Shown: one piece after another, positions 1 to 64,000 of the stretch | Position numbering within the stretch: the stretch's first letter is position 1 | How the letters are laid out: each line of letters starts with the position of its first letter | NCBI GenBank assembly: GCA_963709345.1 | Contig: CAVPVX010000006.1 | Coordinates: 32,001 to 96,000 of the forward strand | DNA length: 64,000 nucleotides | From: an uncultured Actinomycetes bacterium | Lineage (GTDB): Bacteria; Actinomycetota; Thermoleophilia; UBA2241 | Reading direction: 5' to 3' | Position numbers and translations under genes: made by a program | The notes under the pieces: generated by a model | Told to the model about the DNA's origin: nothing | The model's input: the letters and a program-made list of their open reading frames with translations, nothing else | Database searches by the model: none

Positions 1-150
1 CACGCCGAGCACGCTTTCCTGCTCTGCAACGGCCGCATCATCCGCAAGGGCGCGAGGAACGGTATCGACGACTTCTTCGCCGAGAAGTGCGTGTGCTGCG
101 ACCACACGAACGTGCCCACCGAAGAGGAGATCACGGCGGTGGCCGAGTGA
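1..150 (+). CDS. C-terminal end of SufC/SmsC-like ABC ATPase (partial, runs off window start)
   Basis: Frame 1 reads HAEHAFLLCNGRIIRKG...FFAEKCVCCDHTNVP...*. This is an ABC-ATPase tail with a Cys motif, and its TGA overlaps the GTG of the next SufB-like gene. Confidence 0.7.
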   Translation, partial: HAEHAFLLCNGRIIRKGARNGIDDFFAEKCVCCDHTNVPTEEEITAVAE

Positions 151-1097
151 GCGCTCCCACGCAGGCCCAGGTCGAGACCGCGCGCGAGTTGCTCGCCAGC
201 CTCGGCGACTTCGGCGGCCACATCAAGGGCGACGACATCGCTCACCTCGAGGTGCACGGCAACGAGGTCGTCGGCGCGCACCTGGTGCCCGGCCTCACAG
301 TCGACGTCGACGAACTCGACGACGGCATCGAGGCCTGGATCCACCTGGAGAAGGGTGCGCGTATCGCCAACCCGGTACACCTGTGCTTCGGCATGCTGCC
401 CACTGAGGGGATGCAGCGTATCCTGATGCACGTCGACGTGGAGGAAGACAGCTTCACCAGCGTGCAGGCGCACTGCACCTTCCCGAACGCCGTCGACATC
501 ACCCACAAGATGGACGCCGAGATCAAGATAGCGCCTGGCGCCACCTACGAGTACTTCGAGCGGCACCTGCACGGTGCCGAGGGCGGCGTGATCGTCGTGC
601 CCAAGACCAGGGTCCATGTCGGCGAAGGCGGCCGCTTCAAGACCGAGTTCGAGCTCATCAAGGGTATGGCCGGCGTCATCGACTTCGACTACGAGGTCGA
701 GTGTGACGCCTTCAGCACCCTCGACATGATCGCCCGGATCATCGGTCGCGGCAGGGACAAGATCCGCATCAACGAGGTCGGTCATCTGAACGGCGAGGGC
801 GCCAAGGCGGTTCTGCAGTCGCACCTCGCCCTCCGCGACGATGCGACCGCCGAGATCTACAGCACACTCACGGCGAGCGCGCCGCACGCCCGCGGGCACG
901 TCGACTGCAAGGAGATCGTGCAGGGCAACGCCGTCGCCAAGGCGGTGCCCGTCGTAGAGGTGAGCCATCCGCTGGCGCACGTGACGCACGAGGCCGCGAT
1001 CGGCAGCGTCGACAGCAAGCAGCTGCAGACGCTGATGAGCCGCGGCTTGGACGAAGAGGCGGCCACCGACCTCATCATCGAGGGTCTGCTGGGCTGA
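147..1097 (+). CDS. SufB/SufD-family (SmsB-like) Fe-S scaffold protein
   Basis: PVHLCFG, ARGHVDCKEIVQG and AHVTHEAAIGSVD..QLQTLMSRGLDEEAA motifs. GTG start overlaps the upstream stop (GTGA). Confidence 0.88.
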   Translation: MSAPTQAQVETARELLASLGDFGGHIKGDDIAHLEVHGNEVVGAHLVPGLTVDVDELDDGIEAWIHLEKGARIANPVHLCFGMLPTEGMQRILMHVDVEEDSFTSVQAHCTFPNAVDITHKMDAEIKIAPGATYEYFERHLHGAEGGVIVVPKTRVHVGEGGRFKTEFELIKGMAGVIDFDYEVECDAFSTLDMIARIIGRGRDKIRINEVGHLNGEGAKAVLQSHLALRDDATAEIYSTLTASAPHARGHVDCKEIVQGNAVAKAVPVVEVSHPLAHVTHEAAIGSVDSKQLQTLMSRGLDEEAATDLIIEGLLG

Positions 1098-1100
1098 GCT

Positions 1101-2345
1101 CTACCGCGTCTCGGCGGGGGTCAGAGGCTTGAGGCCCTCGGCGAACGAGATGAGCTCCTGCCGGGTGAGGGCGCCGGTGACGAAGACCGCCCGGCGCCTC
1201 GTGGTGACGAACAGCGACGGCCCGCTCTCCTGGTACCAGGTGGAGGCCGTCGCTCCCGCGAGCGCGCCGTACTGCAGCGTGACCTCTTGATAGGAGATCT
1301 TCTCGGCGCCGGCCCCGTCCTGCCAGTCCGGGACGGGGGCGAGCGCACGCAGGGTGGCCGGTCCGACCTGTTCAACCGTGAACTGCGAGAGGCCGCGGGT
1401 GTACAGCTGCAGGACGGCCGTTCCATCCGGCTTGGCCGGGAGCTTCCGCACGCCCTCGTCGATCCAGATCACGGGCCGGAGTCCGGCCGGGGCGATCGCG
1501 ACGGTTGCGAGCTCGTAGCCGTCCGGGGCCAGCTCCGAGACCAGCGGGTCGTGGCCGGCCGCGCGTCCGGCCGCCGCAGGTGACGCGTGGTAGGCCTGGC
1601 GTCTGTCTCTGGTCGTCCGGATCCTGGCCCCCGCCGGAGTCTCGACGCCGTAGGTGGCGCCGTCCGGCGGCGGCGAGTCCCAGTCCACCGTCGCCGTGAA
1701 CGTCGAGAGGCTGTCTCTGTACCAGGTCACGACGCCGCTCCGCTGGTCCACGACGAGGTCGACGGCGCCGTCGTCCAGTGTGATCGCGGCGCGCCAGACC
1801 GCACGGTCGCCGTCTCTGAGCGGCTTGATGCCGACTGCGTCGTCCCGCTCCTCGACGGCCGTGCGCACGACGGCCGCGAGACCCTGGTAGTCGAGGGGGC
1901 TGCGTGTCGCGACCCGCCAGACCGGAGGCCACGCCCCGACCCTCCGGGAGAAGGCGGCTGTGGGCCCGGCGCCGGTCGCCGTCGTCTCGGTGCGCCCGGG
2001 GGCGTCATAGCCCGAGCGCGACGGCCGGAGGCTCAGCGCTCCCGCCGCTTCGGGGAGATCGGCGCTGCCCCCGGCGTTCCCCCCGGCCACGGCGCTGAAC
2101 GTGCCGACTTCGTCTGAGAGCCCCGCTTCGGCGCCGGCGGCGGTGACCCGCAGCGTGTAGGCGCCCTGGATGCCCCGGGTCGCCGGCGCCGTCACGGATG
2201 AGCTCGAACGAAGGAAGAAGATCCAGGCGACGGTGAGCACGAGGACGAAGGCGATGACCGTCACGGCGAAGCGCGGCGGCCGACGGCTGATTCGCGCCGA
2301 CCGGATCGTCTGGCTCGCCCGCTCGCGCGGGGACAAGGCGCTCAC
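1101..2345 (-). CDS. Single-pass membrane protein with LolA/RseB-like extracytoplasmic domain; paralog of 12711..14180
   Basis: N-terminal TM (FAVTVIAFVLVLTVAWIFF), LVVDQRSG and C-terminal GALTRQELISFAEGL, matching GDLTRNELTRIADSL in the paralog. GTG overlaps the upstream stop. Confidence 0.6.
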   Translation of the reverse strand: MSALSPRERASQTIRSARISRRPPRFAVTVIAFVLVLTVAWIFFLRSSSSVTAPATRGIQGAYTLRVTAAGAEAGLSDEVGTFSAVAGGNAGGSADLPEAAGALSLRPSRSGYDAPGRTETTATGAGPTAAFSRRVGAWPPVWRVATRSPLDYQGLAAVVRTAVEERDDAVGIKPLRDGDRAVWRAAITLDDGAVDLVVDQRSGVVTWYRDSLSTFTATVDWDSPPPDGATYGVETPAGARIRTTRDRRQAYHASPAAAGRAAGHDPLVSELAPDGYELATVAIAPAGLRPVIWIDEGVRKLPAKPDGTAVLQLYTRGLSQFTVEQVGPATLRALAPVPDWQDGAGAEKISYQEVTLQYGALAGATASTWYQESGPSLFVTTRRRAVFVTGALTRQELISFAEGLKPLTPAETR

Positions 2346-3211
2346 GACTCGATGACGACGCCCCCGCCCATGGGCACGATCGCCTCGGGGAGCGCGCGAC
2401 CCAGGGCGGCGGCGGCCTTGCGGCCGGTGCAGTGACACGGGGCGAGGGTGCGTGGCGCGCGTCGCGCCAGCTCGCCGGCGACGAGCGCGACGCGCGCCGA
2501 GTCCGCGTCCATCAGGTGGGTCCCCCCGATGAGCTTGACCAACGGGCGCCCGCCGGTGAGCAGGTCGATGTGCTCGAGCGTGGCGAGGACGCCGGCGTGG
2601 GCGCAGCCGAGGATCACCCAAAGGCCCTCCGGCGTGTCGACCCAGAAGGACTGGTCGTCCGGGACCGGGTCGGGCATGGTGCAGGCCGCGTCGAAGAAGA
2701 AGTCCGGGTCGCCGGGTTCGCGGGAGTCGTCTCGGGGCACGATGCCGGTGCACCAGACGCCCGGCACGACCTCGGTGGGCTCGTCCGTCCAGACGATGCG
2801 GTCCGCTGCGGCGAGCGCCGCCTCGCGGGACGCGACCGGCATGCCGATGGGCTCGGGTCGGCTGTGCCGCCGCCGTGAGACGCGCGGCTGAAGCGCGGCG
2901 GGATGCAGGTACAACCGCGCACGCGGCGCTGCCGCGAGCGCGACCGGCAGCCCGCCGGTGTGGTCGTAGTGCCCGTGGCTGAGAGCGATCGCGTCTGCGG
3001 TCCCGAGATCGACTCCGAGCCGTGCCGCGTTGTCGGCAATGGCGCGAGTCTCGCCGGTGTCCACGAGGAGGCGCCGCCCGGCGACCTCGATCCAGAGCGA
3101 GAGGCCGTGCTCCTTGCTCAAACCCGGAACGGCGCTCTCGTTGTCCATGAGGACGGTGATTCGCGGCAGTGCGACCGTCGGCGGTCTCTCGGGAGCGCCT
3201 GCGCCGCTCAC
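2342..3211 (-). CDS. MBL-fold metallo-hydrolase
   Basis: EHGLSLWIE, LLVDTG, SHGHYDHTGG, GCAHAG, GGTHL and PCHCTG motifs. Confidence 0.88.
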   Translation of the reverse strand: MSGAGAPERPPTVALPRITVLMDNESAVPGLSKEHGLSLWIEVAGRRLLVDTGETRAIADNAARLGVDLGTADAIALSHGHYDHTGGLPVALAAAPRARLYLHPAALQPRVSRRRHSRPEPIGMPVASREAALAAADRIVWTDEPTEVVPGVWCTGIVPRDDSREPGDPDFFFDAACTMPDPVPDDQSFWVDTPEGLWVILGCAHAGVLATLEHIDLLTGGRPLVKLIGGTHLMDADSARVALVAGELARRAPRTLAPCHCTGRKAAAALGRALPEAIVPMGGGVVIES

Positions 3212-3540
3212 AGGTGCGTCCTCGCGGCAGGCGGGTGCACCCGGTCCCCGCGCAGCAGCCGGCTCACCGCGTCGGTGACTTGCGGCACCACGCGCGGGAC
3301 CCAGACCAGCAGCCAAATGAGCAGGAGGGCAAGGATGACGGTCAGCGATCCGACGACGGCAAGGATGTTTCGCACCCAGAGCGTGTAGCAGATGAGGGCC
3401 GAGACGCCGAGGACCGTGACGAGCTGGCTCGAGACGGGAAGGCGTTCGTAGGCCACCCAGATCAGCCACACCCCGAGCACGATGAGCGCGCCGGTCACGG
3501 CGTAGGCGAGCAGCCACGTGGCGACGACGGGGAGCATCAT
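3208..3540 (-). CDS. Small multi-pass membrane protein, probably leaderless
   Basis: Three hydrophobic segments. TACAAT lies 6 nt upstream of the ATG. Confidence 0.6.
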   Translation of the reverse strand: MMLPVVATWLLAYAVTGALIVLGVWLIWVAYERLPVSSQLVTVLGVSALICYTLWVRNILAVVGSLTVILALLLIWLLVWVPRVVPQVTDAVSRLLRGDRVHPPAARTHL

Positions 3541-3666
3541 GGGCCGATTGTACCGCTCCCCGGCGGCGCGAGTGCTCAACTACCCCGTCTGAGCGGCTGG
3601 CGCGAACCCGTGACCGTGTGATTACGTAGCGCTGCCCGTTCCATGAGCGGACCGAGGAGGCAGGGC

Positions 3667-5136
3667 GTGAAGCGTAATCTGTTCGCCGGCCGCCGCCGCA
3701 GCGGCGGCCTCAAACTCGACGTCTTCACGGACGACGAGGTCCAGGATATCCACCTCGCGACCCTTGAGGTCCTGGAGCGCACCGGCGTGTGGGTCGAGAT
3801 CGACGAAGCGCTGGACATCTTCGCCGACGGCGGCTGTGTCGTCGAACGCGAGAGCCGTATCGTGCGCATCCCGCCACATCTGGTCGAGGACGCGATCCGC
3901 AGCGCGCCTGCCAGCATCACCCTCTGCGGCCGCGACCCGAAGAACGACATCGTGATCGAGGCTGGTCGCGTCGGCTTCAGCAACTTCGGCGAAGGTGTGC
4001 TCGTGATCGACCCTGACGACGGCGAGCTGCGCGCCTCCACGAAGCAGGACCTCGCCGACATCGCCCGGCTCTGCGACGCGCTTCCGTCGGTCGATGTGTT
4101 TGAGATCGCCGTCGGCGCCGGCGACATGCCCCCGCAGACGGCGTCGCTGCACAATCACGAGGCCGCGATCGTCAATCAGACGAAGCCGATCTCCGGAGGG
4201 CCGCTCGACGGTCGTGCCGTCAAGGCCAGCCTGCGGATGCTCGAGGCCGTGCAGGGCAGCCCGGAGGCCGTGCGCGAGCGGCCGATGATGATCATGGGCA
4301 CTTGCCCCGTCAGCCCGCTCAAGCTGGTCAAGGACTGCTGCGAGATCATCATCGAGGCGGCGCGCGCCGGTGTGCCCAGCTGCGTACTCAGCATGGCGAT
4401 GGCCGGCGGGTCCAGCCCGGTGACACTCGCGGGAACGCTGGTCACGCACAACGCCGAGGTGCTCGCCGGCGTCGTCCTCTCACAGCTCACCGAGCGCGGC
4501 GCCAAGGTGCTGTACGGTAGCTCGACGACCGCCATGGACCTGCGGCTCGCGGCCGCGTCGGTCGGCTCGCCGGAGCTCGCCCTGATCAGCGCCGGCGCGG
4601 CCCAGATCGCCAGGCAGTACCGCCTGCCGAGCTATATCGCCGGTGCGTAGGGCGACAGCAAGCTCGGTGACGCCCAGTCCGGTCACGAGAAGACCCTCAC
4701 GGCCTTGATGGCAGCGTTGGCAGGGACCAACCTGATCTACGGCCTGGGAATGATCGAGTCGGGCGTCACCTTCGACTACGCGCAGCTCGTCATGGACGAC
4801 GAGATCGCGCGCATGGTCAAGCACGTGGTCGGCGGTATCCGCGTCGACGACGAGGCGCTGGCCGTCGACGACATCCACGCTGTGGGAGCCTTCGGTGACT
4901 TCCTCAGCCTCGACGCGACGATGCGGCACATGCGCGAGGCGTCGCAACCGGAGCTGATCGATCGCCGCGTGCGCGAGGACTGGGAGGCGCGCGGCAGCAG
5001 CGACCTCTACCAGCGGTCGCTGCTCAAGGCGCGCCACATCCTCGAGACGCACCATCCGGAGCCGCTGCCCGACGACGTGCGGCGGCGCATACGTCAGATC
5101 GTGGACGACGCCGACGGGGATCTCGCCGGGGCGTGA
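3667..5136 (+). CDS. mttB: Trimethylamine:corrinoid methyltransferase, pyrrolysine-containing (in-frame TAG at 4648-4650)
   Basis: MttB motifs (IHLATLEVLERTG, SPVTLAGTLVTHNAEVLAG, GSPELAL), then YIAGA-TAG-GDSKLGDAQSGHEKT continuing in frame to TGA 5136. GAGGAGG RBS precedes GTG 3667. Confidence 0.92.
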
Positions 5137-5206
5137 CCGCGCCGGCGAGTCCGGGTGCCCGAGCCGGCCGGCGCGCGGATGTGGGACAACGCGCCGGCCC
5201 TCGGGG

Positions 5207-5893
5207 TCAGCGCGACGCGGCCAGGATGCGGGCGACGCCGCTTGGGCCCAAGGGCGGGTCGCTCCATCCGGTCGTCAGCTTGACCTTGAGCGTGTAGCTG
5301 CCGTCGCTCGGAGTGTACGAGAAGTCGCCCAGCCCGGTACCGGCGACCATCGGGGAGCCGGTCCACGGGTTCTTGGGCCACGCGTAGCCGGCGCCGAAGG
5401 CCTCCGGCGTCATGTCGGCGGCGGGGTAGCCGCCCGCGTGCGCCGCCGCGTACGCTTCCACGTAGCGCTGCAGCAGGAGCAGGTTCTGCTTCGCCGCCGT
5501 GTCACGCTCGCTCTTGAACCAGCGCGGCATGCCCCCGGTGAGCTTGTAGCTGCCCTTGGACAGGTGCATGACGAGCTTGTAGCTGGTGCCGCCGGCCCCG
5601 AGAGTGTACGTGAACGTTCCTCTCGACTTCCCCGCCGCCATGACTTTGCCCGTCCAGGGGTTGGCGGGCCAGATCGGCGTGGTGAGCCCGCCGCCCTTCT
5701 TGACCATCTTCGCCGGGGGGTACTTGAAGTGCCGCGCCTGGCCGTACTGGTTGATGTAGTTCTGCAGGAGGAGCCCGCTGGCCTGGACCTGTCGGTCGAC
5801 GAAGCCCAGGGCAGCGGCCCGGCCCGGCATCAGGGCGCCGGCGAGCAGCAGCACGGCGAGCGAGAGTAAGAGGATGGTGATACGTCTTGGCAC
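5207..5893 (-). CDS. Secreted protein with two WPxNPWTG pilin-head-like domains
   Basis: AGGAGG RBS, GTG start, Sec signal ending AAA, and repeats WPANPWTG and WPKNPWTG. Confidence 0.75.
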   Translation of the reverse strand: MPRRITILLLSLAVLLLAGALMPGRAAALGFVDRQVQASGLLLQNYINQYGQARHFKYPPAKMVKKGGGLTTPIWPANPWTGKVMAAGKSRGTFTYTLGAGGTSYKLVMHLSKGSYKLTGGMPRWFKSERDTAAKQNLLLLQRYVEAYAAAHAGGYPAADMTPEAFGAGYAWPKNPWTGSPMVAGTGLGDFSYTPSDGSYTLKVKLTTGWSDPPLGPSGVARILAASR

Positions 5894-5913
5894 GAGATAG
5901 CCTCCTGTGACGG

Positions 5914-6933
5914 TCACGGCTCCGAGGGGCTCGACTCGGCAGCCGGGGCCGGCGCGGTGCCGCCGGCCTCGAAGTCCCCCGAGTGCAGGTGGACGGTGAG
6001 CGTGAAGGCGCCGGCGGCGCCGGGAGCGTAGGTGTAGGCCCCCGGCGCTGTGCCCTGCCCAATCGCGCTGCCGGTGAGTGGATCCTGCGGCCAGTCGGGG
6101 TGCGCGGCGCCGACTGCGCCTCCGGCGGCGAGGTCGGCCACCTGCGGCAGCTCGCCGCCGTGCTGCAGGGACCACTGGCCGACGTAGCCGGAGAGGATGC
6201 GTGCGCTGCGCCGGAGGATCTCGTCCTCCAGGCTGGCGAGGAGGCGCAGCCACGGGTTCGTGGCGGCGGCGCCTCTCTGCACGTAGTCGCTCTTGAGGGC
6301 GCGGTGGAGGCGCAGGGTGTAGGCCGAACGGTCGGCGGTCACGCCGTACGAGAACGAACCGTGGTCTGAGCGCTGCTGCATGTCGGCGTGGTCCCACGGG
6401 TTGCTCGGCCAGTAGCCGCAGCCCGGCTGCTTGCCTACGGCGCCGTCGCCGGCCACGTCAGCGCTCGCCGGATAGCGCCCGCCGTGGGCGCGGGCGTACT
6501 GCTCGATGTAGTGGCGAATGAGGTTGAGGCCCTCCTCGCCGCGGTGGTCGTAGGCGAGCTTCATGGAGTGTGGCATGCCCCCGCGAACGGTGACGACCCC
6601 GCCATCCAGATACCCTGTCAGTCGGTATCGCCGTCTATTGGTCGTGACCGTGTACGTGTAGTGACCGCGGCCGCTCCCCGGTGTGAGTCGAGCTCCCGTC
6701 CACGGATCGCGTGGCCACCACGTCGAGTCGAGGCCTCCCGGCCGGACCATGGCGCGCGAGGGAAACTGGAAGTACTTGGCCGCTCCGGCGCGGTCGATGA
6801 GACCTCGCAGGGCCATGATGCTCTCGCGCATCTCCGTGTTCGACGACGCGGCCTGCACCGGCGCTGCGCCGGCGGTGAGCAGGCACGCGGCGACCGCGGC
6901 GATGGCAGCGATGGCGCAGGCGTGTCGAACCAT
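5914..6933 (-). CDS. Secreted protein with three WPx(N/D)P pilin-head-like domains
   Basis: Signal peptide ending VQA; repeats WPRDPWTG, WPSNPWDH and WPQDPLTG. Confidence 0.75.
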   Translation of the reverse strand: MVRHACAIAAIAAVAACLLTAGAAPVQAASSNTEMRESIMALRGLIDRAGAAKYFQFPSRAMVRPGGLDSTWWPRDPWTGARLTPGSGRGHYTYTVTTNRRRYRLTGYLDGGVVTVRGGMPHSMKLAYDHRGEEGLNLIRHYIEQYARAHGGRYPASADVAGDGAVGKQPGCGYWPSNPWDHADMQQRSDHGSFSYGVTADRSAYTLRLHRALKSDYVQRGAAATNPWLRLLASLEDEILRRSARILSGYVGQWSLQHGGELPQVADLAAGGAVGAAHPDWPQDPLTGSAIGQGTAPGAYTYAPGAAGAFTLTVHLHSGDFEAGGTAPAPAAESSPSEP

Positions 6934-7079
6934 GGTGGGTCGTCTCCCTTCGCGCTAAGTGTGGCCACCGGGCGGGGGCCGGTCAAGCCGCGAGCCGTCG
7001 GGCGCGCTGCTCACCCGCCTGATACGATTCGGCACGAGCGCCGCGGGGCCTGCGGCCGGCGCGCGATCTCGATTCGGAG

Positions 7080-8483
7080 GTGATGCCGGTGGATGCAGGG
7101 AACGCGAAGATCCCGACGCGCATGGGCGACGGCTTCATGGTCGAGATGACCTGCGCCGAGCTGCGCGCCGACCTCGAGGAGGCAACGCAGGAGGCGGCGC
7201 GCAAGGCCAAGGCGCCGCCGCTCTCCCAGGACGAACTCGACCATCTCCTCGACATCTATGCCTCGCGGGCGGCGTTCACCGCCGTCGACATCGGCGACCA
7301 GGTGGTCCTCAGCTGCGACGGCGGCGGTAGCAAGCTGACCGGCACCGACCTGCTCGACCTGCTCGAGAGCGAGCAGCGCCTCGGCCAGGACATCCTTGAG
7401 CTCTGGCACATCGAGTACAGCTACAAGGCGATCAAGACCATCCTGCCGTTCCAGCAGCAGGTGATGCAGAACGTCCAGCTCATGTGCACGGCCCCGGTGC
7501 AGTACGGGGCGCAGCCGAACCTCGCCTTCTACAGCAAGCCCGACGGTCCGGCCGGCAACTTCTTCGAGATGTTGCCGCGCGGGGACATCGCCGGGGCGCG
7601 CGCCGCTATGGAAGAGGCCATGGAGCACGCCACCAAGGACTTCATCTATGTGGGCGAGGGCATGCTCGACGCCGGCGCTGACGGCATGGACTTCGACACC
7701 ACCGGCGGCGCCGGCGACGCCGACTTCTTCAGCACGCTGCGCGCCGTGAAGCACCTGCGCGAGAGGTACCCCGACGCCGGTATCGAGGTCGGCATGGCCG
7801 GCGAGTTCGTGATCGGCGTGCACGGCGAGCTCGAGTGGGATGGCAGGCGACTCGCCGGCCTCTGGCCGAGGGAGCAGCTCGAGCTTTGCCAGGACGCCGG
7901 CGTCACCATCTTCGGGCCGGCGGTCAACATCCGCACGGGCAGGAGCTGCGCCTGGAACGCCGCGTACTCGATCACCGCGATGAAGCCCTGCATGGATGTC
8001 GCGCGTATCCCGGTCCACCCGAACGTGGGGCAGGGGGTCTGCGGTGTGCCCGTCAACGGCTACCCGGGCGAGGACGCCTCGTCGCGGGCGGCCAAGGCAC
8101 ACGTCGATCTGCTGCGCTGCGACGGGTTGTAGGTGGGCTCGGGTGACTCCAGAGGCATGGACGTCACCCACGCGCTCGCCGCGGGCATGGGCGGGATGCG
8201 CACGGCCGGAGACCTGGTCGCGCGCATGCAGATGGCCCGCGGGATGCGCCTCGAGCCGGCGAAGCGGTACGTCGCCGGCAAGCTGGGCTGCACGGTCCGC
8301 GACCTCAGCGACAGCTGCGCGATGGAGCAGATCCGCGGCGAGAGGGGTCTGGGGAGGATCCTCGACCACTCGAACCTGCACCCCGGCGAGCCCAACGCGA
8401 TGATGGCCAAGTTCCGGATCGCCGAGCTGCTGGGTGTGCCGATCAGCTCGGTGGAGCGGTTCCGGGAGCTGGCAGGGATCTGA
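7080..8483 (+). CDS. mtbB: Dimethylamine:corrinoid methyltransferase, pyrrolysine-containing (in-frame TAG at 8130-8132)
   Basis: MtbB motifs (TRMGDG, YSYKAIK, FDTTGGAGDADF, GMAGEFVIGVHG, IPVHPNVGQGVCGVP), then CDGL-TAG-VGSGDSRGMDVTHALAAGMGGMRTAGDLVARMQ in frame to TGA 8483. The start may be GTG 7089. Confidence 0.92.
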
Positions 8484-8602
8484 CGGCGTCTTGAGGAGCG
8501 CTGCAGTCTTCGCCGGATGCTGCCGATGGAGATGGCAGGCAGCGCTCGCGTGGTCGCAAGGGCTGCGGATCGCTGCCGGGTCCATGGACGGGAGGCAAGA
8601 AG

Positions 8603-8986
8603 ATGAAGCGTTGTACGAGCATCGCCCTCGTCGCCGTCCTGATGCTCCTCGCCGCCGGGGTCTTCGCCGGCTGCGGGTGTCAGGAAGCGGTTGAGGACGA
8701 GACCACCGGCCAGATCGACCAGGCCAAGGACGCCGCCGCCAAGGTCCAGCTGATGATGATCAAGACGGGGATCCAGGCCTTCATCGCCTCGAGCGGTCAG
8801 GCGCCGGCCGACGCCTCGGAGGCCACGCTCGGCGGCTTCGTCAGCCCGTGGCCCGTCAATCCCTGGACGCAGGCGCCGATGAAGGCCGGTGACGGCGTGG
8901 GCGACTACGTCTACACGCCGGGCGCCGGCGCGGAGTTCACGCTCGCCGTGCACCTTTCGGACGGCTCGACTGCTACGGCGCCGTGA
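8603..8986 (+). CDS. Lipoprotein with one WPVNPWT pilin-head-like domain
   Basis: Lipobox FAG-C; WPVNPWTQAPMKAGDGVGDYVYTPG...FTLAVHLSDG. Confidence 0.78.
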   Translation: MKRCTSIALVAVLMLLAAGVFAGCGCQEAVEDETTGQIDQAKDAAAKVQLMMIKTGIQAFIASSGQAPADASEATLGGFVSPWPVNPWTQAPMKAGDGVGDYVYTPGAGAEFTLAVHLSDGSTATAP

Positions 8987-9011
8987 CGTCGGGACCGGGT
9001 GCCGGGCGTGT

Positions 9012-9039
9012 GCCGGCCGGCGCGACGGCGCCGGCCGGC
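9012..9039 (+). terminator. GC-rich hairpin, probable terminator
   Basis: GCCGGCCGGCGC-GACG-GCGCCGGCCGGC forms a perfect 12-bp stem just after the lipoprotein stop. No U-tract. Confidence 0.45.
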
Positions 9040-9105
9040 CCGTGGCCCCGTGCTTGAGGGCGGCAGAGGCGCTTGATACCCTAGGTCTCGGTGGGGGGAG
9101 ACGCG

Positions 9106-10212
9106 ATGGGCTTCTTCAGCGGCTGGCGTGGCAAGCTCGTGCTCGTGGCGCTGGGCGTGGCCTGCCTCCTCGGCGTGACCCTGCCTGTGGCCGCCACCGA
9201 GGGCGACGCCACCCCGACCTGGAAACTCAAGAAGTATCAGAGTCGCGGCTGGGATCGCAGCTACAAGTGCGATCTGGCGCAGGAGATGCGCAAGGTGCCG
9301 CGCGTCGTGGTCTACGGCGGTTCACGAGGGCTGCGCATGGATCCGGCGACGATCAAGCGCCGCACCGGACTCACGGCCTTCAACTTCGCTCTCCACAACG
9401 GCCGGCCTGAGGACGCCTGGGCCATCACCGACTGGCTCATCGACAGCCATCCGGACAAGCCCCCTGCAGTGGTCTGGTGCATGCAGGCGACGACCCTCGC
9501 CGACGCGCCGATGGCGCCCGGGCTCTTCAACGACGAGCGCCTCTCCCAGGCGTTTCCCAAGGCGCTCGTCAAGGCCAAGCTGGCGTGGGCGATGCGTCAG
9601 CCGAATCGCAACGTGCTCTCCGGCCGTCGCTACGGCTTCGACGGGATGCTCTGGTGGAACAGCTACGACCGCAAGCGCAAAGAGGGTCTGAGCCTGCAGC
9701 AGTCGCTGACGCACTATCTCGACACCGACATGCTCGCCAGGGCGGGCAACCGCAAGGTGCCGAAGAACACCCGGGCGATGGCGTACTTCGAGCGCACCCT
9801 TCGCCTGCTCAACGTCAGCCACATCAAGCCCGTGATCGTCATCATGCCCTACCATCCGAGAGTGCTGAAGGCGTTCATGTCGGTCGGATGGGGCGTCAAG
9901 CAGAGCTGGCTGGTCAACTATCTCAAGCGGTTGCAGAAGTACTACGATTTCCGTGTCGTCAATTGCCTCCGTATCGGGACCTTCGGCGGCAGCCCCGACG
10001 GCTTCTTCGACGGTTCGCACCTCACGGCCGGTAACTCACGGCGGCTTCTCCGCTACGTCATGAACAAGGCGCCGGGGTGCTTCCGCGTGCCCAAGCCGAC
10101 GCCGACGCCGACTCCATCCGCGAGTCCGAGCGCGAGCCCCTCCACTGTGCCGGCTCCGGCCTACGTACCGGTTCCCGAAGACACGAGCGCACCCGCCGAC
10201 TACCTCGAGTAG
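9106..10212 (+). CDS. Secreted SGNH/DltD-like protein with Pro/Thr/Ser tail
   Basis: Signal peptide, VVVYGGSR and FFDGSHL (GxS...DxxH), PTPTPTPSASPS tail. Confidence 0.6.
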   Translation: MGFFSGWRGKLVLVALGVACLLGVTLPVAATEGDATPTWKLKKYQSRGWDRSYKCDLAQEMRKVPRVVVYGGSRGLRMDPATIKRRTGLTAFNFALHNGRPEDAWAITDWLIDSHPDKPPAVVWCMQATTLADAPMAPGLFNDERLSQAFPKALVKAKLAWAMRQPNRNVLSGRRYGFDGMLWWNSYDRKRKEGLSLQQSLTHYLDTDMLARAGNRKVPKNTRAMAYFERTLRLLNVSHIKPVIVIMPYHPRVLKAFMSVGWGVKQSWLVNYLKRLQKYYDFRVVNCLRIGTFGGSPDGFFDGSHLTAGNSRRLLRYVMNKAPGCFRVPKPTPTPTPSASPSASPSTVPAPAYVPVPEDTSAPADYLE

Positions 10213-10258
10213 GGGCGCCGCGGGCAGGCGCGCCGCGCCGGCGTCTGCCGGGGGCTGC

Positions 10259-11635
10259 TCAGGCGCCGATCAGTCTCTTGACGTAGCCGGCGCGCTTGCT
10301 CGGCCTCCCCGTGCGCGCCTCCACGGCGTCGGCGCTGTCCATCGCCGCGAGAGCGGCGTTGACCCCGAGCCAGCGCAGCGGTTCCGGCTCCCACGGCTTC
10401 GAGCGGTGGCCGACCCAGGGCAGCCGTGTCAACTCCGTCTCGTGTTCGAGGATGAGGTCGCGCAGCGTGCGCGCCGCAAGATTGGTGGTCGAGACGCCGT
10501 CGCCGACATACGCGCCCGCCCAGGCCATGCCGCTCGGGCGGTCCAGGCCGACGGAGCTGTACCAGTCTCGCGACGCGGCGATCGCGCCGCCCCAGTGGTG
10601 CGTCACCCGGGCGTCGCCGATGGTGGGGAACAGCTCGCCGAGAAGGCGCCGGAGGTGGTCCTGCACCTTCGTCACGCGCTCGTAGCGCTCGCTCAGCCGC
10701 GAGCCGAAATGGTACGGTGCGCCACGGCCGCCGATGGCGATGCGACCATCGTCGGTGTGCATCGCGTAGAAGATGAGGAAGCGGAAGTCGCCGAACACCT
10801 CGTGGTCGCTCCATCCGACCTCGTCCCAGAAGGAGTCCGGGAGCGGTTCGGTGCCGATCATCAAGGAGTAGATCGGCACCACGGCGCGCTCGTAGCCGGG
10901 CAACTCTGGTGTGAACGCTTCGGTGGCGCGCACGACGACGTCGGCGCGGACGTCGCCGGACGCGGTCGCGGCGAGGTGGGGTTCGATGCGCGTCACCGGG
11001 GTGCGCTCGTAGATCGGCACCCCGAGGCGCTCCACCACGTCGGCCAGGCCGCGCGCGAGGCGGGCCGGGTCGACGGCGGCGCCATGCGGCGTGTAGACGG
11101 CGCCGAGGCACCCGGCCACTCTGATGCGCTCCCGCATCTCGGCGGCGCCGAGCATGGCGTAGTCGTCCTCCCCGAATCCCCAGCTGCGCTCGTAGTCGAG
11201 AGCATCCCGGGCGCGCAGCAGTTGGACGGGGGTCGTGGCCAGGTCCAGCTGCCCGCCGATGTGGAAGCGCGCGTCGATCGCCTCGTCGGCCACGACGCGC
11301 GCTATCTCGGTCACCGTCGCGTGCAGTGCGCGCTGCTGATCGACGACAGCTTGGCGACCGTGCGTCTTGGCGGCTGCTTCGCGAGACCCGGGGAACGTCG
11401 TGTGGCACCAGCCGCCGTTGCGCCCGGACGCGCCGAATCCGGCGATCTCGCGCTCGAGTACCGCGACGCGCAGGTGGGGATCGGCCTTCTTGAGGTAGTA
11501 GGCGGTCCAGAGGCCGGTGAATCCGCCGCCGACGACCGCGACGTCCACGGCGAGCGGCCCGGGCAGTGAGGGACGCGGCGTCAGCACGCCGGGCACACCG
11601 TCGAGCCACATGCTGCGGGCGCGGTAGTCGGTCAT
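10259..11635 (-). CDS. FAD-dependent amine/amino-acid oxidoreductase (PuuB/DadA family)
   Basis: VVGGGFTGL, GFGASGRNGG and C-terminal WEPEPLRWLG. Confidence 0.88.
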   Translation of the reverse strand: MTDYRARSMWLDGVPGVLTPRPSLPGPLAVDVAVVGGGFTGLWTAYYLKKADPHLRVAVLEREIAGFGASGRNGGWCHTTFPGSREAAAKTHGRQAVVDQQRALHATVTEIARVVADEAIDARFHIGGQLDLATTPVQLLRARDALDYERSWGFGEDDYAMLGAAEMRERIRVAGCLGAVYTPHGAAVDPARLARGLADVVERLGVPIYERTPVTRIEPHLAATASGDVRADVVVRATEAFTPELPGYERAVVPIYSLMIGTEPLPDSFWDEVGWSDHEVFGDFRFLIFYAMHTDDGRIAIGGRGAPYHFGSRLSERYERVTKVQDHLRRLLGELFPTIGDARVTHHWGGAIAASRDWYSSVGLDRPSGMAWAGAYVGDGVSTTNLAARTLRDLILEHETELTRLPWVGHRSKPWEPEPLRWLGVNAALAAMDSADAVEARTGRPSKRAGYVKRLIGA

Positions 11636-11772
11636 GTCAAGCTCCTTTGAGGTGAAGGCGTCCTGCACGGCTCGTGGCGAGCGTGGCGTCTCGTGAGAGG
11701 AAGGGATGGGCAGGAGGGACGTACTCGCGACGGCAGGCGACGGGCGAGCGGCTGGTCACGCGGGCCGTCCCA

Positions 11773-12708
11773 CTATGGGACCAGCACGAGCTTGCCGAGC
11801 GCGGGACGCTCCATGAGGATGCTGTGGGCGCGCGCAGCCTCCGCAAGCGGCAGTTCGCGGCCCACGACCGGGCGCAGCCAGCCGTAGCGCATGCCCTCGG
11901 CTATCGCTGCGTGAGCCGCGGCCGTCTCCTCGGCGGTCGCGTTGGGCAGGCGCATCCCGAGGACGGCGCCGTCGGCGTTCATCAGGTCGCGCGCATCGAT
12001 CTCCACGCTGCCACGGCTGCCCACGACTACGACGCGGCCGCGCGGTGCGAGGGCCTTGAGATCGCCGCCCAGGTTCGCGTTCGCCAGGAGTTCGATGACG
12101 ACGTCGAACCCCCGGCCGCCGGCGACGGCTACCGCCGCCTCGAGGTGTGCGGGGTCGCGGTGGTCGAGCACGCGCACGGCGCCCAGCGCCGCGACGAGGT
12201 CGCTGCCCGCCTCGCTCCCCGCGGTCGCGGTGACATCGAGGCCTGTGGCAAGGGCGAACTGGACGGCCGCCATGCCGACCCCGCCGCTGGCGCCGTGGAC
12301 CAGCACGCGCTCGCCGCGCACGCCCGCGGCGCGCTGGACCAGTGCCCGGTGGGCCGTCACGTAGGGCGTGCCGAGGGCCGCGCCCTGCGCGAACGAGAGC
12401 TCGTCGGGCAGGGCGTGCACGTCGCCGCGCCGGCACAGCGCGTAGTCGGCGTAGGTCCCGCTGAGCGAACCGGACACGTAGACCCGCTCGCCGGTATCGG
12501 AACGGAACCCGGCCCCATCGGACCCCGGCGTGCAGGGAAGGGCGGGCAGCTCCACATAGTCGCCCGCCCTCACGTAGGTGTCGACGGGATTCACGCCCGC
12601 GGCCTGGATGCGAACGAGGACCTCGCCCTCGACCGGCTCCGGCTCCGGCACCTCTTCGAGTCTGAGGACGTCCGGCTGGCCGAACTCGTGGAAGCGGACG
12701 GCGCGCAT
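11773..12708 (-). CDS. NADPH:quinone reductase (zeta-crystallin/Qor, MDR family)
   Basis: AAGVNPVDTY, VLVHGASGGVG and GKLVLVP. Confidence 0.9.
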   Translation of the reverse strand: MRAVRFHEFGQPDVLRLEEVPEPEPVEGEVLVRIQAAGVNPVDTYVRAGDYVELPALPCTPGSDGAGFRSDTGERVYVSGSLSGTYADYALCRRGDVHALPDELSFAQGAALGTPYVTAHRALVQRAAGVRGERVLVHGASGGVGMAAVQFALATGLDVTATAGSEAGSDLVAALGAVRVLDHRDPAHLEAAVAVAGGRGFDVVIELLANANLGGDLKALAPRGRVVVVGSRGSVEIDARDLMNADGAVLGMRLPNATAEETAAAHAAIAEGMRYGWLRPVVGRELPLAEAARAHSILMERPALGKLVLVP

Positions 12709-12710
12709 GC

Positions 12711-14180
12711 TCAGTCCGGGATCGGGTGAAGCGAATCGGCGATCCGGGTCAGCTCGTTGCGGGTGAGGTCGCCGGCGATGCCGACGGTCATGCGGTCGTC
12801 GACGCCCGTGCAGACGTAGAGGTGCGGCCAGTCCGGCAGGCCCAGGACCAGCTGCGCCACCTCGCCGCGCAGGCTGCCGTAGGTGACGGGCACCGGCGTG
12901 GATTCGGTAAGGGCCATCGAGTTCTCGTCGAAGGGATCGTCGGAGCCGGGCGGGTTGTCGTGACGCCAGCGGCTGACGATACAGAAGCGGTCGAAGCCGC
13001 GCCGGTAGGTCAGGACCACCGTGAGTGAGTCGACCTCGCCGGCAGCGACCGTCTGGTCGACGCCGCTGAAGGCTCCGTTGACGGCCCCGGTGACCCCACT
13101 CAGCCGGTAGCCGTCGGGAACCCACGAGGTCGTGAGGGGGGTGAAGGCCGTCCTCGCGCTCGGCCTGCCGCGGAGGACCCCTGTCGACTCCTCGTCCGGA
13201 GCCAGTTGACGCCCGAGGCGAGCCGCCGCGCGCAGGCTCATGCGGCGGAAGTGCTTGCTCACGGGGATGAGCCCGTGGTCGACGTGGCCGGCCAGCGTGA
13301 AGACGCCGCGCGGTACGTCGCCGCCGACGAACACGTTCTCGATGCGCGTGCCGCTGACATCCCCGTCGGCGCTCCAGTGCTCGACCAGCAGCGGGTACCC
13401 GGACTCCGCGTCGACGACGATGTGGGCCGATCCGTCGGCGCTGCCGCCGACCAGGGGCTCGGGGACGGTGATCGACCACGCCGTGCGCTCTTCATAGGTG
13501 ACCGGCCGGACCGGCACATCGGGGTCGAGCTCGGCGATGACCGCGCGCGCGTAGGCCGCGATGCTGCGGTCGAGGACCTGCGAGGCGCCCATCCACGGGC
13601 TGAAGAAGGGTCCCGCGTCCGGCAGGTCCAGGGCCATCTCGGAGCACAGGATGCGACCGTCGTGGTACACGTACCGTCGTGCGACCCGGCCCCGGGCGTC
13701 GTAGGTGTAGGTGACGTCCTGGCCGTCGTGGACGATCTTGTAGTCGCCGCGCGACGTGAAGTTGAACGATCCGGCGTTGCGCTCGAAGGGCCGTCCGCGC
13801 ACGGTGCCGTACTCGATCACGTCGCCGCGGATGCTGTCCAGACGAGAGAGCGCCTGCTGTACCTCGGTGAGTACGGTGTCGGCGGTCGCCGCATCGGGAG
13901 CCGAGCCGCCGAGGCCGGGGATGCCGGACCAGCTGACGGCGACGGCCGCGACGACGGCTGCCGCGGTCGCTGCGGCGGCGGTGATGCGGACCAGGCGGCT
14001 GGCCGCGGGGGGCGTGCGCCACCGCAGTCGCTTGGGCGGCCGTTGCGGCCGCCGCCGCCCGCCGCCGCTGCCGGGCGTCGTGCGGATGCGCTCGCGGGTG
14101 CGCTCGAAGTGATCCGGCCGGTGCGGCGGGATGGGAGATTCGCGCAGCTCGCGCCCGAGATCGTCGTTCCAGCGGCTCAT
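12711..14180 (-). CDS. Probable anti-sigma factor with LolA/RseB-like extracytoplasmic domain
   Basis: Overlaps the ECF sigma stop (ATGA). Short cytoplasmic N-terminus, one TM helix, HIVVDAESGYPL. Confidence 0.7.
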   Translation of the reverse strand: MSRWNDDLGRELRESPIPPHRPDHFERTRERIRTTPGSGGGRRRPQRPPKRLRWRTPPAASRLVRITAAAATAAAVVAAVAVSWSGIPGLGGSAPDAATADTVLTEVQQALSRLDSIRGDVIEYGTVRGRPFERNAGSFNFTSRGDYKIVHDGQDVTYTYDARGRVARRYVYHDGRILCSEMALDLPDAGPFFSPWMGASQVLDRSIAAYARAVIAELDPDVPVRPVTYEERTAWSITVPEPLVGGSADGSAHIVVDAESGYPLLVEHWSADGDVSGTRIENVFVGGDVPRGVFTLAGHVDHGLIPVSKHFRRMSLRAAARLGRQLAPDEESTGVLRGRPSARTAFTPLTTSWVPDGYRLSGVTGAVNGAFSGVDQTVAAGEVDSLTVVLTYRRGFDRFCIVSRWRHDNPPGSDDPFDENSMALTESTPVPVTYGSLRGEVAQLVLGLPDWPHLYVCTGVDDRMTVGIAGDLTRNELTRIADSLHPIPD

Positions 14181-14746
14181 GAGATCTGCTCCCGCGTGTA
14201 CGCCGGCTCGGTGAGCAGCGTGCGCAGCCGCGCGCGTGCGGCTGCCAGACGCGAGGAGACGGTGCCCTCGGGCACTCCCGTCACCTCGGAGGCGGTGCGG
14301 TAGTCGTAGCCGTACTGGTGGACCAGGATGACAAGGACGCGCTGCTCGACCGGGAGCCGGTCCAGCGCGTCCTCGAGGTCGGCCCAGCGCGTGACGAGGT
14401 CGCACGGGTCGTCGCAGGCGCAGTCGGCGCACAGCTCGTCGGCCGTGAGCAGCTGGAAGCGGCGCTCACGGCGCAAGTAGTCGAGACACGTGGTGTACGT
14501 GATGCGGTACAGCCACGTACCGACCTCGCTCTCGCCGCGGAACCGGGGCAGCGCCTGGTAGGCCTTGATGGACGCGTCCTGGAGGGCGTCGTCCATGAGG
14601 CCGGGGTCGCGGAGCATCCTGAAGGCGAGGGCGCGCAACCGGCTGTCGTAGTGCTTGAGCATGCGCACGAAGGCCTCGTCGTCGCCGCGCCTCGCGGCGG
14701 TCACGGTCCGTTCGTCTACTTCGCGTTCTGCAAGGTCGTAGGTCAC
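14177..14746 (-). CDS. ECF RNA polymerase sigma factor
   Basis: AARRGDDEAF, TWLYRI and GVPEGTVSSRL (regions 2 and 4). Confidence 0.92.
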   Translation of the reverse strand: MTYDLAEREVDERTVTAARRGDDEAFVRMLKHYDSRLRALAFRMLRDPGLMDDALQDASIKAYQALPRFRGESEVGTWLYRITYTTCLDYLRRERRFQLLTADELCADCACDDPCDLVTRWADLEDALDRLPVEQRVLVILVHQYGYDYRTASEVTGVPEGTVSSRLAAARARLRTLLTEPAYTREQIS

Positions 14747-14961
14747 TCGCTCGCATCCCTGCCCCGTGCCGTAGGCTGTGGGGCTGCTGAGAGATTAGAC
14801 GCCGCGGTGCCGCCGATCCGTCGGCGTTGCGGGCCGGTGGGCTCGTGTGTCGTCGTGAAAGTCTACAGCCCCGGCGGGCGGCGCGTTTTCTGCGCCGCCC
14901 GCCGGGGCTGTCTCTCCGCTCGCTCAGGCCGGTTCGTAGACGGCTGGGGGCTGGGGCCGGC

Positions 14962-15957
14962 TCACGGCACGGTGTAGGTCAGGCCGTTGCTCAGGTAGCC
15001 GGTCAGCTTGTAGCTCTGCCCCCCGTTCAGCTGCTCGTACACATACCCACCCGGGGATGTGCCCGGCGCCATGGGCTGGCTCGTGAACGGGTTCACCGGC
15101 CAGGGATCGACGTACTGCGCGACGCCACCGCCGCTCACGACGTCCTGCGCCGCCGGGTACAGGTTGTTGTTGTTCGTCGCCCAGGTGACGATGCCGATCT
15201 GCAGCTTGGCGATGCCGTCGATCACCTGCTGGTCCGCCGACGGCGAGACGCTTGGACTGGGGCTCGCGGTCTGCGTCGGCGTGAGCGTGGGCGTCGGGCT
15301 GGGCGACGGCGTGGGAGAGGGCGACGGGCTGGTCGGCAGGAGCACGTCGGCGCGCACGAAGACGACGGGGTCCGTCTTGAGGTCTCCCGAGGTGAAGCGA
15401 AGCGAGAGCCGGTCGCTTGCGGTCTCGTGCGTGAGCGTCGCCGCCACCTTCCCGGTCGCGCCCTGGATGTCGAGGGCGGCGGCGTCGACGGTCGTCTCGA
15501 GCTTTCCGTCGACGAGGTCGGCGACCGCGGACCCGGCCGGCTTGAGTTGGTCGTCGAACTGCTTGATCCGGAACTGGTCGTTGCCGGTGCGGGTGATGAC
15601 GAGCCCTCCGCCGGTCATCGCCGCGGGTGACCAGGTGCCGATGAACTCGTCTCCGGTGGCCGAGTCGGTGGGCCGCAGGTAGAAGAACCAGACGGCGGCC
15701 ACGGCGATCACGGCGATCAGGGCGACGATGACCCACACCCACCAGGGCATGCCCGATCCGGAACTCTGCGGCCGGCTCATCATGAGGGTCGGTTGCATCG
15801 GCGGCGGCGGAGGCTTCGCGCCGCCCGCCGCCGGCATCACGCGGGTGGCGTCCGTGCTGTCGCCGCTCAGTACCTGTGTCGCGCCCTCGTCTGCGGGGGG
15901 CACCACCCGGGTCACGTCGGTGTCGTCGGGCAGTCTGCCCGTTGTCTCATCGTCCAT
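14962..15957 (-). CDS. Membrane-anchored protein: beta-rich domain, PS/PT linker, C-terminal WPVNPFT pilin-head-like domain
   Basis: Cytoplasmic DxT-repeat N-terminus, TM, GDEFIGTWSP domain, TPSPSPTPT linker, YPAAQDV...WPVNPFTSQPMAPG. Confidence 0.75.
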   Translation of the reverse strand: MDDETTGRLPDDTDVTRVVPPADEGATQVLSGDSTDATRVMPAAGGAKPPPPPMQPTLMMSRPQSSGSGMPWWVWVIVALIAVIAVAAVWFFYLRPTDSATGDEFIGTWSPAAMTGGGLVITRTGNDQFRIKQFDDQLKPAGSAVADLVDGKLETTVDAAALDIQGATGKVAATLTHETASDRLSLRFTSGDLKTDPVVFVRADVLLPTSPSPSPTPSPSPTPTLTPTQTASPSPSVSPSADQQVIDGIAKLQIGIVTWATNNNNLYPAAQDVVSGGGVAQYVDPWPVNPFTSQPMAPGTSPGGYVYEQLNGGQSYKLTGYLSNGLTYTVP

Positions 15958-16017
15958 GCTCGCCCTCCGCGCCGTGGTGACTACCGAGTAGTGGTGCCTC
16001 TCCTGTATTTGCCCAGT

Positions 16018-17307
16018 TCATGAACTTCCCTGTTCGAGTGACTTCCAAAGGTCGAAGAACGTGGGGCACGTCTTGGTGACGCAATCCGGGTCCTCAACGA
16101 CGATTCCGGGGACGCGCAGGCCGAGGACGGAGAACGCCATGGCGATACGGTGGTCGCCGTGCGGGTCGACACGACCCCCCGAGGGGGCGCCCGGGTGGAT
16201 GCGGACGAAATCCGTGCCTGATTCGGCGCGCACGCCCAGGCGGCGCAGATTGTCTTCCACGGCCTTGATGCGGTCGGACTCCTTGAGGCGGACGTTGCCG
16301 ATGCCCGTGATCGTGACCGGCGAGGTGGCCAATGGGGCGATCGCAGCGAGGGTCATGAACGTGTCGGAGATGTCGCTCATGTCCACTGTGATGCCGGAGA
16401 GGGAGCCGGGGCCGGTGACGCGAACGCCTGCAGGCTCGTCGACGACCGCGCAGCCCATCGCCTCGAGGACGTCCAGAAAACGGATGTCGCCCTGCAGGCA
16501 GCGGTCGCGATGCAATCCGCGGACGAGCACTCGCCCGCACAGGGCTGCCGCGGCGAAGAAGTACGACGCAGTGGACGCGTCGGGCTCCACGATGTAATCG
16601 CGCCCTCGATACATGGCCGGCGGCACGACGAAGCGCTGGTGTCCCTCGCCGGAGACGGCGACGCCGAAGTCGGCCATCATCGCCACCGTCATGTCGACGT
16701 AGGGGCGGCTGACGAGTCCTTCGACCGTGAGCTCGAGCGAGGTGCGAGCCAGGGGTGCGGCCATCAGCAGCGCCGAGACGAACTGGCTGGAAGTGTCGCC
16801 GGGCAGACACAGCTTACCGCCCGCCAACCCGCGCGCGTGAAGCGTGAGCGGGAGGGCTTCGGCGCCGGCCGGCTCGATGAGGGCGCCCTGGGCGCGGAGC
16901 GCGCCGAGGAGCGGCGCCAGGGGGCGGCGCCTGAGCTGCGGCGCCGCGTCGAACCGGTAGGCGCCGCCGCCGCCGGCGGCCGCCGCGAGGAGGAAGCGCG
17001 CCGCCGTACCCGCCTCGGCGCAGTAGACGTCCGCGTCGCGCGCGGGGATGCTCCCCGCGCCGCCGGCGACATGCCAGGCGCCGTGGGCTTCGGCGACGGA
17101 GAAGCCGAGGTCGCGGAGCCCGCCGGCGAAGGCCAGCGTGTCGTCGGCGGCGAGGATGCCGCGCAGCACGGACTCTCCGTCTGCGAGGGCGGCGAGCAGA
17201 AGCGCCCGGTTGGTGATGCTCTTGGAGCCCGGCACCTCGACGCCGGCGTCGAGATCCGGGCGGGCCGGGCGAATCGGGCGCGGAGCGCTGGCGTGGACGG
17301 TGCTCAT
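16018..17307 (-). CDS. aroA: 3-phosphoshikimate 1-carboxyvinyltransferase (EPSP synthase)
   Basis: PGSKSITNR, SSQFVS, RLKESDRI, DHRIAM and KTCPTF. Confidence 0.96.
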   Translation of the reverse strand: MSTVHASAPRPIRPARPDLDAGVEVPGSKSITNRALLLAALADGESVLRGILAADDTLAFAGGLRDLGFSVAEAHGAWHVAGGAGSIPARDADVYCAEAGTAARFLLAAAAGGGGAYRFDAAPQLRRRPLAPLLGALRAQGALIEPAGAEALPLTLHARGLAGGKLCLPGDTSSQFVSALLMAAPLARTSLELTVEGLVSRPYVDMTVAMMADFGVAVSGEGHQRFVVPPAMYRGRDYIVEPDASTASYFFAAAALCGRVLVRGLHRDRCLQGDIRFLDVLEAMGCAVVDEPAGVRVTGPGSLSGITVDMSDISDTFMTLAAIAPLATSPVTITGIGNVRLKESDRIKAVEDNLRRLGVRAESGTDFVRIHPGAPSGGRVDPHGDHRIAMAFSVLGLRVPGIVVEDPDCVTKTCPTFFDLWKSLEQGSS

Positions 17308-17329
17308 CGCCCGGATGATACAGCAGCGC

Positions 17330-17690
17330 CTACCTGAGCTCCGTGGCAACGTAGACGGCGACCGCTTCGATCTCCGCTGTCGTCAGTTGTCCCGAGAAGG
17401 CCGGCATGGAGCCGCCGCCGTTCTCCACCTGGTCCGTGATAGTCGGCGAGGTCGTCCTCGCCGCGGATGGCCGGGGCGCTTCCACCGCCTCCGTCGGAGC
17501 CGTGGCAGCCGGCGCAGTTGCCGGCGAAGACGGAGGCGCCGTCGGCCGTGCCGGCAGGAGACTCGGCCGCGGCGGGTGTGGTCGCCGCCGGGCTCTCCGC
17601 CTCGGCGCCGCCACCGTCGTCGCCGCCGCACGCCGCGACGCCGAGTACGAGGGCGCACGTGACGAGAGTGGCCGCAAGGATCCTTCGCAT
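17330..17690 (-). pseudogene. Lipoprotein cytochrome c (c551-like) with a single frameshift near 17441 (possibly assembly error)
   Basis: Lipobox VAA-C and CAGCH in one frame; ITDQVENGGGSMPAFSGQLTTAEIEAVAVYV in another frame. Confidence 0.8.
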
Positions 17691-17775
17691 GGGCGCTCCT
17701 TTGGTCCGCTGTGTGCCGGCGTCTTGCCCGCTTGCGGCGCGGGCCAACCGCGTTACGGGACCGGCCCGGGCGGGC

Positions 17776-18714
17776 TCAGGACGAAAGGCTCTTCGAGTAG
17801 AGCTCGTACGCCGAGCTGATCTGCATCCCCGCGCGCTCGTAGACCCGCAGCGGGTGCGTCTCGCCTTCGGCGTCGACGCCGAGATCGATGCGCGTCTGCC
17901 CGCGCCGCGCGAACTCGGCGAAGGCGTGCGTGAGCATCGCGCCGCCCAGACCGCGGCGGCGCCACTCGCGCCGCACCCCCAGGCCCTTGATCCAGCCCAG
18001 GTCTCCGTGATCGTAGGCGATGAGGGCTCCGACGGGTTCGTCACCGTCCCACGCGAGCCACCATAGCCGCGGATCGAAGTCGGCGTGGCCCAGGAGCCGC
18101 GCGCGCCAGGAGTCGAACGGCTCCTCGCTGTGCCGGAAGTGGTCGGTGAACGCGGCGTTCATCGTCTCGTACATGACCCGCCGGTCGGCGTCCGCGCGGA
18201 ACGCGCGGATCTCGATGCCGGCCGGGACCGGCAGAGACGGCGGGCCTGACGTGAGGTCCGCGGTCATGCGGAAGACGGTACGGGCGACGCGGTACCCATG
18301 CCTGCGCAGCAGGTCGCGTTTGGCGTCGCCGACGGTGATGCAGAAGACGTCGAGCGAAGCGTCGCCGTAGCCACTCGCGTCGGCCAGCTCCGCGGCGCGC
18401 CGCTCGGCGAGACCGAGCAGGCGGTCGGCAAGACCTTCCTCGTGGTGCCCGGGGTGCACCCACAGGTCGGCCTCGAGCTCGCCGGTGCGGTACTGGTCGC
18501 CCGCGTACGCGTAGCCCACCAGCCGGCCGCCGGGTCCCTCGGCCACCCACGCGTCGCGGCCCGGGTCGAAGCCGTCCATCGACCAGTCGTTCTCGAGGTC
18601 CTCCATCGTGCTGTCGGGCTCGCCGATCTCGGCGATGTCGCAGGCGACGAGGAGGTCGAGGACCTCAGGGAGGTCGCCACGCGTCGCGGCCCGGATGCGG
18701 CTCGGCCCGTTCAC
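17776..18714 (-). CDS. Tandem-GNAT N-acetyltransferase (MshD-like fold)
   Basis: Two GNAT domains; LGVRREWRRRGLG and LRVYERAGM. Confidence 0.85.
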   Translation of the reverse strand: MNGPSRIRAATRGDLPEVLDLLVACDIAEIGEPDSTMEDLENDWSMDGFDPGRDAWVAEGPGGRLVGYAYAGDQYRTGELEADLWVHPGHHEEGLADRLLGLAERRAAELADASGYGDASLDVFCITVGDAKRDLLRRHGYRVARTVFRMTADLTSGPPSLPVPAGIEIRAFRADADRRVMYETMNAAFTDHFRHSEEPFDSWRARLLGHADFDPRLWWLAWDGDEPVGALIAYDHGDLGWIKGLGVRREWRRRGLGGAMLTHAFAEFARRGQTRIDLGVDAEGETHPLRVYERAGMQISSAYELYSKSLSS

Positions 18715-19355
18715 GGCGTCGCTTTGACCAGCGTGGCCGTGGTGTCCGCCTCCTGCCCGGAGACGCTCGTCCCCTCGATCCGCATCTCGAGGTGCGTCGC
18801 GTCGATGCTCGAGAACACGATCGAGAAGTCGCCGGCGAGCGCCTTCAGCGCGTCCTTGAAGCGCTCGGCGTTGCCCTCGCCGGCCATGGTGGCGAAGTCG
18901 TCGACCGTGATCACCAGTTCGTCTCCGTCGATGTGGGCGGGGACGGTCGCCTTCTGCTCGGGCTGAGAGCCCGTCAGCGTGACGCTGAACGTGTCCCCGG
19001 GGCGCGTCACGAGGACGGTGCCGATGCCGCTGCCGGTGGCGCTCCAGGCGCCGAGAAACTCGTCACCGCTCGTCGAGGGGCCGCCACGGAGGACGAAGAA
19101 CCACACCGCGACGATGGCGACGACGGCGATGATGGCGCCGATGACGACGAGGCGGACGGCGCCCGATGAGCCGGAGGACGAGGACGCGGCGGTCGCCGGC
19201 TGCGGCCGGTACTCCGGCGCGAGGTCGTAGGAGCCGGGCGGAGCGCCTGCGCCGCCGCCCCCGCCTTGCGTCGCGCCGGCGACGGGCGCGCCGCAGCGGC
19301 CGCACGTCCAATCGCCCTGCTTGAGCGCGGCGCCGCAGCTCGGGCAGTCGCTCAT
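18711..19355 (-). CDS. Zinc-ribbon membrane protein with extracytoplasmic beta-rich domain
   Basis: CPSC...CGRC, TM helix, and a GDEFLGAWS domain similar to 14962..15957. Confidence 0.7.
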   Translation of the reverse strand: MSDCPSCGAALKQGDWTCGRCGAPVAGATQGGGGGAGAPPGSYDLAPEYRPQPATAASSSSGSSGAVRLVVIGAIIAVVAIVAVWFFVLRGGPSTSGDEFLGAWSATGSGIGTVLVTRPGDTFSVTLTGSQPEQKATVPAHIDGDELVITVDDFATMAGEGNAERFKDALKALAGDFSIVFSSIDATHLEMRIEGTSVSGQEADTTATLVKATP

Positions 19356-19365
19356 CGTCTTCTCC

Positions 19366-20667
19366 TCAGAACTCGAGCTTGTCCAGCCGGGCGAAGATCA
19401 CGTCGCGCCCCGCCGTGTACTGATCCGGATCCATCGCGGCTTCCACGTCTGCGGAGCTCATGACCGCCATCGCCTCGTCGTTCTGCTTGATGAGCATGCC
19501 GAAGTCGACGCCCTCACGCCAGGCGTGCATGGCAGAGTCCTGGACGACGCGGTAGGCGTCGTCGCGCTGCATGCCCTTGTCCACCAAAGCCAGCAGGACC
19601 GCCCCGCTGAACACGAGGCGGTAGCTCTGGCTCAGGTTCGCCAGCATTCGCTCCTCGTCCACGACGAGGCCGACGACGAGCTTCGTGAAGTTCTGCAGCA
19701 TGTAGTCGAGGAGGATGCAGCTGTCGGGCAGCACGATGCGCTCGGCGGAGCTGTGGCTGATGTCGCGCTCGTGCCACAGCGCCATGTTCTCCATGCCGAC
19801 GACGGCGTTGCCGCGAAGCACGCGGGCGCAGCCGGCCATGCGCTCGCTGAGGATCGGGTTGCGCTTGTGGGGCATCGCCGACGAGCCCTTCTGTCCCTTC
19901 CCGAACGCCTCCTCGGCCTCACGGACCTCGCTGCGCTGCAGGTGGCGCACCTCGGTCGCGAACTTCTCGACGCTCGAGCCGATGATCGCCACGGCGCTGA
20001 GGAAGGCGGCGTGCCGGTCGCGTTGTACCACCTGGTTGCTGATCGGCTCGCGGCCGAGCCCGAGCTCCTCGCAGACCAGATCCTCGACCCGAGGGTCGAT
20101 GTTGTTGTAGGCGCCCACGGCTCCGCTGATCTTGCCGACCGCGGCGTTCACGGTGACCATGCGCATGCGCTTGAGGTTGCGGCTGACCTCGAAGGCCCAC
20201 ATGCCGAGCTTCATGCCGAAGGTGATGGGCTCGGCGTGGACGCCGTGGGTGCGCCCCACCTGCACCGTGTCGCGGAACTCGAAGGCGCGCCGCTTGAGCG
20301 TCTCGCCCAGCGTGACGAGGTCGCGCTCGAGGAGCAGGCCGGCGCGCTTGATCTGCAGCGCCAGCGCGGTGTCGAGCATGTCGCTGCTGGTCATGCCGTA
20401 GTGGACGTACTTGCTCGCGTCGCCGACGTGTTCGGCGACGTTGGTGAGAAAGGCGATGACGTCGTGGTTCGTCGTCGCCTCGATCTCGGCGACGCGCGCG
20501 ACATCGAAGGCGGCCTTCGCCTCGATCTCCCGAACGGCCTCGGCGGGTACCTTGCCGAGCTTGTGCCAGGCCTTGACGGCGGCGATCTCGACATCGAGCC
20601 AGGCCTGCATCTTGGCTTCTTCGGTCCAGATGGCGTCCATCTCTGGGAGCGTGTAGCGGTCGATCAT
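19366..20667 (-). CDS. purB: Adenylosuccinate lyase
   Basis: MIDRYT start, GRTHGVHAEP and GSSAMPHKRNP. Confidence 0.97.
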   Translation of the reverse strand: MIDRYTLPEMDAIWTEEAKMQAWLDVEIAAVKAWHKLGKVPAEAVREIEAKAAFDVARVAEIEATTNHDVIAFLTNVAEHVGDASKYVHYGMTSSDMLDTALALQIKRAGLLLERDLVTLGETLKRRAFEFRDTVQVGRTHGVHAEPITFGMKLGMWAFEVSRNLKRMRMVTVNAAVGKISGAVGAYNNIDPRVEDLVCEELGLGREPISNQVVQRDRHAAFLSAVAIIGSSVEKFATEVRHLQRSEVREAEEAFGKGQKGSSAMPHKRNPILSERMAGCARVLRGNAVVGMENMALWHERDISHSSAERIVLPDSCILLDYMLQNFTKLVVGLVVDEERMLANLSQSYRLVFSGAVLLALVDKGMQRDDAYRVVQDSAMHAWREGVDFGMLIKQNDEAMAVMSSADVEAAMDPDQYTAGRDVIFARLDKLEF

Positions 20668-20845
20668 CGAGGGCCCTCCGCCGGACGAGGTCGGGTCGGG
20701 CCGGGTCGGCGCGCCGACCCGGCCCCTCTGTGCACCGGCGATTCTCTCACACCGCCTCGACACTGTGGCCGGACGTCCCGTCCGCCTGTACAGTACGAGC
20801 CTGGCGGATGAGAGCCGGTCCGTCGTCAGGTGAAAGGAGCTCAGC

Positions 20846-21223
20846 GTGAGGAGAGACGTGTGGCCGGCGGTGTTCGCCTTGCTCGTCGGCGCCGGCATGG
20901 TGGCGCAGTGGACGCTTTCGCTGGTGGGTGGTGGTGTCGCGGAGGTCGAGACCCGGCCCGTCGAACTCGGCTTTCATCTCGCCGCCGAGGGCACGACGGC
21001 CCTGCTGCTCGTCGTCGCGGGGCTGGGGCTCCTGCGTCGTGCCGGTTGGGCGTGGTGGCTGTACTGCGTCGCTACCGGGATGCTGCTGTACACGGCCATC
21101 GTGAGTCCGGGGTACTTCGTCCAGGAGGGCCAGCCGGCGTATCTGGCGCTCTTCGTGGTGATCCTGGCGCTGGCGCTGGTGTTTCTCGCACTGGTGGTGC
21201 GGTCGCGAAGGCCCTCGGGTTGA
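20846..21223 (+). CDS. Four-TM membrane protein
   Basis: AAGGAG RBS; FHLAAE and SPGYF hydrophobic pattern. Confidence 0.65.
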   Translation: MRRDVWPAVFALLVGAGMVAQWTLSLVGGGVAEVETRPVELGFHLAAEGTTALLLVVAGLGLLRRAGWAWWLYCVATGMLLYTAIVSPGYFVQEGQPAYLALFVVILALALVFLALVVRSRRPSG

Positions 21224-21311
21224 GGGAGAGACCCGCTCCAGGCGTCACCTCAGCTGCCGGGCGTTCGGATACAATCGCACCGGGCTCACCGGCGACCGCG
21301 AGGAGGATGGC

Positions 21312-21584
21312 ATGGCAACCGACGAGGAGCATCGCGAACAGGCGATCAAGACCATCAAGAAGAAGCGTGACTTCTGGGGGCACGTCGTCGCCTACTGCAT
21401 CGTCAACGCCTTCCTCGTTCTCCTCTGGTACCTGACCGGGCACGGGTACTTCTGGCCGATATGGGTCATCGCCGGCTGGGGCATCGGAGTCGCCTTCAAC
21501 GCCTGGGATGCCTACGGTCGCGAGGGCCGCGTGATCAGCGAAGAGGAGATCCAGCGCGAGATCGACCGGCAGAAGCGCGGCTGA
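21312..21584 (+). CDS. 2TM-domain protein
   Basis: GAGGAGG RBS; HVVAYCIVN, YFWPIWVIAGWGIG and EEEIQREI. Confidence 0.8.
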   Translation: MATDEEHREQAIKTIKKKRDFWGHVVAYCIVNAFLVLLWYLTGHGYFWPIWVIAGWGIGVAFNAWDAYGREGRVISEEEIQREIDRQKRG

Positions 21585-21587
21585 GCA

Positions 21588-22066
21588 CTACTCTCCGGTC
21601 GCCGTGCCGCCGTCGGAGAGGTGGCCGACGAGGGTGAAGTCGGCGCCGTCGCCGTCGGCGACCGCCGCGTCGGCGCACGCCGTCTCGTCGACACGCTCGA
21701 GCCCTGTCACTCGCTCCTCCGTCAGAGCGGGGCCTCGAGGTCGAGCGTCAGCCCGTCCGCTCCGTCCGGCGCGAAGCGCATGGTCGCGGCGTGGGTCTCG
21801 ATCACCAGGTCTTCACCGTCGAGGACGGCGCCGCCGAGCGGCGTGTCGGGGTTGGCCCGTGCCGTGTACACGCCTCCGTCCTCGCTGATGTGGACGTGCG
21901 CCTCCGGCGTCGCGTCTCCGTCGGTCCAGTAGCCGGCCAGCGGGTCCGCGGCGTCGCCTCAGCCGCCGAGCGCCGCCGCGCCGAGTACGGCGGCGCCGAC
22001 CAGGAACCCGAGCGCCAGGAGGACGGCAAAGGCAGAGCGTCGCCCACGCCGGCGTCGCTCAGCCAC
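21588..22066 (-). pseudogene. Decayed lipoprotein gene of the beta-domain + pilin-head-like family (TGA in place of lipobox Cys, frameshift, internal deletion)
   Basis: Manual translation gives MAERRRRGRRSAFAVLLALGFLVGAAVLGAAALGG-TGA(21959-21961)-GDAADPLAGYW...LEAPL*. Another frame then gives ...GDGADFTLVGHLSDGGTATGE*, matching the end of 8603..8986. Confidence 0.65.
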
Positions 22067-22439
22067 GATGCGCTACCGCCTCGATCTCGACGTGCATGTC
22101 CTTGGGGAGGCGCGCGACCTCGACCGTCGATCGCGCCGGGTAGGGCTGGCTGAAGAACTCCCCGTACACCTCGTTCACGGCGCCGAACTCATCCATATTC
22201 CTGAGGAAGATGGTCGTCTTGACGACGTCGTTGAGGGTGAGGCCGGCGGCGGCGAGGGTCGCACGGAGGTTCTCCAGCGCTTTGCGCGCCTGGTCCTTGG
22301 GTGTGTACCCGCAGATCTTGCCATCGGTGTCCAAGGCGAGGTGCCCGGAGAGGAAGACGAACTCGCCGGCCCCGACGGCCGGAGAGTACGGCCCCACTGC
22401 AGGGGCGCCGTCCGGCGCTGCGAACACTTGCTTCTCCAT
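22059..22439 (-). CDS. ridA: RidA-family reactive intermediate deaminase
   Basis: APAVGPYSPA, VVKTTIFL, YPARSTVEVARLP and VEIEAVA. Confidence 0.9.
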   Translation of the reverse strand: MEKQVFAAPDGAPAVGPYSPAVGAGEFVFLSGHLALDTDGKICGYTPKDQARKALENLRATLAAAGLTLNDVVKTTIFLRNMDEFGAVNEVYGEFFSQPYPARSTVEVARLPKDMHVEIEAVAHRG

Positions 22440-22467
22440 GATGAGGCTTCCTTCCCGGCCGCTCGGC

Positions 22468-22584
22468 TCAGCTGAAGAGCGAGCGAACGGCCACGTAGGC
22501 GAGGATTATCGCGATGGCGAGCACCGCAAGGTAGATGAACGCCGATATCGTCCTGGGGCTCGGCGGCCTGTGATCCTTGGGCAC
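22468..22584 (-). CDS. 38-aa single-TM small protein (below ORF-track cutoff)
   Basis: GAGAGG RBS and GTG start; MPKDHRPPSPRTISAFIYLAVLAIAIILAYVAVRSLFS*. It fills the gap between the two Rid genes. Confidence 0.55.
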   Translation of the reverse strand: MPKDHRPPSPRTISAFIYLAVLAIAIILAYVAVRSLFS

Positions 22585-22592
22585 GTGGCCTC

Positions 22593-22973
22593 TCAGTAGC
22601 GTTGCGCGACGGCAGCGATCTGGAGTCGTGACTCGCCGGGCAACCATGGTACACCGGTGACGCTGCGCGCGGGATACGGCGCGGTGAACCGTGCGGCCAG
22701 CGCCGCGTCGACGGCGGTCTGGTCCTCGGGGTCCACCAGGTGCACCTCGAGGCTCACGACGTCGTCGACCGAGAGGCCTGTCGAGCGCAGCTGATGGGCG
22801 AGGTTGTCCAAGGCGCGGCCGACCTGGTCGGCGGCCGAGCCGCCCACCGGCTCGCCGCGTTCGTCGAGCGGCAGTTGCGCCGAGATGAAGACGAGGCGCC
22901 CGGCCGAGACGCCGGCAGAGGCCGGACCGGCGGGGCTAGGCGCCCGGGTCGATGCTACGGGATGTCGTGCCAT
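22593..22973 (-). CDS. Divergent Rid (YjgF/YER057c) family protein
   Basis: LVFISAQLP and YPARSVTGVPWLP. Confidence 0.8.
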   Translation of the reverse strand: MARHPVASTRAPSPAGPASAGVSAGRLVFISAQLPLDERGEPVGGSAADQVGRALDNLAHQLRSTGLSVDDVVSLEVHLVDPEDQTAVDAALAARFTAPYPARSVTGVPWLPGESRLQIAAVAQRY

Positions 22974-23018
22974 ACCCGTAGTGTTCCCCGCGGCGGGCCG
23001 GACCGACCTCGAGCGTGG

Positions 23019-23468
23019 CTAGACGTCGAGGATCTTCGCCGCCAGGATCGCCGCGTTGCGGGCGCCGTTGATGGCGACGCACGCGACGGGGACGCCGGGA
23101 GGCATCTGCACGATACTGAGCAGCGAGTCGAGTCCCCCGAGATCGCTGGTCTTGATCGGCACACCGATCACCGGCAGGTTCGTGTAGGCCGCGAGGACGC
23201 CGGGCAGGGCTGCCGCCTTGCCGGCGCCGCCGATCAGCACCTTGAGCCCGCGACTCTGCGCCGTGCGCGCGTAGTGCGAGACCTTGTCCGGGTCGCGGTG
23301 CGCCGACAGCACGTTGATCTCGTACTTGATCTTGCGCTCGTCGAGCTCGGCGCACGCTTTCTCCATGACCTCTCGGTCGCTCTCGCTGCCCATCACGATG
23401 CCGACGAGCACGGGCTCCATCTCGATTCCCTGGAGGAGGGTCTCGACCTCAGTCCGGGTCTCTTCCAC
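23019..23468 (-). CDS. purE: N5-CAIR mutase / AIR carboxylase PurE
   Basis: VGIVMGSESD, SAHRDP and SIVQMPPGVPVA. GTG start follows AGGAGA. Confidence 0.95.
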   Translation of the reverse strand: MEETRTEVETLLQGIEMEPVLVGIVMGSESDREVMEKACAELDERKIKYEINVLSAHRDPDKVSHYARTAQSRGLKVLIGGAGKAAALPGVLAAYTNLPVIGVPIKTSDLGGLDSLLSIVQMPPGVPVACVAINGARNAAILAAKILDV

Positions 23469-23521
23469 GTCATGTCTCCTTTGCCGGCGGCGCGGCGGCG
23501 CAGCGCGCCCGCGCCGCTCAC

Positions 23522-24001
23522 TCAGTCGTCCAGCGTGATCGCGTCGGTCTTCCGGAAGCCCCACGCGCTGTCCTGGTCCTCGAAGGACAGGTCCGCGAGG
23601 CCCTCGCCGGTGAATGTCAGGGTCGTTGGCGTCGGCATGTCCTCGCTGATCGGGATCGCGAAGCTCAGTGTCTTGCCGTCGACGGTGGCGGGCAGCGCGT
23701 CGCTGCGCTCCCCGCTCTTGCCGACGAGGGTCACCGTGAGCCCGGCGTCGCCTGCGGCCACCTCGAGGCCGCCGCCGCTGCCCCCGGACGAGATGGAGTA
23801 CGAACGCCCGTCCTCCCCCCAGGTGATGTCGAAGGAGGCGTCGGCCGGCTCCCAGATCCCGGCGAAGGGACTCTCGGCGGCGTCCTCCGTCGAGGAGGAC
23901 GAGTCTCCTCCGCAACCCGCAAGGGCGGCGGCGAGGGCGAGGCAGAGCACCAGCACGCACAGGACGGGCAGAGGCAGGCGGCGTGCGGAGCGAGGCTGCA
24001 T
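23522..24001 (-). CDS. Lipoprotein with beta-rich domain
   Basis: AAGGAG RBS, lipobox LAG-C, SPFAGIWEP...ATVDGKTL. Confidence 0.7.
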   Translation of the reverse strand: MQPRSARRLPLPVLCVLVLCLALAAALAGCGGDSSSSTEDAAESPFAGIWEPADASFDITWGEDGRSYSISSGGSGGGLEVAAGDAGLTVTLVGKSGERSDALPATVDGKTLSFAIPISEDMPTPTTLTFTGEGLADLSFEDQDSAWGFRKTDAITLDD

Positions 24002-24011
24002 GTGGATCTCC

Positions 24012-25331
24012 TTACGTGAGGTCAAGGCTCGTGGGGAACAGTTCGATCTCGCCGGCCCGTGCCCTGACGGCGCGCTCGGCGATGTCGGGGCGCGTCTGCT
24101 GGCCCTCGAAACGGATCTTCGCAACGCCGTCGTAGGCGCGCTCTCGCGCGGCGGCAAAGCCGTCGCCGAGCGCGCTCACCGCGAGGACTCGCCCGCCGGC
24201 GGTCACGACGTCACCGTCCCGCAGCGCCGTGCCGGCGTGGTACACACTGACGTCATCGAGGGCTGCGGCGTCCGCAAGGCCGCTGATGACGTCGCCCCTG
24301 TGGCTGCTCGCCGGGTAGCCGGCCGAGGCCATGACGACGGTGACGCAGTCCTGGGGCTTCCAGATCGCCTTGGCGCCGGCGAGCTCTCCGTTCGCCGCCG
24401 CGGCGCACAGCTCGAGCAGGTCGGAGTCGAGGCGGGGGAGCACGGCCTGCGTCTCGGGGTCGCCGAAGCGGCAGTTGAACTCGAGCACTTTGACGCCGTC
24501 GTCGGTGACGATCAGACCGGCATAGAGCACGCCCCGGTAGGTGATGGCGCGCTTGCGGAGCGCGGCCACGACCGGCTCCACGACATGTTCCATCGCGGCG
24601 TCGATGGCCTTCTGCTCGAATCCGGGCACGGGACAGTAGCTGCCCATGCCGCCGGTGTTCGGGCCCTGGTCGCCGGCGTAGATACGCTTATAGTCCTGCG
24701 CGGGCGCCAGAGGCACGGCGTCCGTGCCGTCGCAGAGCACGAGCAGCGAGACCTCGGAGCCGGTCAGGTGCTCCTCGGTGATGAGCACGTCGCCGGCGGC
24801 GCCGAACTCGCGCGTGACGAAGCAGCTCTCGACCGCCGCCCGCGCCTCGTCCTTGTCTCGGCAGATGAGCACGCCCTTGCCGGCGGCAAGGCCGTCGGCC
24901 TTGATGACCAGCGGGTAGTCCTCGCGAGTCTCGATGTCGACGAGCGCCGACTCGAGGCGCTCGTGGCGGCGGTAGGCGCCGGTGGCGACGCCGCCGTCGA
25001 GCATGACCTCCTTGGCGAAGATCTTGCTGCCCTCGAGCTGCGCTGCGGCCCGGTTCGGGCCGAAGACGGCGAGGCCGTGCTCCTCGAAGAGGTCGGTGAG
25101 CCCGGCGACGAGAGGCGCCTCGGGGCCGATGACGGTGAGGTCGACCTGCTCCCGGCTGGCGAAGTCGAGCAGCGCGGGCAGGTCGTCGGCGGCGATCGGG
25201 ATGTTGTCGGCTTCGGTGGCCGTGCCGGCGTTGCCGGGGGCGCAGAAGACCCGGTCGGCGAGCGGGGATCGGGCGAAGGAATGGACGAGGGCGTGCTCCC
25301 GGCCGCCGCCGCCTACCACGAGCACTCGCAT
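24012..25331 (-). CDS. purD: Phosphoribosylamine-glycine ligase
   Basis: VLVVGGGGREHA, KADGLAAGKGV, GPNTGGMG and EFNCRFGDPETQ. Confidence 0.97.
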   Translation of the reverse strand: MRVLVVGGGGREHALVHSFARSPLADRVFCAPGNAGTATEADNIPIAADDLPALLDFASREQVDLTVIGPEAPLVAGLTDLFEEHGLAVFGPNRAAAQLEGSKIFAKEVMLDGGVATGAYRRHERLESALVDIETREDYPLVIKADGLAAGKGVLICRDKDEARAAVESCFVTREFGAAGDVLITEEHLTGSEVSLLVLCDGTDAVPLAPAQDYKRIYAGDQGPNTGGMGSYCPVPGFEQKAIDAAMEHVVEPVVAALRKRAITYRGVLYAGLIVTDDGVKVLEFNCRFGDPETQAVLPRLDSDLLELCAAAANGELAGAKAIWKPQDCVTVVMASAGYPASSHRGDVISGLADAAALDDVSVYHAGTALRDGDVVTAGGRVLAVSALGDGFAAARERAYDGVAKIRFEGQQTRPDIAERAVRARAGEIELFPTSLDLT

Positions 25332-25552
25332 GTGACCTCCGATGGGTGATCCGCCGTGAAGCCGGGCGGCGCTGCCGCCGGCCCGCCCTGACGACCGCAA
25401 GTCTACCCGTGCGGCGGCGGGGGCGGAAGGGCGAGGGCGGCGGGCGGTGCGAGTGGTACCAGTGCTTGACCGCCCATCGCGACACGAGAGAAGGTGGCGG
25501 CAGCACACACCGCGCTCGCGCGGGTGGTAGCCGTCAGAGGAGGAGGGCGCGT

Positions 25553-27173
25553 ATGCGGTCACCGAGGACTGCGTCGAGTGCGGCGCCGCGGGCGCGCGGG
25601 GCGAGCGCGACCGCGCGGGCGCTCGCGGTGACCGTCGCCGCCGGTCTCGCCGTGGCGATCGCCGGTCTCGTCGCGCCCCCTGTGGCCGCGGCCGGCGACG
25701 CGTCGTTCTCGGCCCAGATCCGCGCGGCCGAGGCGCGCGCCCGTGGTCATCTCGCCGCAACCGAGCGCGGCACGAGGGCACGACGCTTCGCCTACTACAC
25801 GGTCGGGAACGCGTGGAAGTATACGGGGCCGGCCGGCTGGGCCGCCGGCTACGTTCCCGGGGGGCTCTGGTCGTGCTACCAGGCGACCGGCAGGCCCTGG
25901 TGGCGCGACAAAGCCATCGCCCGTCAGGCGTCCATCGAAGCGACGGCGATCACTCCTGCCTCTCTGAATGTCGGGGCGCTCCACTTCCCCACCTGCGCAC
26001 GTGCGTACAAGCTCACCGGCGACGACCGTTTTCGCGCCAAGGGCGTACCGAGCGGCCAGGAGCGTGGCGCAGCGCTTCGACCCGGAGGTGGGGGCGATGC
26101 TCTCGCGGCCGAAGGGCGATTTCAACGTGATCATCGACAGCCTGATGAAGCCGCAGCTGCTGTGGTGGGCCGCCGCGAACGGCGGGCCTCCCGCCCTCGC
26201 CGAGAAGGCGCGGCGACACGCCCTGACCACAGCCCGCGACTTCGTGCGGCCGGACGGCAGCACCTATCACATCGTCTACTACGACGCTGAGACCGGCGCC
26301 GTGCTCCGGCGGGGTCAGGCATCCGGATACGACGACGAGTCGACCTGGGCTCGTGGCCAGGCGTGGGCGATCCTCGGGTTCGCCGCGGCGTACCGGGAGA
26401 CCGGGGATCCGGAGTTCCTCAGCGCGGCGCGCGCCGTGTCGGATTGGTACCTCGCTCATCTGCCGGCCGATCTGGTGCCCTACTGGGATTTCGGCGACCC
26501 CGCGATACCGGATGCGCCGCGCGATTCGTCGGCCGCGGCCATCGCCGCATCCGGGCTCGTCGACCTCGCGCTCGTCGATCCGGACTCCGAGCGCCGGAGT
26601 GGGTACGCGGCCGCGGCGAAGGCGATCCTCGAATCACTGATGTCACCGGCTTACGTCTCTCGTCGCACCTCCCCCTCGGTGCTGCTCCACGGCACCTACC
26701 TCCGGAGCGCCGGGATCACCGATCGCGGTCTGGCGTTCGGCGACGCATTCTTTCTGGAGGCGCTCCTGCGCTTGCGGCGGCTGGCGCCCGATGCCGGGCC
26801 GCTGCCGCTCGTCAGAGCCCGCGCGAGCAGGGGGGATGCCGCAGCAGCCGTCGACGGCGATCTCTCGACGAGATGGGCCAGCCGCGGCCGTCAGGCGCTC
26901 GACCTTCGCCTGAGGGGAGCGCCGAAGGTCGGCGCTGTCCGCGTCGCGCTCTATCGCGGCTGCGACCGCGCCGCCGTCCTGCGCATCCTCGTCTCGCCGG
27001 ACGGCCGGCACTGGCGTCTTGCCCGCCGGACGATGACGAGCGGGGAGGCCGCGGGCTACGAGACGCTGACCTTCGCTGCGCGGGCCGCTCGCTGGGTCCG
27101 GATCGAGTGCTCGGGCACGACGCGCGACTCACTCAACCGCATCTGCGAGGTAGAGGTCTACCCGGCGCTCTGA
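25553..27173 (+). CDS. Secreted GH88-like (unsaturated glucuronyl hydrolase fold) protein with C-terminal F5/8 discoidin domain; frameshift at about 26041
   Basis: WAAGYVPGGLW in one frame; IIDSLM, VRPDGSTYH, WARGQAW, RDSSAAAI and AVDGDLSTRWAS in another. Removing one G from AAGGGCG joins them. Confidence 0.78.
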
Positions 27174-28975
27174 GGCTCATCCGGGACGAGCGGCAGCACG
27201 AGGTGGCTGGGCCGCTCGGCGTCGTGGTGGACGGTCTGGTGCGCGAGGGCGATCTCCGCGTCGCGGGCCTGCGGATGACCGGTGTTCAGGTTCCTGTCCC
27301 AGCGGTCGAAGGCGCTGCTCGAGATCTCGACGCCGACACGGTGGCCGGCGGCGAACTCGTAGCCCGTCGCCGCCATGCCGACGAGCACTTCGTACACGGC
27401 GCCGGGGGCCGCAGGCTTGCCGGCGTGCTCGCCGTCGCCCTCGCGGTACCGAAGCCGGCGGATGCCCTCCTGGACCAGCTGGGCGTAGCCGTCGGGCCAG
27501 ATGTCGACGAGCGCCACCGTGAAGTCGGTGTCCGGCGCCGAGGTGGAGACGTACAGCGTCACTGCGAGTGGGCCGACGATCTCGAGCGGCTCGGCGAGAG
27601 GGGGCGTCACGTAGCCGAGCACGTCAGGCCGGGCGACGATCTGACGCCTGTCCTCGAGGTTCCCGGCGGCCGACCAGACGGGTCTGCCCACCCAGTGGTC
27701 GACGGGCCGCACAGGGTTGTAGGTGAACTCGTCCGGAGACTCGGCGCCGGGCGCGACAGGCGAGAGCCGGCCCGGAGACGCCTCACCGCCCGCGTCACCG
27801 GCGCGGAGGTAGTACTTCGTGAACCGCGTGCCGGGCAGAGGCCACGCGTCCGCCTCGCGCCAGCGGCCGGCGCCCGTGACGTAGCAGCGCACCCGCGGAG
27901 TCGTCCCAAAGCCGTCGCTCTCGTGCCGGAGCCAGTGGTCGAAGAAGGCGACGATGCGATCGTTGGTGATGCCCTGGTCCACGAGCGCGTGTCGTCCCGC
28001 CGTCCCCGTCTTCTCGGTCGTGAGCTCATGATCGTTCGGGCCGACGCAGAGCCACTGGTTCTCGCGCACCGTGTCGTACATGTTGCGGCTCTGGACACCG
28101 TTCCACGTCTCGAGGGTAGCGGTGAGGAAGCAGTCGTACCAGCCGGTCCAGTGGTAGGCTGGGATGTCGAGCTTGTCCAGGACCTCGGAGAGGTCGTACG
28201 GCGCCCAGGTCTCGTCGCGGTCGGGGTGAGCGAGCGCCTGGTCGAACAGCGCGCTCGGATAGCCGGCGTGATCCGCGTACCGGCGGAGGGGGAGCGTCCA
28301 GGGGTCGAAGCGCAGGTAGTTGATGTAGCCGCGGTGGAGCTGGTCGCAGATCCAGGTCCCCGCGGTCGCCAGCGTGAGCGCGCCGCCCTCGTAGACGAGG
28401 CGGTACAGGTCGAGGCCCATGCAGCCCGGGGCGATGCAGCGAAGGGCGGGGTGGAAGCGGCCGGCCGCCGCCCACTGCGTGAGCGCGAAGTACGACTCGC
28501 CGACCATGCCGACCTGCCCGTCGCTCCACGCCTGGGTCGCCATCCAGTCGATGGTGTCGTAGCCGTCGTCCGCCTCGTTCAGTACGGGCTGCCACTCGCC
28601 CTCGCTGGCGAACTTGCCGCGGACGTCCTGCACGACGCAGACGTAGCCCTTGCGCGCCCAGTAGCGGCCGTGCGCCGGCATGTCCGCGTAGGGCTCGTCC
28701 TTGCCGTACGGAAGGCGGATGAGGATGGCCGGGAGCGGGTCCTCGACCGCCCGGCCATCCTCGTCCGCCGGCCGGTACACGTTGGTGCTCAGGCGTATCC
28801 CGTCGCGCATCGCCACCATGAGGCCGCGAGTCTCGGCGCAGCGCGGAAGGCGGTCGGGAGTCGCCGTCGGTTGCCGGCGGCGCGGCAGGCGGAGGCGCTT
28901 GTCCACCTCGTTCAGCGCCATGATGCCGGCCCACGCGGCGCGGGCCTTGAGGTGCCGCGGCAGGATGCGCTTCAT
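27158..28975 (-). CDS. CocE/NonD family serine hydrolase
   Basis: MRDGIRLSTNVYRP, QDVRGKFASEG, GESY and DTDFTVALVD. Confidence 0.9.
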   Translation of the reverse strand: MKRILPRHLKARAAWAGIMALNEVDKRLRLPRRRQPTATPDRLPRCAETRGLMVAMRDGIRLSTNVYRPADEDGRAVEDPLPAILIRLPYGKDEPYADMPAHGRYWARKGYVCVVQDVRGKFASEGEWQPVLNEADDGYDTIDWMATQAWSDGQVGMVGESYFALTQWAAAGRFHPALRCIAPGCMGLDLYRLVYEGGALTLATAGTWICDQLHRGYINYLRFDPWTLPLRRYADHAGYPSALFDQALAHPDRDETWAPYDLSEVLDKLDIPAYHWTGWYDCFLTATLETWNGVQSRNMYDTVRENQWLCVGPNDHELTTEKTGTAGRHALVDQGITNDRIVAFFDHWLRHESDGFGTTPRVRCYVTGAGRWREADAWPLPGTRFTKYYLRAGDAGGEASPGRLSPVAPGAESPDEFTYNPVRPVDHWVGRPVWSAAGNLEDRRQIVARPDVLGYVTPPLAEPLEIVGPLAVTLYVSTSAPDTDFTVALVDIWPDGYAQLVQEGIRRLRYREGDGEHAGKPAAPGAVYEVLVGMAATGYEFAAGHRVGVEISSSAFDRWDRNLNTGHPQARDAEIALAHQTVHHDAERPSHLVLPLVPDEPQSAG

Positions 28976-29129
28976 GAAGCCCCCGGTCTCTGGACGACGG
29001 TCTCCGCCGCCAGTATCTCACCGGCGGCGACCGTCGTCGCCAAATCGGCGTCTCAGATCGACTTCTGGTGCACGCTGAAGGCGGCGGTAGCCAACCAGGT
29101 GGAGATCAGCGCTCCGTGGCGGCCGGCCC

Positions 29130-31887
<2,758 letters not shown>

Positions 31888-32044
31888 GTCAGAGGCGGGG
31901 GGAGGTCGGGCAAAGGGCAGAAGGTGGATCCCTTCACCGAATGATAGCCGGGTGGCGAACGCATGACAAACGCGGCGCGTCTCGAACGACAGGACAGAGG
32001 GAGGGCCGCGGCGCCCGCCTTCGCCGGAGGATGTGGAGGACGTC

Positions 32045-32488
32045 ATGTGGATCAAGGGATGGAAGAGGAATGCGGCAGGCGCGCTCGGCCTGGTGCTGAC
32101 TGCGCTGGGCGCGACGCTCCTCGTCGCCTGCGGCGGCGAACCGGCGTCGCCGGAAACGCCCGCCGTCGTCATCACGCCGGCCGCGCAGAGCGGGACCACC
32201 GTGGACGCCAAGGTCGGCGATACGGTGGTCGTGAAGCTCGACGCCAACGTCACGACGGGTTACGAGTGGACGCTCACCGCCGGCGACACCTTCACCATCG
32301 CGAGCAGCGAGTACGTGCCACACCCGAATCCGTCTGGTCTCGCGGGGTCTGGCGGCACGCAGGTCGTGACGCTCAAGGTGACGGCGGCGGGATCATCCGA
32401 ACTCACGGGCGTCTACGCTCGCGGCTGGGAGACGCCGTCCCCGGGTTCGGAGCCGGACTTCTCGATGACGCTGACCAGTACCGAGTAG
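32045..32488 (+). CDS. Lipoprotein with chagasin (I42 cysteine protease inhibitor) domain
   Basis: Lipobox LVA-C; NVTTGYEW, GSGG and YARGWE. Confidence 0.8.
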   Translation: MWIKGWKRNAAGALGLVLTALGATLLVACGGEPASPETPAVVITPAAQSGTTVDAKVGDTVVVKLDANVTTGYEWTLTAGDTFTIASSEYVPHPNPSGLAGSGGTQVVTLKVTAAGSSELTGVYARGWETPSPGSEPDFSMTLTSTE

Positions 32489-32571
32489 CGCGGGCGGCGC
32501 ATCGCGCTTGTCAGCCGGCCGGCCGGGCGCGTAGCCTTCTCAGCGCACGTTGTCTTCTTCGTGAGGTGACC

Positions 32572-33075
32572 ATGGACGACCCGGTGCTCAGCCGGCGCAG
32601 CATCCGCAGATACACGGACGAGCCGGTGACCGACGAAGAAGTGGAGCGCTTGCTGCGCGCTGCCTCCGCTGCGCCGTCGGCCGGCAATCAGCAGCCTTGG
32701 CGCTTCGTGGTGCTGAGCGAGCGCCGGACTTTGGAAGCGATCACCGGCGTGCACCCCTACGCGAAGATGCTGCCCTGCGCGCCGGTGGCCGTGCTCGTCT
32801 GCGGCGAGCCCGGGGCCGGCAGGTGGCCGCAGTACTGGGACCAGGACTGCGCCGCCGCGACGCAGAACCTGCTGATCGAGGCCGAGCTGCTCGGCCTCGG
32901 GTCCGTGTGGCTCGGCGTACACCCGCTTGAGGAGCGCGTCGAGGGCATCAGGGCTCTGCTCGGGATCCCCGACACCGTTGTGCCCTTCGCCCTCGTGCCG
33001 GTCGGCCGGCCGGCCGAGCGCAAGTCTCCCGCCGACCGCTTCGACGCGTCGCGCGTGCACCATGAACGCTGGTAG
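32572..33075 (+). CDS. Nitroreductase family protein
   Basis: RRSIRRY, APSAGNQQPW and GLGSVWLG. Confidence 0.92.
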   Translation: MDDPVLSRRSIRRYTDEPVTDEEVERLLRAASAAPSAGNQQPWRFVVLSERRTLEAITGVHPYAKMLPCAPVAVLVCGEPGAGRWPQYWDQDCAAATQNLLIEAELLGLGSVWLGVHPLEERVEGIRALLGIPDTVVPFALVPVGRPAERKSPADRFDASRVHHERW

Positions 33076-33292
33076 GGGCGGGCCGCGGGCGGGGCGCCCG
33101 GGCAAGCCGCGACGGACTCGCCGGCCCTGCCCGTCGCCGGCCCATCCGACAGTTTGCCGCGCTCGCAGCGCGGGTATCTCCGCAACCGACCCGTGACGCG
33201 GCGGGCGCCGCCCTCCGGTCTGGCGCCGGCGAGACAGGCCCCGCCCCACGGGTCGCCAGTTCGAGCAGCAATCCACAAGGGAGGGGTGAGCA

Positions 33293-33613
33293 GTGAGCGG
33301 ACCTTCCTGGGTCCCCACCATCGCCGACGGCAAGGTCCGCGACGGGTCGTACGTGGCCGTCTACCCGAAGGGTCTCAGCATCCTTCTGGTGCGCGTCGAG
33401 GGCGAGCTCTTCGCCATCGCCAACAAGTGCGCCCACATGGCGTGCCCCCTGGAGGGGGGCAAGCTGGATGGCGCCGTGATCACGTGCCCGTGCCACGACT
33501 GGCGCTTCGACGTGCGCACCGGAGCCTTTCTCGACGCGTCCGAGCTCGCGCTGACGACCTATCCGGTCAAGGTCGAGGACGGCAAGATCCTCGTCGACGT
33601 GGCGGAGGTGTGA
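33293..33613 (+). CDS. Rieske [2Fe-2S] ferredoxin
   Basis: CAH...CPCHDWRFD. Confidence 0.9.
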   Translation: MSGPSWVPTIADGKVRDGSYVAVYPKGLSILLVRVEGELFAIANKCAHMACPLEGGKLDGAVITCPCHDWRFDVRTGAFLDASELALTTYPVKVEDGKILVDVAEV

Positions 33614-33615
33614 GC

Positions 33616-33876
33616 ATGGCCGACGAAGTGATCGTCTACGCCCTCAGCACCTGCCCGTGGTGCCGCAAGACCAAGCAGTGGTTCACCGACAGCCGGATCG
33701 CCTTCGACTCTGTCGACGTCGACGCGCTTCCCGACGCCGAGCAGGACGGCGTGGCGGACAAGGTGTTCGAGCTCAGCGGCGGCCGCCGTTTCCCGGTCAC
33801 CGTCATCAACGGTGAGGTCATCGTGGGGTACAGCCCCGACAAGTTCCTCGAGCACCTCAAGGGCTGGGGAGGGTGA
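33616..33876 (+). CDS. Glutaredoxin/NrdH-like redoxin
   Basis: YALSTCPWC and FPVTVING. Confidence 0.9.
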   Translation: MADEVIVYALSTCPWCRKTKQWFTDSRIAFDSVDVDALPDAEQDGVADKVFELSGGRRFPVTVINGEVIVGYSPDKFLEHLKGWGG

Positions 33877-33879
33877 GCC

Positions 33880-34206
33880 ATGGCGAATGAAGCTCGCAAA
33901 GAATCGCTCAGGTACCTCTTCGAGCGCGTCGTCGGTCCTTTGGGCTACAAGTTCACCCCCGACGAAGAGCTCGCCGACTTTCTGCTCGAGCAGGAGGTCA
34001 AGCTCGAGCAGGACCACGGCGCGCCGTTCTGCCCCTGCCAGGGGCGCACCGGCGTGCGCGCCGAGGACCTGCAGATCTGCTGTCCGTGCATCCCCTTCCA
34101 CAGGGAGCACTTCAACAAGATGAAGCGCTGCTGGTGCGGGCTGTTCGTCCACCAGGACGTCGACGACCCGGACAGCCTGCCGCAAACCCCGCCGGACGAA
34201 GTCTGA
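33880..34206 (+). CDS. Ferredoxin:thioredoxin reductase catalytic (beta) subunit-like protein
   Basis: FCPC, ICCPC and CWCGLF motifs. Confidence 0.88.
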   Translation: MANEARKESLRYLFERVVGPLGYKFTPDEELADFLLEQEVKLEQDHGAPFCPCQGRTGVRAEDLQICCPCIPFHREHFNKMKRCWCGLFVHQDVDDPDSLPQTPPDEV

Positions 34207-34216
34207 GGAGTCGACC

Positions 34217-34606
34217 ATGTGGCATGAAGTAGCGAAGCTCGACGACGTCGCCCGTGGCGGAATGAAGTACGTGCGCGCGGAGGACCGCGAGATCTGCCTG
34301 TGCGAGTACGACGGCGGCATCTACGCGGTCAGTCGCCGCTGCGGCCACCAGAACGCGCCGCTCGACCAGGGGGCACTCGAAGGCTGGATCCTGACCTGCC
34401 CCCTGCACGACGCGCAGTTCGACATCCGCAGCGGCACGAACCTCAGCTGGCCGCTCGACCACGACATGGGCGACGAGGCCGCCGTTCCCGAGCCGGTGCA
34501 GCGCTTCTTCAAGCTCGAGAAGCGCCTGCAGTGGAAGACCCGCGTCCACGATCTGCACACGTACCCGGTGCGCATCACGGGCGACGCGGTGGAAGTCGAC
34601 ATCTGA
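34217..34606 (+). CDS. Second Rieske [2Fe-2S] protein with internal insertion
   Basis: CGH...CPLHDAQFD. Confidence 0.88.
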   Translation: MWHEVAKLDDVARGGMKYVRAEDREICLCEYDGGIYAVSRRCGHQNAPLDQGALEGWILTCPLHDAQFDIRSGTNLSWPLDHDMGDEAAVPEPVQRFFKLEKRLQWKTRVHDLHTYPVRITGDAVEVDI

Positions 34607-34649
34607 GCGGCGGACCCCGCCCGCCCACCCAACGTCACAAGGAGGACCT

Positions 34650-35252
34650 ATGGCCTTTGAACTGCCGCCGCTTCCGTATGCGGAAGATGCGCTCGAGCCC
34701 GACTACTCGGCCCGCACCGTCAGCTTCCACTACGGCAAGCACCACAAGACCTACGTCGACACGCTCAACAAGCTCACCGCAGGCACGGACCTCGAGAGCA
34801 AGAGCCTCGAGGACGTGATCATGGCCGTTGCCGGCAAGCCCGACAAGCAGCCGGTCTTCAACAACGCGGCCCAGGTGTGGAACCACACCTTCTTCTGGAA
34901 GGGCATGAAGCCGGGAGGCGGCGGCGCGCCGTCGGGCGAGCTCGGCGACAGGATCGCCGCCGCGTTCGGTGGGTACGAGAAGTTCGTCGAGGACTTCAAG
35001 GCCGCGGCTGCCGGCCGTTTCGGCAGCGGCTGGGTGTGGCTCATCTCCGACGGCGGCGAGCTCAAGATCGTGAGCACGCCGAACGCCGAGATGCCGGCGG
35101 CCCAGGGCGTCACGCCCCTGCTCGTCGTGGACGTCTGGGAGCACGCCTACTATCTTGACTACCAGAACCTGCGTCCCGCGTACGTACAGGTGTTCTTCGA
35201 CAAGCTCGTGGACTGGGAGTTCGCCGCCGCCAACCTGGCGAACGCGAAGTAG
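34650..35252 (+). CDS. sodB: Fe/Mn superoxide dismutase (Fe-type signature)
   Basis: HYGKHH, FNNAAQVWNHTFFW and DVWEHAYY. Confidence 0.93.
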   Translation: MAFELPPLPYAEDALEPDYSARTVSFHYGKHHKTYVDTLNKLTAGTDLESKSLEDVIMAVAGKPDKQPVFNNAAQVWNHTFFWKGMKPGGGGAPSGELGDRIAAAFGGYEKFVEDFKAAAAGRFGSGWVWLISDGGELKIVSTPNAEMPAAQGVTPLLVVDVWEHAYYLDYQNLRPAYVQVFFDKLVDWEFAAANLANAK

Positions 35253-35474
35253 AGCCGGAGGCGGGGCGCCGCGTCGGGCTTGATGGCGGCGGGCCGACGT
35301 TGGGGGCCGGCGGGCACGGGAGTGCTCGCCGGCCCCAGTTGCGCACGGGCTGGGCCGGCTGTCCGCGCGTGCGGGCCGGGGAGGCTGCGCCGCCGGCCGA
35401 AGACGATGCCTCCGCCTCCGCTGCCGCTCTCTTCAGCCGGCCGACGACCGCCGCTCGCCGGAGTCCGCCTGCGG

Positions 35475-36620
35475 TCAGCCGCCGTCCGCTTGCGGGTCGG
35501 CCCACCGCGGGTCGTCGCCGTCGCCGCCGAGCAGCTTGCGATAGCTCGCGTAGCGGTCGCGTGAGATCGCGCCGCCGGCGACGGCGCGCAGCACCGCGCA
35601 GCCGGGCTCGTGCGTGTGTGTGCAGTCGCGGTAGCGACAGTCGTCGACGAACGGGGCGAACTCGGTGAAACCGGCGGCGAGCGCCGACGGCTCGGCGTCG
35701 TTCACGCTGAAGCGGCGGATGCCCGGCGTGTCGATCACGCGGATGCCGCCGGGCAGCTCGTACAGCGCCGACGAGGTCGTCGTGTGGCGGCCGCGGCCGT
35801 CGCCGGCGCGGACTTCGCCGGTCCGGGCCGCGGCTTCCGCGGACAGCGCGTTGAGCAGCGACGACTTGCCGACGCCGCTCTGGCCGACGAACACGCAGGT
35901 CTGCCCGGCCAGCACGGCACGGATCGCCTCCACACCTTCGCCGGCGGAGGCGCTGCAGGGCAGCACCGGCAGGCCCAGCGAGCGGTACGGCTGCAGGCCG
36001 GCCAGCATCTCGGTGCGCCGTTCCTCGCCGAGAAGATCGATCTTGTTCACGACCAGCACGGGCGCCGCGCCCGAATGCTCGACCGCCACCAGGTAGCGGT
36101 CGATCAGGCGGTGGTGCAGCGGCGGAGCCTCCGCGGCGACCATCACGACGACGAGGTCGACGTTGGCGGCGATCGCGCGGCGCTTCTGCGGCTGGTGCGG
36201 GTCGGCGCGCGAGAGCAGGCTGCGGCGAGGCAGCACCGCGCTCACGCGTTGGCCGTCGCCGAACCGCTCCACAAGCACATCGTCTCCTACCGCAAGGTCG
36301 CTCTGCTGGCGGCGGGCGAGATCGTCCGGCAGGTCGGCCTCGAAGGTCTCGCCGGCGATCTGCACGCTGCAGAAGCCGGCGCCCACGTTGACGACCATCC
36401 CGCGTCGGCCGGGAGCGGACGCGTGGGCACGCCCCTCCTCGTCGCCGGCGTCGAGGAGCTCGACCAGGAATTCGTCGATCTCGGGCCGCGCCGCACCCTG
36501 CTCTCGGGTGCGCATCGCGGCCTTCTGCATCCGGGTCGCGCGTTTGACCAGCCGGGCGCGCTCGCCGGCGTCGAGCTCGCCGAGCATCGTCTTGAGCTCT
36601 CTCCGTTGCTTCTTGTTCAT
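35475..36620 (-). CDS. rsgA: Ribosome small subunit-dependent GTPase A with N-terminal extension
   Basis: NKID, GQSGVGKSS, GRHTT, DTPG and CRYRDCTHTHEPGC. Confidence 0.9.
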   Translation of the reverse strand: MNKKQRRELKTMLGELDAGERARLVKRATRMQKAAMRTREQGAARPEIDEFLVELLDAGDEEGRAHASAPGRRGMVVNVGAGFCSVQIAGETFEADLPDDLARRQQSDLAVGDDVLVERFGDGQRVSAVLPRRSLLSRADPHQPQKRRAIAANVDLVVVMVAAEAPPLHHRLIDRYLVAVEHSGAAPVLVVNKIDLLGEERRTEMLAGLQPYRSLGLPVLPCSASAGEGVEAIRAVLAGQTCVFVGQSGVGKSSLLNALSAEAAARTGEVRAGDGRGRHTTTSSALYELPGGIRVIDTPGIRRFSVNDAEPSALAAGFTEFAPFVDDCRYRDCTHTHEPGCAVLRAVAGGAISRDRYASYRKLLGGDGDDPRWADPQADGG

Positions 36621-36760
36621 CTCTGGGGTGTGCCCTTGGTCGCGGATTCCGTCACGGCCGGCCGGTCGGCGCCCGGGCGTCACCCGCAGGGAAGGAGAAC
36701 GAATACGGTCGCCTCGCGGGCGGCCGAAAAAGCGTCGCTCGGCTCAGCTGGAGCGGGTGC

Positions 36761-36820
36761 TTACGCGAGGGCCCTCATGAGGGGTGACGCGGAGATGCCG
36801 TTGACGGACCTGGCAGTCAT
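36761..36820 (-). promoter_or_regulatory. Putative leader peptide (uORF) MTARSVNGISASPLMRALA upstream of rsgA
   Basis: GAGGAGG RBS and ATG...TAA, about 140 nt before rsgA, which itself lacks an obvious RBS. Confidence 0.45.
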
Positions 36821-37082
36821 CGCTGGGCCTCCTCATGATCCGTGGGTAGACTGGGCCGCGAAAGTCTAGCGGCCGCGAGTCTCGCGCACAAGGGGACGCG
36901 GGTCTCGCCGGAGGCGCGGGTCGCGCGCGGCGCGTCGCCGACCTGCGCTGCTCGAGGGCTCGGGCGCAACGCCGGCTCCCTTGGCCAGCGGACTGCTCGG
37001 GGGTACTATCGCGTACACACCATAGGGCCACGGTCCGGCCCGACTCGGTCTGACCCGTGGACGCTCAGCGAAAGGCAATCAC

Positions 37083-37493
37083 ATGATCAAGGGCTTCAAG
37101 GAATTCCTCATGCGCGGCAACATCCTCGACCTGGCGGTGGCGTTCATCATGGGCGTCGCCTTCACCGCGGTGATCACCTCACTGGTGAACCACATCATCA
37201 TGCCGATCGTCGCGGCCATCGTCGGCAAGCCCGACTTCTCGGGCCTCACCTTCACGATCAACAACAGCCAGTTCTTCTACGGTCTCTTCCTCAACGCCGT
37301 CGTCTCGTTCGTGCTGGTCGCGGCGGCCGTCTACTTCATCATCGTCATGCCCATGAACAAGCTCGCGGAGCGTCGCGCGAGGGGCGCCGACCCGACCACC
37401 AAGGAGTGCCCCGAGTGCCTGAGTGAGATCCCGCACGCGGCGCGCAGGTGCGCCTTCTGCACCTCGGATCAGCACGATTCGGCGGTGGCCTGA
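37083..37493 (+). CDS. mscL: Large-conductance mechanosensitive channel with C-terminal zinc ribbon
   Basis: FKEFLMRGNILDLAVA; tail CPEC...CAFC. Confidence 0.93.
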   Translation: MIKGFKEFLMRGNILDLAVAFIMGVAFTAVITSLVNHIIMPIVAAIVGKPDFSGLTFTINNSQFFYGLFLNAVVSFVLVAAAVYFIIVMPMNKLAERRARGADPTTKECPECLSEIPHAARRCAFCTSDQHDSAVA

Positions 37494-37533
37494 GGCGGCG
37501 CCGGGCGAGCCCTTGACCCCTTCGGGAGGCCAG

Positions 37534-39405
37534 ATGTCATTGCTGCGACTCGACGTCGACGACCGCCAGGCGATCATGACCACTGAAGGCGCCGTGTGCG
37601 CCGGCACACAGGAGCTCGTCGAGAGCGCCACCTTCGCGCGCGTCCTCGACCTGTACGTCAACCACATCGAAGCCCACAACCCTACGGCGCTGGACGAGCT
37701 GGGTCTCTCCGTCGAGGAGTCCCCCTCCGCCGCGCTGGGAGTTGCCGGCGGGCCGGCCGGAGGTGCCGGGTCGCGCGCCGACCCGCGGCGCCGGCGCCTG
37801 CTCGACCTTCTGCGCATGCTGGCGAACAACCCGCTCGAGCGGGTCTCGACGACCACTCTCGCTCCGGATGACGTCGTCTCCCGGCGCGAGCAACTCCACG
37901 AGTTCGTCGAGGGGTTGTACGACTTCTGGCGCCGGTGGGACCGCTTTCTCGTGGTGCGCGCCGACGCGCCGGCCGCCCCGGGGGACAAGCGCCCGCTGCG
38001 AGGGTTCACGGATACTGTCGAGACACTGGCTCGCCTGGTGCGCTCGCTGTACCGGGACGTCGCCGAGAACATCACCGGCGGCCGGCCGCGCGTGCTGCGC
38101 CAGGTCGCGGCCGGTGCCGAGGTCGGCGTCTACGCCGCGCAGCAGAAGTGGCCGGCCCCGGCTCGTTACCGCGAGCTGTTGGCCGGCATCCCCTTCGTGC
38201 GGAATCTCCTCATGTACCCCCCGCTGCTGCTGGACCCGCCCATGAACACCCGCACCGGCCAGTTCACCGAGACCGCCGCCAATCCCCTCGACGGCCTGAC
38301 GCTCGAGCGTGAGCAATGGCTCTGCTATCCGGCGCTCGTCGGCCGGCTGGTCGTCTTCGTCTACTTCCACCGGCGTTTCATGGGCCTGGGCCTGAGTCTC
38401 GCCAACCTGTTCGAGCTCGCCTCGGACGAGGAGATCGCCGCCGGCCCCGACGCCGTGTACCTCTACGGCGTCCCGCCGGCGGCTCTCGCCCGGTTCGGCG
38501 ACCTGCCGACCGTGTTCCACGCCGACGAGGCGAGCCGGCTGCTCGTCGCCGCGGTGCCTCTCGAGGACCGCTTCGGGTATTTCGGGTATCTGAAGAAGAT
38601 GGTCCTCACCTTGCACAACGTGGCCGTCATGGATCGCGGCGTCATGCCGTTCCATGGCGCCTACACGCGCCTCACGCTCGCCGGCGGCGGAACAGCGAGC
38701 GTTCTGCTGATCGGGGACACCGCGACCGGCAAGTCGGAGACGCTGGAGGCGCTGCGCGTGACCGGCGAGGAGCGCATTCGCGAGGTGCGCATCATAGCCG
38801 ACGACATGGGATCGCTCGAGGTCGGGTCGGGCGGCGACCTGCTCGGGTACGGCACCGAGATCGGCGCCTTCGTGCGTCTCGACGACCTGCAACAGGGGTA
38901 CGCCTTCGGCCAGTTGGACCGCTCGATCATTATGAGCCCGAACCGGGTCAACGCCCGGGTGGTCCTGCCGGTGACCTCGCTTGACGACGTGCTCCGCGGC
39001 TACCCCGTGGACTACCTGTTGTACGCCAACAACTACGAGGCCGTCGACGACGCGCACCCCGTCCTCGAGCGTCTCGCGGACCGGGAGACGGCGTTGACCG
39101 TGTTTCGGGAGGGCGCCGCGATGAGCAAGGGCACGACCACGTCGACGGGGCTCACGAACAGCTACTTCGCCAACCCCTTCGGCCCGGCGCAGCGCCGGGA
39201 GCAGCACGAGACGCTGGCGGAAGGGACGTTCGCGGCGGCATACGCGGCCGGCGTCTACGTGGGGCAGCTCCGCACGCAGCTCGGGTTGCCCGGCTACGAG
39301 AGCGACGGCCCCCGCATCGCTGCGGGGGCTCTGCTGGACCTGATCGCCGGCGGCGCTTCGCCGGCCGGCCCCGCCCGACCCGAAGAAGGGAGCGACCGCC
39401 CATGA
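37534..39405 (+). CDS. PEP carboxykinase/HPr-kinase superfamily P-loop protein
   Basis: [30 protein letters not shown] and IIADDMG. Confidence 0.7.
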
Positions 39406-40274
39406 CGACGTTGTACGAGTCCAACGAGACCGCTTGGAACCTCATCAGCCGCGGCAAGGTGCGCGACGTGTACGAATACGCACCGAATCAGATGCTCATC
39501 GTGACCAGCGACCGCCTTTCGGCCTTCGACGTGATTCTGCCGACGCCGATCCCGGACAAGGGCATTGTGCTCACCCAGATCGCCAACTTCTGGTTCGAGA
39601 AGACCGACGCGATCATCCTCAACCACCTCGTCGATCCCGACCCGTTCAGCACCGATGCGGGGCGCAAGCACCTCGCGGGGCGTTCGATCGTGGTGCACAG
39701 GGCGGAGGCTCTGCCGGTGGAGGCGATCGTGCGCGGGTACCTCACCGGCTCCGGGCGCAAGGAGTACGAGAAGACCGGCGCCGTCTGCGGGATCGATCTG
39801 CCGGCAGGCCTCGTCGAGGCGAGCCGGCTGCCCGAGCCCATCTACACGCCATCGACCAAGGCGGCGATCGGCGACCACGACGAGAACATCTCGTTCGAGA
39901 AGACCGTCGACCTCGTCGGCAAGGAGCTGGCCGAGAAGGTCCGCGACGTCGCGCTCGAGCTCTACCGCTTCGGGGCGGAGTACGCGCTCGCGCGCGGCAT
40001 CATCATCGCGGACACCAAGTTCGAGTTCGGCCTGCTCGACGGTGAGCTCATCCTCATCGACGAGATCATGACGCCGGACTCGTCGCGATTCTGGCCGGCG
40101 GACGGGTACGCGCCCGGTGCGGGCCAGCCGAGCTACGACAAGCAGTACGTGCGTGACTACCTCGAGACGCTCGACTGGGACAAGACGGCTCCAGGGCCGG
40201 AGCTGCCTCCCGAGGTCGCACGGAAGACGGCGGAGAAGTACACGGAGGCATGGCGCCGCCTGACGACGACTTGA
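39402..40274 (+). CDS. purC: SAICAR synthetase
   Basis: [23 protein letters not shown] and TPDSSRFW. Confidence 0.97.
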
Positions 40275-40957
40275 ACGCCGGCGACGGCATCCCGCAGGCG
40301 GCGCTGCACTGGGAGCGGCGGTACGCCAGCGGCGGTCGCGTGTGGGGCGACGGGCCCAGCGAACTCGCTCGGCTCGCCGTCGCACGGCTGCGCCCGTATG
40401 CCGCGCCCGAGCTGAGCATCCTGGACGCCGGCTGCGGGTACGGGCGCGACGCCCGTTACCTGGCGACCGAGCTGGGGTGCCGCGTCACGGGGCTGGATCC
40501 GTCGCCGACCGCCGTGGCCGCCGCCCGCAAAGCGCGGACGGCGGAGCTCGACGTGGAGTACCTGGCCGGCGACCTCGCGTCGCTCGCGAGTGACGCGGAG
40601 CACGCCGGCCCGTACGACGTCGTCTTCGTCGGCGGCGTGTACCACCTGCTCGGGCCGATAGGGCGCCGGGAGTTCGCGGCGGCGGTCGCCGCCGCCACGC
40701 GTCACGGCGGCCTCCTCTTCCTCAGCACGCTCTCGCCCCGCGATCCCCAGCACTACGCGGTCGGCGAGCCGGTCTCGGGCGAGGAGCGCAGCTGGGTCGC
40801 GCATGTCTACCTGCACTTCTGCACGGCCGACGAGCTTGCCGCCGACTTCGCCGCCTTCGAGGTGCTCGACCTCGAGGAGCGCAGCTACGACGAGCCGTTC
40901 GCGAACGGGCAGGTCCACCGACACGCAAGCTGGTTCCTGGAGGGCCGCCGGCGCTGA
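40271..40957 (+). CDS. Class I SAM-dependent methyltransferase
   Basis: [14 protein letters not shown] start overlaps the purC stop; alternative ATG at 40250. Confidence 0.82.
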
Positions 40958-41052
40958 GGCCTTCGGCCCGCCGGCGTCACTGTGCGGGGACGATCCGGTG
41001 GATGGAACCGGTGAGGGAGACGACGTAGAGCTCACCGGTGGGTGGCCCTCGG

Positions 41053-41880
41053 CTACCGGCAGTACGTGCGGCGGAACGCGGAGGCGCTCGCGACCTCGGC
41101 TTCGCCGACGAGAGAGCGCAGTCTCAGGATTTCGTGCTCGTGGACGAGCAGAGGGACGGCGTCGACCCGGTCGACCGGGACGATCCCGCGCACGCTGCTC
41201 GTGAGCATCACTCCATCATCCGGCCTCAGGTCGGCGACTCGGGCCCACGCCTCCACGACCGGGATGCCGTCGGCGGTGGCCACTTCCTCCACCTTGGCGC
41301 GCAGGACGCCGGGCAGGATGTCTCCCTCGGCCGGCGGCGTCACGAGCCCGCCGGCGCGTATGACGAACACGTTCGAGGTAGCGCCTTCGAAGATGCGGCC
41401 CTCGCCGTCGACGAGGAGCGCGTCGTCAGCCCCAGCCGCCTTCGCCGCCTGCTGGGCCATGTACGACTGCATGACGGTCATCGCCTTGTACTGGGCGCTC
41501 ACACGCACGCCGCGGTACGAGATGACGCGGAGCGGGCGCTGCGGGAACCTGCGCCGGTCGGTCTGGACGAGCAGCGCGGGAGAGCCGTTTGGCGGACCCG
41601 CCGTCACCAGCAGCCGGCAGGCGCCGTCGGGCACGTCACTCGCCTCGCTGAGACGGCAGATCTGCTCGGCCAGCTCGGCCTTGTCGATGGGATTCTCGAA
41701 GCCCAGGGCATCGATGCCGAGCAGGAGCCGTGTGACGTGCTCCTCGAAGAAGACGGGGACGCCGCCGACGAGCTTGAGCGTCTCGTAGAGCCCAAGGCCG
41801 TGAGTGAGCGCCCGGTCGGTGGCCGGGAGAAAGGCCTCCTGCTCGGTCATCAGCACACCGTTGAGAATCAGTATGGTCAC
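41053..41880 (-). CDS. Aminotransferase class IV (PabC/IlvE-like)
   Basis: DRALTHGLGLYET, EGATSNVF and ILPGVLR. Downstream of the pabB-like gene. Confidence 0.88.
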   Translation of the reverse strand: MTILILNGVLMTEQEAFLPATDRALTHGLGLYETLKLVGGVPVFFEEHVTRLLLGIDALGFENPIDKAELAEQICRLSEASDVPDGACRLLVTAGPPNGSPALLVQTDRRRFPQRPLRVISYRGVRVSAQYKAMTVMQSYMAQQAAKAAGADDALLVDGEGRIFEGATSNVFVIRAGGLVTPPAEGDILPGVLRAKVEEVATADGIPVVEAWARVADLRPDDGVMLTSSVRGIVPVDRVDAVPLLVHEHEILRLRSLVGEAEVASASAFRRTYCR

Positions 41881-41978
41881 GGCGCAGAGTGTATCTCGCC
41901 GTTGCTCGCCGCGCCCACCGGCGGTGTCCGGGAGCCCGCCGCCGGCAGCCGGGAGCATCGCCCGGCGGCGTGAGTGCG

Positions 41979-43490
41979 TCAGCCGGCGCGCTCGGCGATG
42001 CTCGCGCTCACGGCGCGCAGCATGCCGGCCGCCTTGTGCAGCGTCTCGCGGTACTCGCGCACCGGCACCGAGTCGGCGACGATACCGCCGCCGGCCTGCA
42101 AGAAGAGGCGGTCACCCTTGCGCACGAGCGTGCGAATGATGATGTTCAGATCGAGCTGCCGTTCGGCGATCCAGCCGAAGGACCCGGTGTAGGGGCCGCG
42201 GCGGACGGTCTCGAGCTCGTCGACGATCTCCATGCAGCGGACCTTGGGGCAGCCGGTGATGGTGCCGCCGGGGAACATCGCCTTGACGAGACCGACGGCG
42301 TCGTGCGAGGGGTGCAGGCGGCCGCGCACATTGCTGACGATGTGGATCACGTGCGAGTAGAACTCGTTGACCATGAGCTCGTTGACGCGCACGGTGCCGT
42401 ACTCGCACACCTTGCCGAGGTCGTTGCGCTCGAGGTCGACGAGCATGATGTGCTCGGCGCGGTCCTTGGGGTCGAGGTTGAGCTCGTCGGTGAGGTGTTC
42501 GTCTTCCGGCTGGAGGGCGCCTCGCGGCCGCGTACCGGCGATCGGCCGGGTCTCGGCCCAGCCCTCCGCGTCGAGCGAGACCAGGCGCTCGGGCGACGAG
42601 CTGATCAGCTCGTAGTCGCCGAAGTGGAGGTACCCGGCGAAGGGCGACGGGTTGACGGCGCGCAGCGTGCCGTAGAGGTGCAGGCTCGGGAGCGAGTAGC
42701 AGAGGTCGAGGCGCTGCGAGAGGTTGGCCTGGAAGATGTCGCCGGCGAAGACGTACTCCCGGGTCCGGGCGACAACGGCTTCGTACTCGGCTCTGGTGAA
42801 GTTGCTGCGGAACACGGGGAGGTCGTTGCCGTGGAGCACGGCGGCGGAGGCGTGGCGCGCGCGCTCGAGGGCTGCGCCCACGCGCGCGCCTTGTGCCGCC
42901 GCCGCGTCGCCGTCCGCGGCGATGCGGTCGACGAGCAGGGCCTCCCCGGTCGCCAGGTCGTACCGCAGCAGGCGCCCGGGGAGGAACACGTCGATATCGG
43001 GTATGCTGAGGTCGTCGCGCACCGTGTCCGGCAGCCGCTCGAGGTAGCGCACGGCGTCGTACGAGAGCAGGCCGACGAGCGCCTCGGCTTCGGGCAGGCT
43101 CGTGATCTCACCTTCATCGCCGCCCACATCGCTGCGGCTCACCTGCTCGCCGTTGCGGTCCGTGAACGGCCGTGCGGCCAGCCGCGTCGCGGCACGCAGC
43201 GCCTCGAACGGCGCCAGACGGGCGAGCCCGCCCGCCCGCGCCGCCAGCTCACGCGCCGAACGCCCGCCCGCCCGCGAGACGGAAGATCCGGGTGTGACGG
43301 CGACGACGTCGCGTCGCGCGCGTAGCCGGAAGACCGGATCCCATGCCAGGTAGTGCCGGCGGGCCAGCTGCGCCGATCCGCCCGCCGAATCCAGCAGGAC
43401 GACCGGCGCCTCGCCCTCGAGACCGAGAGCCCGCACGAGCGCGACCGGATCGAGGTCCTGTGCCTGGAAGCGGGTGACGTGAGGGTTCAT
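41979..43490 (-). CDS. pabB: Aminodeoxychorismate synthase component I / TrpE-family chorismate-binding protein
   Basis: GDIFQANLS, SSSPER, AEHIMLVDLERNDLG and FPGGTITGCPK. Confidence 0.82.
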   Translation of the reverse strand: MNPHVTRFQAQDLDPVALVRALGLEGEAPVVLLDSAGGSAQLARRHYLAWDPVFRLRARRDVVAVTPGSSVSRAGGRSARELAARAGGLARLAPFEALRAATRLAARPFTDRNGEQVSRSDVGGDEGEITSLPEAEALVGLLSYDAVRYLERLPDTVRDDLSIPDIDVFLPGRLLRYDLATGEALLVDRIAADGDAAAAQGARVGAALERARHASAAVLHGNDLPVFRSNFTRAEYEAVVARTREYVFAGDIFQANLSQRLDLCYSLPSLHLYGTLRAVNPSPFAGYLHFGDYELISSSPERLVSLDAEGWAETRPIAGTRPRGALQPEDEHLTDELNLDPKDRAEHIMLVDLERNDLGKVCEYGTVRVNELMVNEFYSHVIHIVSNVRGRLHPSHDAVGLVKAMFPGGTITGCPKVRCMEIVDELETVRRGPYTGSFGWIAERQLDLNIIIRTLVRKGDRLFLQAGGGIVADSVPVREYRETLHKAAGMLRAVSASIAERAG

Positions 43491-43576
43491 CGGCGGTGGG
43501 TCATCGGCGGGGCCTTCGCTTCGCGAGAGGGCGGCCGCGACCGGCGCTTCGTCCGGCGTGAGTCCGCGGCCTCCTG

Positions 43577-44962
43577 CTACTCCTCGTCGTCGTACCCGTA
43601 CTCCTCGGTCTGGCGAAGGGCGCGGAACTGCGTGTAGTCGCGCACGAAGCCGAGGCGCACCAAGCCGGTGGGGCCGTTGCGGTGCTTGGCGATCTTGACC
43701 TTGACGACGCCCTTGGACGCCGGGTCGCTCGGGTCCTCGTAGATGAACATCACCATGTCGGCGTCCTGCTCGATGGCGCCCGACTCGCGCAGGTCGGCGA
43801 GCTGGGGCTCCTTGTCGGCGCGCGCCTCGGGAGAGCGGTTGAGCTGCGACACGGCGATCACCGGCACCGAGAGCTCACGCGCCAGCTGTTTCATCGAGCG
43901 GGAGATGTTGGAGACCTCCTGCTGGCGGTTGTCGGAGCGGCCGTCGCCGGACATCAGCTGCAGGTAGTCGACGATGACGAGGCTGAGGGGCTGCTTGGAC
44001 TGTAGACGCCGCGCCTTGGTGCGCAGCTCGAACATGTTGAGGCCGGCGGTGTCGTCGATGAAGATGTCGGCTTTTTCGAGTACACCCGCCGCCTGCACGA
44101 GCTTGGCGTGGTCGTCGGGGGTGAGGCTGCCGGTGCGCACCTTGTGCGAGCTGACGCGCGCCGACGAGCACATGAGCCGCTCGCCGAGCTCCTCGGCGCT
44201 CATCTCAAGGCTGAAGATCGCGACCGAGGCCTTCTTGCCGTCCGGTGATGCCTTGTTGGCGTCGACGGCGACGTGCTGCGCGATGTTGAGGGCGAGGCTC
44301 GTCTTGCCGACGCCGGGGCGCGCCGCGAGCACGATGAGGTTGGCCTTCTGGAAGCCGCCGGTGAGCTTGTCGATGCCCTCGAAGCCGCTGGCGATGCCGG
44401 TGAGCCCCTGGCTGTTCTCCAGGTCGCCCAGGCGCTCGAAGTTGCGCACCAGGACCTGCTTGATGTGCTCGAACTCGCCGACGCTGCGCTGCTGCTGGAT
44501 GGCGAAGACCTTCTGCTCGCAGCGGTCGAGGAGGTCATGGGTGTCGCCGGGGTGCTGGTAGCCGAGCTCTGCGATCTCGTTGCCCACGCGGATGAGCGAG
44601 CGCAGTACGCTCTGCTCGCGCACGATGCCGGCGTAGTGGGCGGCGTTGGCCGCCGCCGGCACGAACTCGGCCAGTGTGTGCACGAACTCGCGTCCCCCGG
44701 CGCGCTCGAGCATGCCGTCGCGTTCCAGCTGGGCGCTCAGCGTGACGACGTCGACTTCCTCGCTGCGGTTGAAGAGCGTGAGTACCGCGCGGTAGATCAG
44801 GCGGTGCGTGTCGCGGTAGAAGTCGTCGGCGGTGACCACCTCAGCGACCGCCGTGATCGCGTTCGGGTTGACCAGCATGGCGCCGAGCACCGACTGCTCC
44901 GCCTCGAGATTGTGGGGCGGCAGATGCGGACTGGCTGGTGGTTCGATGCGCTCTACTGCCAT
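43577..44962 (-). CDS. dnaB: Replicative DNA helicase
   Basis: EAEQSVLG, ARPGVGKT, DYLQL and DLRESGAIEQDAD. No intein. Confidence 0.97.
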   Translation of the reverse strand: MAVERIEPPASPHLPPHNLEAEQSVLGAMLVNPNAITAVAEVVTADDFYRDTHRLIYRAVLTLFNRSEEVDVVTLSAQLERDGMLERAGGREFVHTLAEFVPAAANAAHYAGIVREQSVLRSLIRVGNEIAELGYQHPGDTHDLLDRCEQKVFAIQQQRSVGEFEHIKQVLVRNFERLGDLENSQGLTGIASGFEGIDKLTGGFQKANLIVLAARPGVGKTSLALNIAQHVAVDANKASPDGKKASVAIFSLEMSAEELGERLMCSSARVSSHKVRTGSLTPDDHAKLVQAAGVLEKADIFIDDTAGLNMFELRTKARRLQSKQPLSLVIVDYLQLMSGDGRSDNRQQEVSNISRSMKQLARELSVPVIAVSQLNRSPEARADKEPQLADLRESGAIEQDADMVMFIYEDPSDPASKGVVKVKIAKHRNGPTGLVRLGFVRDYTQFRALRQTEEYGYDDEE

Positions 44963-45464
44963 GGCTCTCCCGGGCGGTTGGCGGTGCTGGGGTCTCGGAG
45001 TCTACGCGACCCAACGGGGTGATGGTAGCGCAACGCGGGGACGGCGCGTCGCCGCCGCAGTGCAGGGGTCGAGCCCACGTGAAGCTGGATCGCTCGGCAG
45101 GCCCTGAGCCTCAAGCGCCACTGCTCAGCCGCGCCGCGGTTCTCCTTCCCTGCGTGCACGTCGAGGGCGATCCGCACCCGATGGGCGCGGTCTCTCGCCG
45201 ACTCCATATTCGTCTCCTGCGAACCTGGCGGTACGGTCTTGCGCAGAAATCGGCAGCTGCAGTCAGCCGATTCTCTCCACTGCAGAAATGCAGTTGGGCG
45301 GACAAGCCCGACAGCGAAGGCATGACGAGCTTCAGGTATCCCTCAATGCACTACGAGCTGTGGAACGCAGGGCGCACAGTGGCGTTCTTCGCTTCACCGA
45401 CCGAGTGGCCATCTCGACGTACGCTGTACCAGCGGAATCACACCGCAACTCCGGCCCAGTCAGG

Positions 45465-46227
45465 CTAAGGTCGACTCCCGCCAGGCTTCCGGAACAGATA
45501 CATGGCCCAGCCAAGGCAGTCCCGTCCCCATCGCAGGTAGGCGTCTCGATTCTTGCTCGAGATCTGCAACAGTTGCTCCACGTCTGGGTCGTCGGGATGA
45601 GCTGCCGCATAGCGTTCGGCTGCTTGCCACTGGAGCCCCTCGTACCGGTCCCAGTCGTCCTCACTGGACACCACCGTGTACAGGAACGAAAGGCCCAGGT
45701 CCACACCGGCCTGGACGTTACTCCTGTGAGTTCCGCATAGATCGGCATCTTGACCGGTCAGCCTCAGGTAGTCCGGATCCGGTTCCGTTCTCCAGAAGGG
45801 TTCGCCGACGAGCACCAGTCCCCCCGGCTGTACCATTCTGACTGAGCGCCTCCAGTGTCCCCGTGTGCCCCTTGTAGACCCACGATCCGCCAATGCACGA
45901 GGCCAGGTCCAACATCTCCTTTCGGTCGGGCTCGTACTCGCCACCGTCCATGTGGAGGAGTTCGATGCGCCCGTTCAGGCCGCGGGCCGCCACGTTCTTC
46001 CGCGCCTCCTCGATGGTGATGGGTGACAGGTCGAGGCCCGTGCCCGCCACTTCGTACTGCTCCGCTACGAGACAAAGGAACTCCGCTTTCCCACACGCCA
46101 CATCCAGGACGCGACCGCCGTCAGGAAGGCGGAGAAGCTCGATGAGCTCCTCAGTCTTGGTCAGACTCATCGGGTTCATGACCGTGTGGTCGGTGTGCGT
46201 GATGCCAAAGTACTTCCACATGTCCAT
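45465..46227 (-). pseudogene. SAM-dependent methyltransferase (YjhP-like) with frameshift near 45845; lower GC
   Basis: VLDVACGKAE and CIGGSW in one frame; PGGLVLVGEPFW...WDRYEG...LGWAMY in another. Confidence 0.75.
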
Positions 46228-46439
46228 CTCGATGGTCGCTTCCTTTCCTCGTGACCAGGCAGGCCAGCGCGGAGTCAGACTACACGATGACTGCGGAGAT
46301 TCTCGATGTATCGCTCCATCCCTACCCCTCTGCGATCAGGCTCATCGCCGTACCTGAGAACCAGAGACTGACCAGATGCCGGGGGATGCTGGAGAATGGA
46401 AACTCCAGAGTTTGGCCGCAACCCGGCCTCCAATCAGCC

Positions 46440-46537
46440 GCCCACTATGCGCATCCAGCGGACTTCGGCGCCAGCCAGGTAGACTGAAGCAGGGAAGCAT
46501 CGCTGCGCCTCGCAGCTGATGCGCAACAACGTTAGGC
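46440..46537 (+). mobile_element. Degenerate integron attC site 1
   Basis: R''-like GCCCACT; L'' GCATCCAGC pairs with L' GCTGATGC leaving one extra base; ends with canonical GTTAGGC. Confidence 0.6.
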
Positions 46538-46577
46538 GTCGCAGAACCACCGTCTCATTCGACCCGAGAGGAATGCC

Positions 46578-46988
46578 ATGAACACAGCTCCGAGTCGACC
46601 CAAAGACGATCCCTGGAAGCTCAAGACGCCGCCTGGGACCTCCGAGTACACGATGCACACGGACGAGAAGGACGGGAAGAAGATCCTGGTCTGCACCGTC
46701 GGCAGCACAGTGCTGCACTACGACCTGCGCTGCATCGACGACCTGCACGCGATGCTCAAGAAGGGAGGAGACTGGGTCGAGCTCGGTGGTGCCGACGAGC
46801 AGAAGCCGGCCAAGGAAGGAACAGTGGAGGCCTGGGGCCGCTCAGAAGCCAACCCAATCGGTGGCTGGTACGGTCTGAAGAAGGGATTGCGCGGGCGCTT
46901 TGGCGTCTACGTACCACCGCTCATGGAAGAACTTGGCCTCTGCGAGTTGGAGCACAACGCCAGGAACAATCGTATGCGCGCCAAGTGA
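46578..46988 (+). CDS. Conserved hypothetical protein (DUF6855-like) carried as a gene cassette
   Basis: GAGAGG RBS; DDPWKLKTPPGTSEY...GGWYGLKKGLRGRFG. Family name is recalled, not searched. Confidence 0.75.
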   Translation: MNTAPSRPKDDPWKLKTPPGTSEYTMHTDEKDGKKILVCTVGSTVLHYDLRCIDDLHAMLKKGGDWVELGGADEQKPAKEGTVEAWGRSEANPIGGWYGLKKGLRGRFGVYVPPLMEELGLCELEHNARNNRMRAK

Positions 46989-46998
46989 GCGAAGCGAC

Positions 46999-47127
46999 GC
47001 TTACCCCCTGGCTCAAGCGGAGCGCCAACGGCGGGCCACCAGGCCCGGTCTGGCGTTGCGCGGTACATTATCGCCGACTCGGGCTTGGCATCCTGCCGTC
47101 GTCGCCCGCTCAGCTCGAACGTTGGAC
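46999..47127 (+). mobile_element. Degenerate long (129 bp) integron attC site 2
   Basis: GCTTACC...GCTCAAGCGG...CCGCTCAGCTCGAAC-GTTGGAC imperfect palindrome. It begins 10 nt after the cassette stop and resembles proteobacterial ~130-bp attC sites. Confidence 0.75.
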
Positions 47128-47520
47128 GGGCGAGGCGACGAGGTTGTCTCTTCATTGGACCGTGAGGCGAACGAGGCCGGTCGCAGATTCGTTGCGAACA
47201 TGTCGGCTGCACTGCACTCGGCGGCCATCGTGCGACCGGAGGCTTGCGAATACGTCGCGGCTGTTGTCCGGGGACTGGATTCGAGCCGGCTGGAGCGCAA
47301 CCCACAACCAGCGTTGCCGACGCAGCCACCCGTGTCATGGGATGCAGCTGTCGCGGCAGACAGGAGCCCAGGGTCTGGCTCGCTGCTCGAGCCGCTCGTG
47401 GGACTTCGCTCCGATCTGGCGTGGTTCACCGGGGAGCGATTGTGGTCGGGGACCGGGCACCGCCACTTCGCGTCTCGGATCTGGGGGGGCGTACATCGTC
47501 GAGAAGGTTGGAGCGGGCCA

Positions 47521-48816
47521 TTGACGTTTGCCAACCACGCTAGTGAGAGCGACATCGCCGGGCAATGCGAGCATGCAGCCGGCACCTGCACGGCCTGCGG
47601 GAAATGCTTCCGGACATGCCCTGCCGTGGAGCAGCTGGACTTCGGCGAGCTGACGCCGAATGAGGTCCAGGCCGAGGTGCGCGCGTATCTGGCCGGAGGA
47701 GACCCTACGGAGGCCGTGTTCCGCCGCGCGTTCTCGTGCATGGGCTGCTACGGCTGCTGTGAGGGCACCTGTCCTCAAGGCCTCGATGTGATGCACGTCA
47801 TCGAACTCGTGAAGACGCTCCACCGGCGCCAGGGGCTGGAAGCGACCGCCTACACGCCCGGTCGCGACCCGGCGGCGCCGCAGCGGGTCCTGGCCGGCAT
47901 CCAGGTGACCCCCGAGGACTATGGCCGCGTCTTCACGGCCTCGCCGCGGGGCCCTGCCCGGACCGTCTTCTTCCCCGGCTGCAACGTCTACATCCAGCCG
48001 GCCCGTCTCCTGGAGGCCCTCGACCTGCTTGCGCTCGTCGGCGAGGACGTCGCCTTCGTTCCCGGCCTCGACCACTGCTGCGGCGACACGCCGTTCTTCA
48101 TGGGAGACCGCGACGAGGGCCTGCATGCCGCCGATGATCTCGTGGCCGCGATCATGGCCTACGAGCCCGAGACGGTCGTCTTCTGGTGCCCGACCTGCCT
48201 CTGTCGCTTCCACGCCAACGGAGCCCTCACCCACCCGCTGCCTTTCGCCGCCGTGTCGCTGGCGCAGTTCCTGACCGCGCGATCGGACCGCCTGAGCTTC
48301 GCCGAGCCCTTTTCGGCGCGCGCGACCCTCCATGAGGCCTGCAAGGCGGCCTTCACCGGTCTGGACCGCGAGGGGCCACGGGCGCTTCTTGCAGGCGTGG
48401 CCGGGCTTGAGCTCGTGGAGATGCCGCGCAGCGGCCCGGAGACCGTCTGTTGCGGGTCCGGTGCGTTCACGTGGTTCCCCTCGATCGGAGCGGAGGTCCG
48501 CGACGCGCGCCTCGAGGAGGCTCGCCGGACCGGAGCGGACATGCTGATCGACGTGTGCCACTACTGTCACCACATCTTCCTGCCCGACGCAGGGCGCTTC
48601 GACATCGTAGTGGAGAACTGGATCCACGTGCTGGCGCGCGCTGCCGGCGTCGCGCGCAACGACGACTACGCCACGTGGCGTACCCGGGGCGATCCCGAGA
48701 GCATCCTCGCCCACGCTCACGACGCGATCGCTGCATCGCCCTTCGACCACGAGACCATCGCGGCGGCCGTGAGGTCGCATTTCTCGCTGACGTCGCCGAC
48801 TCGCGCAGGGGAGTGA
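47521..48816 (+). CDS. Fe-S oxidoreductase with two [4Fe-4S] motifs and two CCG domains (HdrD/GlcF-like)
   Basis: CTACGKCFRTCP, CMGCYGCC..TCP, FFPGC, HCCG and VCCG. TTG start follows GGAG. Confidence 0.85.
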   Translation: MTFANHASESDIAGQCEHAAGTCTACGKCFRTCPAVEQLDFGELTPNEVQAEVRAYLAGGDPTEAVFRRAFSCMGCYGCCEGTCPQGLDVMHVIELVKTLHRRQGLEATAYTPGRDPAAPQRVLAGIQVTPEDYGRVFTASPRGPARTVFFPGCNVYIQPARLLEALDLLALVGEDVAFVPGLDHCCGDTPFFMGDRDEGLHAADDLVAAIMAYEPETVVFWCPTCLCRFHANGALTHPLPFAAVSLAQFLTARSDRLSFAEPFSARATLHEACKAAFTGLDREGPRALLAGVAGLELVEMPRSGPETVCCGSGAFTWFPSIGAEVRDARLEEARRTGADMLIDVCHYCHHIFLPDAGRFDIVVENWIHVLARAAGVARNDDYATWRTRGDPESILAHAHDAIAASPFDHETIAAAVRSHFSLTSPTRAGE

Positions 48817-48989
48817 TCAGCGCCGACGTCCGGCGACCACGGAAGACCGGCCCCACCCGCTTCCCGCGTCTCGGCGGAGCGCTCAGCCTGAGTTCAAGTG
48901 CGAAGTGCAGCACCTGCGCATCCGGCAGCTCGCCACAAGGTCCGTTGCGCGGCGCCGACCCGGCCCGTCTCACGTGGTGTCTTGCGACC

Positions 48990-49526
48990 TCACGTCCGGA
49001 CGAGCTCGAGAAGCTTGCGGGTCGTGTTGCAGTTTCGCACTGTCACCCGGTCGTAGAGCGGTGTTCCGACGATCCTCGTCAGCCTGCTCCTGGTGGCGTT
49101 GGCGCGGTCGACTCGCCAGATCACCGCGCCGGGCACGTAGAGGGCGTCCTCGATCCCAGGTCGCGGTCCCATCTCCTCCAGCATGCCGGCGCGATCCACA
49201 TCCGGCTGCAGGAACACCACGTCGCACTTCATCGTGTCGTCATTCGTCCACTCCGCAGGAATGGCCGCGACGATCGCGCCGAGGTCGTCCGCATCGCGGA
49301 GTTGCAGGTCGACGTCCAGACCGGTACGCGCGCGGATCGCGTCCATCAGGAGGACCGTGAGCCGCGTGCGGTCTGCGACGTCCGTGGAGAAGACGACGTT
49401 GCCGGAGTTGATGTAGGTCTTGACCGCGGTCATGCCGGCGGCTTCGAAGGCGGTCTTCAAGTCGGCCATGCTCAGCATGTTGGCCCCGCCGACGTTGACC
49501 CCTCTGAGCAGTGCGAGATATCTCAT
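48990..49526 (-). CDS. DUF1697 family protein
   Basis: YLALLRGVNVGG, TYINSGNVVF and TVRNCNT. Confidence 0.85.
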   Translation of the reverse strand: MRYLALLRGVNVGGANMLSMADLKTAFEAAGMTAVKTYINSGNVVFSTDVADRTRLTVLLMDAIRARTGLDVDLQLRDADDLGAIVAAIPAEWTNDDTMKCDVVFLQPDVDRAGMLEEMGPRPGIEDALYVPGAVIWRVDRANATRSRLTRIVGTPLYDRVTVRNCNTTRKLLELVRT

Positions 49527-49756
49527 GGATCCAGTGTACAAGCGGGCTCCCGTCGTGGCTCATGCGCTGCCCGGAATGCTCTGCTGCCCTCGTCGATCCC
49601 GGCTCGACGTCCGAAGCCGCCGGGCGTGCCGCATCGAGTCGCCAGGCTTGCCGCCCCGAGGCTCTGACCGGCATCTTCGTCGCCTCGCCGACTGCTGCGG
49701 CGGCGCCCGGTCCGGCGGGTGACCTGCTGCCTGGTGCGCACCCGGCGCGGCACGCA

Positions 49757-49801
49757 CGAAGCCCCGGGAGACGCGCTCTTCGCGCATCGCCCGGGGCTTC
49801 G
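49757..49801 (-). terminator. Hairpin after rplI
   Basis: CGAAGCCCCGGG...CCCGGGGCTTCG inverted repeat about 30 nt past the rplI stop. Confidence 0.55.
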
Positions 49802-49833
49802 GGGCTCGTGTGGTCTGTGCGCCGGCGTTGCTC

Positions 49834-50280
49834 TCAGGCCGGCGAAACGATGGTCTTGACGGTGGCGACGAAGCCCTCGGCCACCTCGACGTCGACCATG
49901 AAGGTGCCGAGTTCCTTGATCGGCTCCTCGAGCAACACCTTGCGCTTGTCGATCGTGAACCCGCGAGCTTCCTTGATGGCGTCGGCGATGTCGGCGGACG
50001 TGACGCTGCCGAAGAGGCGGTCGCCCTCGCCGGCCTTGGCGACCAGCGTGAGGACCGTCTTGTTGAGCGTGAGCGTGTACTCCTCGGCTTGGACGGCCAT
50101 GCGGGCGTCGCGCGCTTTGCGCTCTTCTTCCCGACGGCGGAACTCGACGATCTTGCCGGGCGTTGCGGGCTCAGCCAGCTTGCGCGGGATCAGGTAGTTG
50201 CGAGCGTAGCCTCGGGCTACGTTCGCAAGCTGACCCTTGTCGCCGAGGTTCTCGACGTCCTGGAGCAGAATGATCTCCAC
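49834..50280 (-). CDS. rplI: 50S ribosomal protein L9
   Basis: GYARNYLIP and LFGSVT. Confidence 0.97.
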   Translation of the reverse strand: MEIILLQDVENLGDKGQLANVARGYARNYLIPRKLAEPATPGKIVEFRRREEERKARDARMAVQAEEYTLTLNKTVLTLVAKAGEGDRLFGSVTSADIADAIKEARGFTIDKRKVLLEEPIKELGTFMVDVEVAEGFVATVKTIVSPA

Positions 50281-50290
50281 GGCGGCCTCC

Positions 50291-50559
50291 TCAGCGGCTC
50301 GCGTAAGGCACGAGCGCCAACTCGCGCGACTGCATGATGGCGGCCGCGAGCTGGTTCTGGTGCCGGCGGCAGGTACCGGTGATGCGGCGCGAGCGGATCT
50401 TGCCCTTGTCGGACATCATGCGGCGCAGGACCGTGAAGTTCTTGTAGTCGACCTCTTCGATCTTTTCCTTGCAGAAGTAGCAGTAGCGGCGGCGCGCCTG
50501 GCCGAATCCGCCGGCCGTACCTTTTTCTCGCGCCGCGGCTTTGGTTTGGAGCTCGGCAT
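50291..50559 (-). CDS. rpsR: 30S ribosomal protein S18 (zinc-binding type), apparent 1-nt deletion in an A-run at 50522-50526
   Basis: AAGGAG RBS + ATG gives MPSSKPKPRREK. The CYFC...DYKN...RRITGTC core lies in another frame; adding one A gives REKKGTAGGFGQARRRYC. Confidence 0.9.
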
Positions 50560-50606
50560 GCGTGTTCTCTCTCCTTACAGCGCCCGGAGGCGCATCCTCT
50601 TCGTGC

Positions 50607-51074
50607 TCAGAACGGAATGTCGTCGTCGGACGTCTCGTGGAAGTCGCCGGACGGCGGTGTGGTCGGGCTGGACGCGCCGAAGTCGGTGCCCGGTTGCTGG
50701 CGTGCGGGCTGGCCACCGCCGCTACCGCCGCCGCCCTCGCGGGGGCCGATGAACTGGACGTTGTCGGCCATGATGGAGACGGCCTGACGCTTCTGGCCGT
50801 CCTGCGTCTCCCACTCGCGCCAGCGCAGCTTGCCGCTGACGGCGACCTGACGACCGCGCGCGAGGTACTGCGCGCAGCGCTCACCCTGACCGCCGAAGAC
50901 GTCCACGTCGAAGTAGTTGGCCTTGTCGCCCCACTCGCCGGTGGTCGGGTCCTTGACCCGGTCGTTCACTGCGACGCGCATGCTGCACACGCTCGTACCG
51001 CTCGGCGTGGCACGCAACTCAGGGTCGCGCGTCAGATTGCCGACGATGACGACGCTGTTGACTGATCCGGCCAC
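50607..51074 (-). CDS. ssb: Single-stranded DNA-binding protein
   Basis: GNLTRDPELR and DDDIPF tail. Confidence 0.97.
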   Translation of the reverse strand: MAGSVNSVVIVGNLTRDPELRATPSGTSVCSMRVAVNDRVKDPTTGEWGDKANYFDVDVFGGQGERCAQYLARGRQVAVSGKLRWREWETQDGQKRQAVSIMADNVQFIGPREGGGGSGGGQPARQQPGTDFGASSPTTPPSGDFHETSDDDIPF

Positions 51075-51102
51075 GGTGGACTCCCTTCCCTCGGACGTAC
51101 CG

Positions 51103-51390
51103 TTAGGACTTGAGCCGCTTGGTCTTGAAGCGCAAGACCTCGTCGGTGATGCTCAGCACGCGCTCGACTTCGCTGAGAGCCGGGGGTGTGGCCGTGAACG
51201 TGATGACCGTGTACACGCCTTCGGATTCCTTCTTGATCTCGTAGGCCATCTTCTTCTTGCCCCACTCGTCGATGCCGACAATGGTGCCCTCGGACTTCTC
51301 GACGGTGGCGCGAAGACGGTCGACGATCTCCTTCTGGCGATCCTCTTCCGCGTTCGGGTTCACGATGAGCATGAGCTCATACCTGTTTAT
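51103..51390 (-). CDS. rpsF: 30S ribosomal protein S6 (apparent ATA start)
   Basis: NRYELMLI and WGKKKMAYEI. AGGAGG lies 8 nt before ATA. Confidence 0.93.
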   Translation of the reverse strand: MNRYELMLIVNPNAEEDRQKEIVDRLRATVEKSEGTIVGIDEWGKKKMAYEIKKESEGVYTVITFTATPPALSEVERVLSITDEVLRFKTKRLKS

Positions 51391-51396
51391 CCCAAT

Positions 51397-51445
51397 CACC
51401 TCCTGTGGTCTGTGCGGCCCCAGCCCGTATGCTGGAGCAGGGGTG
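51397..51445 (-). promoter_or_regulatory. S6:S18 ribosomal-protein leader RNA
   Basis: CACCCCUG-CUCCAGC-loop-GCUGGGG-CCG-CACAGACCA-CAGGAGGUG: an SD-sequestering stem plus CCG motif directly upstream of rpsF. Confidence 0.75.
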
Positions 51446-51585
51446 AACAGTCGCCTTGCGGCGTCGTGAACGGGCACCATACCAGCCTCGCCCCTCTGCA
51501 GGCAAACCATAGCGCATGGTCGTGACGCCAGAAAGGATGACGCGAGGGTCGCGGCGGTGACGTTGGCGCCCGCGGCTCGGTTCGC

Positions 51586-52551
51586 TCAGGCTTCGGCGGC
51601 GAGCTCGCTGCTTGCCGTAGGCCGCGTCGGCACCTCGCGGAGCAGCAGTTCACCCTCGCTCATCCCCTCGACGCTCCAGATCACGGCGAGGCGAGGCAGT
51701 CCCTTCTCGTCGCTGTGCATGTGCACGAAGGCCGGCTTGACGCGAGCGAGGAGCTCGCGGGCGTAGGCGGCGTCACCCCCGAACGCGACGACAATGGTGT
51801 CTATGGCGCGGTGCACGGTCTCCGCGCGCAGCGTGGCCAAGCCTCCGACTCGCGGGTCGGAGGCCAGGAAGCTGAAGAACTCGCGCACCTCCTCCGCGTG
51901 GATCTCGCCGACGACGAGTCGGCCGGGGTCCATCCGTCGGGCTTTGGCGAACAGCGCCGGGACGTCCGTGTCCTCGTCCACGGTGAGGCGCACGCAGAAC
52001 GAGCGTTCCTTGAGCGCCGGCAGGTCGGGACCTCGCTCGATGGCGACGAAGCGGTCGTCCACCGAGACCAGTTCAAAGAGGGAGTTGAGCAGCGTCGACT
52101 TGCCCGTGGCGCGGTCGCCGAAGATGACCAGCGTGCGCCTGTCGCTCAGAAACTGCGAGAGCTTGGCGCCCTGGCCGCCGGTCAGGGTGCCGCCTTCGAG
52201 CAGGCCGCGGAGAGTGGTCGAGATCACGCCGGGCGCGCCGACGTCGCCGGCGTACATCACCGAAGTGTGCGAGAAGAGCGTGGCGCGACGCGCCACGAAG
52301 TGCTCGAGGTATGCCGTCACCTGCGCCTTGAGCAGGCTGCGAAGGATCTCGAGGTGCTCTCGCGTGCTCTCGCCGAGACGCGCGCGTTCGAGCTTGCTGA
52401 TGGAGGCGTCGATCTCGTTGATGAGCGCGACCTGGACGGCGCGCAGCGCGTCGTCGCGGCCGCCGGCCGCGACGACGCCGAACGAGCCGTCCGGCTCCGC
52501 GCCGGGGCTCTCCTCGAGAGGCGCGCCGGCGATGATGTCGTCGTCGTGCAT
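51586..52551 (-). CDS. Stand-alone CpaF/VirB11-like P-loop ATPase, truncated and divergent
   Basis: GDRATGKSTLL, AIE, RMDPGRLVVGEI. The His-box is replaced by LATLRA. Confidence 0.7.
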   Translation of the reverse strand: MHDDDIIAGAPLEESPGAEPDGSFGVVAAGGRDDALRAVQVALINEIDASISKLERARLGESTREHLEILRSLLKAQVTAYLEHFVARRATLFSHTSVMYAGDVGAPGVISTTLRGLLEGGTLTGGQGAKLSQFLSDRRTLVIFGDRATGKSTLLNSLFELVSVDDRFVAIERGPDLPALKERSFCVRLTVDEDTDVPALFAKARRMDPGRLVVGEIHAEEVREFFSFLASDPRVGGLATLRAETVHRAIDTIVVAFGGDAAYARELLARVKPAFVHMHSDEKGLPRLAVIWSVEGMSEGELLLREVPTRPTASSELAAEA

Positions 52552-52643
52552 GTTCCGCCCGTCTGTCGCACGCGCTCCCTGCGCGTGCAGACGTCCTCCG
52601 TATCGGCAGAGTAAGGGGTCGGGATGAGTGGTATCGTCGAAGC

Positions 52644-52892
52644 ATGACCACTGCCGCCGCCACCTATGTCGTGAAGCTCTTCGCCGGACTCGAGTCTCGC
52701 ACTCGCGATGCGCGCACCACCCTCGACGTCCCGCCGGCGGAGGCGCCTACCGTCGCTGCGCTCACGCTGCGCCTCGGCTTGGCTCCCGGAGCGACCGGCC
52801 TCGTGCTGGTGAACGGCCTCCACGCGCCGGCCGATCGGGAGCTGCGGGCCGGTGACGAGGTGTCGCTCTTCCCGCCGCTGGGGGGCGGGTGA
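52644..52892 (+). CDS. MoaD/ThiS sulfur carrier
   Basis: VKLFAGL...GDEVSLFPPLGGG. Confidence 0.88.
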   Translation: MTTAAATYVVKLFAGLESRTRDARTTLDVPPAEAPTVAALTLRLGLAPGATGLVLVNGLHAPADRELRAGDEVSLFPPLGGG

Positions 52893-53692
52893 CGGCCGGG
52901 GCGCCCGACGCACCCGGTTCGCCGTCGGCCCCGGAGTGCTTCTCGCGAGAGCGGCCCCGCTCGCCGTCGCCGGGGTCCACGGCCGGCGCCCGCCCGCCGC
53001 GCCGTAGCGGCCACCGCTTCGCGTACGCGATCGTCGCTCTCCTGGGCGGCGCGACCTTGGTCTGCGTCGGGCTCATCGTGGCGCGGTTCTGGTACTCGCA
53101 CACGTACCACTACTGGTTCCTGCTCTGGAACCTCCTGCTCGCGTGGGTGCCGTTCGTCTTCGCCGCCATCGCTTACCAGCTCGCCTCGGCGCGCCGCGCG
53201 TTCCTGTACGTCCTCATCGTCGCGGCGGCGATCATCTGGCTGGCGTTCTTCCCCAACGCGCCGTACATCCTCACCGACTTCCTCCACCTCGGAAGCATGG
53301 GCGACATCGTCCCCGGCTGGTACGACGTGCTCATGCTTTACTGGTTCGCCTGGGCCGGCCTTATGCTGGGCGTCGTCTCGCTCTACCTGATGCACGACAT
53401 CGTCACTCGCGGCCTCGGTGTCGCCGCCGGCTGGGTGTTCGTGGTGGTGGCCGCCGGCCTCGGGAGCTTCGGCATCTACCTCGGCCGGTTCCTGCGCTGG
53501 AACAGCTGGGACCTTGTGCGCCGCCCCGGACCGCTCGCCGACGAACTGCTTGGCCGGGTCACCGATCCCGCCTCGCAGCCACGCCTGCTCGGATTCACGC
53601 TCCTCTTCGCGCTGCTCTTTCTCTTCATCTACGTGGCGGTGTACATCTTCGCCAAGCTGACGAAGCCCGGCGGTGAGCCCGAGATCCGCTGA
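52889..53692 (+). CDS. DUF1361 family membrane protein
   Basis: LLWNLLLAWVP, FFPNAPYILTD and GRFLRWNSWD. Confidence 0.85.
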   Translation: MTAGAPDAPGSPSAPECFSRERPRSPSPGSTAGARPPRRSGHRFAYAIVALLGGATLVCVGLIVARFWYSHTYHYWFLLWNLLLAWVPFVFAAIAYQLASARRAFLYVLIVAAAIIWLAFFPNAPYILTDFLHLGSMGDIVPGWYDVLMLYWFAWAGLMLGVVSLYLMHDIVTRGLGVAAGWVFVVVAAGLGSFGIYLGRFLRWNSWDLVRRPGPLADELLGRVTDPASQPRLLGFTLLFALLFLFIYVAVYIFAKLTKPGGEPEIR

Positions 53693-53797
53693 GGAGCGCC
53701 GCCGGTGCGGGCATCGGGCCGGCGCGGGCGCGAGCGCCCTCGACTATCGGCCGCAAGAGTCCTTGCCGCCCGGGTGAGCGGTGCTAGACTTCGCCAC

Positions 53798-53983
53798 ATG
53801 GCACATGGCAACATCCCCAGACTCATCGAGGCGCTCAAGGCGCAGGCCGGTGACGAGAAGCGTCTTGCCTGCGCCGACGCCTTCCGAATCGCTCGCGACC
53901 TCGACGTGCCGGTCGCGGAGATCGGTCGCACCTGCAACGAGCTGGGCATCAAGATGGTGCAGTGCCAGCTCGGCTGTTTCTGA
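53798..53983 (+). CDS. Small CQLGCF-ending protein, leaderless
   Basis: LACADAF...IGRTCNELGIKMVQCQLGCF. TTGCCG-16 nt-TAGACT lies 7 nt before the ATG. Confidence 0.75.
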   Translation: MAHGNIPRLIEALKAQAGDEKRLACADAFRIARDLDVPVAEIGRTCNELGIKMVQCQLGCF

Positions 53984-54237
53984 GCGATTCGTAGCCAGGC
54001 GCCGCCGCTGCGTAGCCGATCAGGACGCGCGTTCCGGCCGGTGCTTTCGCGAACCACGCGATTCCCTCTTCGCCCGCATGCGCCGGGCTCGTGACCTCTT
54101 GGTTATCCGCCGTCCCGCTTCGGGAAAGGGACGACCATGACCTATCTGGTGGCGGCGCCGTCAATGCGACGGGAGACCGTCGCTCCTTGACCCTTCGAGC
54201 GACCGGGCGTGCGCGCTCCGGTCCACATGAGGTGAGA

Positions 54238-55863
54238 ATGATGGCTCCCGCGAGTTCGGCATCAGAAGTGGAGCAGTATCAGATGTACATCGACGGCCGC
54301 TGGGTCGCGGCGGCCGATGGCAGGACCGACGACATCGTGGATCCCACGTCGGAGGAAGTGATCGCCCGGGTGCCGAGGGCCGGCGTCGCCGACGCGGAGG
54401 CGGCGGTCCGCGCCGCCAGGGAGGCGTTCGACCACGGTCCCTGGCCGCGCATGAAGGCGGTGGAGCGCGCGGAGATCCTGAGGCGGGCCGCCGCCGGGCT
54501 GCGCGAACGCTCGGACGAGCTGGCTCGTCTCGAGAGCATGCAGATGGGCAAGCTGCTCGAGGAGGCGCTGGTGGACATGGACGACACCGCGCACACGTTC
54601 GAGTTGTACGCCGGCATGGTCCAGGACCAGCACGGAGAGACGCTGGAGGTCCCGGGCGAGACGATGAGCATGGTCGTGCACGAGCCAGTCGGGGTCACCG
54701 TGGGCATCACGCCGTGGAACTACCCGATGCTGATGGCCGCCTGGAAGGCGGCTCCGTCCCTCGCGGCGGGGAATGTGATGATCCTCAAGCCCGCCAGCAT
54801 CAGCCCGCTGACCAATCTGGAGCTGGCGCGCATCTTCGAAGAGGCGGGTCTCCCCAAGGGCGTCTTTCAGGTCGTCACCGGCCCGGGCGTCGAGATCGGC
54901 GACTACCTGGCCGGCCACGCCGATGTGGACATGGTGGCCTTCACCGGCTCCGTCGACGTCGGCAAGCACATCATGCGCAAGGCCGCCGACAACGTGAAGA
55001 GGATCGGCTTGGAGCTGGGCGGCAAGAGCCCGAACATCGTGTTCGCCGACGCCGACTTCGAGGCTGCCATCGACGGCGCGCTGATCGGCATCTTCGCCGG
55101 CGCCGGCGAGGTGTGCTCGGCGGGGTCGCGACTGCTTGTGGAGAGGTCGCTCCACGACCGCTTCGTCGGCGAGCTCGTGAGCCGGGCCATGGCGATCAAG
55201 GTCGGCGACCCCCTTGCCCGTGACAGCGAGATGGGCCCGCTCGTCAGCCGGCAGCAGCTCGAGGCCGTGGACCGGTACGTGCGCATCGGCCTCGAGGAGG
55301 GCGCCGCTCTGGCCACCGGTGGTCACCGCCTCAACGGCGCCGGGTACTACTACGAGCCCACCATCTTCGTGAACGTCGACAACTCGATGCGCATCGCCCA
55401 GGAGGAGATCTTCGGGCCGGTGCTCGTCGTGATCCCATTCGACAGCGAGGAGGAAGCGGTCCGCATCGCCAACGACACGATCTACGGGCTCGCGGGCGCC
55501 GTGTGGACCAAGGACGTCGCCCGGGCGATGCGCGTGGTCAAGTCCCTGCGCGCCGGCATCACCTGGGTGAACACCTATCACCCCACGTACAGCGAGGCTC
55601 CGTGGGGCGGCTACAAGCAGAGCGGCATCGGCCGCGAGCTGGGCAGCTATGGTCTCGACGAATACACCGAGGTCAAGCAGATCAATATCGACCTCACCGG
55701 CGAGCCGATGGGCGTGTACCAGCGTGGTAAGGCCGGGGCTGTGGGTGAGGCCACCGGCAGCGGCCGCGGGAGGATCGTGCCGCTCAGCGACCGACGCCCG
55801 TTCCGCGAGGGCGACAGCGCGAAGGACGAAGCGTGGGTCCAGTTCTGCGAGAACTGCAGCTGA
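54238..55863 (+). CDS. NAD(P)-dependent aldehyde dehydrogenase (betaine-aldehyde DH-like)
   Basis: ITPWNYP, LELGGKSP, GEVCSAG and EEIFGPV. Confidence 0.92.
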   Translation: MMAPASSASEVEQYQMYIDGRWVAAADGRTDDIVDPTSEEVIARVPRAGVADAEAAVRAAREAFDHGPWPRMKAVERAEILRRAAAGLRERSDELARLESMQMGKLLEEALVDMDDTAHTFELYAGMVQDQHGETLEVPGETMSMVVHEPVGVTVGITPWNYPMLMAAWKAAPSLAAGNVMILKPASISPLTNLELARIFEEAGLPKGVFQVVTGPGVEIGDYLAGHADVDMVAFTGSVDVGKHIMRKAADNVKRIGLELGGKSPNIVFADADFEAAIDGALIGIFAGAGEVCSAGSRLLVERSLHDRFVGELVSRAMAIKVGDPLARDSEMGPLVSRQQLEAVDRYVRIGLEEGAALATGGHRLNGAGYYYEPTIFVNVDNSMRIAQEEIFGPVLVVIPFDSEEEAVRIANDTIYGLAGAVWTKDVARAMRVVKSLRAGITWVNTYHPTYSEAPWGGYKQSGIGRELGSYGLDEYTEVKQINIDLTGEPMGVYQRGKAGAVGEATGSGRGRIVPLSDRRPFREGDSAKDEAWVQFCENCS

Positions 55864-56010
55864 CGGGCGCCTGACGGAGGCGCGGCGCGTGAGCCGCAGG
55901 GCCCTGCCGGGTAAGCAGGGCTCACGAGGCGCGCGCCTTCGGCGCGCGGCAGGCACGGTGGCCGGGGCGGCTTCGCCCGCCGGCCAACGGGGAGTTGGGG
56001 AGGTCCACAT

Positions 56011-57519
<1,509 letters not shown>

Positions 57520-57722
57520 GGCCGGCGGGCCCGAGGGCCCGCCGCAGAGCACGGCTCGAAGAGGCTCGGACGGGCAGGCGGTCGGAGCGCGAGACGCTTG
57601 AACCTCGCGCGCGTGACGGCCGGGAGCCACGGCGAAAGGAGGTACGCGACATTGACTGACTTACGAGGTGCGGCGCGCTAGTCGCCCCGCACGCGGTGCT
57701 ACCGCGCGCCGCACCAAAGCCG

Positions 57723-57757
57723 GGGGCGGCAGGCCTGAGGGCCTGCCGCCCCTCTTC
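57723..57757 (+). terminator. Intrinsic terminator-like hairpin
   Basis: GGGGCGGCAGGCC-TGAG-GGCCTGCCGCCCC forms a 13-bp stem followed by TCTTC. Confidence 0.7.
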
Positions 57758-57828
57758 ACGTACGGGGCGCGATCCGGCTTACCTGCCACGGTGTCCAAGC
57801 GAGGATCGAAGGTCTTCCCGATACGTTC

Positions 57829-57858
57829 TTGCGCCGACGCTAAGGATTTCCTTACAAT
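57829..57858 (+). promoter_or_regulatory. Sigma70-type promoter for the riboswitch operon
   Basis: TTGCGC-18 nt-TACAAT, ending 7 nt before the riboswitch P1. Confidence 0.65.
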
Positions 57859-57865
57859 GGCGGAG

Positions 57866-57966
57866 CTTCTCCGAGCGCCGGCTTCCTAAGGGCCTTGGCC
57901 TATGGAGCCGGATGCCGGCAGGGTACAGCGGGAAACCGCCGTGTCTCCCAGTGCGGAAAGGAGAAG
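57866..57966 (+). ncRNA. Moco RNA motif riboswitch lacking P3 (Tuco/Wco type)
   Basis: P1 CTTCTCC/GGAGAAG; CCGAG; P2 with CCTAAG...TATGG receptor; CAGGGT...GGAAAC tetraloop...CTCCC; GGAAAGGAG. Upstream of wtpAB. Confidence 0.85.
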
Positions 57967-58137
57967 GCGACCTTCGGGCCTTTCCGCGTGCGGTGGGCTC
58001 TTCTCTTCGCCCCCGTCCGCGGCGCCGTGTGCACATGGCGGGCCCTCGCCGTCTTCCGCCTCGCCGCTCTCGGACGCACGGCCTCTCGCCCCCTCGCCTC
58101 GGGGCAGCGGCAAGGGAACCTGGGGAGGAGTGAGAGC

Positions 58138-59817
58138 ATGAAGACGAGACTGACCTTGGTGGTGGCCGCCGCGGTCGTGCTGCTGCTGGCGAGCGTCGCC
58201 CCGGCGCTGGCGCGCGCGGAGCGGGGCGGCGACGCCGTCCCCTACGCGTGGCTCCTGCAGTTGCGGGGCGCGAAGAAGCAGACCATGACCAGCATGGCGT
58301 TCCGCAACTGGACCAAGCAGCGGTTCGTCGAGCGGACCGTCGTCGACGACAACAAGACGCCCGACGACCCGAGCGACGACCTCAGCTACACGGGTGTCGC
58401 GCTCTGGCGCCTCGTCGGTCGCGTCGACGACAAGAACCCGGCGACCTTCAACGTGAAGCGCGCCACCACGGGCGCCGGCTACAACGTCGTCGTGGAGGCC
58501 GTCGACGGCTTCAGCGCCGTCTTCACCAGTGCCGAGGTCGCGACCCTCAAGAACAAGCTCGTGGTCGCCAACCGCGTCAACGGCGTGCCGCTCGACCTGG
58601 GCGCCGCCTCGATCAAGAACGCCGGCGAGCCGGACCAGTACGCCGCCTGGAAGCCGACCTGGCCGCTCAAGCTGGTCTCCAGTGACGGCAGCATCTTCGG
58701 CAACCGCAAGCCGGCGGGCGTGGTGCGCATCAGCATCGTGCCGGCGACGGCGGACGCCCGCGCGGTCGACGCCGTCCCCTACGCGTGGCTCCTGCAGTTG
58801 CGGGGCGCGAAGAAGCAGACCATGACCAGCATGGCGTTCCGCAACTGGACCAAGCAGCGGTTCGTCGAGCGGACCGTCGTCGACGACAACAAGACGCCCG
58901 ACGACCCGAGCGACGACCTCAGCTACACGGGTGTCGCGCTCTGGCGCCTCGTCGGTCGCGTCGACGACAAGAACCCGGCGACCTTCAACGTGAAGCGCGC
59001 CACCACGGGCGCCGGCTACAACGTCGTCGTGGAGGCCGTCGACGGCTTCAGCGCCGTCTTCACCAGTGCCGAGGTCGCGACCCTCAAGAACAAGCTCGTG
59101 GTCGCCAACCGCGTCAACGGCGTGCCGCTCGACCTGGGCGCCGCCTCGATCAAGAACGCCGGCGAGCCGGACCAGTACGCCGCCTGGAAGCCGACCTGGC
59201 CGCTCAAGCTGGTCTCCAGTGACGGCAGCATCTTCGGCAACCGCAAGCCGGCGGGCGTGGTGCGCATCAGCATCGTGCCGGCGACGGGAGCCACCGCGAG
59301 CACACCCCCTTCTGAGCAGGCGGCCGGTGACACATCGACGGCAGGGGCGAAGGCCGCGTCGGACGACCCGCCGGCCGGAGGCTGGACGCTGACCCTGCAA
59401 GGCAGGCTCAAGCGCGTGCTCAAGATCGCGAAGTTCCCGGTCAAGGTGGCCTGGGACGGCCGCAAGGCGGGCAACATCAACCCTTCGCTGCGGTACGTGT
59501 ACAAGGGCCAGTCGCTCTACAGGCTGCTCGCGCTCGTCGACGACAAGCGCCCCCGGTCGTTCAACCTGGCCCAGGCGAAGAAGGGCTACACGATCCAGTT
59601 CATCTGTCGCGACGGCTACAAGCCGAAGATCAAGAGCAGGCAGGTCCTGAAGAACGGCAAGCCGCGCAAGACCTGGATCGTCGCCAAGCTCAAGGCAGGC
59701 AAACGGCTTGAAGGTAAGGAGGCCCCCTTCCGCTTCGTCGGGGGCCCGCCGATCACGCAGCCGTTCAACAACAAGCTGTCCGCCCACGGCGTCATCAGGA
59801 TACGGCTCATCTTCTGA
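58138..59817 (+). CDS. Secreted basic protein with three sulfite-oxidase/Oxidored_molyb-like domains (two identical)
   Basis: GGAGGAG RBS and signal peptide (ALA). Each domain shows YxGxxLxRL...DG(F/Y)...P(L/F)(K/R)(L/F)V...GV(V/I)RI. Confidence 0.7.
   Translation: MKTRLTLVVAAAVVLLLASVAPALARAERGGDAVPYAWLLQLRGAKKQTMTSMAFRNWTKQRFVERTVVDDNKTPDDPSDDLSYTGVALWRLVGRVDDKNPATFNVKRATTGAGYNVVVEAVDGFSAVFTSAEVATLKNKLVVANRVNGVPLDLGAASIKNAGEPDQYAAWKPTWPLKLVSSDGSIFGNRKPAGVVRISIVPATADARAVDAVPYAWLLQLRGAKKQTMTSMAFRNWTKQRFVERTVVDDNKTPDDPSDDLSYTGVALWRLVGRVDDKNPATFNVKRATTGAGYNVVVEAVDGFSAVFTSAEVATLKNKLVVANRVNGVPLDLGAASIKNAGEPDQYAAWKPTWPLKLVSSDGSIFGNRKPAGVVRISIVPATGATASTPPSEQAAGDTSTAGAKAASDDPPAGGWTLTLQGRLKRVLKIAKFPVKVAWDGRKAGNINPSLRYVYKGQSLYRLLALVDDKRPRSFNLAQAKKGYTIQFICRDGYKPKIKSRQVLKNGKPRKTWIVAKLKAGKRLEGKEAPFRFVGGPPITQPFNNKLSAHGVIRIRLIF
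58230..59287 (+). repeat. Apparently perfect 521-bp tandem duplication (period 537 bp, 179 codons)
   Basis: 58230-58750 equals 58767-59287 by eye. Off-frame ORFs 58248..58685 and 58785..59222 translate identically. Confidence 0.9.
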
Positions 59818-59913
59818 GCCGTTCGCATCCCGGCAGCTGCGGCGCGACGGGGGTTTCTCGCCCATTCTCCCCGTCGCGCCGCAGCCGGGAACCCGTCACC
59901 GGAAGGAGCCGGA

Positions 59914-60966
59914 ATGAGGATTCGTAGGATCACGCTGGGGGCGGCGCTGCTCGCGGTCGTCGCGGCGACCGCCGTCCTGGCGGCCGGTGCGTTCGTGCCG
60001 GGCGGGGCCCAACAGGCCAAGGCCGATGGCGCCGTGGTGCTCACGCTCACGGTCGGCGGCAACGCCACTGAGTTCACGATGGACGAACTGGAGGCCCTGC
60101 CCGTCTACGAGGGCTACTCCGGCATGAAGAACAGCGCCGGTACCGTCTTCCCGCCGGTGCCGGTGAAGGGCGTGAAGCTCACCGATCTGCTCGCCGAGGC
60201 GGGCGGTATGACGACGCTCAGTGCCTGCGACATCACCGCATCCGACAACTACGGGATGACGTACACGTACGACCAGGTCGTCAACGGCAACGGCATCCAG
60301 ATGTACAACGCGACGACCAAGGCGAAGGAGGCTCCCAAGGTCCCGTGGTCTCTCGTCCTGATCTACGAGCAGGACGGCGCTCCGATCGCGCCGGCGCCCG
60401 GCGGCCCCGGTCCGCTGAGGCTCGTCGCCGCCCAGGAGACCGATGTGAACCAGGTCGCCGACGGGCACCTGCTCGTGAAGTGGGTCTCGAGGGTCACGTT
60501 GCGCGGCGCCGTCAAGGAGTGGAAGGTCAGGATGTACGGCCTCAAGAAGAAGAACCGTCCGCGCCAGACCACCACGCTCGATCGCACCTCCTTTGACTCC
60601 TGCGCCGCCCCCTTCTGTCACGGCTCGTCCTGGACGAGCTCGGCCAAGAAGATGTGGTCGGGCGTCCCCCTCTTCCTGCTCATCGGCCAAGTGGACGGCG
60701 GTCCCAGCCACGACAGCTACAAGGCGTACAACGAGTTGCTCGCCATCAGGGGCTATCGCATCAAGCTCGTGTCGGCGACCGGCAAGACCGCCATCATCAC
60801 ATCGCGCACGGCACGGCATCGCACCAGGATCATCCTTGCCAACAAGGTGATGGGGTCAGAGCTCACCACGAGGTACTACCCACTTCGTTTGGTCGGCCCC
60901 ACGAAGTACGTCCCGTCGCGAAAGACGATCGGACGCATCACCAAGATCGTGCTGCTGCCCAAGTGA
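59914..60966 (+). CDS. Secreted protein with two Oxidored_molyb-like domains and CxxxxCH motif
   Basis: Signal peptide (AKA); FTMDELEALP, KGVKLTDLL, ASDNYGMTY, GPLRLV, KWV and CAAPFCHG. Confidence 0.75.
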   Translation: MRIRRITLGAALLAVVAATAVLAAGAFVPGGAQQAKADGAVVLTLTVGGNATEFTMDELEALPVYEGYSGMKNSAGTVFPPVPVKGVKLTDLLAEAGGMTTLSACDITASDNYGMTYTYDQVVNGNGIQMYNATTKAKEAPKVPWSLVLIYEQDGAPIAPAPGGPGPLRLVAAQETDVNQVADGHLLVKWVSRVTLRGAVKEWKVRMYGLKKKNRPRQTTTLDRTSFDSCAAPFCHGSSWTSSAKKMWSGVPLFLLIGQVDGGPSHDSYKAYNELLAIRGYRIKLVSATGKTAIITSRTARHRTRIILANKVMGSELTTRYYPLRLVGPTKYVPSRKTIGRITKIVLLPK

Positions 60967-60997
60967 GCCCGCGACACATGGCTGAAGGAGGCCGACG

Positions 60998-62062
60998 ATG
61001 AGCTCGAGCGGTATCGGCGGCGGGCCGCGCCGGGCGGAGCGCGCCGCCCGCGCCCGGCGCTCGAGGCGGCTGGCGCTGGCCGTGGCGGTCCTGGCCTTGG
61101 CGCTGGTCGCGCTGGTCGCCGCCTGCGGCGACTCGAGCGACCAGTCGCCGCCGTCCCCCGGTCCTTCCGGGCCCGTCGTCCTGACCGTCCGGGGCGAGGA
61201 CGGGACGGAGACGTTCACGATGAACCAGCTGCGGGCGCTGCCGGCCTACGAGGGTTACGCCGGCAGCAAGAGCAGCACCGGCGTGATCACCCCGCCCGCA
61301 GTGTTCAAGGGCGTGCCGATCGTGGAGCTCGCCGACCTCGTCGGCGGTATCAGCCGGTCCAACGGCGTGACGATGCTCGCCAAGGACGGCTACGGCATGA
61401 CGTTCTCGTATCGTCAGATCATGGAGAGTGGATTCACGACCTACGACCCGGCGACCGGGGAGGAGGAGCCGGCCGACGGCCGGCTCACGGTCATTCTCGC
61501 CTACGAGCGTGACGGCGGACCCATCGGCGAAGACGATGGACCACTGAGGCTCGCCGTCGCCCAGGATGAACCGGCCCAGGTGACCGACGGCCACTGGGCG
61601 ATCAAGTGGCTCGATACGGTGTCGGTGACCGAGGCGTCGGCGCAGTGGAAGGTGCAACTCGAGGGCGCGGTGCCCGGCAAGCTGGACCGCGCCGCCTACG
61701 TCAACTGCGCTTCACCCGGATGCCACGGCTCCGGCTGGGTCGACGCCGACGGCGCACGCTGGGAGGGCATCCCGCTCTATCTCGTCTGCGGTCTCGTCGA
61801 CGACGCGAAGAAGCATGACGAGGGGGCCTACGCCGCGGCTCTGGCGGAGAGAGGATACGACATCATCATCGAGACGGTCTCCGGCGAGGTCGTGACCATT
61901 GATTCTCGAGACATCGCCGGCCGGAACAGCGTCGTCCTCTCGGCGAAGGTCGACGGGGGAGAGTTGCCGGACGAGCACTTTCCCCTGCGGCTCGTCGGTC
62001 CGGGTCTGAGCGATGGTCAGATGCCGGGCGGGATCGCGCGCATCGTCGTGCGCGTGAAATAG
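60998..62062 (+). CDS. Lipoprotein paralog with two Oxidored_molyb-like domains and CxxxxCH motif
   Basis: Lipobox VAA-C; FTMNQLRALP, FKGVPI, AKDGYGMTF, GPLRLA, IKWL and CASPGCHG. Confidence 0.75.
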   Translation: MSSSGIGGGPRRAERAARARRSRRLALAVAVLALALVALVAACGDSSDQSPPSPGPSGPVVLTVRGEDGTETFTMNQLRALPAYEGYAGSKSSTGVITPPAVFKGVPIVELADLVGGISRSNGVTMLAKDGYGMTFSYRQIMESGFTTYDPATGEEEPADGRLTVILAYERDGGPIGEDDGPLRLAVAQDEPAQVTDGHWAIKWLDTVSVTEASAQWKVQLEGAVPGKLDRAAYVNCASPGCHGSGWVDADGARWEGIPLYLVCGLVDDAKKHDEGAYAAALAERGYDIIIETVSGEVVTIDSRDIAGRNSVVLSAKVDGGELPDEHFPLRLVGPGLSDGQMPGGIARIVVRVK

Positions 62063-62074
62063 GGGGCGGCGACC

Positions 62075-63178
62075 TTGGGGTCTGGGGATCGCCGCCGGTG
62101 GCTCAGCCCAGCCACGGCCCGGGCCGTGGCTGGGCTGCTGCTGCTCACCGCCGCGGCCGCGCTGCTCGGCGGCTGCGGCTCAGACGAGCGCCGCGTCAAG
62201 CTCATGTACGCCGGTAGCCTCATCGGTCCGTTCGAGCGCCTGGCGGCGGGGTTCGAGCGCTCTCACCCCGGTGTCGATGTCGTCACCGAGGGCCACGGCA
62301 GTATCCAGGTGCTGAGGCACGTCACCGAGCTCGGTGACCTCGTCGACCTGGCGGTGAGCGCCGACGAGCAGCTGATGGCGCCGTTCTTCTACGAGCGCGA
62401 CGACCCCGCGACCGGGCGACCGTTCGCGTCGTGGTACTGCACGTTCGCGACCAACCGCATCGTGCTCGCGATCTCTCCGAAGAGCCCGCTGGCCGGCGAG
62501 CTGACCTCGGGCTCCTGGTACCGACGGCTCACGCATCCCGACGTGCGCTTCGGTCTGTCCGACCCCCGGCTGGATCCCGCCGGCTACCGCGCGCTCATGG
62601 TCCTGCAGCTGGCGGAGCGTTACTACGGTGCGCCCTTTCTGTTCGAGGACATGGTCATGGGCCGGTTCACGACTCCCGTCATCGTCCGGCACGCCGGGAG
62701 GAAGGACGTCATCCGGGTGCCCGAGATCCTCGAGACGCGCAGCGGGTCCAATCTGGTGCTGCGGGGCGCCAGCATCCAGCTCGTCGCGCTGCTCGAGTCG
62801 GGCGACCTGGACTGCGCTTTCGAGTACGAGAGCGTGGCCCGCCAGCACGGGCTGCTCTACGTGCGGCTTCCGGCGGCGGTCGATCTCAGCGATCCGAAGC
62901 TGCGGGATGACTACGGGCGCGTGGAGGTCCAGCTCGACTTCCGCCGGTTCGCGCGCGTGCAACCGCGCTTTCGGGGAGACCTGATCCGCTACGCGTTCAC
63001 CATTCCCGCCAACGCTCCGGAGCCAGGGCTGGCTCGCGAGTTCGTGGCCTTCATGCTGGGGCCCGAAGGACGCCGGATCCTCGCAGCCGAACACCAGCCG
63101 CTGCTCGCGCCGCCGGATCTTGATGGGGCGGCGGCCGTGCCGGAGGAGGTGAGGCGGGCATGCGAGGGCTCCAAGTGA
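62075..63178 (+). CDS. wtpA: Tungstate/molybdate ABC transporter substrate-binding lipoprotein
   Basis: Lipobox LGG-C; YAGSL, EGHGS, SDPRLDPAGYR, AFEYESVA and YAFTIP. Confidence 0.88.
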   Translation: MGSGDRRRWLSPATARAVAGLLLLTAAAALLGGCGSDERRVKLMYAGSLIGPFERLAAGFERSHPGVDVVTEGHGSIQVLRHVTELGDLVDLAVSADEQLMAPFFYERDDPATGRPFASWYCTFATNRIVLAISPKSPLAGELTSGSWYRRLTHPDVRFGLSDPRLDPAGYRALMVLQLAERYYGAPFLFEDMVMGRFTTPVIVRHAGRKDVIRVPEILETRSGSNLVLRGASIQLVALLESGDLDCAFEYESVARQHGLLYVRLPAAVDLSDPKLRDDYGRVEVQLDFRRFARVQPRFRGDLIRYAFTIPANAPEPGLAREFVAFMLGPEGRRILAAEHQPLLAPPDLDGAAAVPEEVRRACEGSK

Positions 63179-63245
63179 GCGTCCTCAGGGATCACAGGCA
63201 CCCGAAGCGGCTTGAGCATTCCCCGCACCCGCCTCACCTGCTCTG

Positions 63246-64000
63246 ATGCGCCGCCGCCGCCCCTCACTCTTCTGGGTACTCTGTACCGCGTCCGGGGGCG
63301 TGCTGCTGGCCTTCGTAGTGCTGCCCGCCGTGAGCATGGTGGTCGGTGCCGGCGCCGGCCTGCTCGGCGAGGCTTTGCGGCAGGACGACGTGCGCCGTTC
63401 GCTGATCCTGACGCTGACGGCGGCGTTCATCGCCACGGCGATCGCCTTCGTCGCCGGCGTCCCGCTCGCCTACCTGCTCGCCCGCAAGGACTTCGCCGGG
63501 AAGCGACTCGTTGAGGGAGTCATCGACCTGCCGATCGTGTTTCCCCACACGGCCGCGGGTATCGCACTGCTCACGGTCTATGGGCGCCAGGGCGTCATCG
63601 GGCGTCTCGTGGCGCCGCTGGGTATCGAGTTCACCGAGACCGTGGCCGGCATCGTGCTCGCCATGCTCTTCGTGAGCCTCCCGTACCTGGTCGACTCGGC
63701 GCGGGAGGCCTTCGCTCTGGTCGACGAACGCTACGAGCACGTCGCGCGCACACTGGGCTCGTCTCGTGCCGGCGCGTTCGTACGCGTCGCCTTCCCCCAG
63801 GCGTGGCGGGGAGTGTTCGCCGGCGCCGTGCTCATGTGGGGCCGGGGCATCAGCGAGTTCGGCGCCGTCGTGATCCTCGCCTACAACCCGAAGGTGATCT
63901 CGGTGCTCACCTTCGAGCGCTTCGAGGGGTTTGGACTCCGCGCCGCGCAGCCGCCCGCGGTGCTGATCGTCGTCGTGGCCTTCGCCGTGTTCCTGCTGGC
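63246..64000 (+). CDS. wtpB: Tungstate/molybdate ABC transporter permease (partial, runs off window end)
   Basis: Manual translation from ATG 63246: MRRRRPSLFWVL...IDLPIVFPHTAAGIALL...LMWGRGISEFGAVVILAYNP. Confidence 0.88.
   Translation, partial: MRRRRPSLFWVLCTASGGVLLAFVVLPAVSMVVGAGAGLLGEALRQDDVRRSLILTLTAAFIATAIAFVAGVPLAYLLARKDFAGKRLVEGVIDLPIVFPHTAAGIALLTVYGRQGVIGRLVAPLGIEFTETVAGIVLAMLFVSLPYLVDSAREAFALVDERYEHVARTLGSSRAGAFVRVAFPQAWRGVFAGAVLMWGRGISEFGAVVILAYNPKVISVLTFERFEGFGLRAAQPPAVLIVVVAFAVFLL

Follow-up and report, generated by a model that had tools for sequence, protein, structure and literature searches.

Two methylamine methyltransferase genes with a single UAG at the pyrrolysine position in an uncultured Thermoleophilia bacterium

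In-frame TAG codons in mttB and mtbB

Pyrrolysine (Pyl), the rare 22nd amino acid, has been found chiefly in methanogenic archaea and, beyond these, in a restricted range of bacteria. The locus analysed here raises the question of whether an in-frame TAG in a methyltransferase gene of an uncultured high-GC bacterium ends the protein or is translated as this amino acid. A sequence-only reading of the stretch (64,000 nucleotides, hereafter the window) had proposed that the TAG at 4648-4650 interrupts a trimethylamine methyltransferase gene whose frame continues for another 161 codons. This is indeed what the DNA holds. When translated in one frame, positions 3667-5136 of the forward strand give 327 residues, the TAG as a single internal stop, 161 codons and a TGA at 5134-5136, with neither a frameshift nor a second stop, and the peptides GDSKLGDAQSGHEKT and AGTNLIYGLGMIESG are both found in this translation. 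The gene, mttB (trimethylamine:corrinoid methyltransferase), comprises 489 codons with the UAG as residue 328; in the standard-code ORF listing it is broken into 3643..4650 and 4705..5136. The GTG at 3667 is likely to be its start, since the proteins of relatives begin with MKRN... and the motif GAGGAGG is located 8 nt 5' of this codon.

The Pfam MTTB profile (500 positions) matched the piece upstream of the TAG (3622-4647) over profile positions 30-336 with an E value of 4.6e-61, and the piece downstream of it (4651-5133) over positions 341-493 with an E value of 1.6e-31. This implies that one domain spans the TAG. The read-through product scored 707.6 bits against the NCBIfam equivalog of the Pyl type, TIGR02369 (trimeth_pyl; cutoff 525), over profile positions 2-469 of 469. 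When compared with solved structures, it matched 7xcm_A and 7xcl_A best (E about 1e-123, query residues 2-486), and residue 328 stood opposite the 'X' (pyrrolysine) of 7xcl_A in the segment ...YVAGSXSDAKVPDDQAGHEKT.... The alignment to Pyl-containing MttB, which the sequence-only reading had named as a check, therefore puts the TAG (forward strand) on the pyrrolysine of a solved structure. By sequence-level criteria (the equivalog cutoff, the structure alignment, and the clade-wide conservation of the TAG and the purifying selection downstream of it that are described below), 3667-5136 is a predicted Pyl-type mttB, as had been claimed.

In addition, we uncovered a second gene with an in-frame TAG, which is absent from the earlier reading. 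This gene, mtbB, belongs to the dimethylamine:corrinoid methyltransferase family and occupies 7080..8483 of the forward strand (about 467 codons, one in-frame UAG); its start is uncertain and could be the GTG at 7080, the ATG at 7083 or a later ATG. Pfam Dimeth_Pyl (PF09505) matched 7023-8129 over positions 4-353 of its 463 (E 4.1e-107) and 8133-8480 over positions 355-462 (E 2e-34). Thus, the UAG at 8130..8132 (forward strand) falls on profile position 354, the single position that is skipped by the two matches and left for Pyl. The read-through MtbB scored 371.1 bits against NCBIfam TIGR02368 (dimeth_PyL), the cutoff of which is 369.1, and because the margin is only 2 bits, the substrate of this enzyme may differ from dimethylamine. 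The presence within 5 kb of two Pyl enzymes that are both interrupted at the Pyl codon cannot be a coincidence.

Conservation of the TAG and the sequence behind it

A scan of a genome collection with mttB returned 67 loci, nearly all of which are labelled in their records as uncultured Thermoleophilia bacteria, Thermoleophilia being a class of Actinomycetota; a few are labelled Actinomycetota or Actinomycetes, one Deltaproteobacteria and one Desulfobacter. The host had been called probably actinobacterial from its sequence, and this assignment was confirmed by the closest loci, which are from Thermoleophilia MAGs: one of them, L001, aligned in a single piece to window positions 52-7319 with 90.3% DNA identity over 7.3 kb. 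About 15 Thermoleophilia loci were syntenic with window positions 1 to approximately 17,400 (from sufBD to aroA, the EPSP synthase gene) at 76-80% identity. This conserved synteny indicates that mttB and mtbB are situated in a conserved chromosomal neighbourhood of the lineage and do not represent a recent insert. The G+C content of the window is 69.5%, and its core genes recognised by Pfam include purA, purB, purC, purD, dnaB, rplI, rpsR, ssb and rpsF. A comparison of 15 flanking or unassigned ORFs with NCBIfam yielded an MBL-fold hydrolase, a DAO-family oxidase, a quinone oxidoreductase and a CCG-domain Fe-S protein, none of them with a methylamine-linked function. Promoter and terminator consensus scans of positions 3400-9100 gave 0 sites each.

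The TAG was present at the Pyl column in 68 of the 72 MttB-family genes (from 66 loci) whose N-terminal match reached this column. The four exceptions carry TCG (three genes) or AAC (one gene) and are paralogues with only 32-34% identity. In 67 of the 68 TAG-bearing genes the C-terminal match followed contiguously in the same frame, and the remaining one runs off its locus. As for MtbB, all 88 homologues from 46 loci have TAG at the Pyl column, and exactly one TAG was found in each of the 76 full-length ones. Nearly all protein-database relatives of MttB with 65-91% identity have a length of exactly 327 aa, meaning that gene callers have ended them at this TAG; the relatives of MtbB are fragments of 336-346 aa that share one end point. 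The dN/dS values, calculated by the Nei-Gojobori method between each window gene and its orthologues, were similar on both sides of the TAG: the medians upstream and downstream were 0.26 and 0.31 for mttB (n = 29), and 0.153 and 0.155 for mtbB (n = 20). This implies that selection preserves the part following the TAG as coding sequence, with the frame unchanged. Omega was 0.13 in the comparison with the 96%-identical L001, a comparison that involves the window genome itself.

These data bear on two trivial explanations of the TAG. One of them holds that mttB is a pseudogene produced by a nonsense mutation and that the downstream similarity is an undecayed remnant; the splitting of the gene under the standard code would agree with this. 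However, the stop coincides exactly with the Pyl position of a solved structure, and a second gene is interrupted at its Pyl position as well; the TAG is common to 68 and 88 homologues from independent assemblies; and the frame contains no frameshift or second stop, with omega values downstream of only 0.31 and 0.155. The other explanation, a sequencing or assembly error, has nothing specific in its favour, and it is contradicted by the recurrence of the same codon in dozens of independent assemblies and by many truncated database proteins. Since the sequence after the TAG is under purifying selection, both explanations are for practical purposes ruled out, and we regard each of them as exceedingly improbable.

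The RNA following the two UAG codons was different in the two genes. In mttB, a match to Rfam PYLIS_3 (RF02510) at 4648..4747 of the forward strand begins exactly at the TAG and scores 64.8 bits against a gathering threshold of 38. However, the model has few pairs and these are mostly non-canonical in the window, and the fold z-score of this RNA was -0.30, with 75 of 200 shuffled sequences folding at least as well. The PYLIS_3 match reflects conserved coding sequence, not structure. In mtbB, PYLIS_2 (RF02509) matched 8130..8229 of the forward strand with 60.5 bits (gathering threshold 36), the fold z-score was -3.13, and 0 of 200 shuffles folded as well. The 3' helix of PYLIS_2 corresponds to a conserved hairpin 65-100 nt after the UAG (8194..8229, forward strand): across 89 gapless homologues (78 distinct rows) 95% of the cells were paired, in comparison to 37-47% in slid controls, whereas the 5' helix was only 67% paired. 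Four hairpin pairs (69-96, 72-93, 75-90 and 78-87) have changed on both sides, always at third codon positions; pair 72-93 is GC in 35 and CG in 26 homologues, and pair 75-90 is CG in 33 and GC in 25, although these sequences are related and the counts therefore overstate the number of independent compensatory events. With a score above the gathering threshold and a conserved 3' structure, the mtbB element is recognisable as PYLIS_2 at the sequence level, and its role in Pyl insertion is putative.

Stop codon usage, decoding machinery and the methyl acceptor

In the 41 window genes supported by Pfam, the stop codon is TGA in 33, TAG in six and TAA in two. The six TAG-ended genes, which include dnaB and the gene for superoxide dismutase, have the TAG where the family profile ends, and read-through would append 6 to 371 codons to them; in the case of 60986-62059 the product, a molybdopterin-oxidoreductase-like protein, would become joined to the solute-binding protein encoded next to it. 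Besides mttB and mtbB, no window ORF was found with a family match continuing over a TAG. The ending of six of the 41 genes in TAG implies that UAG generally still functions as a stop and that no genome-wide reassignment has occurred. We infer that the decoding of UAG is site-specific or conditional.

We did not detect the Pyl machinery in the sequences searched. ARAGORN reported no tRNA-Pyl (CUA) in the 64-kb window or in the 67 loci, and Rfam gave no tRNA match in the window at the gathering threshold. The sole ARAGORN match in the window (43189-43281), a 'tRNA-???' whose anticodon has four bases, lies inside a gene for a chorismate-binding enzyme and was taken as false. A six-frame search of the window and the 67 loci for four short PylS motifs, which relies on their exact conservation, gave no match. 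Pfam recognised no aminoacyl-tRNA-synthetase-like, radical-SAM, ATP-grasp, PylD-like or B12-binding family among 120 window ORFs, these being the ORFs of at least 110 aa with GC3 above 0.75 (120 of the 320 of that length). No pylT, pylS, pylBCD or corrinoid-protein gene was found in the window, and no pylT, pylS or pylBCD within 10 kb of mttB in the 67 related loci. When the neighbours of mttB were grouped by single linkage, which lumped some families, 52 ORF clusters recurred in four or more loci; Pfam found no pyl-like and no B12 family among representatives of 44 of them, namely those with at least one member free of TAG. These results suggest that the pyl genes are unlinked to mttB in this lineage. 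As no pyl gene or tRNA-Pyl is present in the window, the use of Pyl by the window genome is still something that we infer.

Adjacency to mttC, which is typical of the family and not defining for it, was not found for the window mttB. A corrinoid-protein gene was not caught by the neighbour clusters but emerged from a full scan of L036, a locus from the same assembly as L015, which is syntenic with the window. L036 is a methylamine island: besides five Pyl-type mtbB genes, of which two are cut or fragmentary, it carries two genes of the MttB family without Pyl, a TetR regulator and an ABC transporter. Here, a Pyl-type mttB of a second subfamily (subfamily B) is immediately followed by a gene for a B12-binding (corrinoid) protein. 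Homologues of this protein were present in 22 loci, nearly always just after the fetched mttB, and tblastn with it found nothing in the window. Among the fetched stretches of 45 assemblies, the window-type mttB (subfamily A) occurred in 30, subfamily B in 20 and both in 12. The islands of related genomes thus probably show where the corrinoid partner of the window mttB is located.

Two further explanations, both concerned with decoding, have to be weighed at this point. An archaeal code in which TAG is pyrrolysine genome-wide was described by Kivenson et al. 2025, as cited in PMC13695967, and the occurrence of TAG as a sense codon in two genes within 5 kb could suggest a similar reassignment here. 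This is, however, very improbable, as about one in seven of the Pfam-supported genes ends in TAG at the end of its profile, the extensions produced by read-through would be as long as 371 codons and would include a fusion to a following solute-binding protein, and no other window ORF has a family match across a TAG. It is also conceivable that mttB and mtbB are intact in the lineage while the window genome itself is devoid of the Pyl machinery, so that UAG terminates translation or is subject to low-level near-cognate read-through that yields an inactive or altered enzyme. The lack of any pyl gene or tRNA-Pyl in the 64 kb and within 10 kb of mttB in the 67 loci would fit a loss of the machinery, and so would the free use of TAG as a terminator. 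At the same time, purifying selection is seen after both TAG codons in comparisons that involve the window genome, including the one with its 96%-identical relative (omega 0.13), and the TAG has been kept in two separate genes. Moreover, known Pyl users can have methyltransferase genes that are unlinked to the pyl genes. PMC9630628 also records a PylSc for a Thermoleophilia MAG. Such a loss of the machinery is accordingly unlikely, if less so than the other rivals.

We conclude that this uncultured Thermoleophilia bacterium very probably possesses two functional methylamine methyltransferase genes, mttB and mtbB, each with one UAG that is read as pyrrolysine. This reading rests on the otherwise intact state of both genes, the location of the UAG at the Pyl position, its conservation in relatives and the equal selection before and after it. 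Pyl would then act as the catalytic residue, presenting the methylamine to the cob(I)amide corrinoid protein. Decoding would depend on a tRNA-Pyl (CUA), PylS and PylBCD whose genes lie in another part of the genome, and the methyl acceptor would be a corrinoid protein from a second locus, which in related MAGs is a methylamine island. UAG would stay a stop in most genes, and Pyl insertion would compete with release factor 1 and would probably be conditional. In other Pyl-using bacteria Pyl insertion is known to be conditional.

Paralogue families and comparison with known systems

In Thermoleophilia we distinguished at least six MtbB subfamilies (with 21, 17, 14, 10, 9 and 3 members) and two singletons, which are mutually 55-68% identical, and two Pyl-MttB subfamilies with 65% identity to each other. 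Up to five MtbB subfamilies occur in a single 21 kb island. The residues directly after Pyl vary by MtbB subfamily (VGSGDSRGMD, VGVGDPLGMA, VGTGDPLGME, IGAGDNHSQG and VGSGDIFGMP), and these subfamily-specific residues suggest that some of the proteins may use Pyl to demethylate other amines than dimethylamine. It is a tentative and rather doubtful proposal that Thermoleophilia, an uncultured but widespread lineage of actinobacteria, represent a major, barely described Pyl-decoding group with two Pyl-MttB and at least six Pyl-MtbB subfamilies, some of them acting on amines other than dimethylamine, in which UAG is still an ordinary stop. The scale of these paralogue families seems to be undescribed in the searchable literature.

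Some database relatives of MttB differ at the Pyl column itself. Among 11 aligned full-length relatives with 50-62% identity, this column is occupied by a sense residue, Leu in seven, Trp in three and Val in one. In a tree rooted on non-Pyl families of about 30% identity, the sense-residue proteins and the UAG genes formed one ingroup (SH-aLRT 99) in which the two states were interleaved; the tree was a quick search with SH-aLRT support only, for which 55 of the roughly 126 available sequences were used; several of its branches are long, archaeal MttB is not represented, and no direction of change was drawn from it. The possible codons TTG (Leu), TGG (Trp) and TCG (Ser) are each one base away from TAG.

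The use of Pyl had been described in the sequence-only reading as unusual outside methanogens and a few other bacteria. Its rarity holds, but it is less unprecedented than this implied: Pyl in Actinobacteria is rare and already in print. PMC9630628 reports PylRS genes in 'two Actinobacteria', and the PylSc entries of its supplement include a 'Thermoleophilia_bacterium' and an 'Actinobacteria_bacterium_ADurb.BinA094'. Similarly, the accessible text of PMC10805028 describes Actinobacteriota MAGs from a permafrost mire that express Pyl-encoding mttB and mtbB; its main text mentions neither pylS nor pylB. Both papers lend indirect support to the presence of pyl genes in the window genome. Their accessible text does not analyse how the locus is built, the paralogue families, selection or stop codon usage. 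A full-text literature search for pyrrolysine in Thermoleophilia returned nothing on the topic, and searches with Actinobacteriota or Actinomycetota returned nothing more specific. In PMC10654671 and PMC8382752 the word pyrrolysine appears solely among the references.

Each well-supported bacterial Pyl lineage widens the view of how a stop codon with a dual meaning is tolerated, as well as of the competitors that methanogens face for trimethylamine and dimethylamine in soil, wetland and sediment habitats. Standard gene callers halve these genes and have left many database fragments of 327 aa and 344 aa, indicating that this capacity is under-annotated. Enzymes with new Pyl-dependent activities may be among the paralogues that have radiated in related genomes.

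The window MttB can be compared with three kinds of known proteins. With the MttB of the structures 7xcl, 7xcm and 7xcn, the source of which we take to be Methanosarcina barkeri, it shares a full-length alignment, the Pyl position, the motif AG-O-xDxK..D.QxGHEKT and the LAGTLVTHNAEVL block. It differs from the textbook case in that mttB has no adjacent mttC and is situated among housekeeping genes in a high-GC actinobacterial host, and from the solved-structure MttB in that the RNA after the UAG lacks unusual structure. The glycine betaine methyltransferases of the non-Pyl MttB superfamily (2qne, which is MtgB, and 9yce) belong to the same fold family, PF06253, and non-Pyl paralogues with about 30% identity are present in the methylamine islands of related genomes. 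However, 2qne is far more distant (E 8e-71 to the window MttB) and has Leu at the Pyl column. An assignment of the window mttB to this MtgB-like group was rejected, because its codon at this column is TAG and not a sense codon. The MAGs of PMC10805028 are of the same phylum and, as far as its accessible text goes, have the same gene pair and were recognised in the same way, by truncation at the amber codon.

The window mtbB shares with the MtbB family, as defined by PF09505, TIGR02368 and PYLIS_2, the UAG at the Pyl position, the PYLIS_2 match and the 3' hairpin with its compensatory changes. At the same time, it is a divergent member: it passes the equivalog cutoff by 2 bits and represents one of at least six subfamilies, and its substrate could differ from that of the family.

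Methylamine islands in related Thermoleophilia genomes

Methylamine islands were found in related Thermoleophilia MAGs, among the loci fetched from the genome collection with the mttB gene of the window as query (L031-L064; for example, L036:3120-21450 and L040). Up to five paralogues of mtbB with an in-frame UAG at the pyrrolysine (Pyl) position, drawn from different subfamilies, were present in these islands. The islands also carried a Pyl-mttB along with the corrinoid gene that belongs to it, as well as genes for a TetR regulator, an ABC transporter and non-Pyl members of the MttB family. In several loci (L031, L035, L039, L040, L042, L043 and L058) the match to the corrinoid protein, the gene of which directly follows mttB, was split into two or three pieces. 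This suggests that these corrinoid genes contain frameshifts, which may represent assembly indels rather than biology. In addition, the contig of locus L030, the record of which is titled Deltaproteobacteria bacterium MAG248, shared synteny with the loci from Thermoleophilia and carried an mttB 80% identical to that of the window. The bin label of L030 may be wrong, or the contig may have been misplaced.

Genes accompanying mttB and mtbB in the window

Three predicted secreted or lipoproteins encoded in the window, at 5914-6933 (-), 8603-8986 (+) and 14962-15957 (-), all contained the repeated motif (P)WPxNPW/F...G.Y.Y...L, and no family match was found for any of them. The first lies between mttB and mtbB, and the second directly follows mtbB and has homologues in 23 fetched sources, the window included. 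Close to both Pyl genes there is also a DAO-family FAD oxidoreductase at 10259-11668 (-). Its top NCBIfam match, 'putative aminophosphonate oxidoreductase', scored 229.8 bits, which is below the cutoff of 632.8, and ORF clustering grouped it with ORFs of 25 fetched sources in a mixed cluster.

Other features of the window

An islet of lower G+C content (59-64% in comparison to 69.5% overall) adjoins dnaB at 45100-47000. A SAM-methyltransferase-like reading frame within it is split over two ORFs of the minus strand, at 45465-45944 and 45718-46227, and the islet also contains a DUF6855 gene (46578-46988). The 'tRNA-???' with a four-base anticodon called by ARAGORN at 43189-43281 (-) is located inside a chorismate-binding-enzyme gene and is probably a false positive.

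Towards the end of the window, a long open frame (57844-59814) had no family match, and a molybdenum-cofactor riboswitch (57857-57979 (+), 60.6 bits) was detected at its 5' end. This frame is followed, within 57844-63998, by two genes resembling those of molybdopterin oxidoreductases and by ModA/ModB-like transporter genes. In the region 60986-63175 (+), a TAG at 62060-62062 ends a molybdopterin-oxidoreductase-like gene, and the next gene, encoding a solute-binding protein, is in the same frame. Thus, read-through of this UAG would fuse the two proteins.

Sense residues at the Pyl position of MttB relatives

In full-length database relatives of the window MttB with 50-62% identity to it (P0005, P0011, P0016, P0025, P0026, P0045, P0052, P0067, P0069, P0075 and P0084), Leu, Trp or Val occupied the Pyl position, column 328 of their alignment (A1), at which the window has UAG. 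In a quick tree these relatives were interleaved with the UAG-bearing genes, a pattern that might stem from switches, in either direction, between Pyl and a sense codon.

Follow-up and report, generated by a model that had tools for sequence, protein, structure and literature searches.

The window, by which we mean the whole 64-kb stretch of DNA analysed here, comes from an uncultured Thermoleophilia bacterium (Actinomycetota) with a GC content of 69.5%, and it carries a gene of the MtbB (Dimeth_PyL) family with one internal TAG codon (Table 1). If TAG is translated as an amino acid, the plus-strand frame at 7080–8483 is 467 residues long and ends with TGA. It contains one TAG only, in the context ...LLRCDGL-O-VGSGDSRGM...TAGDLVARMQ, and runs for 116 codons beyond it, as the first-pass annotation had noticed. 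GC3 of mtbB is 0.93 on the 5′ side of the TAG and 0.94 on the 3′ side, so that no coding signal is lost downstream. The product matches PF09505 at 3.2e-150, with residues 12–463 on model positions 4–462 of 463 (Pfam), and positions 7–464 of 466 of the TIGR02368 equivalog (NCBIfam) with 371.1 bits, only just above the cut-off of 369.1. By these profiles the locus is assigned to the MtbB family as a full-length member; a sequence search of PDB with MtbB gave no match at E values up to 1.

The first-pass annotation had put mtbB at 7080–8483. Its frame, family and TAG hold, but the true start is probably GTG 7089, 9 nt downstream of GTG 7080, judging from an alignment of 20 selected orthologues. 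The codon in the 7089 column is GTG or ATG in 16 of these; one of the other four has GTA, and three are offset with GTG or ATG 2–3 nt upstream. The alternative starts GTG 7080 and ATG 7083 align in the same 20 orthologues with codons that show no start conservation. A purine-rich block 6–9 nt before the start is kept among the aligned orthologues, and candidate Shine-Dalgarno and extended −10 elements are given in Table 1. A scan of 3400–10400 for sigma-70 promoter and terminator consensus sequences found no site.

Upstream of mtbB lies mttB, presumably coding for a Pyl-type trimethylamine methyltransferase, which scores 707 bits against TIGR02369 (cut-off 525) and matches the solved TMA methyltransferase 7XCM at 1.4e-123. 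Its own TAG is conserved in all 37 matches (61–91% identity), and the Rfam element PYLIS_3 is found at 4648–4747 with 64.8 bits against a threshold of 38, which bears out the earlier claim of a second Pyl-type enzyme 2 kb away. There are also 15 matches of the MttB superfamily in related loci that carry sense codons at the Pyl column. A gene for a secreted protein lies on the opposite strand between mttB and mtbB, and thus the two do not form one operon. This secreted protein has no match in Pfam, NCBIfam or PDB, and the lipoprotein encoded directly downstream of mtbB has none in Pfam. In PDB, the FAD-dependent enzyme encoded farther downstream is distantly similar to glycine oxidase (1RYI, 6.5e-8) and to dimethylglycine dehydrogenase (4PAB).

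Table 1. Genes and sequence elements at and around mtbB in the window
Feature	Position	Strand	Remarks
mttB, Pyl-type trimethylamine methyltransferase	3643..5136	+	PF06253 1.1e-98; own TAG at 4648-4650
Secreted protein with three 'WPxNPWTG...Y.Y' repeats	5914..6933	-	family in 28 of 78 sources, including the window
Possible extended -10 element TGATACGAT	7020..7028	+	suggested by alignment; kept in the closest orthologues
Putative Shine-Dalgarno GGAGG	7076..7080	+	8 nt 5' of GTG 7089
mtbB CDS (MtbB / Dimeth_PyL)	7089..8483	+	likely start GTG 7089; terminator TGA 8481-8483
In-frame TAG, predicted Pyl codon	8130..8132	+	codon 351 from 7080, codon 348 from 7089
PYLIS_2 (Rfam RF02509, 'pyrrolysine insertion sequence mtbB')	8130..8229	+	60.5 bits, gathering score 36
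Distal hairpin of PYLIS_2	8198..8225	+	GC-rich stem, loop AGAC; compensatory changes at third codon positions
Lipoprotein, directly downstream of mtbB	8603..8986	+	one 'WPxNPWTG...Y.Y' repeat; 31 of 78 sources
FAD-dependent (DAO family) amine-oxidase-like enzyme	10259..11668	-	PF01266 3.4e-55; 37 of 78 sources

The internal TAG and its conservation

TIGR02368 aligns with the product in two pieces, of which the N-terminal one ends at model position 354 (residue 349) and the C-terminal one begins at 358 (residue 353), placing the TAG at model position 356. Pyl is presumably residue 356 of Methanosarcina barkeri MtbB1. Representatives of unrelated 50%-identity clusters, 353–356 aa in length, terminate exactly at query residue 350, and one such cluster contains NCBI entries named [dimethylamine--corrinoid protein] Co-methyltransferase from Candidatus Methanomethylophilaceae archaea. 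Archaeal MtbB ORF fragments (354–355 aa) stop one residue short of the window's TAG, their last residues at this column being ...DGV or ...DGL. According to the available part of a published supplement, truncated fragments can be aligned with M. barkeri MtbB O93661 as far as residue 355 (PMC10805028). Four independent tests, namely TIGR02368, the archaeal fragments, PYLIS_2 and the relatives described below, agree in placing the TAG on the MtbB Pyl column, the match on which the first-pass reading hinged. The internal TAG almost certainly encodes pyrrolysine, the insertion of which we infer from these comparisons.

Among contigs of one genome per species, 480 stretches encode a relative of this protein; nearly all of the 80 best carry Thermoleophilia in their titles. 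The comparison set consists of 77 related loci and 70 aligned copies, 42 belonging to the orthologue group of the window's gene and 28 being paralogues. TAG is present in all 93 tblastn matches that span the column (from 75 of the 77 loci; the remaining two end before it), down to 52% identity, and at the Pyl column of 70/70 aligned copies. Every one of the 69 full-length copies has exactly one TAG and no in-frame TGA or TAA. The TAG is therefore no chance nonsense mutation, an origin that the first-pass annotation had already thought very unlikely. Terminators, on the other hand, vary: the genes' own are TAG in 47, TGA in 37 and TAA in 2 of 86 copies, and that of a neighbouring gene is TGA in 10 and TAG in 11 of 21. 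In the motif D-G-[LY]-O-[VAI]-G-x-G-D, the residues D, G, G, G and D are invariant in all 70 copies, and the residues flanking Pyl as well as the AGDLVARM block are common to all paralogue groups.

Differences from 41 orthologues are highest at the third codon position on both sides of the TAG, 0.085/0.068/0.263 before it and 0.074/0.069/0.209 after it for the three positions in order, and the amino-acid identity with these orthologues is 0.868 before and 0.895 after. The pattern indicates that purifying selection is acting on both sides.

TAG also ends seven credible genes within the window. Since it is an ordinary terminator in this genome as well, its decoding must be context-dependent or compete with a release factor. 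As a third recoding site, the TAG ending the gene at 60986–62062, which is followed by the next gene in the same frame, was considered and set aside; the downstream gene codes for a complete solute-binding protein.

The PYLIS_2 element

PYLIS_2 is covered completely in the window (model positions 1–100 of 100), and the UAG of the model (positions 1–3) coincides with the TAG of mtbB. Nineteen more matches above the gathering score occur in seven related loci, and those with checked coordinates begin at an mtbB TAG. In the distal hairpin, 95.7% of cells are paired as compared with 36–42% when the partners are slid, although the fraction paired is by itself a weak measure of RNA structure, as many unrelated column pairs score high from the split between 42 orthologues and 28 paralogues; tree-aware contrasts were added for this reason. 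Covariation in this hairpin amounts to 0.211, whereas shuffling gives a mean of 0.098, and two of its pairs rank in the highest 0.1% among 22,244 column pairs. The pair 8198/8225 has about 5.5 of 6 independent contrasts in the same direction and none in the opposite one; a p value of about 0.03 is reached by only one of three pairs. The first hairpin of PYLIS_2 has six non-canonical pairs in the window according to the Rfam alignment, and the second, distal one is kept. A conserved hairpin directly 3′ of the UAG is not claimed: the best 45-nt segment beginning 3–12 nt past the TAG folds stably in the orthologue group, with a median of −22.6 kcal/mol where the gene averages −14.4, and is unexceptional in paralogues, where the median percentile is 0.11 and only 4 of 28 are at or below 0.05.

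Proposed function and rival readings

Very probably, mtbB of the window is intact and of expressed type, and codes for an MtbB-family methyltransferase that is corrinoid-dependent and acts on methylamines; the single internal UAG of the gene would be decoded as pyrrolysine. As for the mechanism of the gene, there is nothing new in it, the enzyme family and the UAG coding being already known. By analogy with archaeal MtbB, the side chain of Pyl in the active site would bind and activate dimethylamine, a small, separate protein that binds B12 and resembles MtbC would accept the methyl group on its Co(I) corrinoid, and monomethylamine would be released. From there a second methyltransferase would carry the methyl group to a further acceptor, which in bacteria is most likely tetrahydrofolate; coenzyme M presumably cannot be the acceptor downstream of the window's mtbB. 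Homology suggests that MtbB together with the Pyl-type MttB encoded 2 kb upstream would bring about stepwise demethylation of TMA to DMA to MMA. Dimethylamine as the substrate, the identities of the partners and the fate of the methyl group are thus assigned provisionally, from known systems.

The corrinoid protein, the reductive activator and the pyl genes would be encoded elsewhere in the genome. Scans of selected ORFs with Pfam and NCBIfam found no corrinoid protein, RamA, URO-D-type methyltransferase, MtmB or pyl gene in the 64-kb window, and the best match of a Thermoleophilia corrinoid-protein HMM in all six frames of the window had an E value of 0.49. This agrees with the first-pass annotation, which had seen no corrinoid protein, RamA, mtmB or pyl gene there and had supposed the pathway to be dispersed. 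No corrinoid protein, RamA or second-step methyltransferase adjoins the 42 copies of the orthologue group. Corrinoid-protein genes adjoin paralogous mtbB or mttB in 5 of the 77 loci, from four assemblies, and all four also carry an orthologue of the window's mtbB, a distribution that fits such a dispersed pathway. Pfam/NCBIfam scans of cluster representatives from the flanks of the 77 loci detected neither RamA nor MT2, and pylS, pylB, pylC, pylD and tRNA-Pyl were found neither in these flanks nor in the window (ARAGORN, Pfam/NCBIfam); the flank scans covered ORFs past a GC3 filter, one representative per cluster, and in part only ORFs of at least 200 aa.

With a small but appreciable probability, the product is a Pyl-decoded enzyme of the MtbB family that acts on a methylated amine other than dimethylamine, and the gene is a satellite copy. 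The TIGR02368 margin of 2 bits and the identity of about 40% with named archaeal MtbB make the specificity for dimethylamine less than secure. This reading is also in line with the presence of several well-supported paralogue groups and of multiple TAG-bearing copies per assembly (see below), with the FAD-dependent amine-oxidase-like neighbour in nearly half of the sources, and with a copy that has no corrinoid gene next to it. Against it stand the Pyl-flanking residues and the AGDLVARM block, which are kept in all groups, and the adjoining mttB, which scores well above the cut-off of the TMA equivalog and the product of which would be dimethylamine itself.

It is improbable that the UAG of this mtbB is read through with a standard amino acid by a suppressor or near-cognate tRNA. 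Natural homologues of MtbB with Trp at the Pyl column do exist (P0133, and the P0057 cluster with 84% identity), and Pyl machinery was seen neither in the window nor in the flanks of the 77 loci. However, one base change would turn TAG into a sense codon and still TAG is kept in all 93 matches, which argues that the residue is not replaceable by a standard one. The conserved PYLIS_2 and the same arrangement in the companion mttB at its own Pyl site likewise speak for pyrrolysine, and PylRS has been reported in Actinobacteria, as far as the available text of the survey goes (PMC9630628).

A true stop at the TAG, with an N-terminal protein of 347–350 aa and a C-terminal protein of 116 aa restarted at GTG 8133 that assemble with each other, is more improbable still. 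In the window GTG does follow the TAG, and 8133–8483 is an ORF with a GTG start, but this GTG is not preceded by a Shine-Dalgarno sequence. Of the 70 aligned copies, 61 have Val directly after the TAG, 7 have Ala and 2 have Ile, and in a nucleotide alignment of 29 sequences this Val is frequently encoded by GTC or GTA; GTC, GTA and the Ala codons are non-starts, and the split-gene reading was rejected on these grounds. To our knowledge, all MtbB members are single Pyl-containing chains. A pseudogene inactivated by a nonsense mutation, to which the in-frame stop would point under the standard code, is refuted by the comparative data, namely a TAG in the same column of all 93 relatives, even at 52% identity, the purifying selection and high GC3 that persist downstream and the conserved RNA element.

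Relation to known systems and distribution in Thermoleophilia

Pyrrolysine-decoded MtbB as proposed here resembles archaeal MtbB (M. barkeri MtbB1 and Methanomethylophilaceae MtbB) in its full-length match to the Pfam and NCBIfam families, in the UAG at the same column, in the PYLIS_2 after it and in the AGDLVARM block farther downstream. It differs in that the identity is only about 40–45% and the host is a bacterium of 69.5% GC, in the lack of an mtbC-type corrinoid gene adjoining the window copy, and in that this mtbB is a solitary gene with an intergenic region of its own in front and genes for secreted proteins on either side. Non-Pyl homologues of MttB of the MtgB type (PDB 2QNE, 9YCE) indicate that another residue can take the Pyl position and that the substrate can change; unlike these members of the superfamily, the window's mtbB keeps its TAG and thus belongs to the Pyl-type branch.

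The use of pyrrolysine is textbook knowledge in methanogens and is known from a restricted number of Firmicutes and Deltaproteobacteria. The pyl genes of the latter two groups are often located near methyltransferase genes, whereas no pyl gene was found within 10 kb of the examined copies of Thermoleophilia. As in those bacteria, UAG would mean Pyl in methylamine methyltransferase genes (there mttB, mtbB and mtmB) and stop elsewhere, although the present host is a high-GC actinobacterium and not one of the low-GC Firmicutes or Deltaproteobacteria. A published table, in its available part, lists Acetohalobium arabaticum and relatives of Desulfitobacterium and Desulfosporosinus among the bacteria that decode Pyl and possess methylamine methyltransferases (PMC3639795).

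There is some literature about Actinobacteria as well. In a survey of 2022, PylRS genes were reported in only two Actinobacteria, according to its available text (PMC9630628). Actinobacteriota MAGs have been described as expressing Pyl-encoding mttB and mtbB in the field (Ellenbogen et al., 2023; PMC10805028); these are of the same phylum and the same two families as the genes of the window and were identified because the amber codon truncates them. Since Pyl-type mttB and mtbB of Actinobacteriota are thus in print, the window's gene adds a member to a known type. In contrast to the present analysis, that report, in its available part, names no class, locus structure, paralogue radiation or PYLIS element.

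The less expected part is a radiation of mtbB paralogues specific to Thermoleophilia. At least six well-supported TAG-bearing paralogue groups were seen in a quick IQ-TREE tree, and up to five TAG-bearing copies are present per assembly, counting the examined loci alone. Tentatively, uncultured Thermoleophilia might be a large, overlooked Pyl-decoding group that arose by a single acquisition and holds at least six mtbB lineages with UAG and PYLIS_2, some of which, including satellite copies, might have acquired new methylated-amine substrates. The window and its relatives show that Pyl-type DMA and TMA methyltransferases are a regular feature of this uncultured actinobacterial class, which bears on the question of which organisms consume methylamines and hence compete with methylotrophic methanogens. 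It bears also on automatic annotation, as gene callers cut almost all copies in two at the TAG, and on the dual use of UAG as sense and stop in a high-GC genome.

In the tentative scheme of a single acquisition, the satellite copies, that of the window included, would have lost an adjoining corrinoid partner. The setting would be a genome of 69.5% GC in which UAG is still a common terminator, even of mtbB.

The in-frame TAG of mtbB and the pyrrolysine column

When read from position 7080 with its only in-frame TAG taken as a residue, the mtbB frame encodes 467 residues, and the TAG, codon 351, lies in the sequence ...LLRCDGL-O-VGSGDSRGM...TAGDLVARMQ, where O is pyrrolysine (Pyl). The frame continues for 116 codons beyond it before a TGA, with a third-position G+C of 0.93 upstream of the TAG and 0.94 downstream, in a window of 69.5% G+C; the first-pass annotation described this frame accurately, but its start at 7080 is probably wrong. 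Among 20 orthologues picked from the 41 relatives grouping with the window gene, the codon aligned with GTG 7089 is GTG or ATG in 16, GTA in one, and offset in three, with GTG or ATG 2–3 nt upstream. A GGAGG-like block precedes GTG 7089 by 6–9 nt, and many of the aligned orthologues have no start codon opposite 7080 or 7083. Counting from 7089 gives 464 codons, with the TAG as codon 348. The read-through protein has a full-length match to Pfam PF09505 (Dimeth_PyL; 3.2e-150) and lies narrowly above the cut-off of the NCBIfam equivalog TIGR02368, [dimethylamine--corrinoid protein] Co-methyltransferase (371.1 bits; cut-off 369.1). A PDB sequence search returned no solved structure of the MtbB family.

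As judged by alignment, the TAG sits on the pyrrolysine column of the family, the check that the first-pass annotation had named; four independent tests agree on this, namely the TIGR02368 position, the ends of archaeal fragments, the Rfam element PYLIS_2 and the lengths of database fragments. When the two halves of the protein were scanned separately, residues 13–349 fell on TIGR02368 positions 7–354 and the piece from residue 353 on positions from 358, so that the TAG corresponds to position 356. The Pyl of M. barkeri MtbB1 is also residue 356. In a supplement table of PMC10805028, the alignments of truncated environmental fragments with M. barkeri MtbB (O93661) extend as far as residue 355. 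When 1.84 billion representatives were searched exhaustively with HMMER, 572 relatives were found at E up to 0.001, and the distant near-complete ones among them (353–356 aa) end exactly at query residue 350 (P0126, 45% identity; P0127, 43%; P0128, 42%; P0129, 41%; P0137, 37%). The P0129 cluster includes NCBI proteins of Candidatus Methanomethylophilaceae archaea, 354 aa each and annotated as dimethylamine--corrinoid methyltransferase, whose ending ...KVDGV aligns opposite ...RCDGL of the window, one column short of the TAG. Most of the 120 closest database proteins listed are about 336–346 aa long, covering 72–75% of the query; in most of these 120, gene callers halted at the same TAG position.

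A few database homologues carry a sense codon at this column. Trp is found in P0133, a full-length homologue of 32% identity, in the P0057 cluster (84% identical to the window protein) and in P0046, and Gln in P0123. The 310-aa members of P0057, as well as P0046, begin at residue 129 of the window protein, and P0122 begins later still; the other P0057 members are fragments of 85–193 aa, and P0057 has a 29-aa internal deletion absent from P0046. The Trp- and Gln-bearing homologues may be decayed or re-purposed copies.

Conservation of the TAG and its RNA element

A scan of one genome per species yielded 480 stretches encoding an mtbB relative, of which the best 80, forming 77 loci, were kept. 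In these, the TAG is present in all 93 of the tblastn matches spanning the column (119 in all), distributed over 75 loci; the other two loci end before it. Each of the 69 copies that are full-length in a single match has one TAG and no other in-frame stop, and a MAFFT alignment of these copies with the window has TAG in 70/70 rows, the D, G, G, G and D of the surrounding motif D-G-[LY]-O-[VAI]-G-x-G-D being invariant in all of them. As controls, the true terminators of the mtbB copies vary (TAG 47, TGA 37, TAA 2; n=86), as do those of the secreted-protein family of 9091–10212 (TGA 10/21, TAG 11/21). Relative to the 41 orthologues, differences at the three codon positions amount to 0.085/0.068/0.263 upstream of the TAG and 0.074/0.069/0.209 downstream, with amino-acid identities of 0.868 and 0.895, respectively. 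A pseudogene carrying a nonsense mutation is excluded by the retention of the TAG in 93/93 matches, the drift of the terminators and the third-position bias persisting downstream. In three loci (L034, L036 and L041), the mtbB copies are frame-shifted or carry additional stops close to the 3' end, perhaps through assembly error or decay.

The Rfam model RF02509 (PYLIS_2, "pyrrolysine insertion sequence mtbB") matches over 100/100 positions, with its initial UAG on the window TAG. In seven related loci, 19 further PYLIS_2 and four PYLIS_3 matches were found at gathering score, and those with coordinates checked start at the amber codon of mtbB or mttB copies, among them paralogues. A consensus structure had been derived from 29 sequences ahead of the Rfam result. 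In it, 95.7% of cells are paired, compared with 36–42% when the partners are slid, a fraction inflated by the split between orthologues and paralogues, according to an empirical null of 22,244 column pairs; its covariation score exceeds that of all 500 shuffles. At third codon positions, three pairs of the distal hairpin alternate between G-C and C-G, two of them lying within the top 0.1% of the 22,244 column pairs. In tree-aware contrasts, the pair 8198/8225 shows about 5.5 of 6 co-switches (p about 0.03), the other two having too few contrasts, and opposite-direction contrasts are seen for none of the three. The first PYLIS_2 stem, which directly follows the UAG, is poorly conserved in the window and unexceptional in paralogues. 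An RNA structure of mtbB has been proposed (PMC3639795). The distal hairpin starts 66 nt past the UAG, a distance that would keep it out of contact with a ribosome stalled at that codon, and PYLIS_2 is best described as a conserved element of putative role in Pyl insertion.

Paralogues and phylogeny

Within the fetched loci, 44 of 60 assemblies hold one TAG-bearing copy, and six, five, three and two assemblies hold two, three, four and five, respectively. The phylogeny of MtbB suggested by the first-pass annotation was approached by a quick IQ-TREE tree of the region upstream of the TAG, whose 77 rows are the window copy, 69 copies from the loci and seven outside sequences. The 70 Thermoleophilia copies form one clade (SH-aLRT 100) apart from archaeal and other representatives; their monophyly is provisional, because similarity to the query decided which loci were kept and the tree includes no named Firmicutes or deltaproteobacterial MtbB. 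Inside the clade are the window's group (42 rows, SH-aLRT 100), further groups of 12, 3, 3, 3 and 6 rows (SH-aLRT 99–100) and one singleton. In paralogue islands (e.g., L062:7808-12987, L070, L076 and L061:7805-21367), two or three TAG-bearing mtbB copies surround a tRNA-Thr gene and are accompanied by an ABC transporter (PF04392, PF02653), Pyl-type mttB, corrinoid-protein genes and TetR regulators.

The window's Pyl-type mtbB is of a kind already known, expression of Pyl-encoding mttB and mtbB having been reported for Actinobacteriota MAGs (PMC10805028); what is modestly new is how widely it occurs in Thermoleophilia and the radiation of its paralogues. Neither this locus type nor the radiation is described in the literature searched (titles and abstracts, with few subscription journals covered), and supplement tables of PMC10805028 may already list Thermoleophilia MAGs with mtbB.

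Gene neighbourhood and the putative pathway

The window looks like normal chromosomal DNA and includes genes for purine synthesis, S6-SSB-L9-DnaB, SufBD, EPSP synthase and superoxide dismutase. Among the loci kept (best 80 of 480), the closest, at 80–92% identity, bear the titles of uncultured Thermoleophilia, Actinomycetota or Actinomycetes bacteria; two are titled delta-proteobacterial.

Features of the window
Feature	Position	Strand	Remark
Open frame, 720 codons	1104-3263	-	
Stretch of 1.2 kb	1098-2341		no ORF with Pfam match
mttB, Pyl-type	3643-5136	+	TAG 4648-4650; TIGR02369 707 bits, cut-off 525
PYLIS_3 in mttB	4648-4747	+	Rfam match
Secreted protein, WPxNPWTG repeats	about 5207-5830	-	between mttB and mtbB
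Secreted protein, WPxNPWTG repeats	5914-6933	-	between mttB and mtbB
mtbB	7080-8483	+	TAG 8130-8132; TGA 8481-8483
PYLIS_2 in mtbB	8130-8229	+	60.5 bits, gathering score 36
Distal hairpin	8198-8209 with 8214-8225	+	consensus structure; second stem of PYLIS_2
Lipoprotein, same repeat	8603-8986	+	after mtbB
Secreted protein, unassigned family	9091-10212	+	Pro/Ser/Thr-rich tail; ends with TAG
DAO-family FAD oxidoreductase	10259-11668	-	beyond 9091-10212 gene
ARAGORN "tRNA-???"	43189-43281	-	93 nt, four-base anticodon
Stop-to-stop frame	57844-59817		family unassigned
Mo/W cofactor riboswitch	57857-57979	+	RF01055, 60.6 bits vs 36
Gene ending in TAG	60986-62062	+	
Solute-binding protein, 371 codons	62063-63178	+	directly after, same frame

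The mttB protein matches the solved enzyme 7XCM (1.4e-123), and its TAG is kept in 37/37 matches at 61–91% identity; 15 further MttB-superfamily matches at 30–36% identity have sense codons at that column (G, S, L, V, H, I, F). Three neighbouring proteins share one to three copies each of a repeat, "WPxNPWTG ... G.Y.Y ... L.V.L", perhaps reminiscent of pseudopilin C-terminal domains. Neither these nor the 9091–10212 protein have a Pfam, NCBIfam or PDB match. The DAO-family protein has a TIGR03329 ("putative aminophosphonate oxidoreductase") match below cut-off and distantly resembles glycine oxidase and dimethylglycine dehydrogenase; activity on an amine product is conceivable, as a lead only. 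The families of the 5914–6933, 8603–8986, 9091–10212 and 10259–11668 genes occur in 28, 31, 21 and 37 of 78 sources (the window and 77 loci), respectively, and the gene order recurs in the relatives; given this recurrent order and the intervening minus-strand genes, mttB and mtbB are neighbours, not one operon.

Archaeal enzymes perform corrinoid-dependent methyl transfer from methylamines activated by Pyl. By analogy, dimethylamine would be activated on the Pyl ring of MtbB and would give up a methyl group to a Co(I) corrinoid protein, and MttB and MtbB together might convert trimethylamine via dimethylamine to monomethylamine. Among the window ORFs scanned (codon-position G+C picks and gap ORFs), there was no B12-binding protein, RamA, URO-D-type methyltransferase, MtmB or pyl gene, and a Thermoleophilia corrinoid-protein HMM reached no better than E 0.49 in a six-frame search of the window, in line with the absences reported by the first-pass annotation. 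The same HMM finds targets in L058, L061, L066, L067 and L068, paralogue islands with Pyl-type and non-Pyl MttB-superfamily genes, TetR regulators and ABC transporters. Because the four assemblies behind these islands each also hold an orthologue of the window mtbB, a dispersed pathway, as that annotation proposed, is a reasonable interpretation. The flanks of the 77 loci (best 80 of 480) showed neither a pyl gene nor tRNA-Pyl, and no mtmB was seen in the window or related loci. PylRS has been found in two Actinobacteria (PMC9630628).

TAG terminates seven credible genes in the window as well as the mtbB copies counted earlier (47/86), which gives UAG a double meaning in these organisms, as in other Pyl bacteria. 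The only other window site where TAG read-through would give a long product is the junction at 62062/62063, probably of two separate genes sharing a frame by chance.

The ARAGORN call lies inside a chorismate-binding-enzyme ORF, Rfam gives no tRNA there at gathering score, and the call is probably false. Near the window's start, the 720-codon minus-strand frame overlaps a metallo-beta-lactamase-fold gene, which uses another frame. The molybdenum/tungsten cofactor riboswitch overlaps the stop-to-stop frame at its 5' end; two genes with molybdopterin-oxidoreductase-like domains and an ABC transporter follow downstream of the riboswitch.

Follow-up and report, generated by a model that had tools for sequence, protein, structure and literature searches.

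Several described systems bear on the locus analysed here. PruR (PDB 7kos, 7kou, 7kom, 7kp2, 7rkb), from Agrobacterium and other Proteobacteria, binds pterins in the periplasm. It is the solved precedent for a SUOX fold that is exported by Sec, lacks the Cys and binds a pterin (PMC11194511), and its compact size is reported in that paper not to hold Moco. Moco-family RNAs without the P3 stem are tied to tungsten in Regulski 2008 (PMC2408646) and in a study of E. limosum (PMC11725836), and the former presents two P3-less RNAs of S. wolfei before genes for a "putative sulphite oxidase" as an unexplained exception.

The window, a stretch of 64,000 nucleotides from an uncultured Actinomycetes bacterium, ends in an operon in which three genes for exported SUOX-fold proteins (ORF1, ORF2 and ORF3) stand between a riboswitch and the genes of the tungstate importer WtpABC. 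To our knowledge, no extracytoplasmic accessory protein has been described for this importer, and a literature search for such a protein found none. The explanation preferred here, given an even chance of being correct, is that of a tungsten-acquisition operon in which ORF1-3 are extracytoplasmic accessories with a capture or conditioning role and ORF3 is the dedicated partner of WtpA; an ORF3-type helper of this importer is not known to have been described before.

The riboswitch and the genes of the operon

The RNA upstream of the operon is a P3-less riboswitch of the Moco family, of the tungsten-cofactor (Tuco) type, as a first-pass annotation had proposed. The aptamer (57857-57979, + strand) scores 60.6 bits for RF01055, where the gathering score is 36 (E 9.9e-13). 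The match runs over the whole model (1-135), in which the positions of P3 are deleted, and the aptamer was aligned with 12 orthologous leaders without any P3 insert. The only other Moco riboswitch of the genome, a match of 162 nt upstream of modABC-mobAB, has the P3 stem, and five AFOR_C genes (AOR-type, tungsten aldehyde oxidoreductase family) are present in the same genome. The promoter claimed earlier fared less evenly: a sigma-70 consensus scan found none, but a promoter-like -35 TTGCGC (57829-57834), 18-nt spacer and -10 TACAAT (57853-57858) can be read on the + strand, and the pattern TTGC(c/g)-N17/18-TTA(C/G)AAT just 5' of the aptamer is conserved in most of 16 related loci. The leader and putative expression platform (57980-58137, +) contains the Shine-Dalgarno sequence GGGGAGGAG before the ATG of ORF1 and, about 20 nt 3' of the aptamer, the heptamer CCTTTCC, which could pair with the GGAAAGG of the aptamer; this 7-bp complementarity is perfect in 8 of 13 loci. 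Sequestration of the Shine-Dalgarno sequence in the leaders was no better than in shuffled sequences, and the fold z-score of the leader was -0.23.

ORF1 (58138-59817, +; 559 aa) has an AxA-type signal peptide and ORF2 (59914-60966, +; 350 aa) a signal peptide, so that both are predicted to be secreted, while ORF3 (60998-62062, +; 354 aa), the family member that always neighbours wtpA, carries the lipobox VAAC; these signals, read by eye, bear out the earlier description of two secreted proteins and one lipoprotein, and a lipobox-like motif is found in 21 of 22 ORF3 orthologues. The ORF1-ORF2 spacer holds a perfect 17-bp inverted repeat (59836-59885, +). The order wtpA then wtpB had been called correctly: wtpA (62075-63178, +), encoding the tungstate-binding lipoprotein, scores 254.6 for TIGR03730 against a cut-off of 242.75, and the permease gene wtpB (63246-64000, +, running 52 nt beyond the window end) has tungstate_WtpB as its best match, at 266 bits under a cut-off of 340. 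Downstream, beyond the window, lie wtpC (best match WtpC), tupA/B/C-like genes, moaA, moaC, MOSC-MoaB, ccmE/F/A/B/C and hemA, the complete ccm cluster and hemA being 5 kb downstream.

SUOX/PruR-like domains and the Cys-His motif

PF00174 is matched above its cut-off of 24 by ORF2 (39.3 bits) and ORF3 (37.0 bits), both of which have the two-domain architecture A-B, and the Pfam search of ORF1 gave no family above cut-off, PF00174 included. ORF1 nevertheless consists of three B'-type copies of the domain that is also C-terminal in ORF2 and ORF3 (hhalign 99.8%, together with a scan of the genome itself) and therefore the earlier count of seven domains (3+2+2, of the two types A and B) is right. 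Two of the ORF1 copies form a 537-nt tandem duplication (58230-59303, +), in which 58230-58750 and 58767-59287 are identical over 521 nt; near-identity of both copies is also seen in four other genomes.

Structure prediction supports the SUOX fold previously supposed for the domains of ORF1-3. The closest match of the modelled A domain is PruR 7kp2 (Z 15.3, with 133 of 138 residues aligned at an rmsd of 2.8 A), with chicken SO at Z 14.8, and the A profile matches PruR 7kom (E 1.2e-5), placing D75 and Y77 on the pterin-contact N-x-Y of PruR (PMC11194511). The B domain is equally SUOX- and PruR-like (SoxC Z 15.5, PruR Z 15.1) and matches PruR in compactness, with 123 of 138 residues aligned, the pLDDT of the models being 92.5 for the ORF2 B domain and 88.1 for ORF3.

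The Mo-ligating Cys had been described as not apparent and the domains as catalytically dead. The former statement is valid for the A domains and all ORF1 domains, which are without Cys-His (five of the seven domains lack this Cys), but not for the ORF2 and ORF3 B domains, where an invariant Cys-His lies within C-x4-C-H (C230-A-A-P-F-C235-H236, 60601-60621, + and C237-A-S-P-G-C242-H243, C182/C187/H188 in mature numbering, 61706-61726, +); the latter is not supported as a description of all seven domains, two of which keep this pair in or close to the place of the Mo ligand. All 38 of the ORF2/ORF3-type B domains compared have the second Cys and the His, while about 90% have the first Cys, which is the one lost where a motif Cys is missing. 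The B-domain Cys is aligned to the Mo-ligand column of the canonical SUOX protein of the same genome (YedY C102), at an hhalign probability of only 67%. In metagenome loci the motif counts, out of 120, are C-x4-CH 108, xCH 6, C-x2-CH 3 and none 3; paralogues in two loci have a canonical C-x2-C-H at this site, and in the wider B family the His column alone is kept while the Cys position wanders.

The absence of Tat signals, also claimed earlier, is true only in part, as RR is present in the signal peptides of ORF2 (RIRRITL) and ORF3 (SRRLALAV), and, followed by hydrophobic residues, in 7 of 8 ORF3 signal peptides within the host genus; it is missing, however, from 10 of 22 ORF3 orthologues and from many ORF2 orthologues. 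Because RR is not conserved among orthologues, Sec export of ORF2 and ORF3 seems likelier than Tat export, which would be possible in the host genus.

Gene linkage and the modelled ORF3-WtpA complex

The gene linkage is the strongest result of the analysis and is tighter than the first-pass annotation, which had made conserved linkage to W/Mo transport a test of its proposal, could know. Among 401 genomes of the class, the ORF family occurs in 69 and wtpA in 63, both only within two families, f1 and f3; they co-occur in 61 genomes and, judged by listed coordinates, are same-strand neighbours in 59 of these, one of the other two being split over contigs and one having no listed position. The two wtpA-positive genomes without the family are both fragmented assemblies. 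An ORF3-like gene lies directly 5' of wtpABC in all 27 fetched genome loci (tblastn maps) and in 57 of 80 metagenome loci, 15 of the remainder ending within 400 nt. The ORF3-wtpA adjacency persists to 40-45% ORF3 identity and survives neighbour changes, ORF1/ORF2, the riboswitch and tupABC each being present or absent. A same-strand riboswitch match, 119-128 nt long in comparison to the 162 nt of the P3-bearing copy of the host, is located 1.4-3.0 kb upstream in 17 of 18 f1 genomes; among the 12 f3 genomes that have both genes, 7 are without a Moco riboswitch, and P3 status is ambiguous in three f3 loci. A phylum-wide sample of 401 genomes yielded the family in just 3, therefore WtpABC clearly works without it elsewhere.

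The B domain may be a general module, since many large surface proteins contain it (653 clusters were matched at E <= 1e-3), with PKD, NosD, fn3 and CBM96 among its partners, and giant surface proteins that combine it with PKD, NosD and Big_2 domains have no visible tungsten link. In f3, stalked A-only paralogues share with PruR a Trp in the corresponding loop (PMC11194511).

ORF3 probably docks onto the binding protein WtpA, as complex modelling suggests. The model of the pair passes with an ipSAE of 0.63 (best of three controls 0.00), a mark attained by 58 of 80 complexes of known structure and by 2 of 110 mismatched pairs, counts which are only approximate here because own alignments were used; agreement between the runs is 48% of contacts or more, with a partner pLDDT of 83 or higher. 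We know of no solved complex of WtpA with such a partner. Conservation did not distinguish the interface from the rest of either protein (means of 0.614 against 0.631 in ORF3, with 6827 of 10000 random sets as high; 0.689 against 0.658 in WtpA, with 2372 of 10000) and is confined to its A-domain part; the invariant B-domain Cys-His is outside the modelled interface and is therefore unexplained by the model.

In the proposed tungsten-acquisition mechanism, the riboswitch would switch the operon, the cofactor acting as repressor, and ORF1-3, made solely of compact SUOX/PruR-fold domains and encoded before WtpABC, would work outside the cytoplasm. The lipoprotein ORF3 would bind WtpA on the external side of the membrane, with the conserved pocket of its PruR-like A domain (S38, D75-G-Y77, H144, K148, W149 in mature numbering) predicted to face the mouth of the WtpA oxyanion cleft, and the secreted paralogues ORF1 and ORF2 would extend this function to the wall or the medium. 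The likeliest role would be the capture of tungsten species, or the conditioning of WtpA, for tungstate loading under cofactor scarcity.

Alternative readings and relation to known systems

ORF2 and ORF3 could instead be redox-active, with covalent heme c bound via C-x4-C-H, or Mo/W-pterin on the conserved Cys, and convert poorly available tungsten (e.g. thiotungstates, reduced or mineral W) to tungstate for WtpA. The invariance of the second Cys and the His, the near-constancy of the first Cys and its selective loss, the C-x2-C-H paralogues, the prevalence of C-x4-CH in metagenomes, the neighbouring ccm cluster and hemA, the alignment to the Mo-ligand column and the RR of the host genus all agree with such a role, which is considered unlikely given that all three g260 genomes (92-99% complete) retain C-H without any PF01578 cytochrome c maturation gene. 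Moreover, only the His column is general in the B family, the fold is SUOX/PruR and not cytochrome, with the compact size reported in PMC11194511 not to hold Moco, RR and the hhalign placement have the weaknesses given above, and co-repression of a cofactor-using enzyme with the importer of the cofactor's own metal would be unexpected. Slightly less probable again is the original proposal that Cys-less domains bind pterin, MPT or Moco/Tuco extracellularly and scavenge cofactor or metal. PruR is the nearest structure to the A and the B type alike, the stacking Tyr is retained in the A domain, the f3 paralogues have the PruR-like Trp and moaA and moaC are encoded downstream; yet Asp replaces the pterin-bonding Asn of PruR, and Met or Ser its Trp in the window proteins. 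The sole importers of the operon (Wtp, Tup) are of oxyanion type and would not transport a scavenged pterin cofactor, leaving no entry route for pterins. Metal-pterin cofactors are also labile outside proteins.

The ORF1-3 domains might also be generic wall or surface modules without a specific role in tungsten uptake, the linkage being the shared ancestry of one operon in two related families. The many B-domain clusters and their PKD, NosD, fn3 and CBM96 partners, and the restriction of the ORF family to two families of one class, with few independent events sampled, would suit this reading, which is nonetheless held improbable, somewhat below cofactor scavenging, as adjacency withstands sequence divergence and neighbour changes and wtpA without the family is confined to two fragmented assemblies. 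Least probable of all is a signalling role, with ORF3 detecting a pterin or redox signal outside the cell and gating WtpABC as PruR gates DcpA: the fold, the partner encoded next door as in pruR-dcpA (PMC11194511 and PMC13259868) and the passing complex model recall such signalling, but the partner is the binding protein of a transporter, not a signalling enzyme, and three paralogues, seven domains and stalked surface copies resemble capture rather than sensing. The data suit a protein partner of WtpA better than a scavenger of Moco or MPT; the observations of the first-pass annotation are partly confirmed and its interpretation is partly supported.

Compared with PruR, the domains described here share a compact fold of SUOX type (some 140 residues), export by a signal peptide, the lack of a Mo-ligand Cys (in the A domains), the conserved pterin-stacking Tyr and the proposed action via a partner encoded by the next gene; in contrast, this partner is the tungstate-binding WtpA where PruR has a GGDEF-EAL regulator, two or three domains are fused in each protein, the pterin site differs at the Asn and Trp positions, the B domains have an invariant Cys-His, the host belongs to Actinomycetota and the operon is under riboswitch control. 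With the SUOX family (SO, SorA, SoxC, YedY/MsrP; PF00174) they have in common the fold (Z 10.6-15.5), PF00174 matches above cut-off in ORF2 and ORF3 and the motifs G-V-x-L, D-G-Y, P-L-R-L-V and K-W, but they are PruR-sized, without the dimerisation domain, mostly without the Mo-ligand Cys, and the twin-arginine signal is not conserved in the ORF2/ORF3 family. As in the P3-less Tuco class (Regulski 2008 and E. limosum tupABC; PMC2408646 and PMC11725836), a P3-less aptamer precedes tungstate uptake genes and a P3-bearing copy serves modABC in the same genome, whereas the first three genes here encode SUOX-fold proteins. Finally, the importer itself is a recognizable WtpABC, with wtpA above the equivalog cut-off and wtpB and wtpC having WtpB and WtpC as best matches, which differs from those known to us in that candidate extracytoplasmic accessory proteins are encoded with it.

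The operon and its riboswitch

The host genome comprises 3.1 Mb (98% complete, 69.5% G+C) and the window is part of its contig C6. On the forward strand, the genes of three exported proteins, ORF1 (58138-59817), ORF2 (59914-60966) and ORF3 (60998-62062), are followed by wtpA (62075-63178), which matches the WtpA equivalog with a score of 254.6 against a cut-off of 242.75, and by wtpB (from 63246), for which WtpB is the best match at 266, below the cut-off of 340; wtpC lies beyond the window and has WtpC as its best match at 229, below the cut-off of 440. Also beyond the window are genes for a binding protein and a permease resembling TupA and TupB and for an ATPase, again best matches under the equivalog cut-offs, and after them moaA, moaC, a MOSC-MoaB fusion and one unassigned gene. 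These Moco biosynthesis genes are followed on their 3' side by a complete ccm cluster (ccmE, ccmF, ccmA and two CcmB/C-type genes) and then hemA (G000:C6, about 102.8-110.7 kb; locus L068), an order found in several genomes of the genus and absent in genus g252. Two symmetrical elements occur within the operon: a perfect 34-nt palindrome (17+17, no spacer) at 62104-62137, inside the part of wtpA coding for the signal peptide, and, at 59836-59885 in the 96 nt between ORF1 and ORF2, an inverted repeat whose perfectly matched 17-bp arms enclose a loop of 16 nt and which is not followed by a U tract; the latter hairpin may have a processing or stabilising role, setting the level of ORF1 relative to the downstream genes.

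The Moco motif without P3 proposed in the first-pass annotation is confirmed by the covariance model, since cmscan places RF01055 at 57857-57979 on the forward strand with 60.6 bits (gathering score 36; model positions 1-135), the alignment showing a deletion at the P3 positions. RF01055 has exactly two matches in the whole genome, and the second one (G000:C3:43872-44033; loci L003 and L006) keeps the P3 region, with 40 nt versus 13 in the model; modA, modB, modC and a mobA-mobB fusion lie downstream of it and another mobA-mobB fusion just upstream. In the portions of Regulski et al. (2008, PMC2408646) used here, P3-less RNAs are 58 of 176 Moco RNAs and this form tracks tungsten-cofactor genes, while two P3-less RNAs of S. 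wolfei that stand before "putative sulphite oxidase" genes are recorded as an unexplained exception; in the portions used of a study on E. limosum (PMC11725836), P3-less RF01055 elements before tupABC are treated as tungsten-cofactor riboswitches. Because of these correlations, the window RNA is labelled as a putative Tuco-type (tungsten-cofactor) switch, and the tungsten genes associated with it are the downstream wtpABC and tupABC-like genes and five AFOR_C matches in the genome. A word-index search with the A-domain profile of ORF2/ORF3 retrieved close relatives only, with no named Firmicutes proteins.

Promoter-like boxes, TTGCGC (57829-57834) and TACAAT (57853-57858) at a spacing of 18 nt, are located directly 5' of the aptamer and boxes of this type are kept in most of 16 related loci; a scan with the sigma-70 consensus did not report them. 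The leader contains a conserved CCUUUCC complementary to GGAAAGG of the aptamer, a pairing free of mismatches in 8 of 13 loci, and the leader fold is no better than that of shuffled sequences (z-score -0.23). Sequestration of the Shine-Dalgarno sequence by the post-P1 segment was discarded, shuffles being equally good (75 of 200 at the window's own locus). Further upstream, at 57665-57758, a strong G+C-rich hairpin followed by CTCTTCA gives a weak match to the sRNA family asX1 (34.9 bits, the gathering score being 70); the simplest interpretation is a terminator for the preceding aldehyde dehydrogenase gene (56011-57519).

Domains, predicted fold and the Cys-His motif

Domain mapping and profile comparison assign an A-B layout to ORF2 and ORF3 and a B'-B'-B' layout to ORF1; the seven repeats of one SUOX-type domain recognised on first reading are thus recovered as 3+2+2. 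PF00174 is matched by ORF2 (39.3 bits) and ORF3 (37.0 bits; cut-off 24), and ORF1 has no Pfam match, its repeats matching the B domain at 99.8% in hhalign, versus 86% for B against A. A scan of the host genome found no other B or B' domain; it encodes one canonical SUOX, whose signal contains RRRLL and which carries the motif FHCVEGWS. A single-sequence PDB search with ORF2 gave no useful match, and a scan of genome contigs with one protein as query retrieved just one locus, a close one.

The AlphaFold model of mature ORF3 (pLDDT 88.1, pTM 0.58) has 45 Foldseek matches at E <= 1e-3 and, among the matches listed (ranks up to 43), all are SUOX enzymes or PruR. In particular, the A domain aligns with PruR (7kp2) at Z 15.3 and an rmsd of 2.8 Å over 133 of 138 residues, with chicken sulfite oxidase at Z 14.8 and with YedY at Z 10.6; the B domain, modelled separately (pLDDT 92.5), matches SoxC (Z 15.5), PruR (Z 15.1, 123 of 138 residues), SorA (Z 14.3) and YedY (Z 10.8), the best unrelated folds reaching Z 5.3 or lower. 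On account of these matches, which agree with the SUOX fold claimed earlier, all seven domains are predicted to be of SUOX fold and of PruR size. A match of the B domain to the YlaL model 9a64 in the two-domain search (Z 10.4), an integrative model of a protein of unknown function, led nowhere.

The first-pass annotation had seen neither Tat signals nor the Mo-ligating Cys, and both statements need qualifying. By eye, the signal peptide of ORF1 has no RR, whereas RR is present in ORF2 (RIRRITL) and ORF3 (SRRLALAV) and in the window's genus, being absent in 10 of 22 ORF3 orthologues and in many ORF2 orthologues; export of ORF3 and ORF2 therefore looks Sec-dependent in many lineages, and 21 of the 22 ORF3 orthologues have a lipobox-like motif. 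The A-domain loop, G-(M/S/W/F/I)-K-(N/S)-S-x-G, is without Cys and the ORF1 domains likewise have no Mo-ligand Cys; in contrast, S-C-A-x-P-x-C-H-G is the motif of the ORF2 and ORF3 B domains, in which the second Cys and the His are present in 38 of 38 cases and the first Cys in about 90%. When hhalign compares them with the canonical SUOX of the genome, the invariant Cys falls on the Cys column of FHC, at a probability of only 67% (E 5e-5), and the FHC Cys aligns with C102 of YedY, whose conserved Mo-ligand Cys lies within residues 98-109 according to the portions of PMC11194511 used here.

Alignment to the Mo-Cys column suggests that the B-domain Cys may be a Mo/W-pterin ligand, but the B domain is as compact as PruR and export is Sec-like in many lineages; that ORF2 and ORF3 are redox or cofactor-bearing enzymes is considered quite unlikely. 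A covalent heme site is also suggested by the motif, since two paralogues carry C-x2-C-H, some lineages lose only the first Cys and a ccm cluster is nearby in the window's genome; the C-x4-C-H, C-x2-C-H and x-C-H variants share one B-domain site. However, PF01578, found in 25 of 30 family-bearing genomes, is absent in 3 of 3 genomes of genus g260 (92-99% complete) that still keep C-H, distant B domains keep only the His column while the Cys wanders, and the fold is not a cytochrome fold. Heme c as a general role of Cys-His is weakened by the three genomes that keep C-H without maturation genes and by the wandering Cys, although it may still apply to this subfamily.

The tandem B' copies of ORF1 (58230-59303; also in L048, L049, L050 and L054, loci of related genomes) show 97-100% DNA identity within each of five genomes and protein identity of only 45-74% between them; three further genomes have divergent copies (59-68% DNA identity), and a relative with an 88% identical ORF2 has a single copy instead of the tandem pair. 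Such a pattern suggests concerted evolution or recent duplication on several occasions, an assembly artefact being unlikely given the near-identical pair in four other assemblies and the single copy in the 88% relative. A search with the B-type domain yields 653 clusters at E <= 1e-3; the domain occurs 2-6 times in very large proteins of up to 3139 aa (P0121-P0160) together with PKD, NosD/beta-helix, Big_2, fn3, CBM96 and PQQ-propeller domains, and these proteins keep only the His of the Cys-His site. The SUOX fold is thus widespread in an extracellular form.

Linkage to wtpA and the modelled complex

Of 401 genomes sampled evenly from the class, 69 have a match to the ORF2/ORF3 profile, all of them belonging to families f1 (42 of 79) and f3 (26 of 61), and across the phylum 3 of 401 sampled genomes have one; TIGR03730 (WtpA) is found in 63 genomes of the class sample, again from f1 and f3. 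Both are present in 61 genomes, wtpA alone in two fragmented ones and the ORF2/ORF3-type family alone in eight; among these eight, two matches are weak (E about 1e-9) and another is truncated where its contig ends. By coordinate comparison the ORF3-like gene and wtpA are same-strand neighbours in 59 of the 61 (the others being G610, split over two contigs, and G595, whose position is absent from the coordinates), and tblastn maps show the ORF3-like gene followed by wtpA-wtpB-wtpC in 27 of 27 fetched 20-kb genome loci, counts that are not independent events because the genomes are related; a conserved linkage to tungstate transport is supported by this survey. Among 80 metagenome loci, wtpA lies within 700 nt downstream of the ORF3-like gene in 57, and 15 end within 400 nt; of the other eight, five have only 417-571 nt of room, two have gaps of 704 nt and 1.3 kb, and in the last there is no match over 1.4 kb. 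ORF1 and ORF2 are confined to f1, where a riboswitch match of 119-128 nt lies on the same strand 1.4-3.0 kb upstream in 17 of 18 genomes; in f3, no Moco RNA was found in 7 of 12 genomes and the P3 region is ambiguous in three of the four examined.

In metagenome loci L129-L155, a more distant group whose ORF3 is 42-47% identical, a gap of 450-600 nt before wtpA leaves room for a small gene. The ORF3-like gene appears split into two or three frames in L055 (G590), L056 (G625) and L062 (G764), as are wtpA and wtpB in L062, which could reflect frameshifts, pseudogenes or assembly errors. Instead of ORF1 and ORF2, family f3 has lipoproteins in which a long stalk rich in Thr, Ser, Ala and Lys is joined to one A domain with the loop G-G-W-K-N; they are encoded on the strand opposite to the ORF3-like gene (L064, L065, L066, L069, L070 and L074).

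A model of the ORF3-WtpA complex, built from alignments of 22 paired orthologues, has an ipSAE score of 0.63 (0.53, 0.63 and 0.66 in three runs) against 0.00 for the best of three controls; 58 of 80 solved complexes attain this mark, as do 2 of 110 mismatched pairs, benchmark counts that are only approximate here because of the custom alignments. At least 48% of contacts are shared between the runs, and the partner has a pLDDT of 83 or more. In the model, ORF3 makes contact through S37-T39, D75-G-Y77, D142, H144, K148 and W149 of the A domain (mature numbering) and two strands of the B domain, the Cys-His motif of the latter being outside the interface, and the contacts of WtpA include G11, I14, E36-G39 and residue 130, which presumably line the mouth of the anion cleft as in ModA/WtpA-type proteins. 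Overall, conservation of the interface residues is no higher than that of the rest of the proteins. As a prediction, the model supports binding of ORF3 to WtpA.

Proposed role and comparison with PruR

Tungsten is scarce and, to our knowledge, little is known of its acquisition apart from the WtpA and TupA binding proteins. Riboswitches of this class, WtpABC and the PruR fold have been described before; the literature searched, supplementary tables aside, listed no work connecting SUOX-like or PruR-like proteins with the transport of tungstate, nor a PruR-like protein fixed beside wtpA under a P3-less Moco RNA. The preferred reading, for and against which we see about equal chances, is that ORF3 is an extracytoplasmic partner of WtpA and that ORF1 and ORF2 are its secreted paralogues: when the cofactor is low, the three proteins would help to acquire tungsten, ORF3 acting with WtpA outside the membrane. 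If true, a conserved WtpA partner under tungsten-cofactor control would be an added component of a textbook importer, the compact cofactor-less SUOX fold would gain a second function after PruR signalling, and proteins of this type may explain the "sulfite oxidase" genes noticed in 2008 behind P3-less Moco RNAs. ORF1-3 are small and soluble, therefore binding of WtpA, tungstate, pterin and heme is directly testable.

A more specific and rather doubtful version is that the cofactor-free fold is an extracellular tungsten antenna, in which a pocket would bind W species directly and ORF3 would dock on the WtpA cleft and hand over the metal. The candidate pocket, formerly that of the cofactor, would consist of Asp-Gly-Tyr, His, Lys and Ser of the A domain and Cys-His of the B domain, with tungstate, thio- or organo-tungsten species as possible ligands; if true, no earlier accessory receptor would be known for an ABC importer of oxyanions, and the PruR fold would have a second use unrelated to the first. 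Generic surface modules, a reading to be set beside the large B-type proteins on one side and the fixed place before wtpA on the other, are very improbable. Scavenging of pterin or cofactor by ORF1-3, which the first-pass annotation had favoured, is decidedly unlikely, and signalling in the manner of PruR is the least probable of the readings.

PruR, in the portions of PMC11194511 used here, binds pterin, has no Cys, is exported by Sec and exerts its effect on the protein encoded by the adjacent downstream gene, and A and B domains resemble it as compact secreted SUOX folds without the Cys hairpin. In the A profile, the invariant Asp and nearly invariant Tyr of D-G-Y align with the pterin-contact N-x-Y; however, only the Tyr is kept while the Asn of PruR is replaced by Asp, and the Asn/Tyr/Trp contact set is not matched, the window proteins having Met or Ser in the loop where PruR has Trp. 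A Trp at this place occurs only in the A-only paralogues of f3. Finally, PruR differs in its operon partner: there is no gene of the DcpA type beside ORF3, and the next gene is wtpA in all the genome loci fetched.
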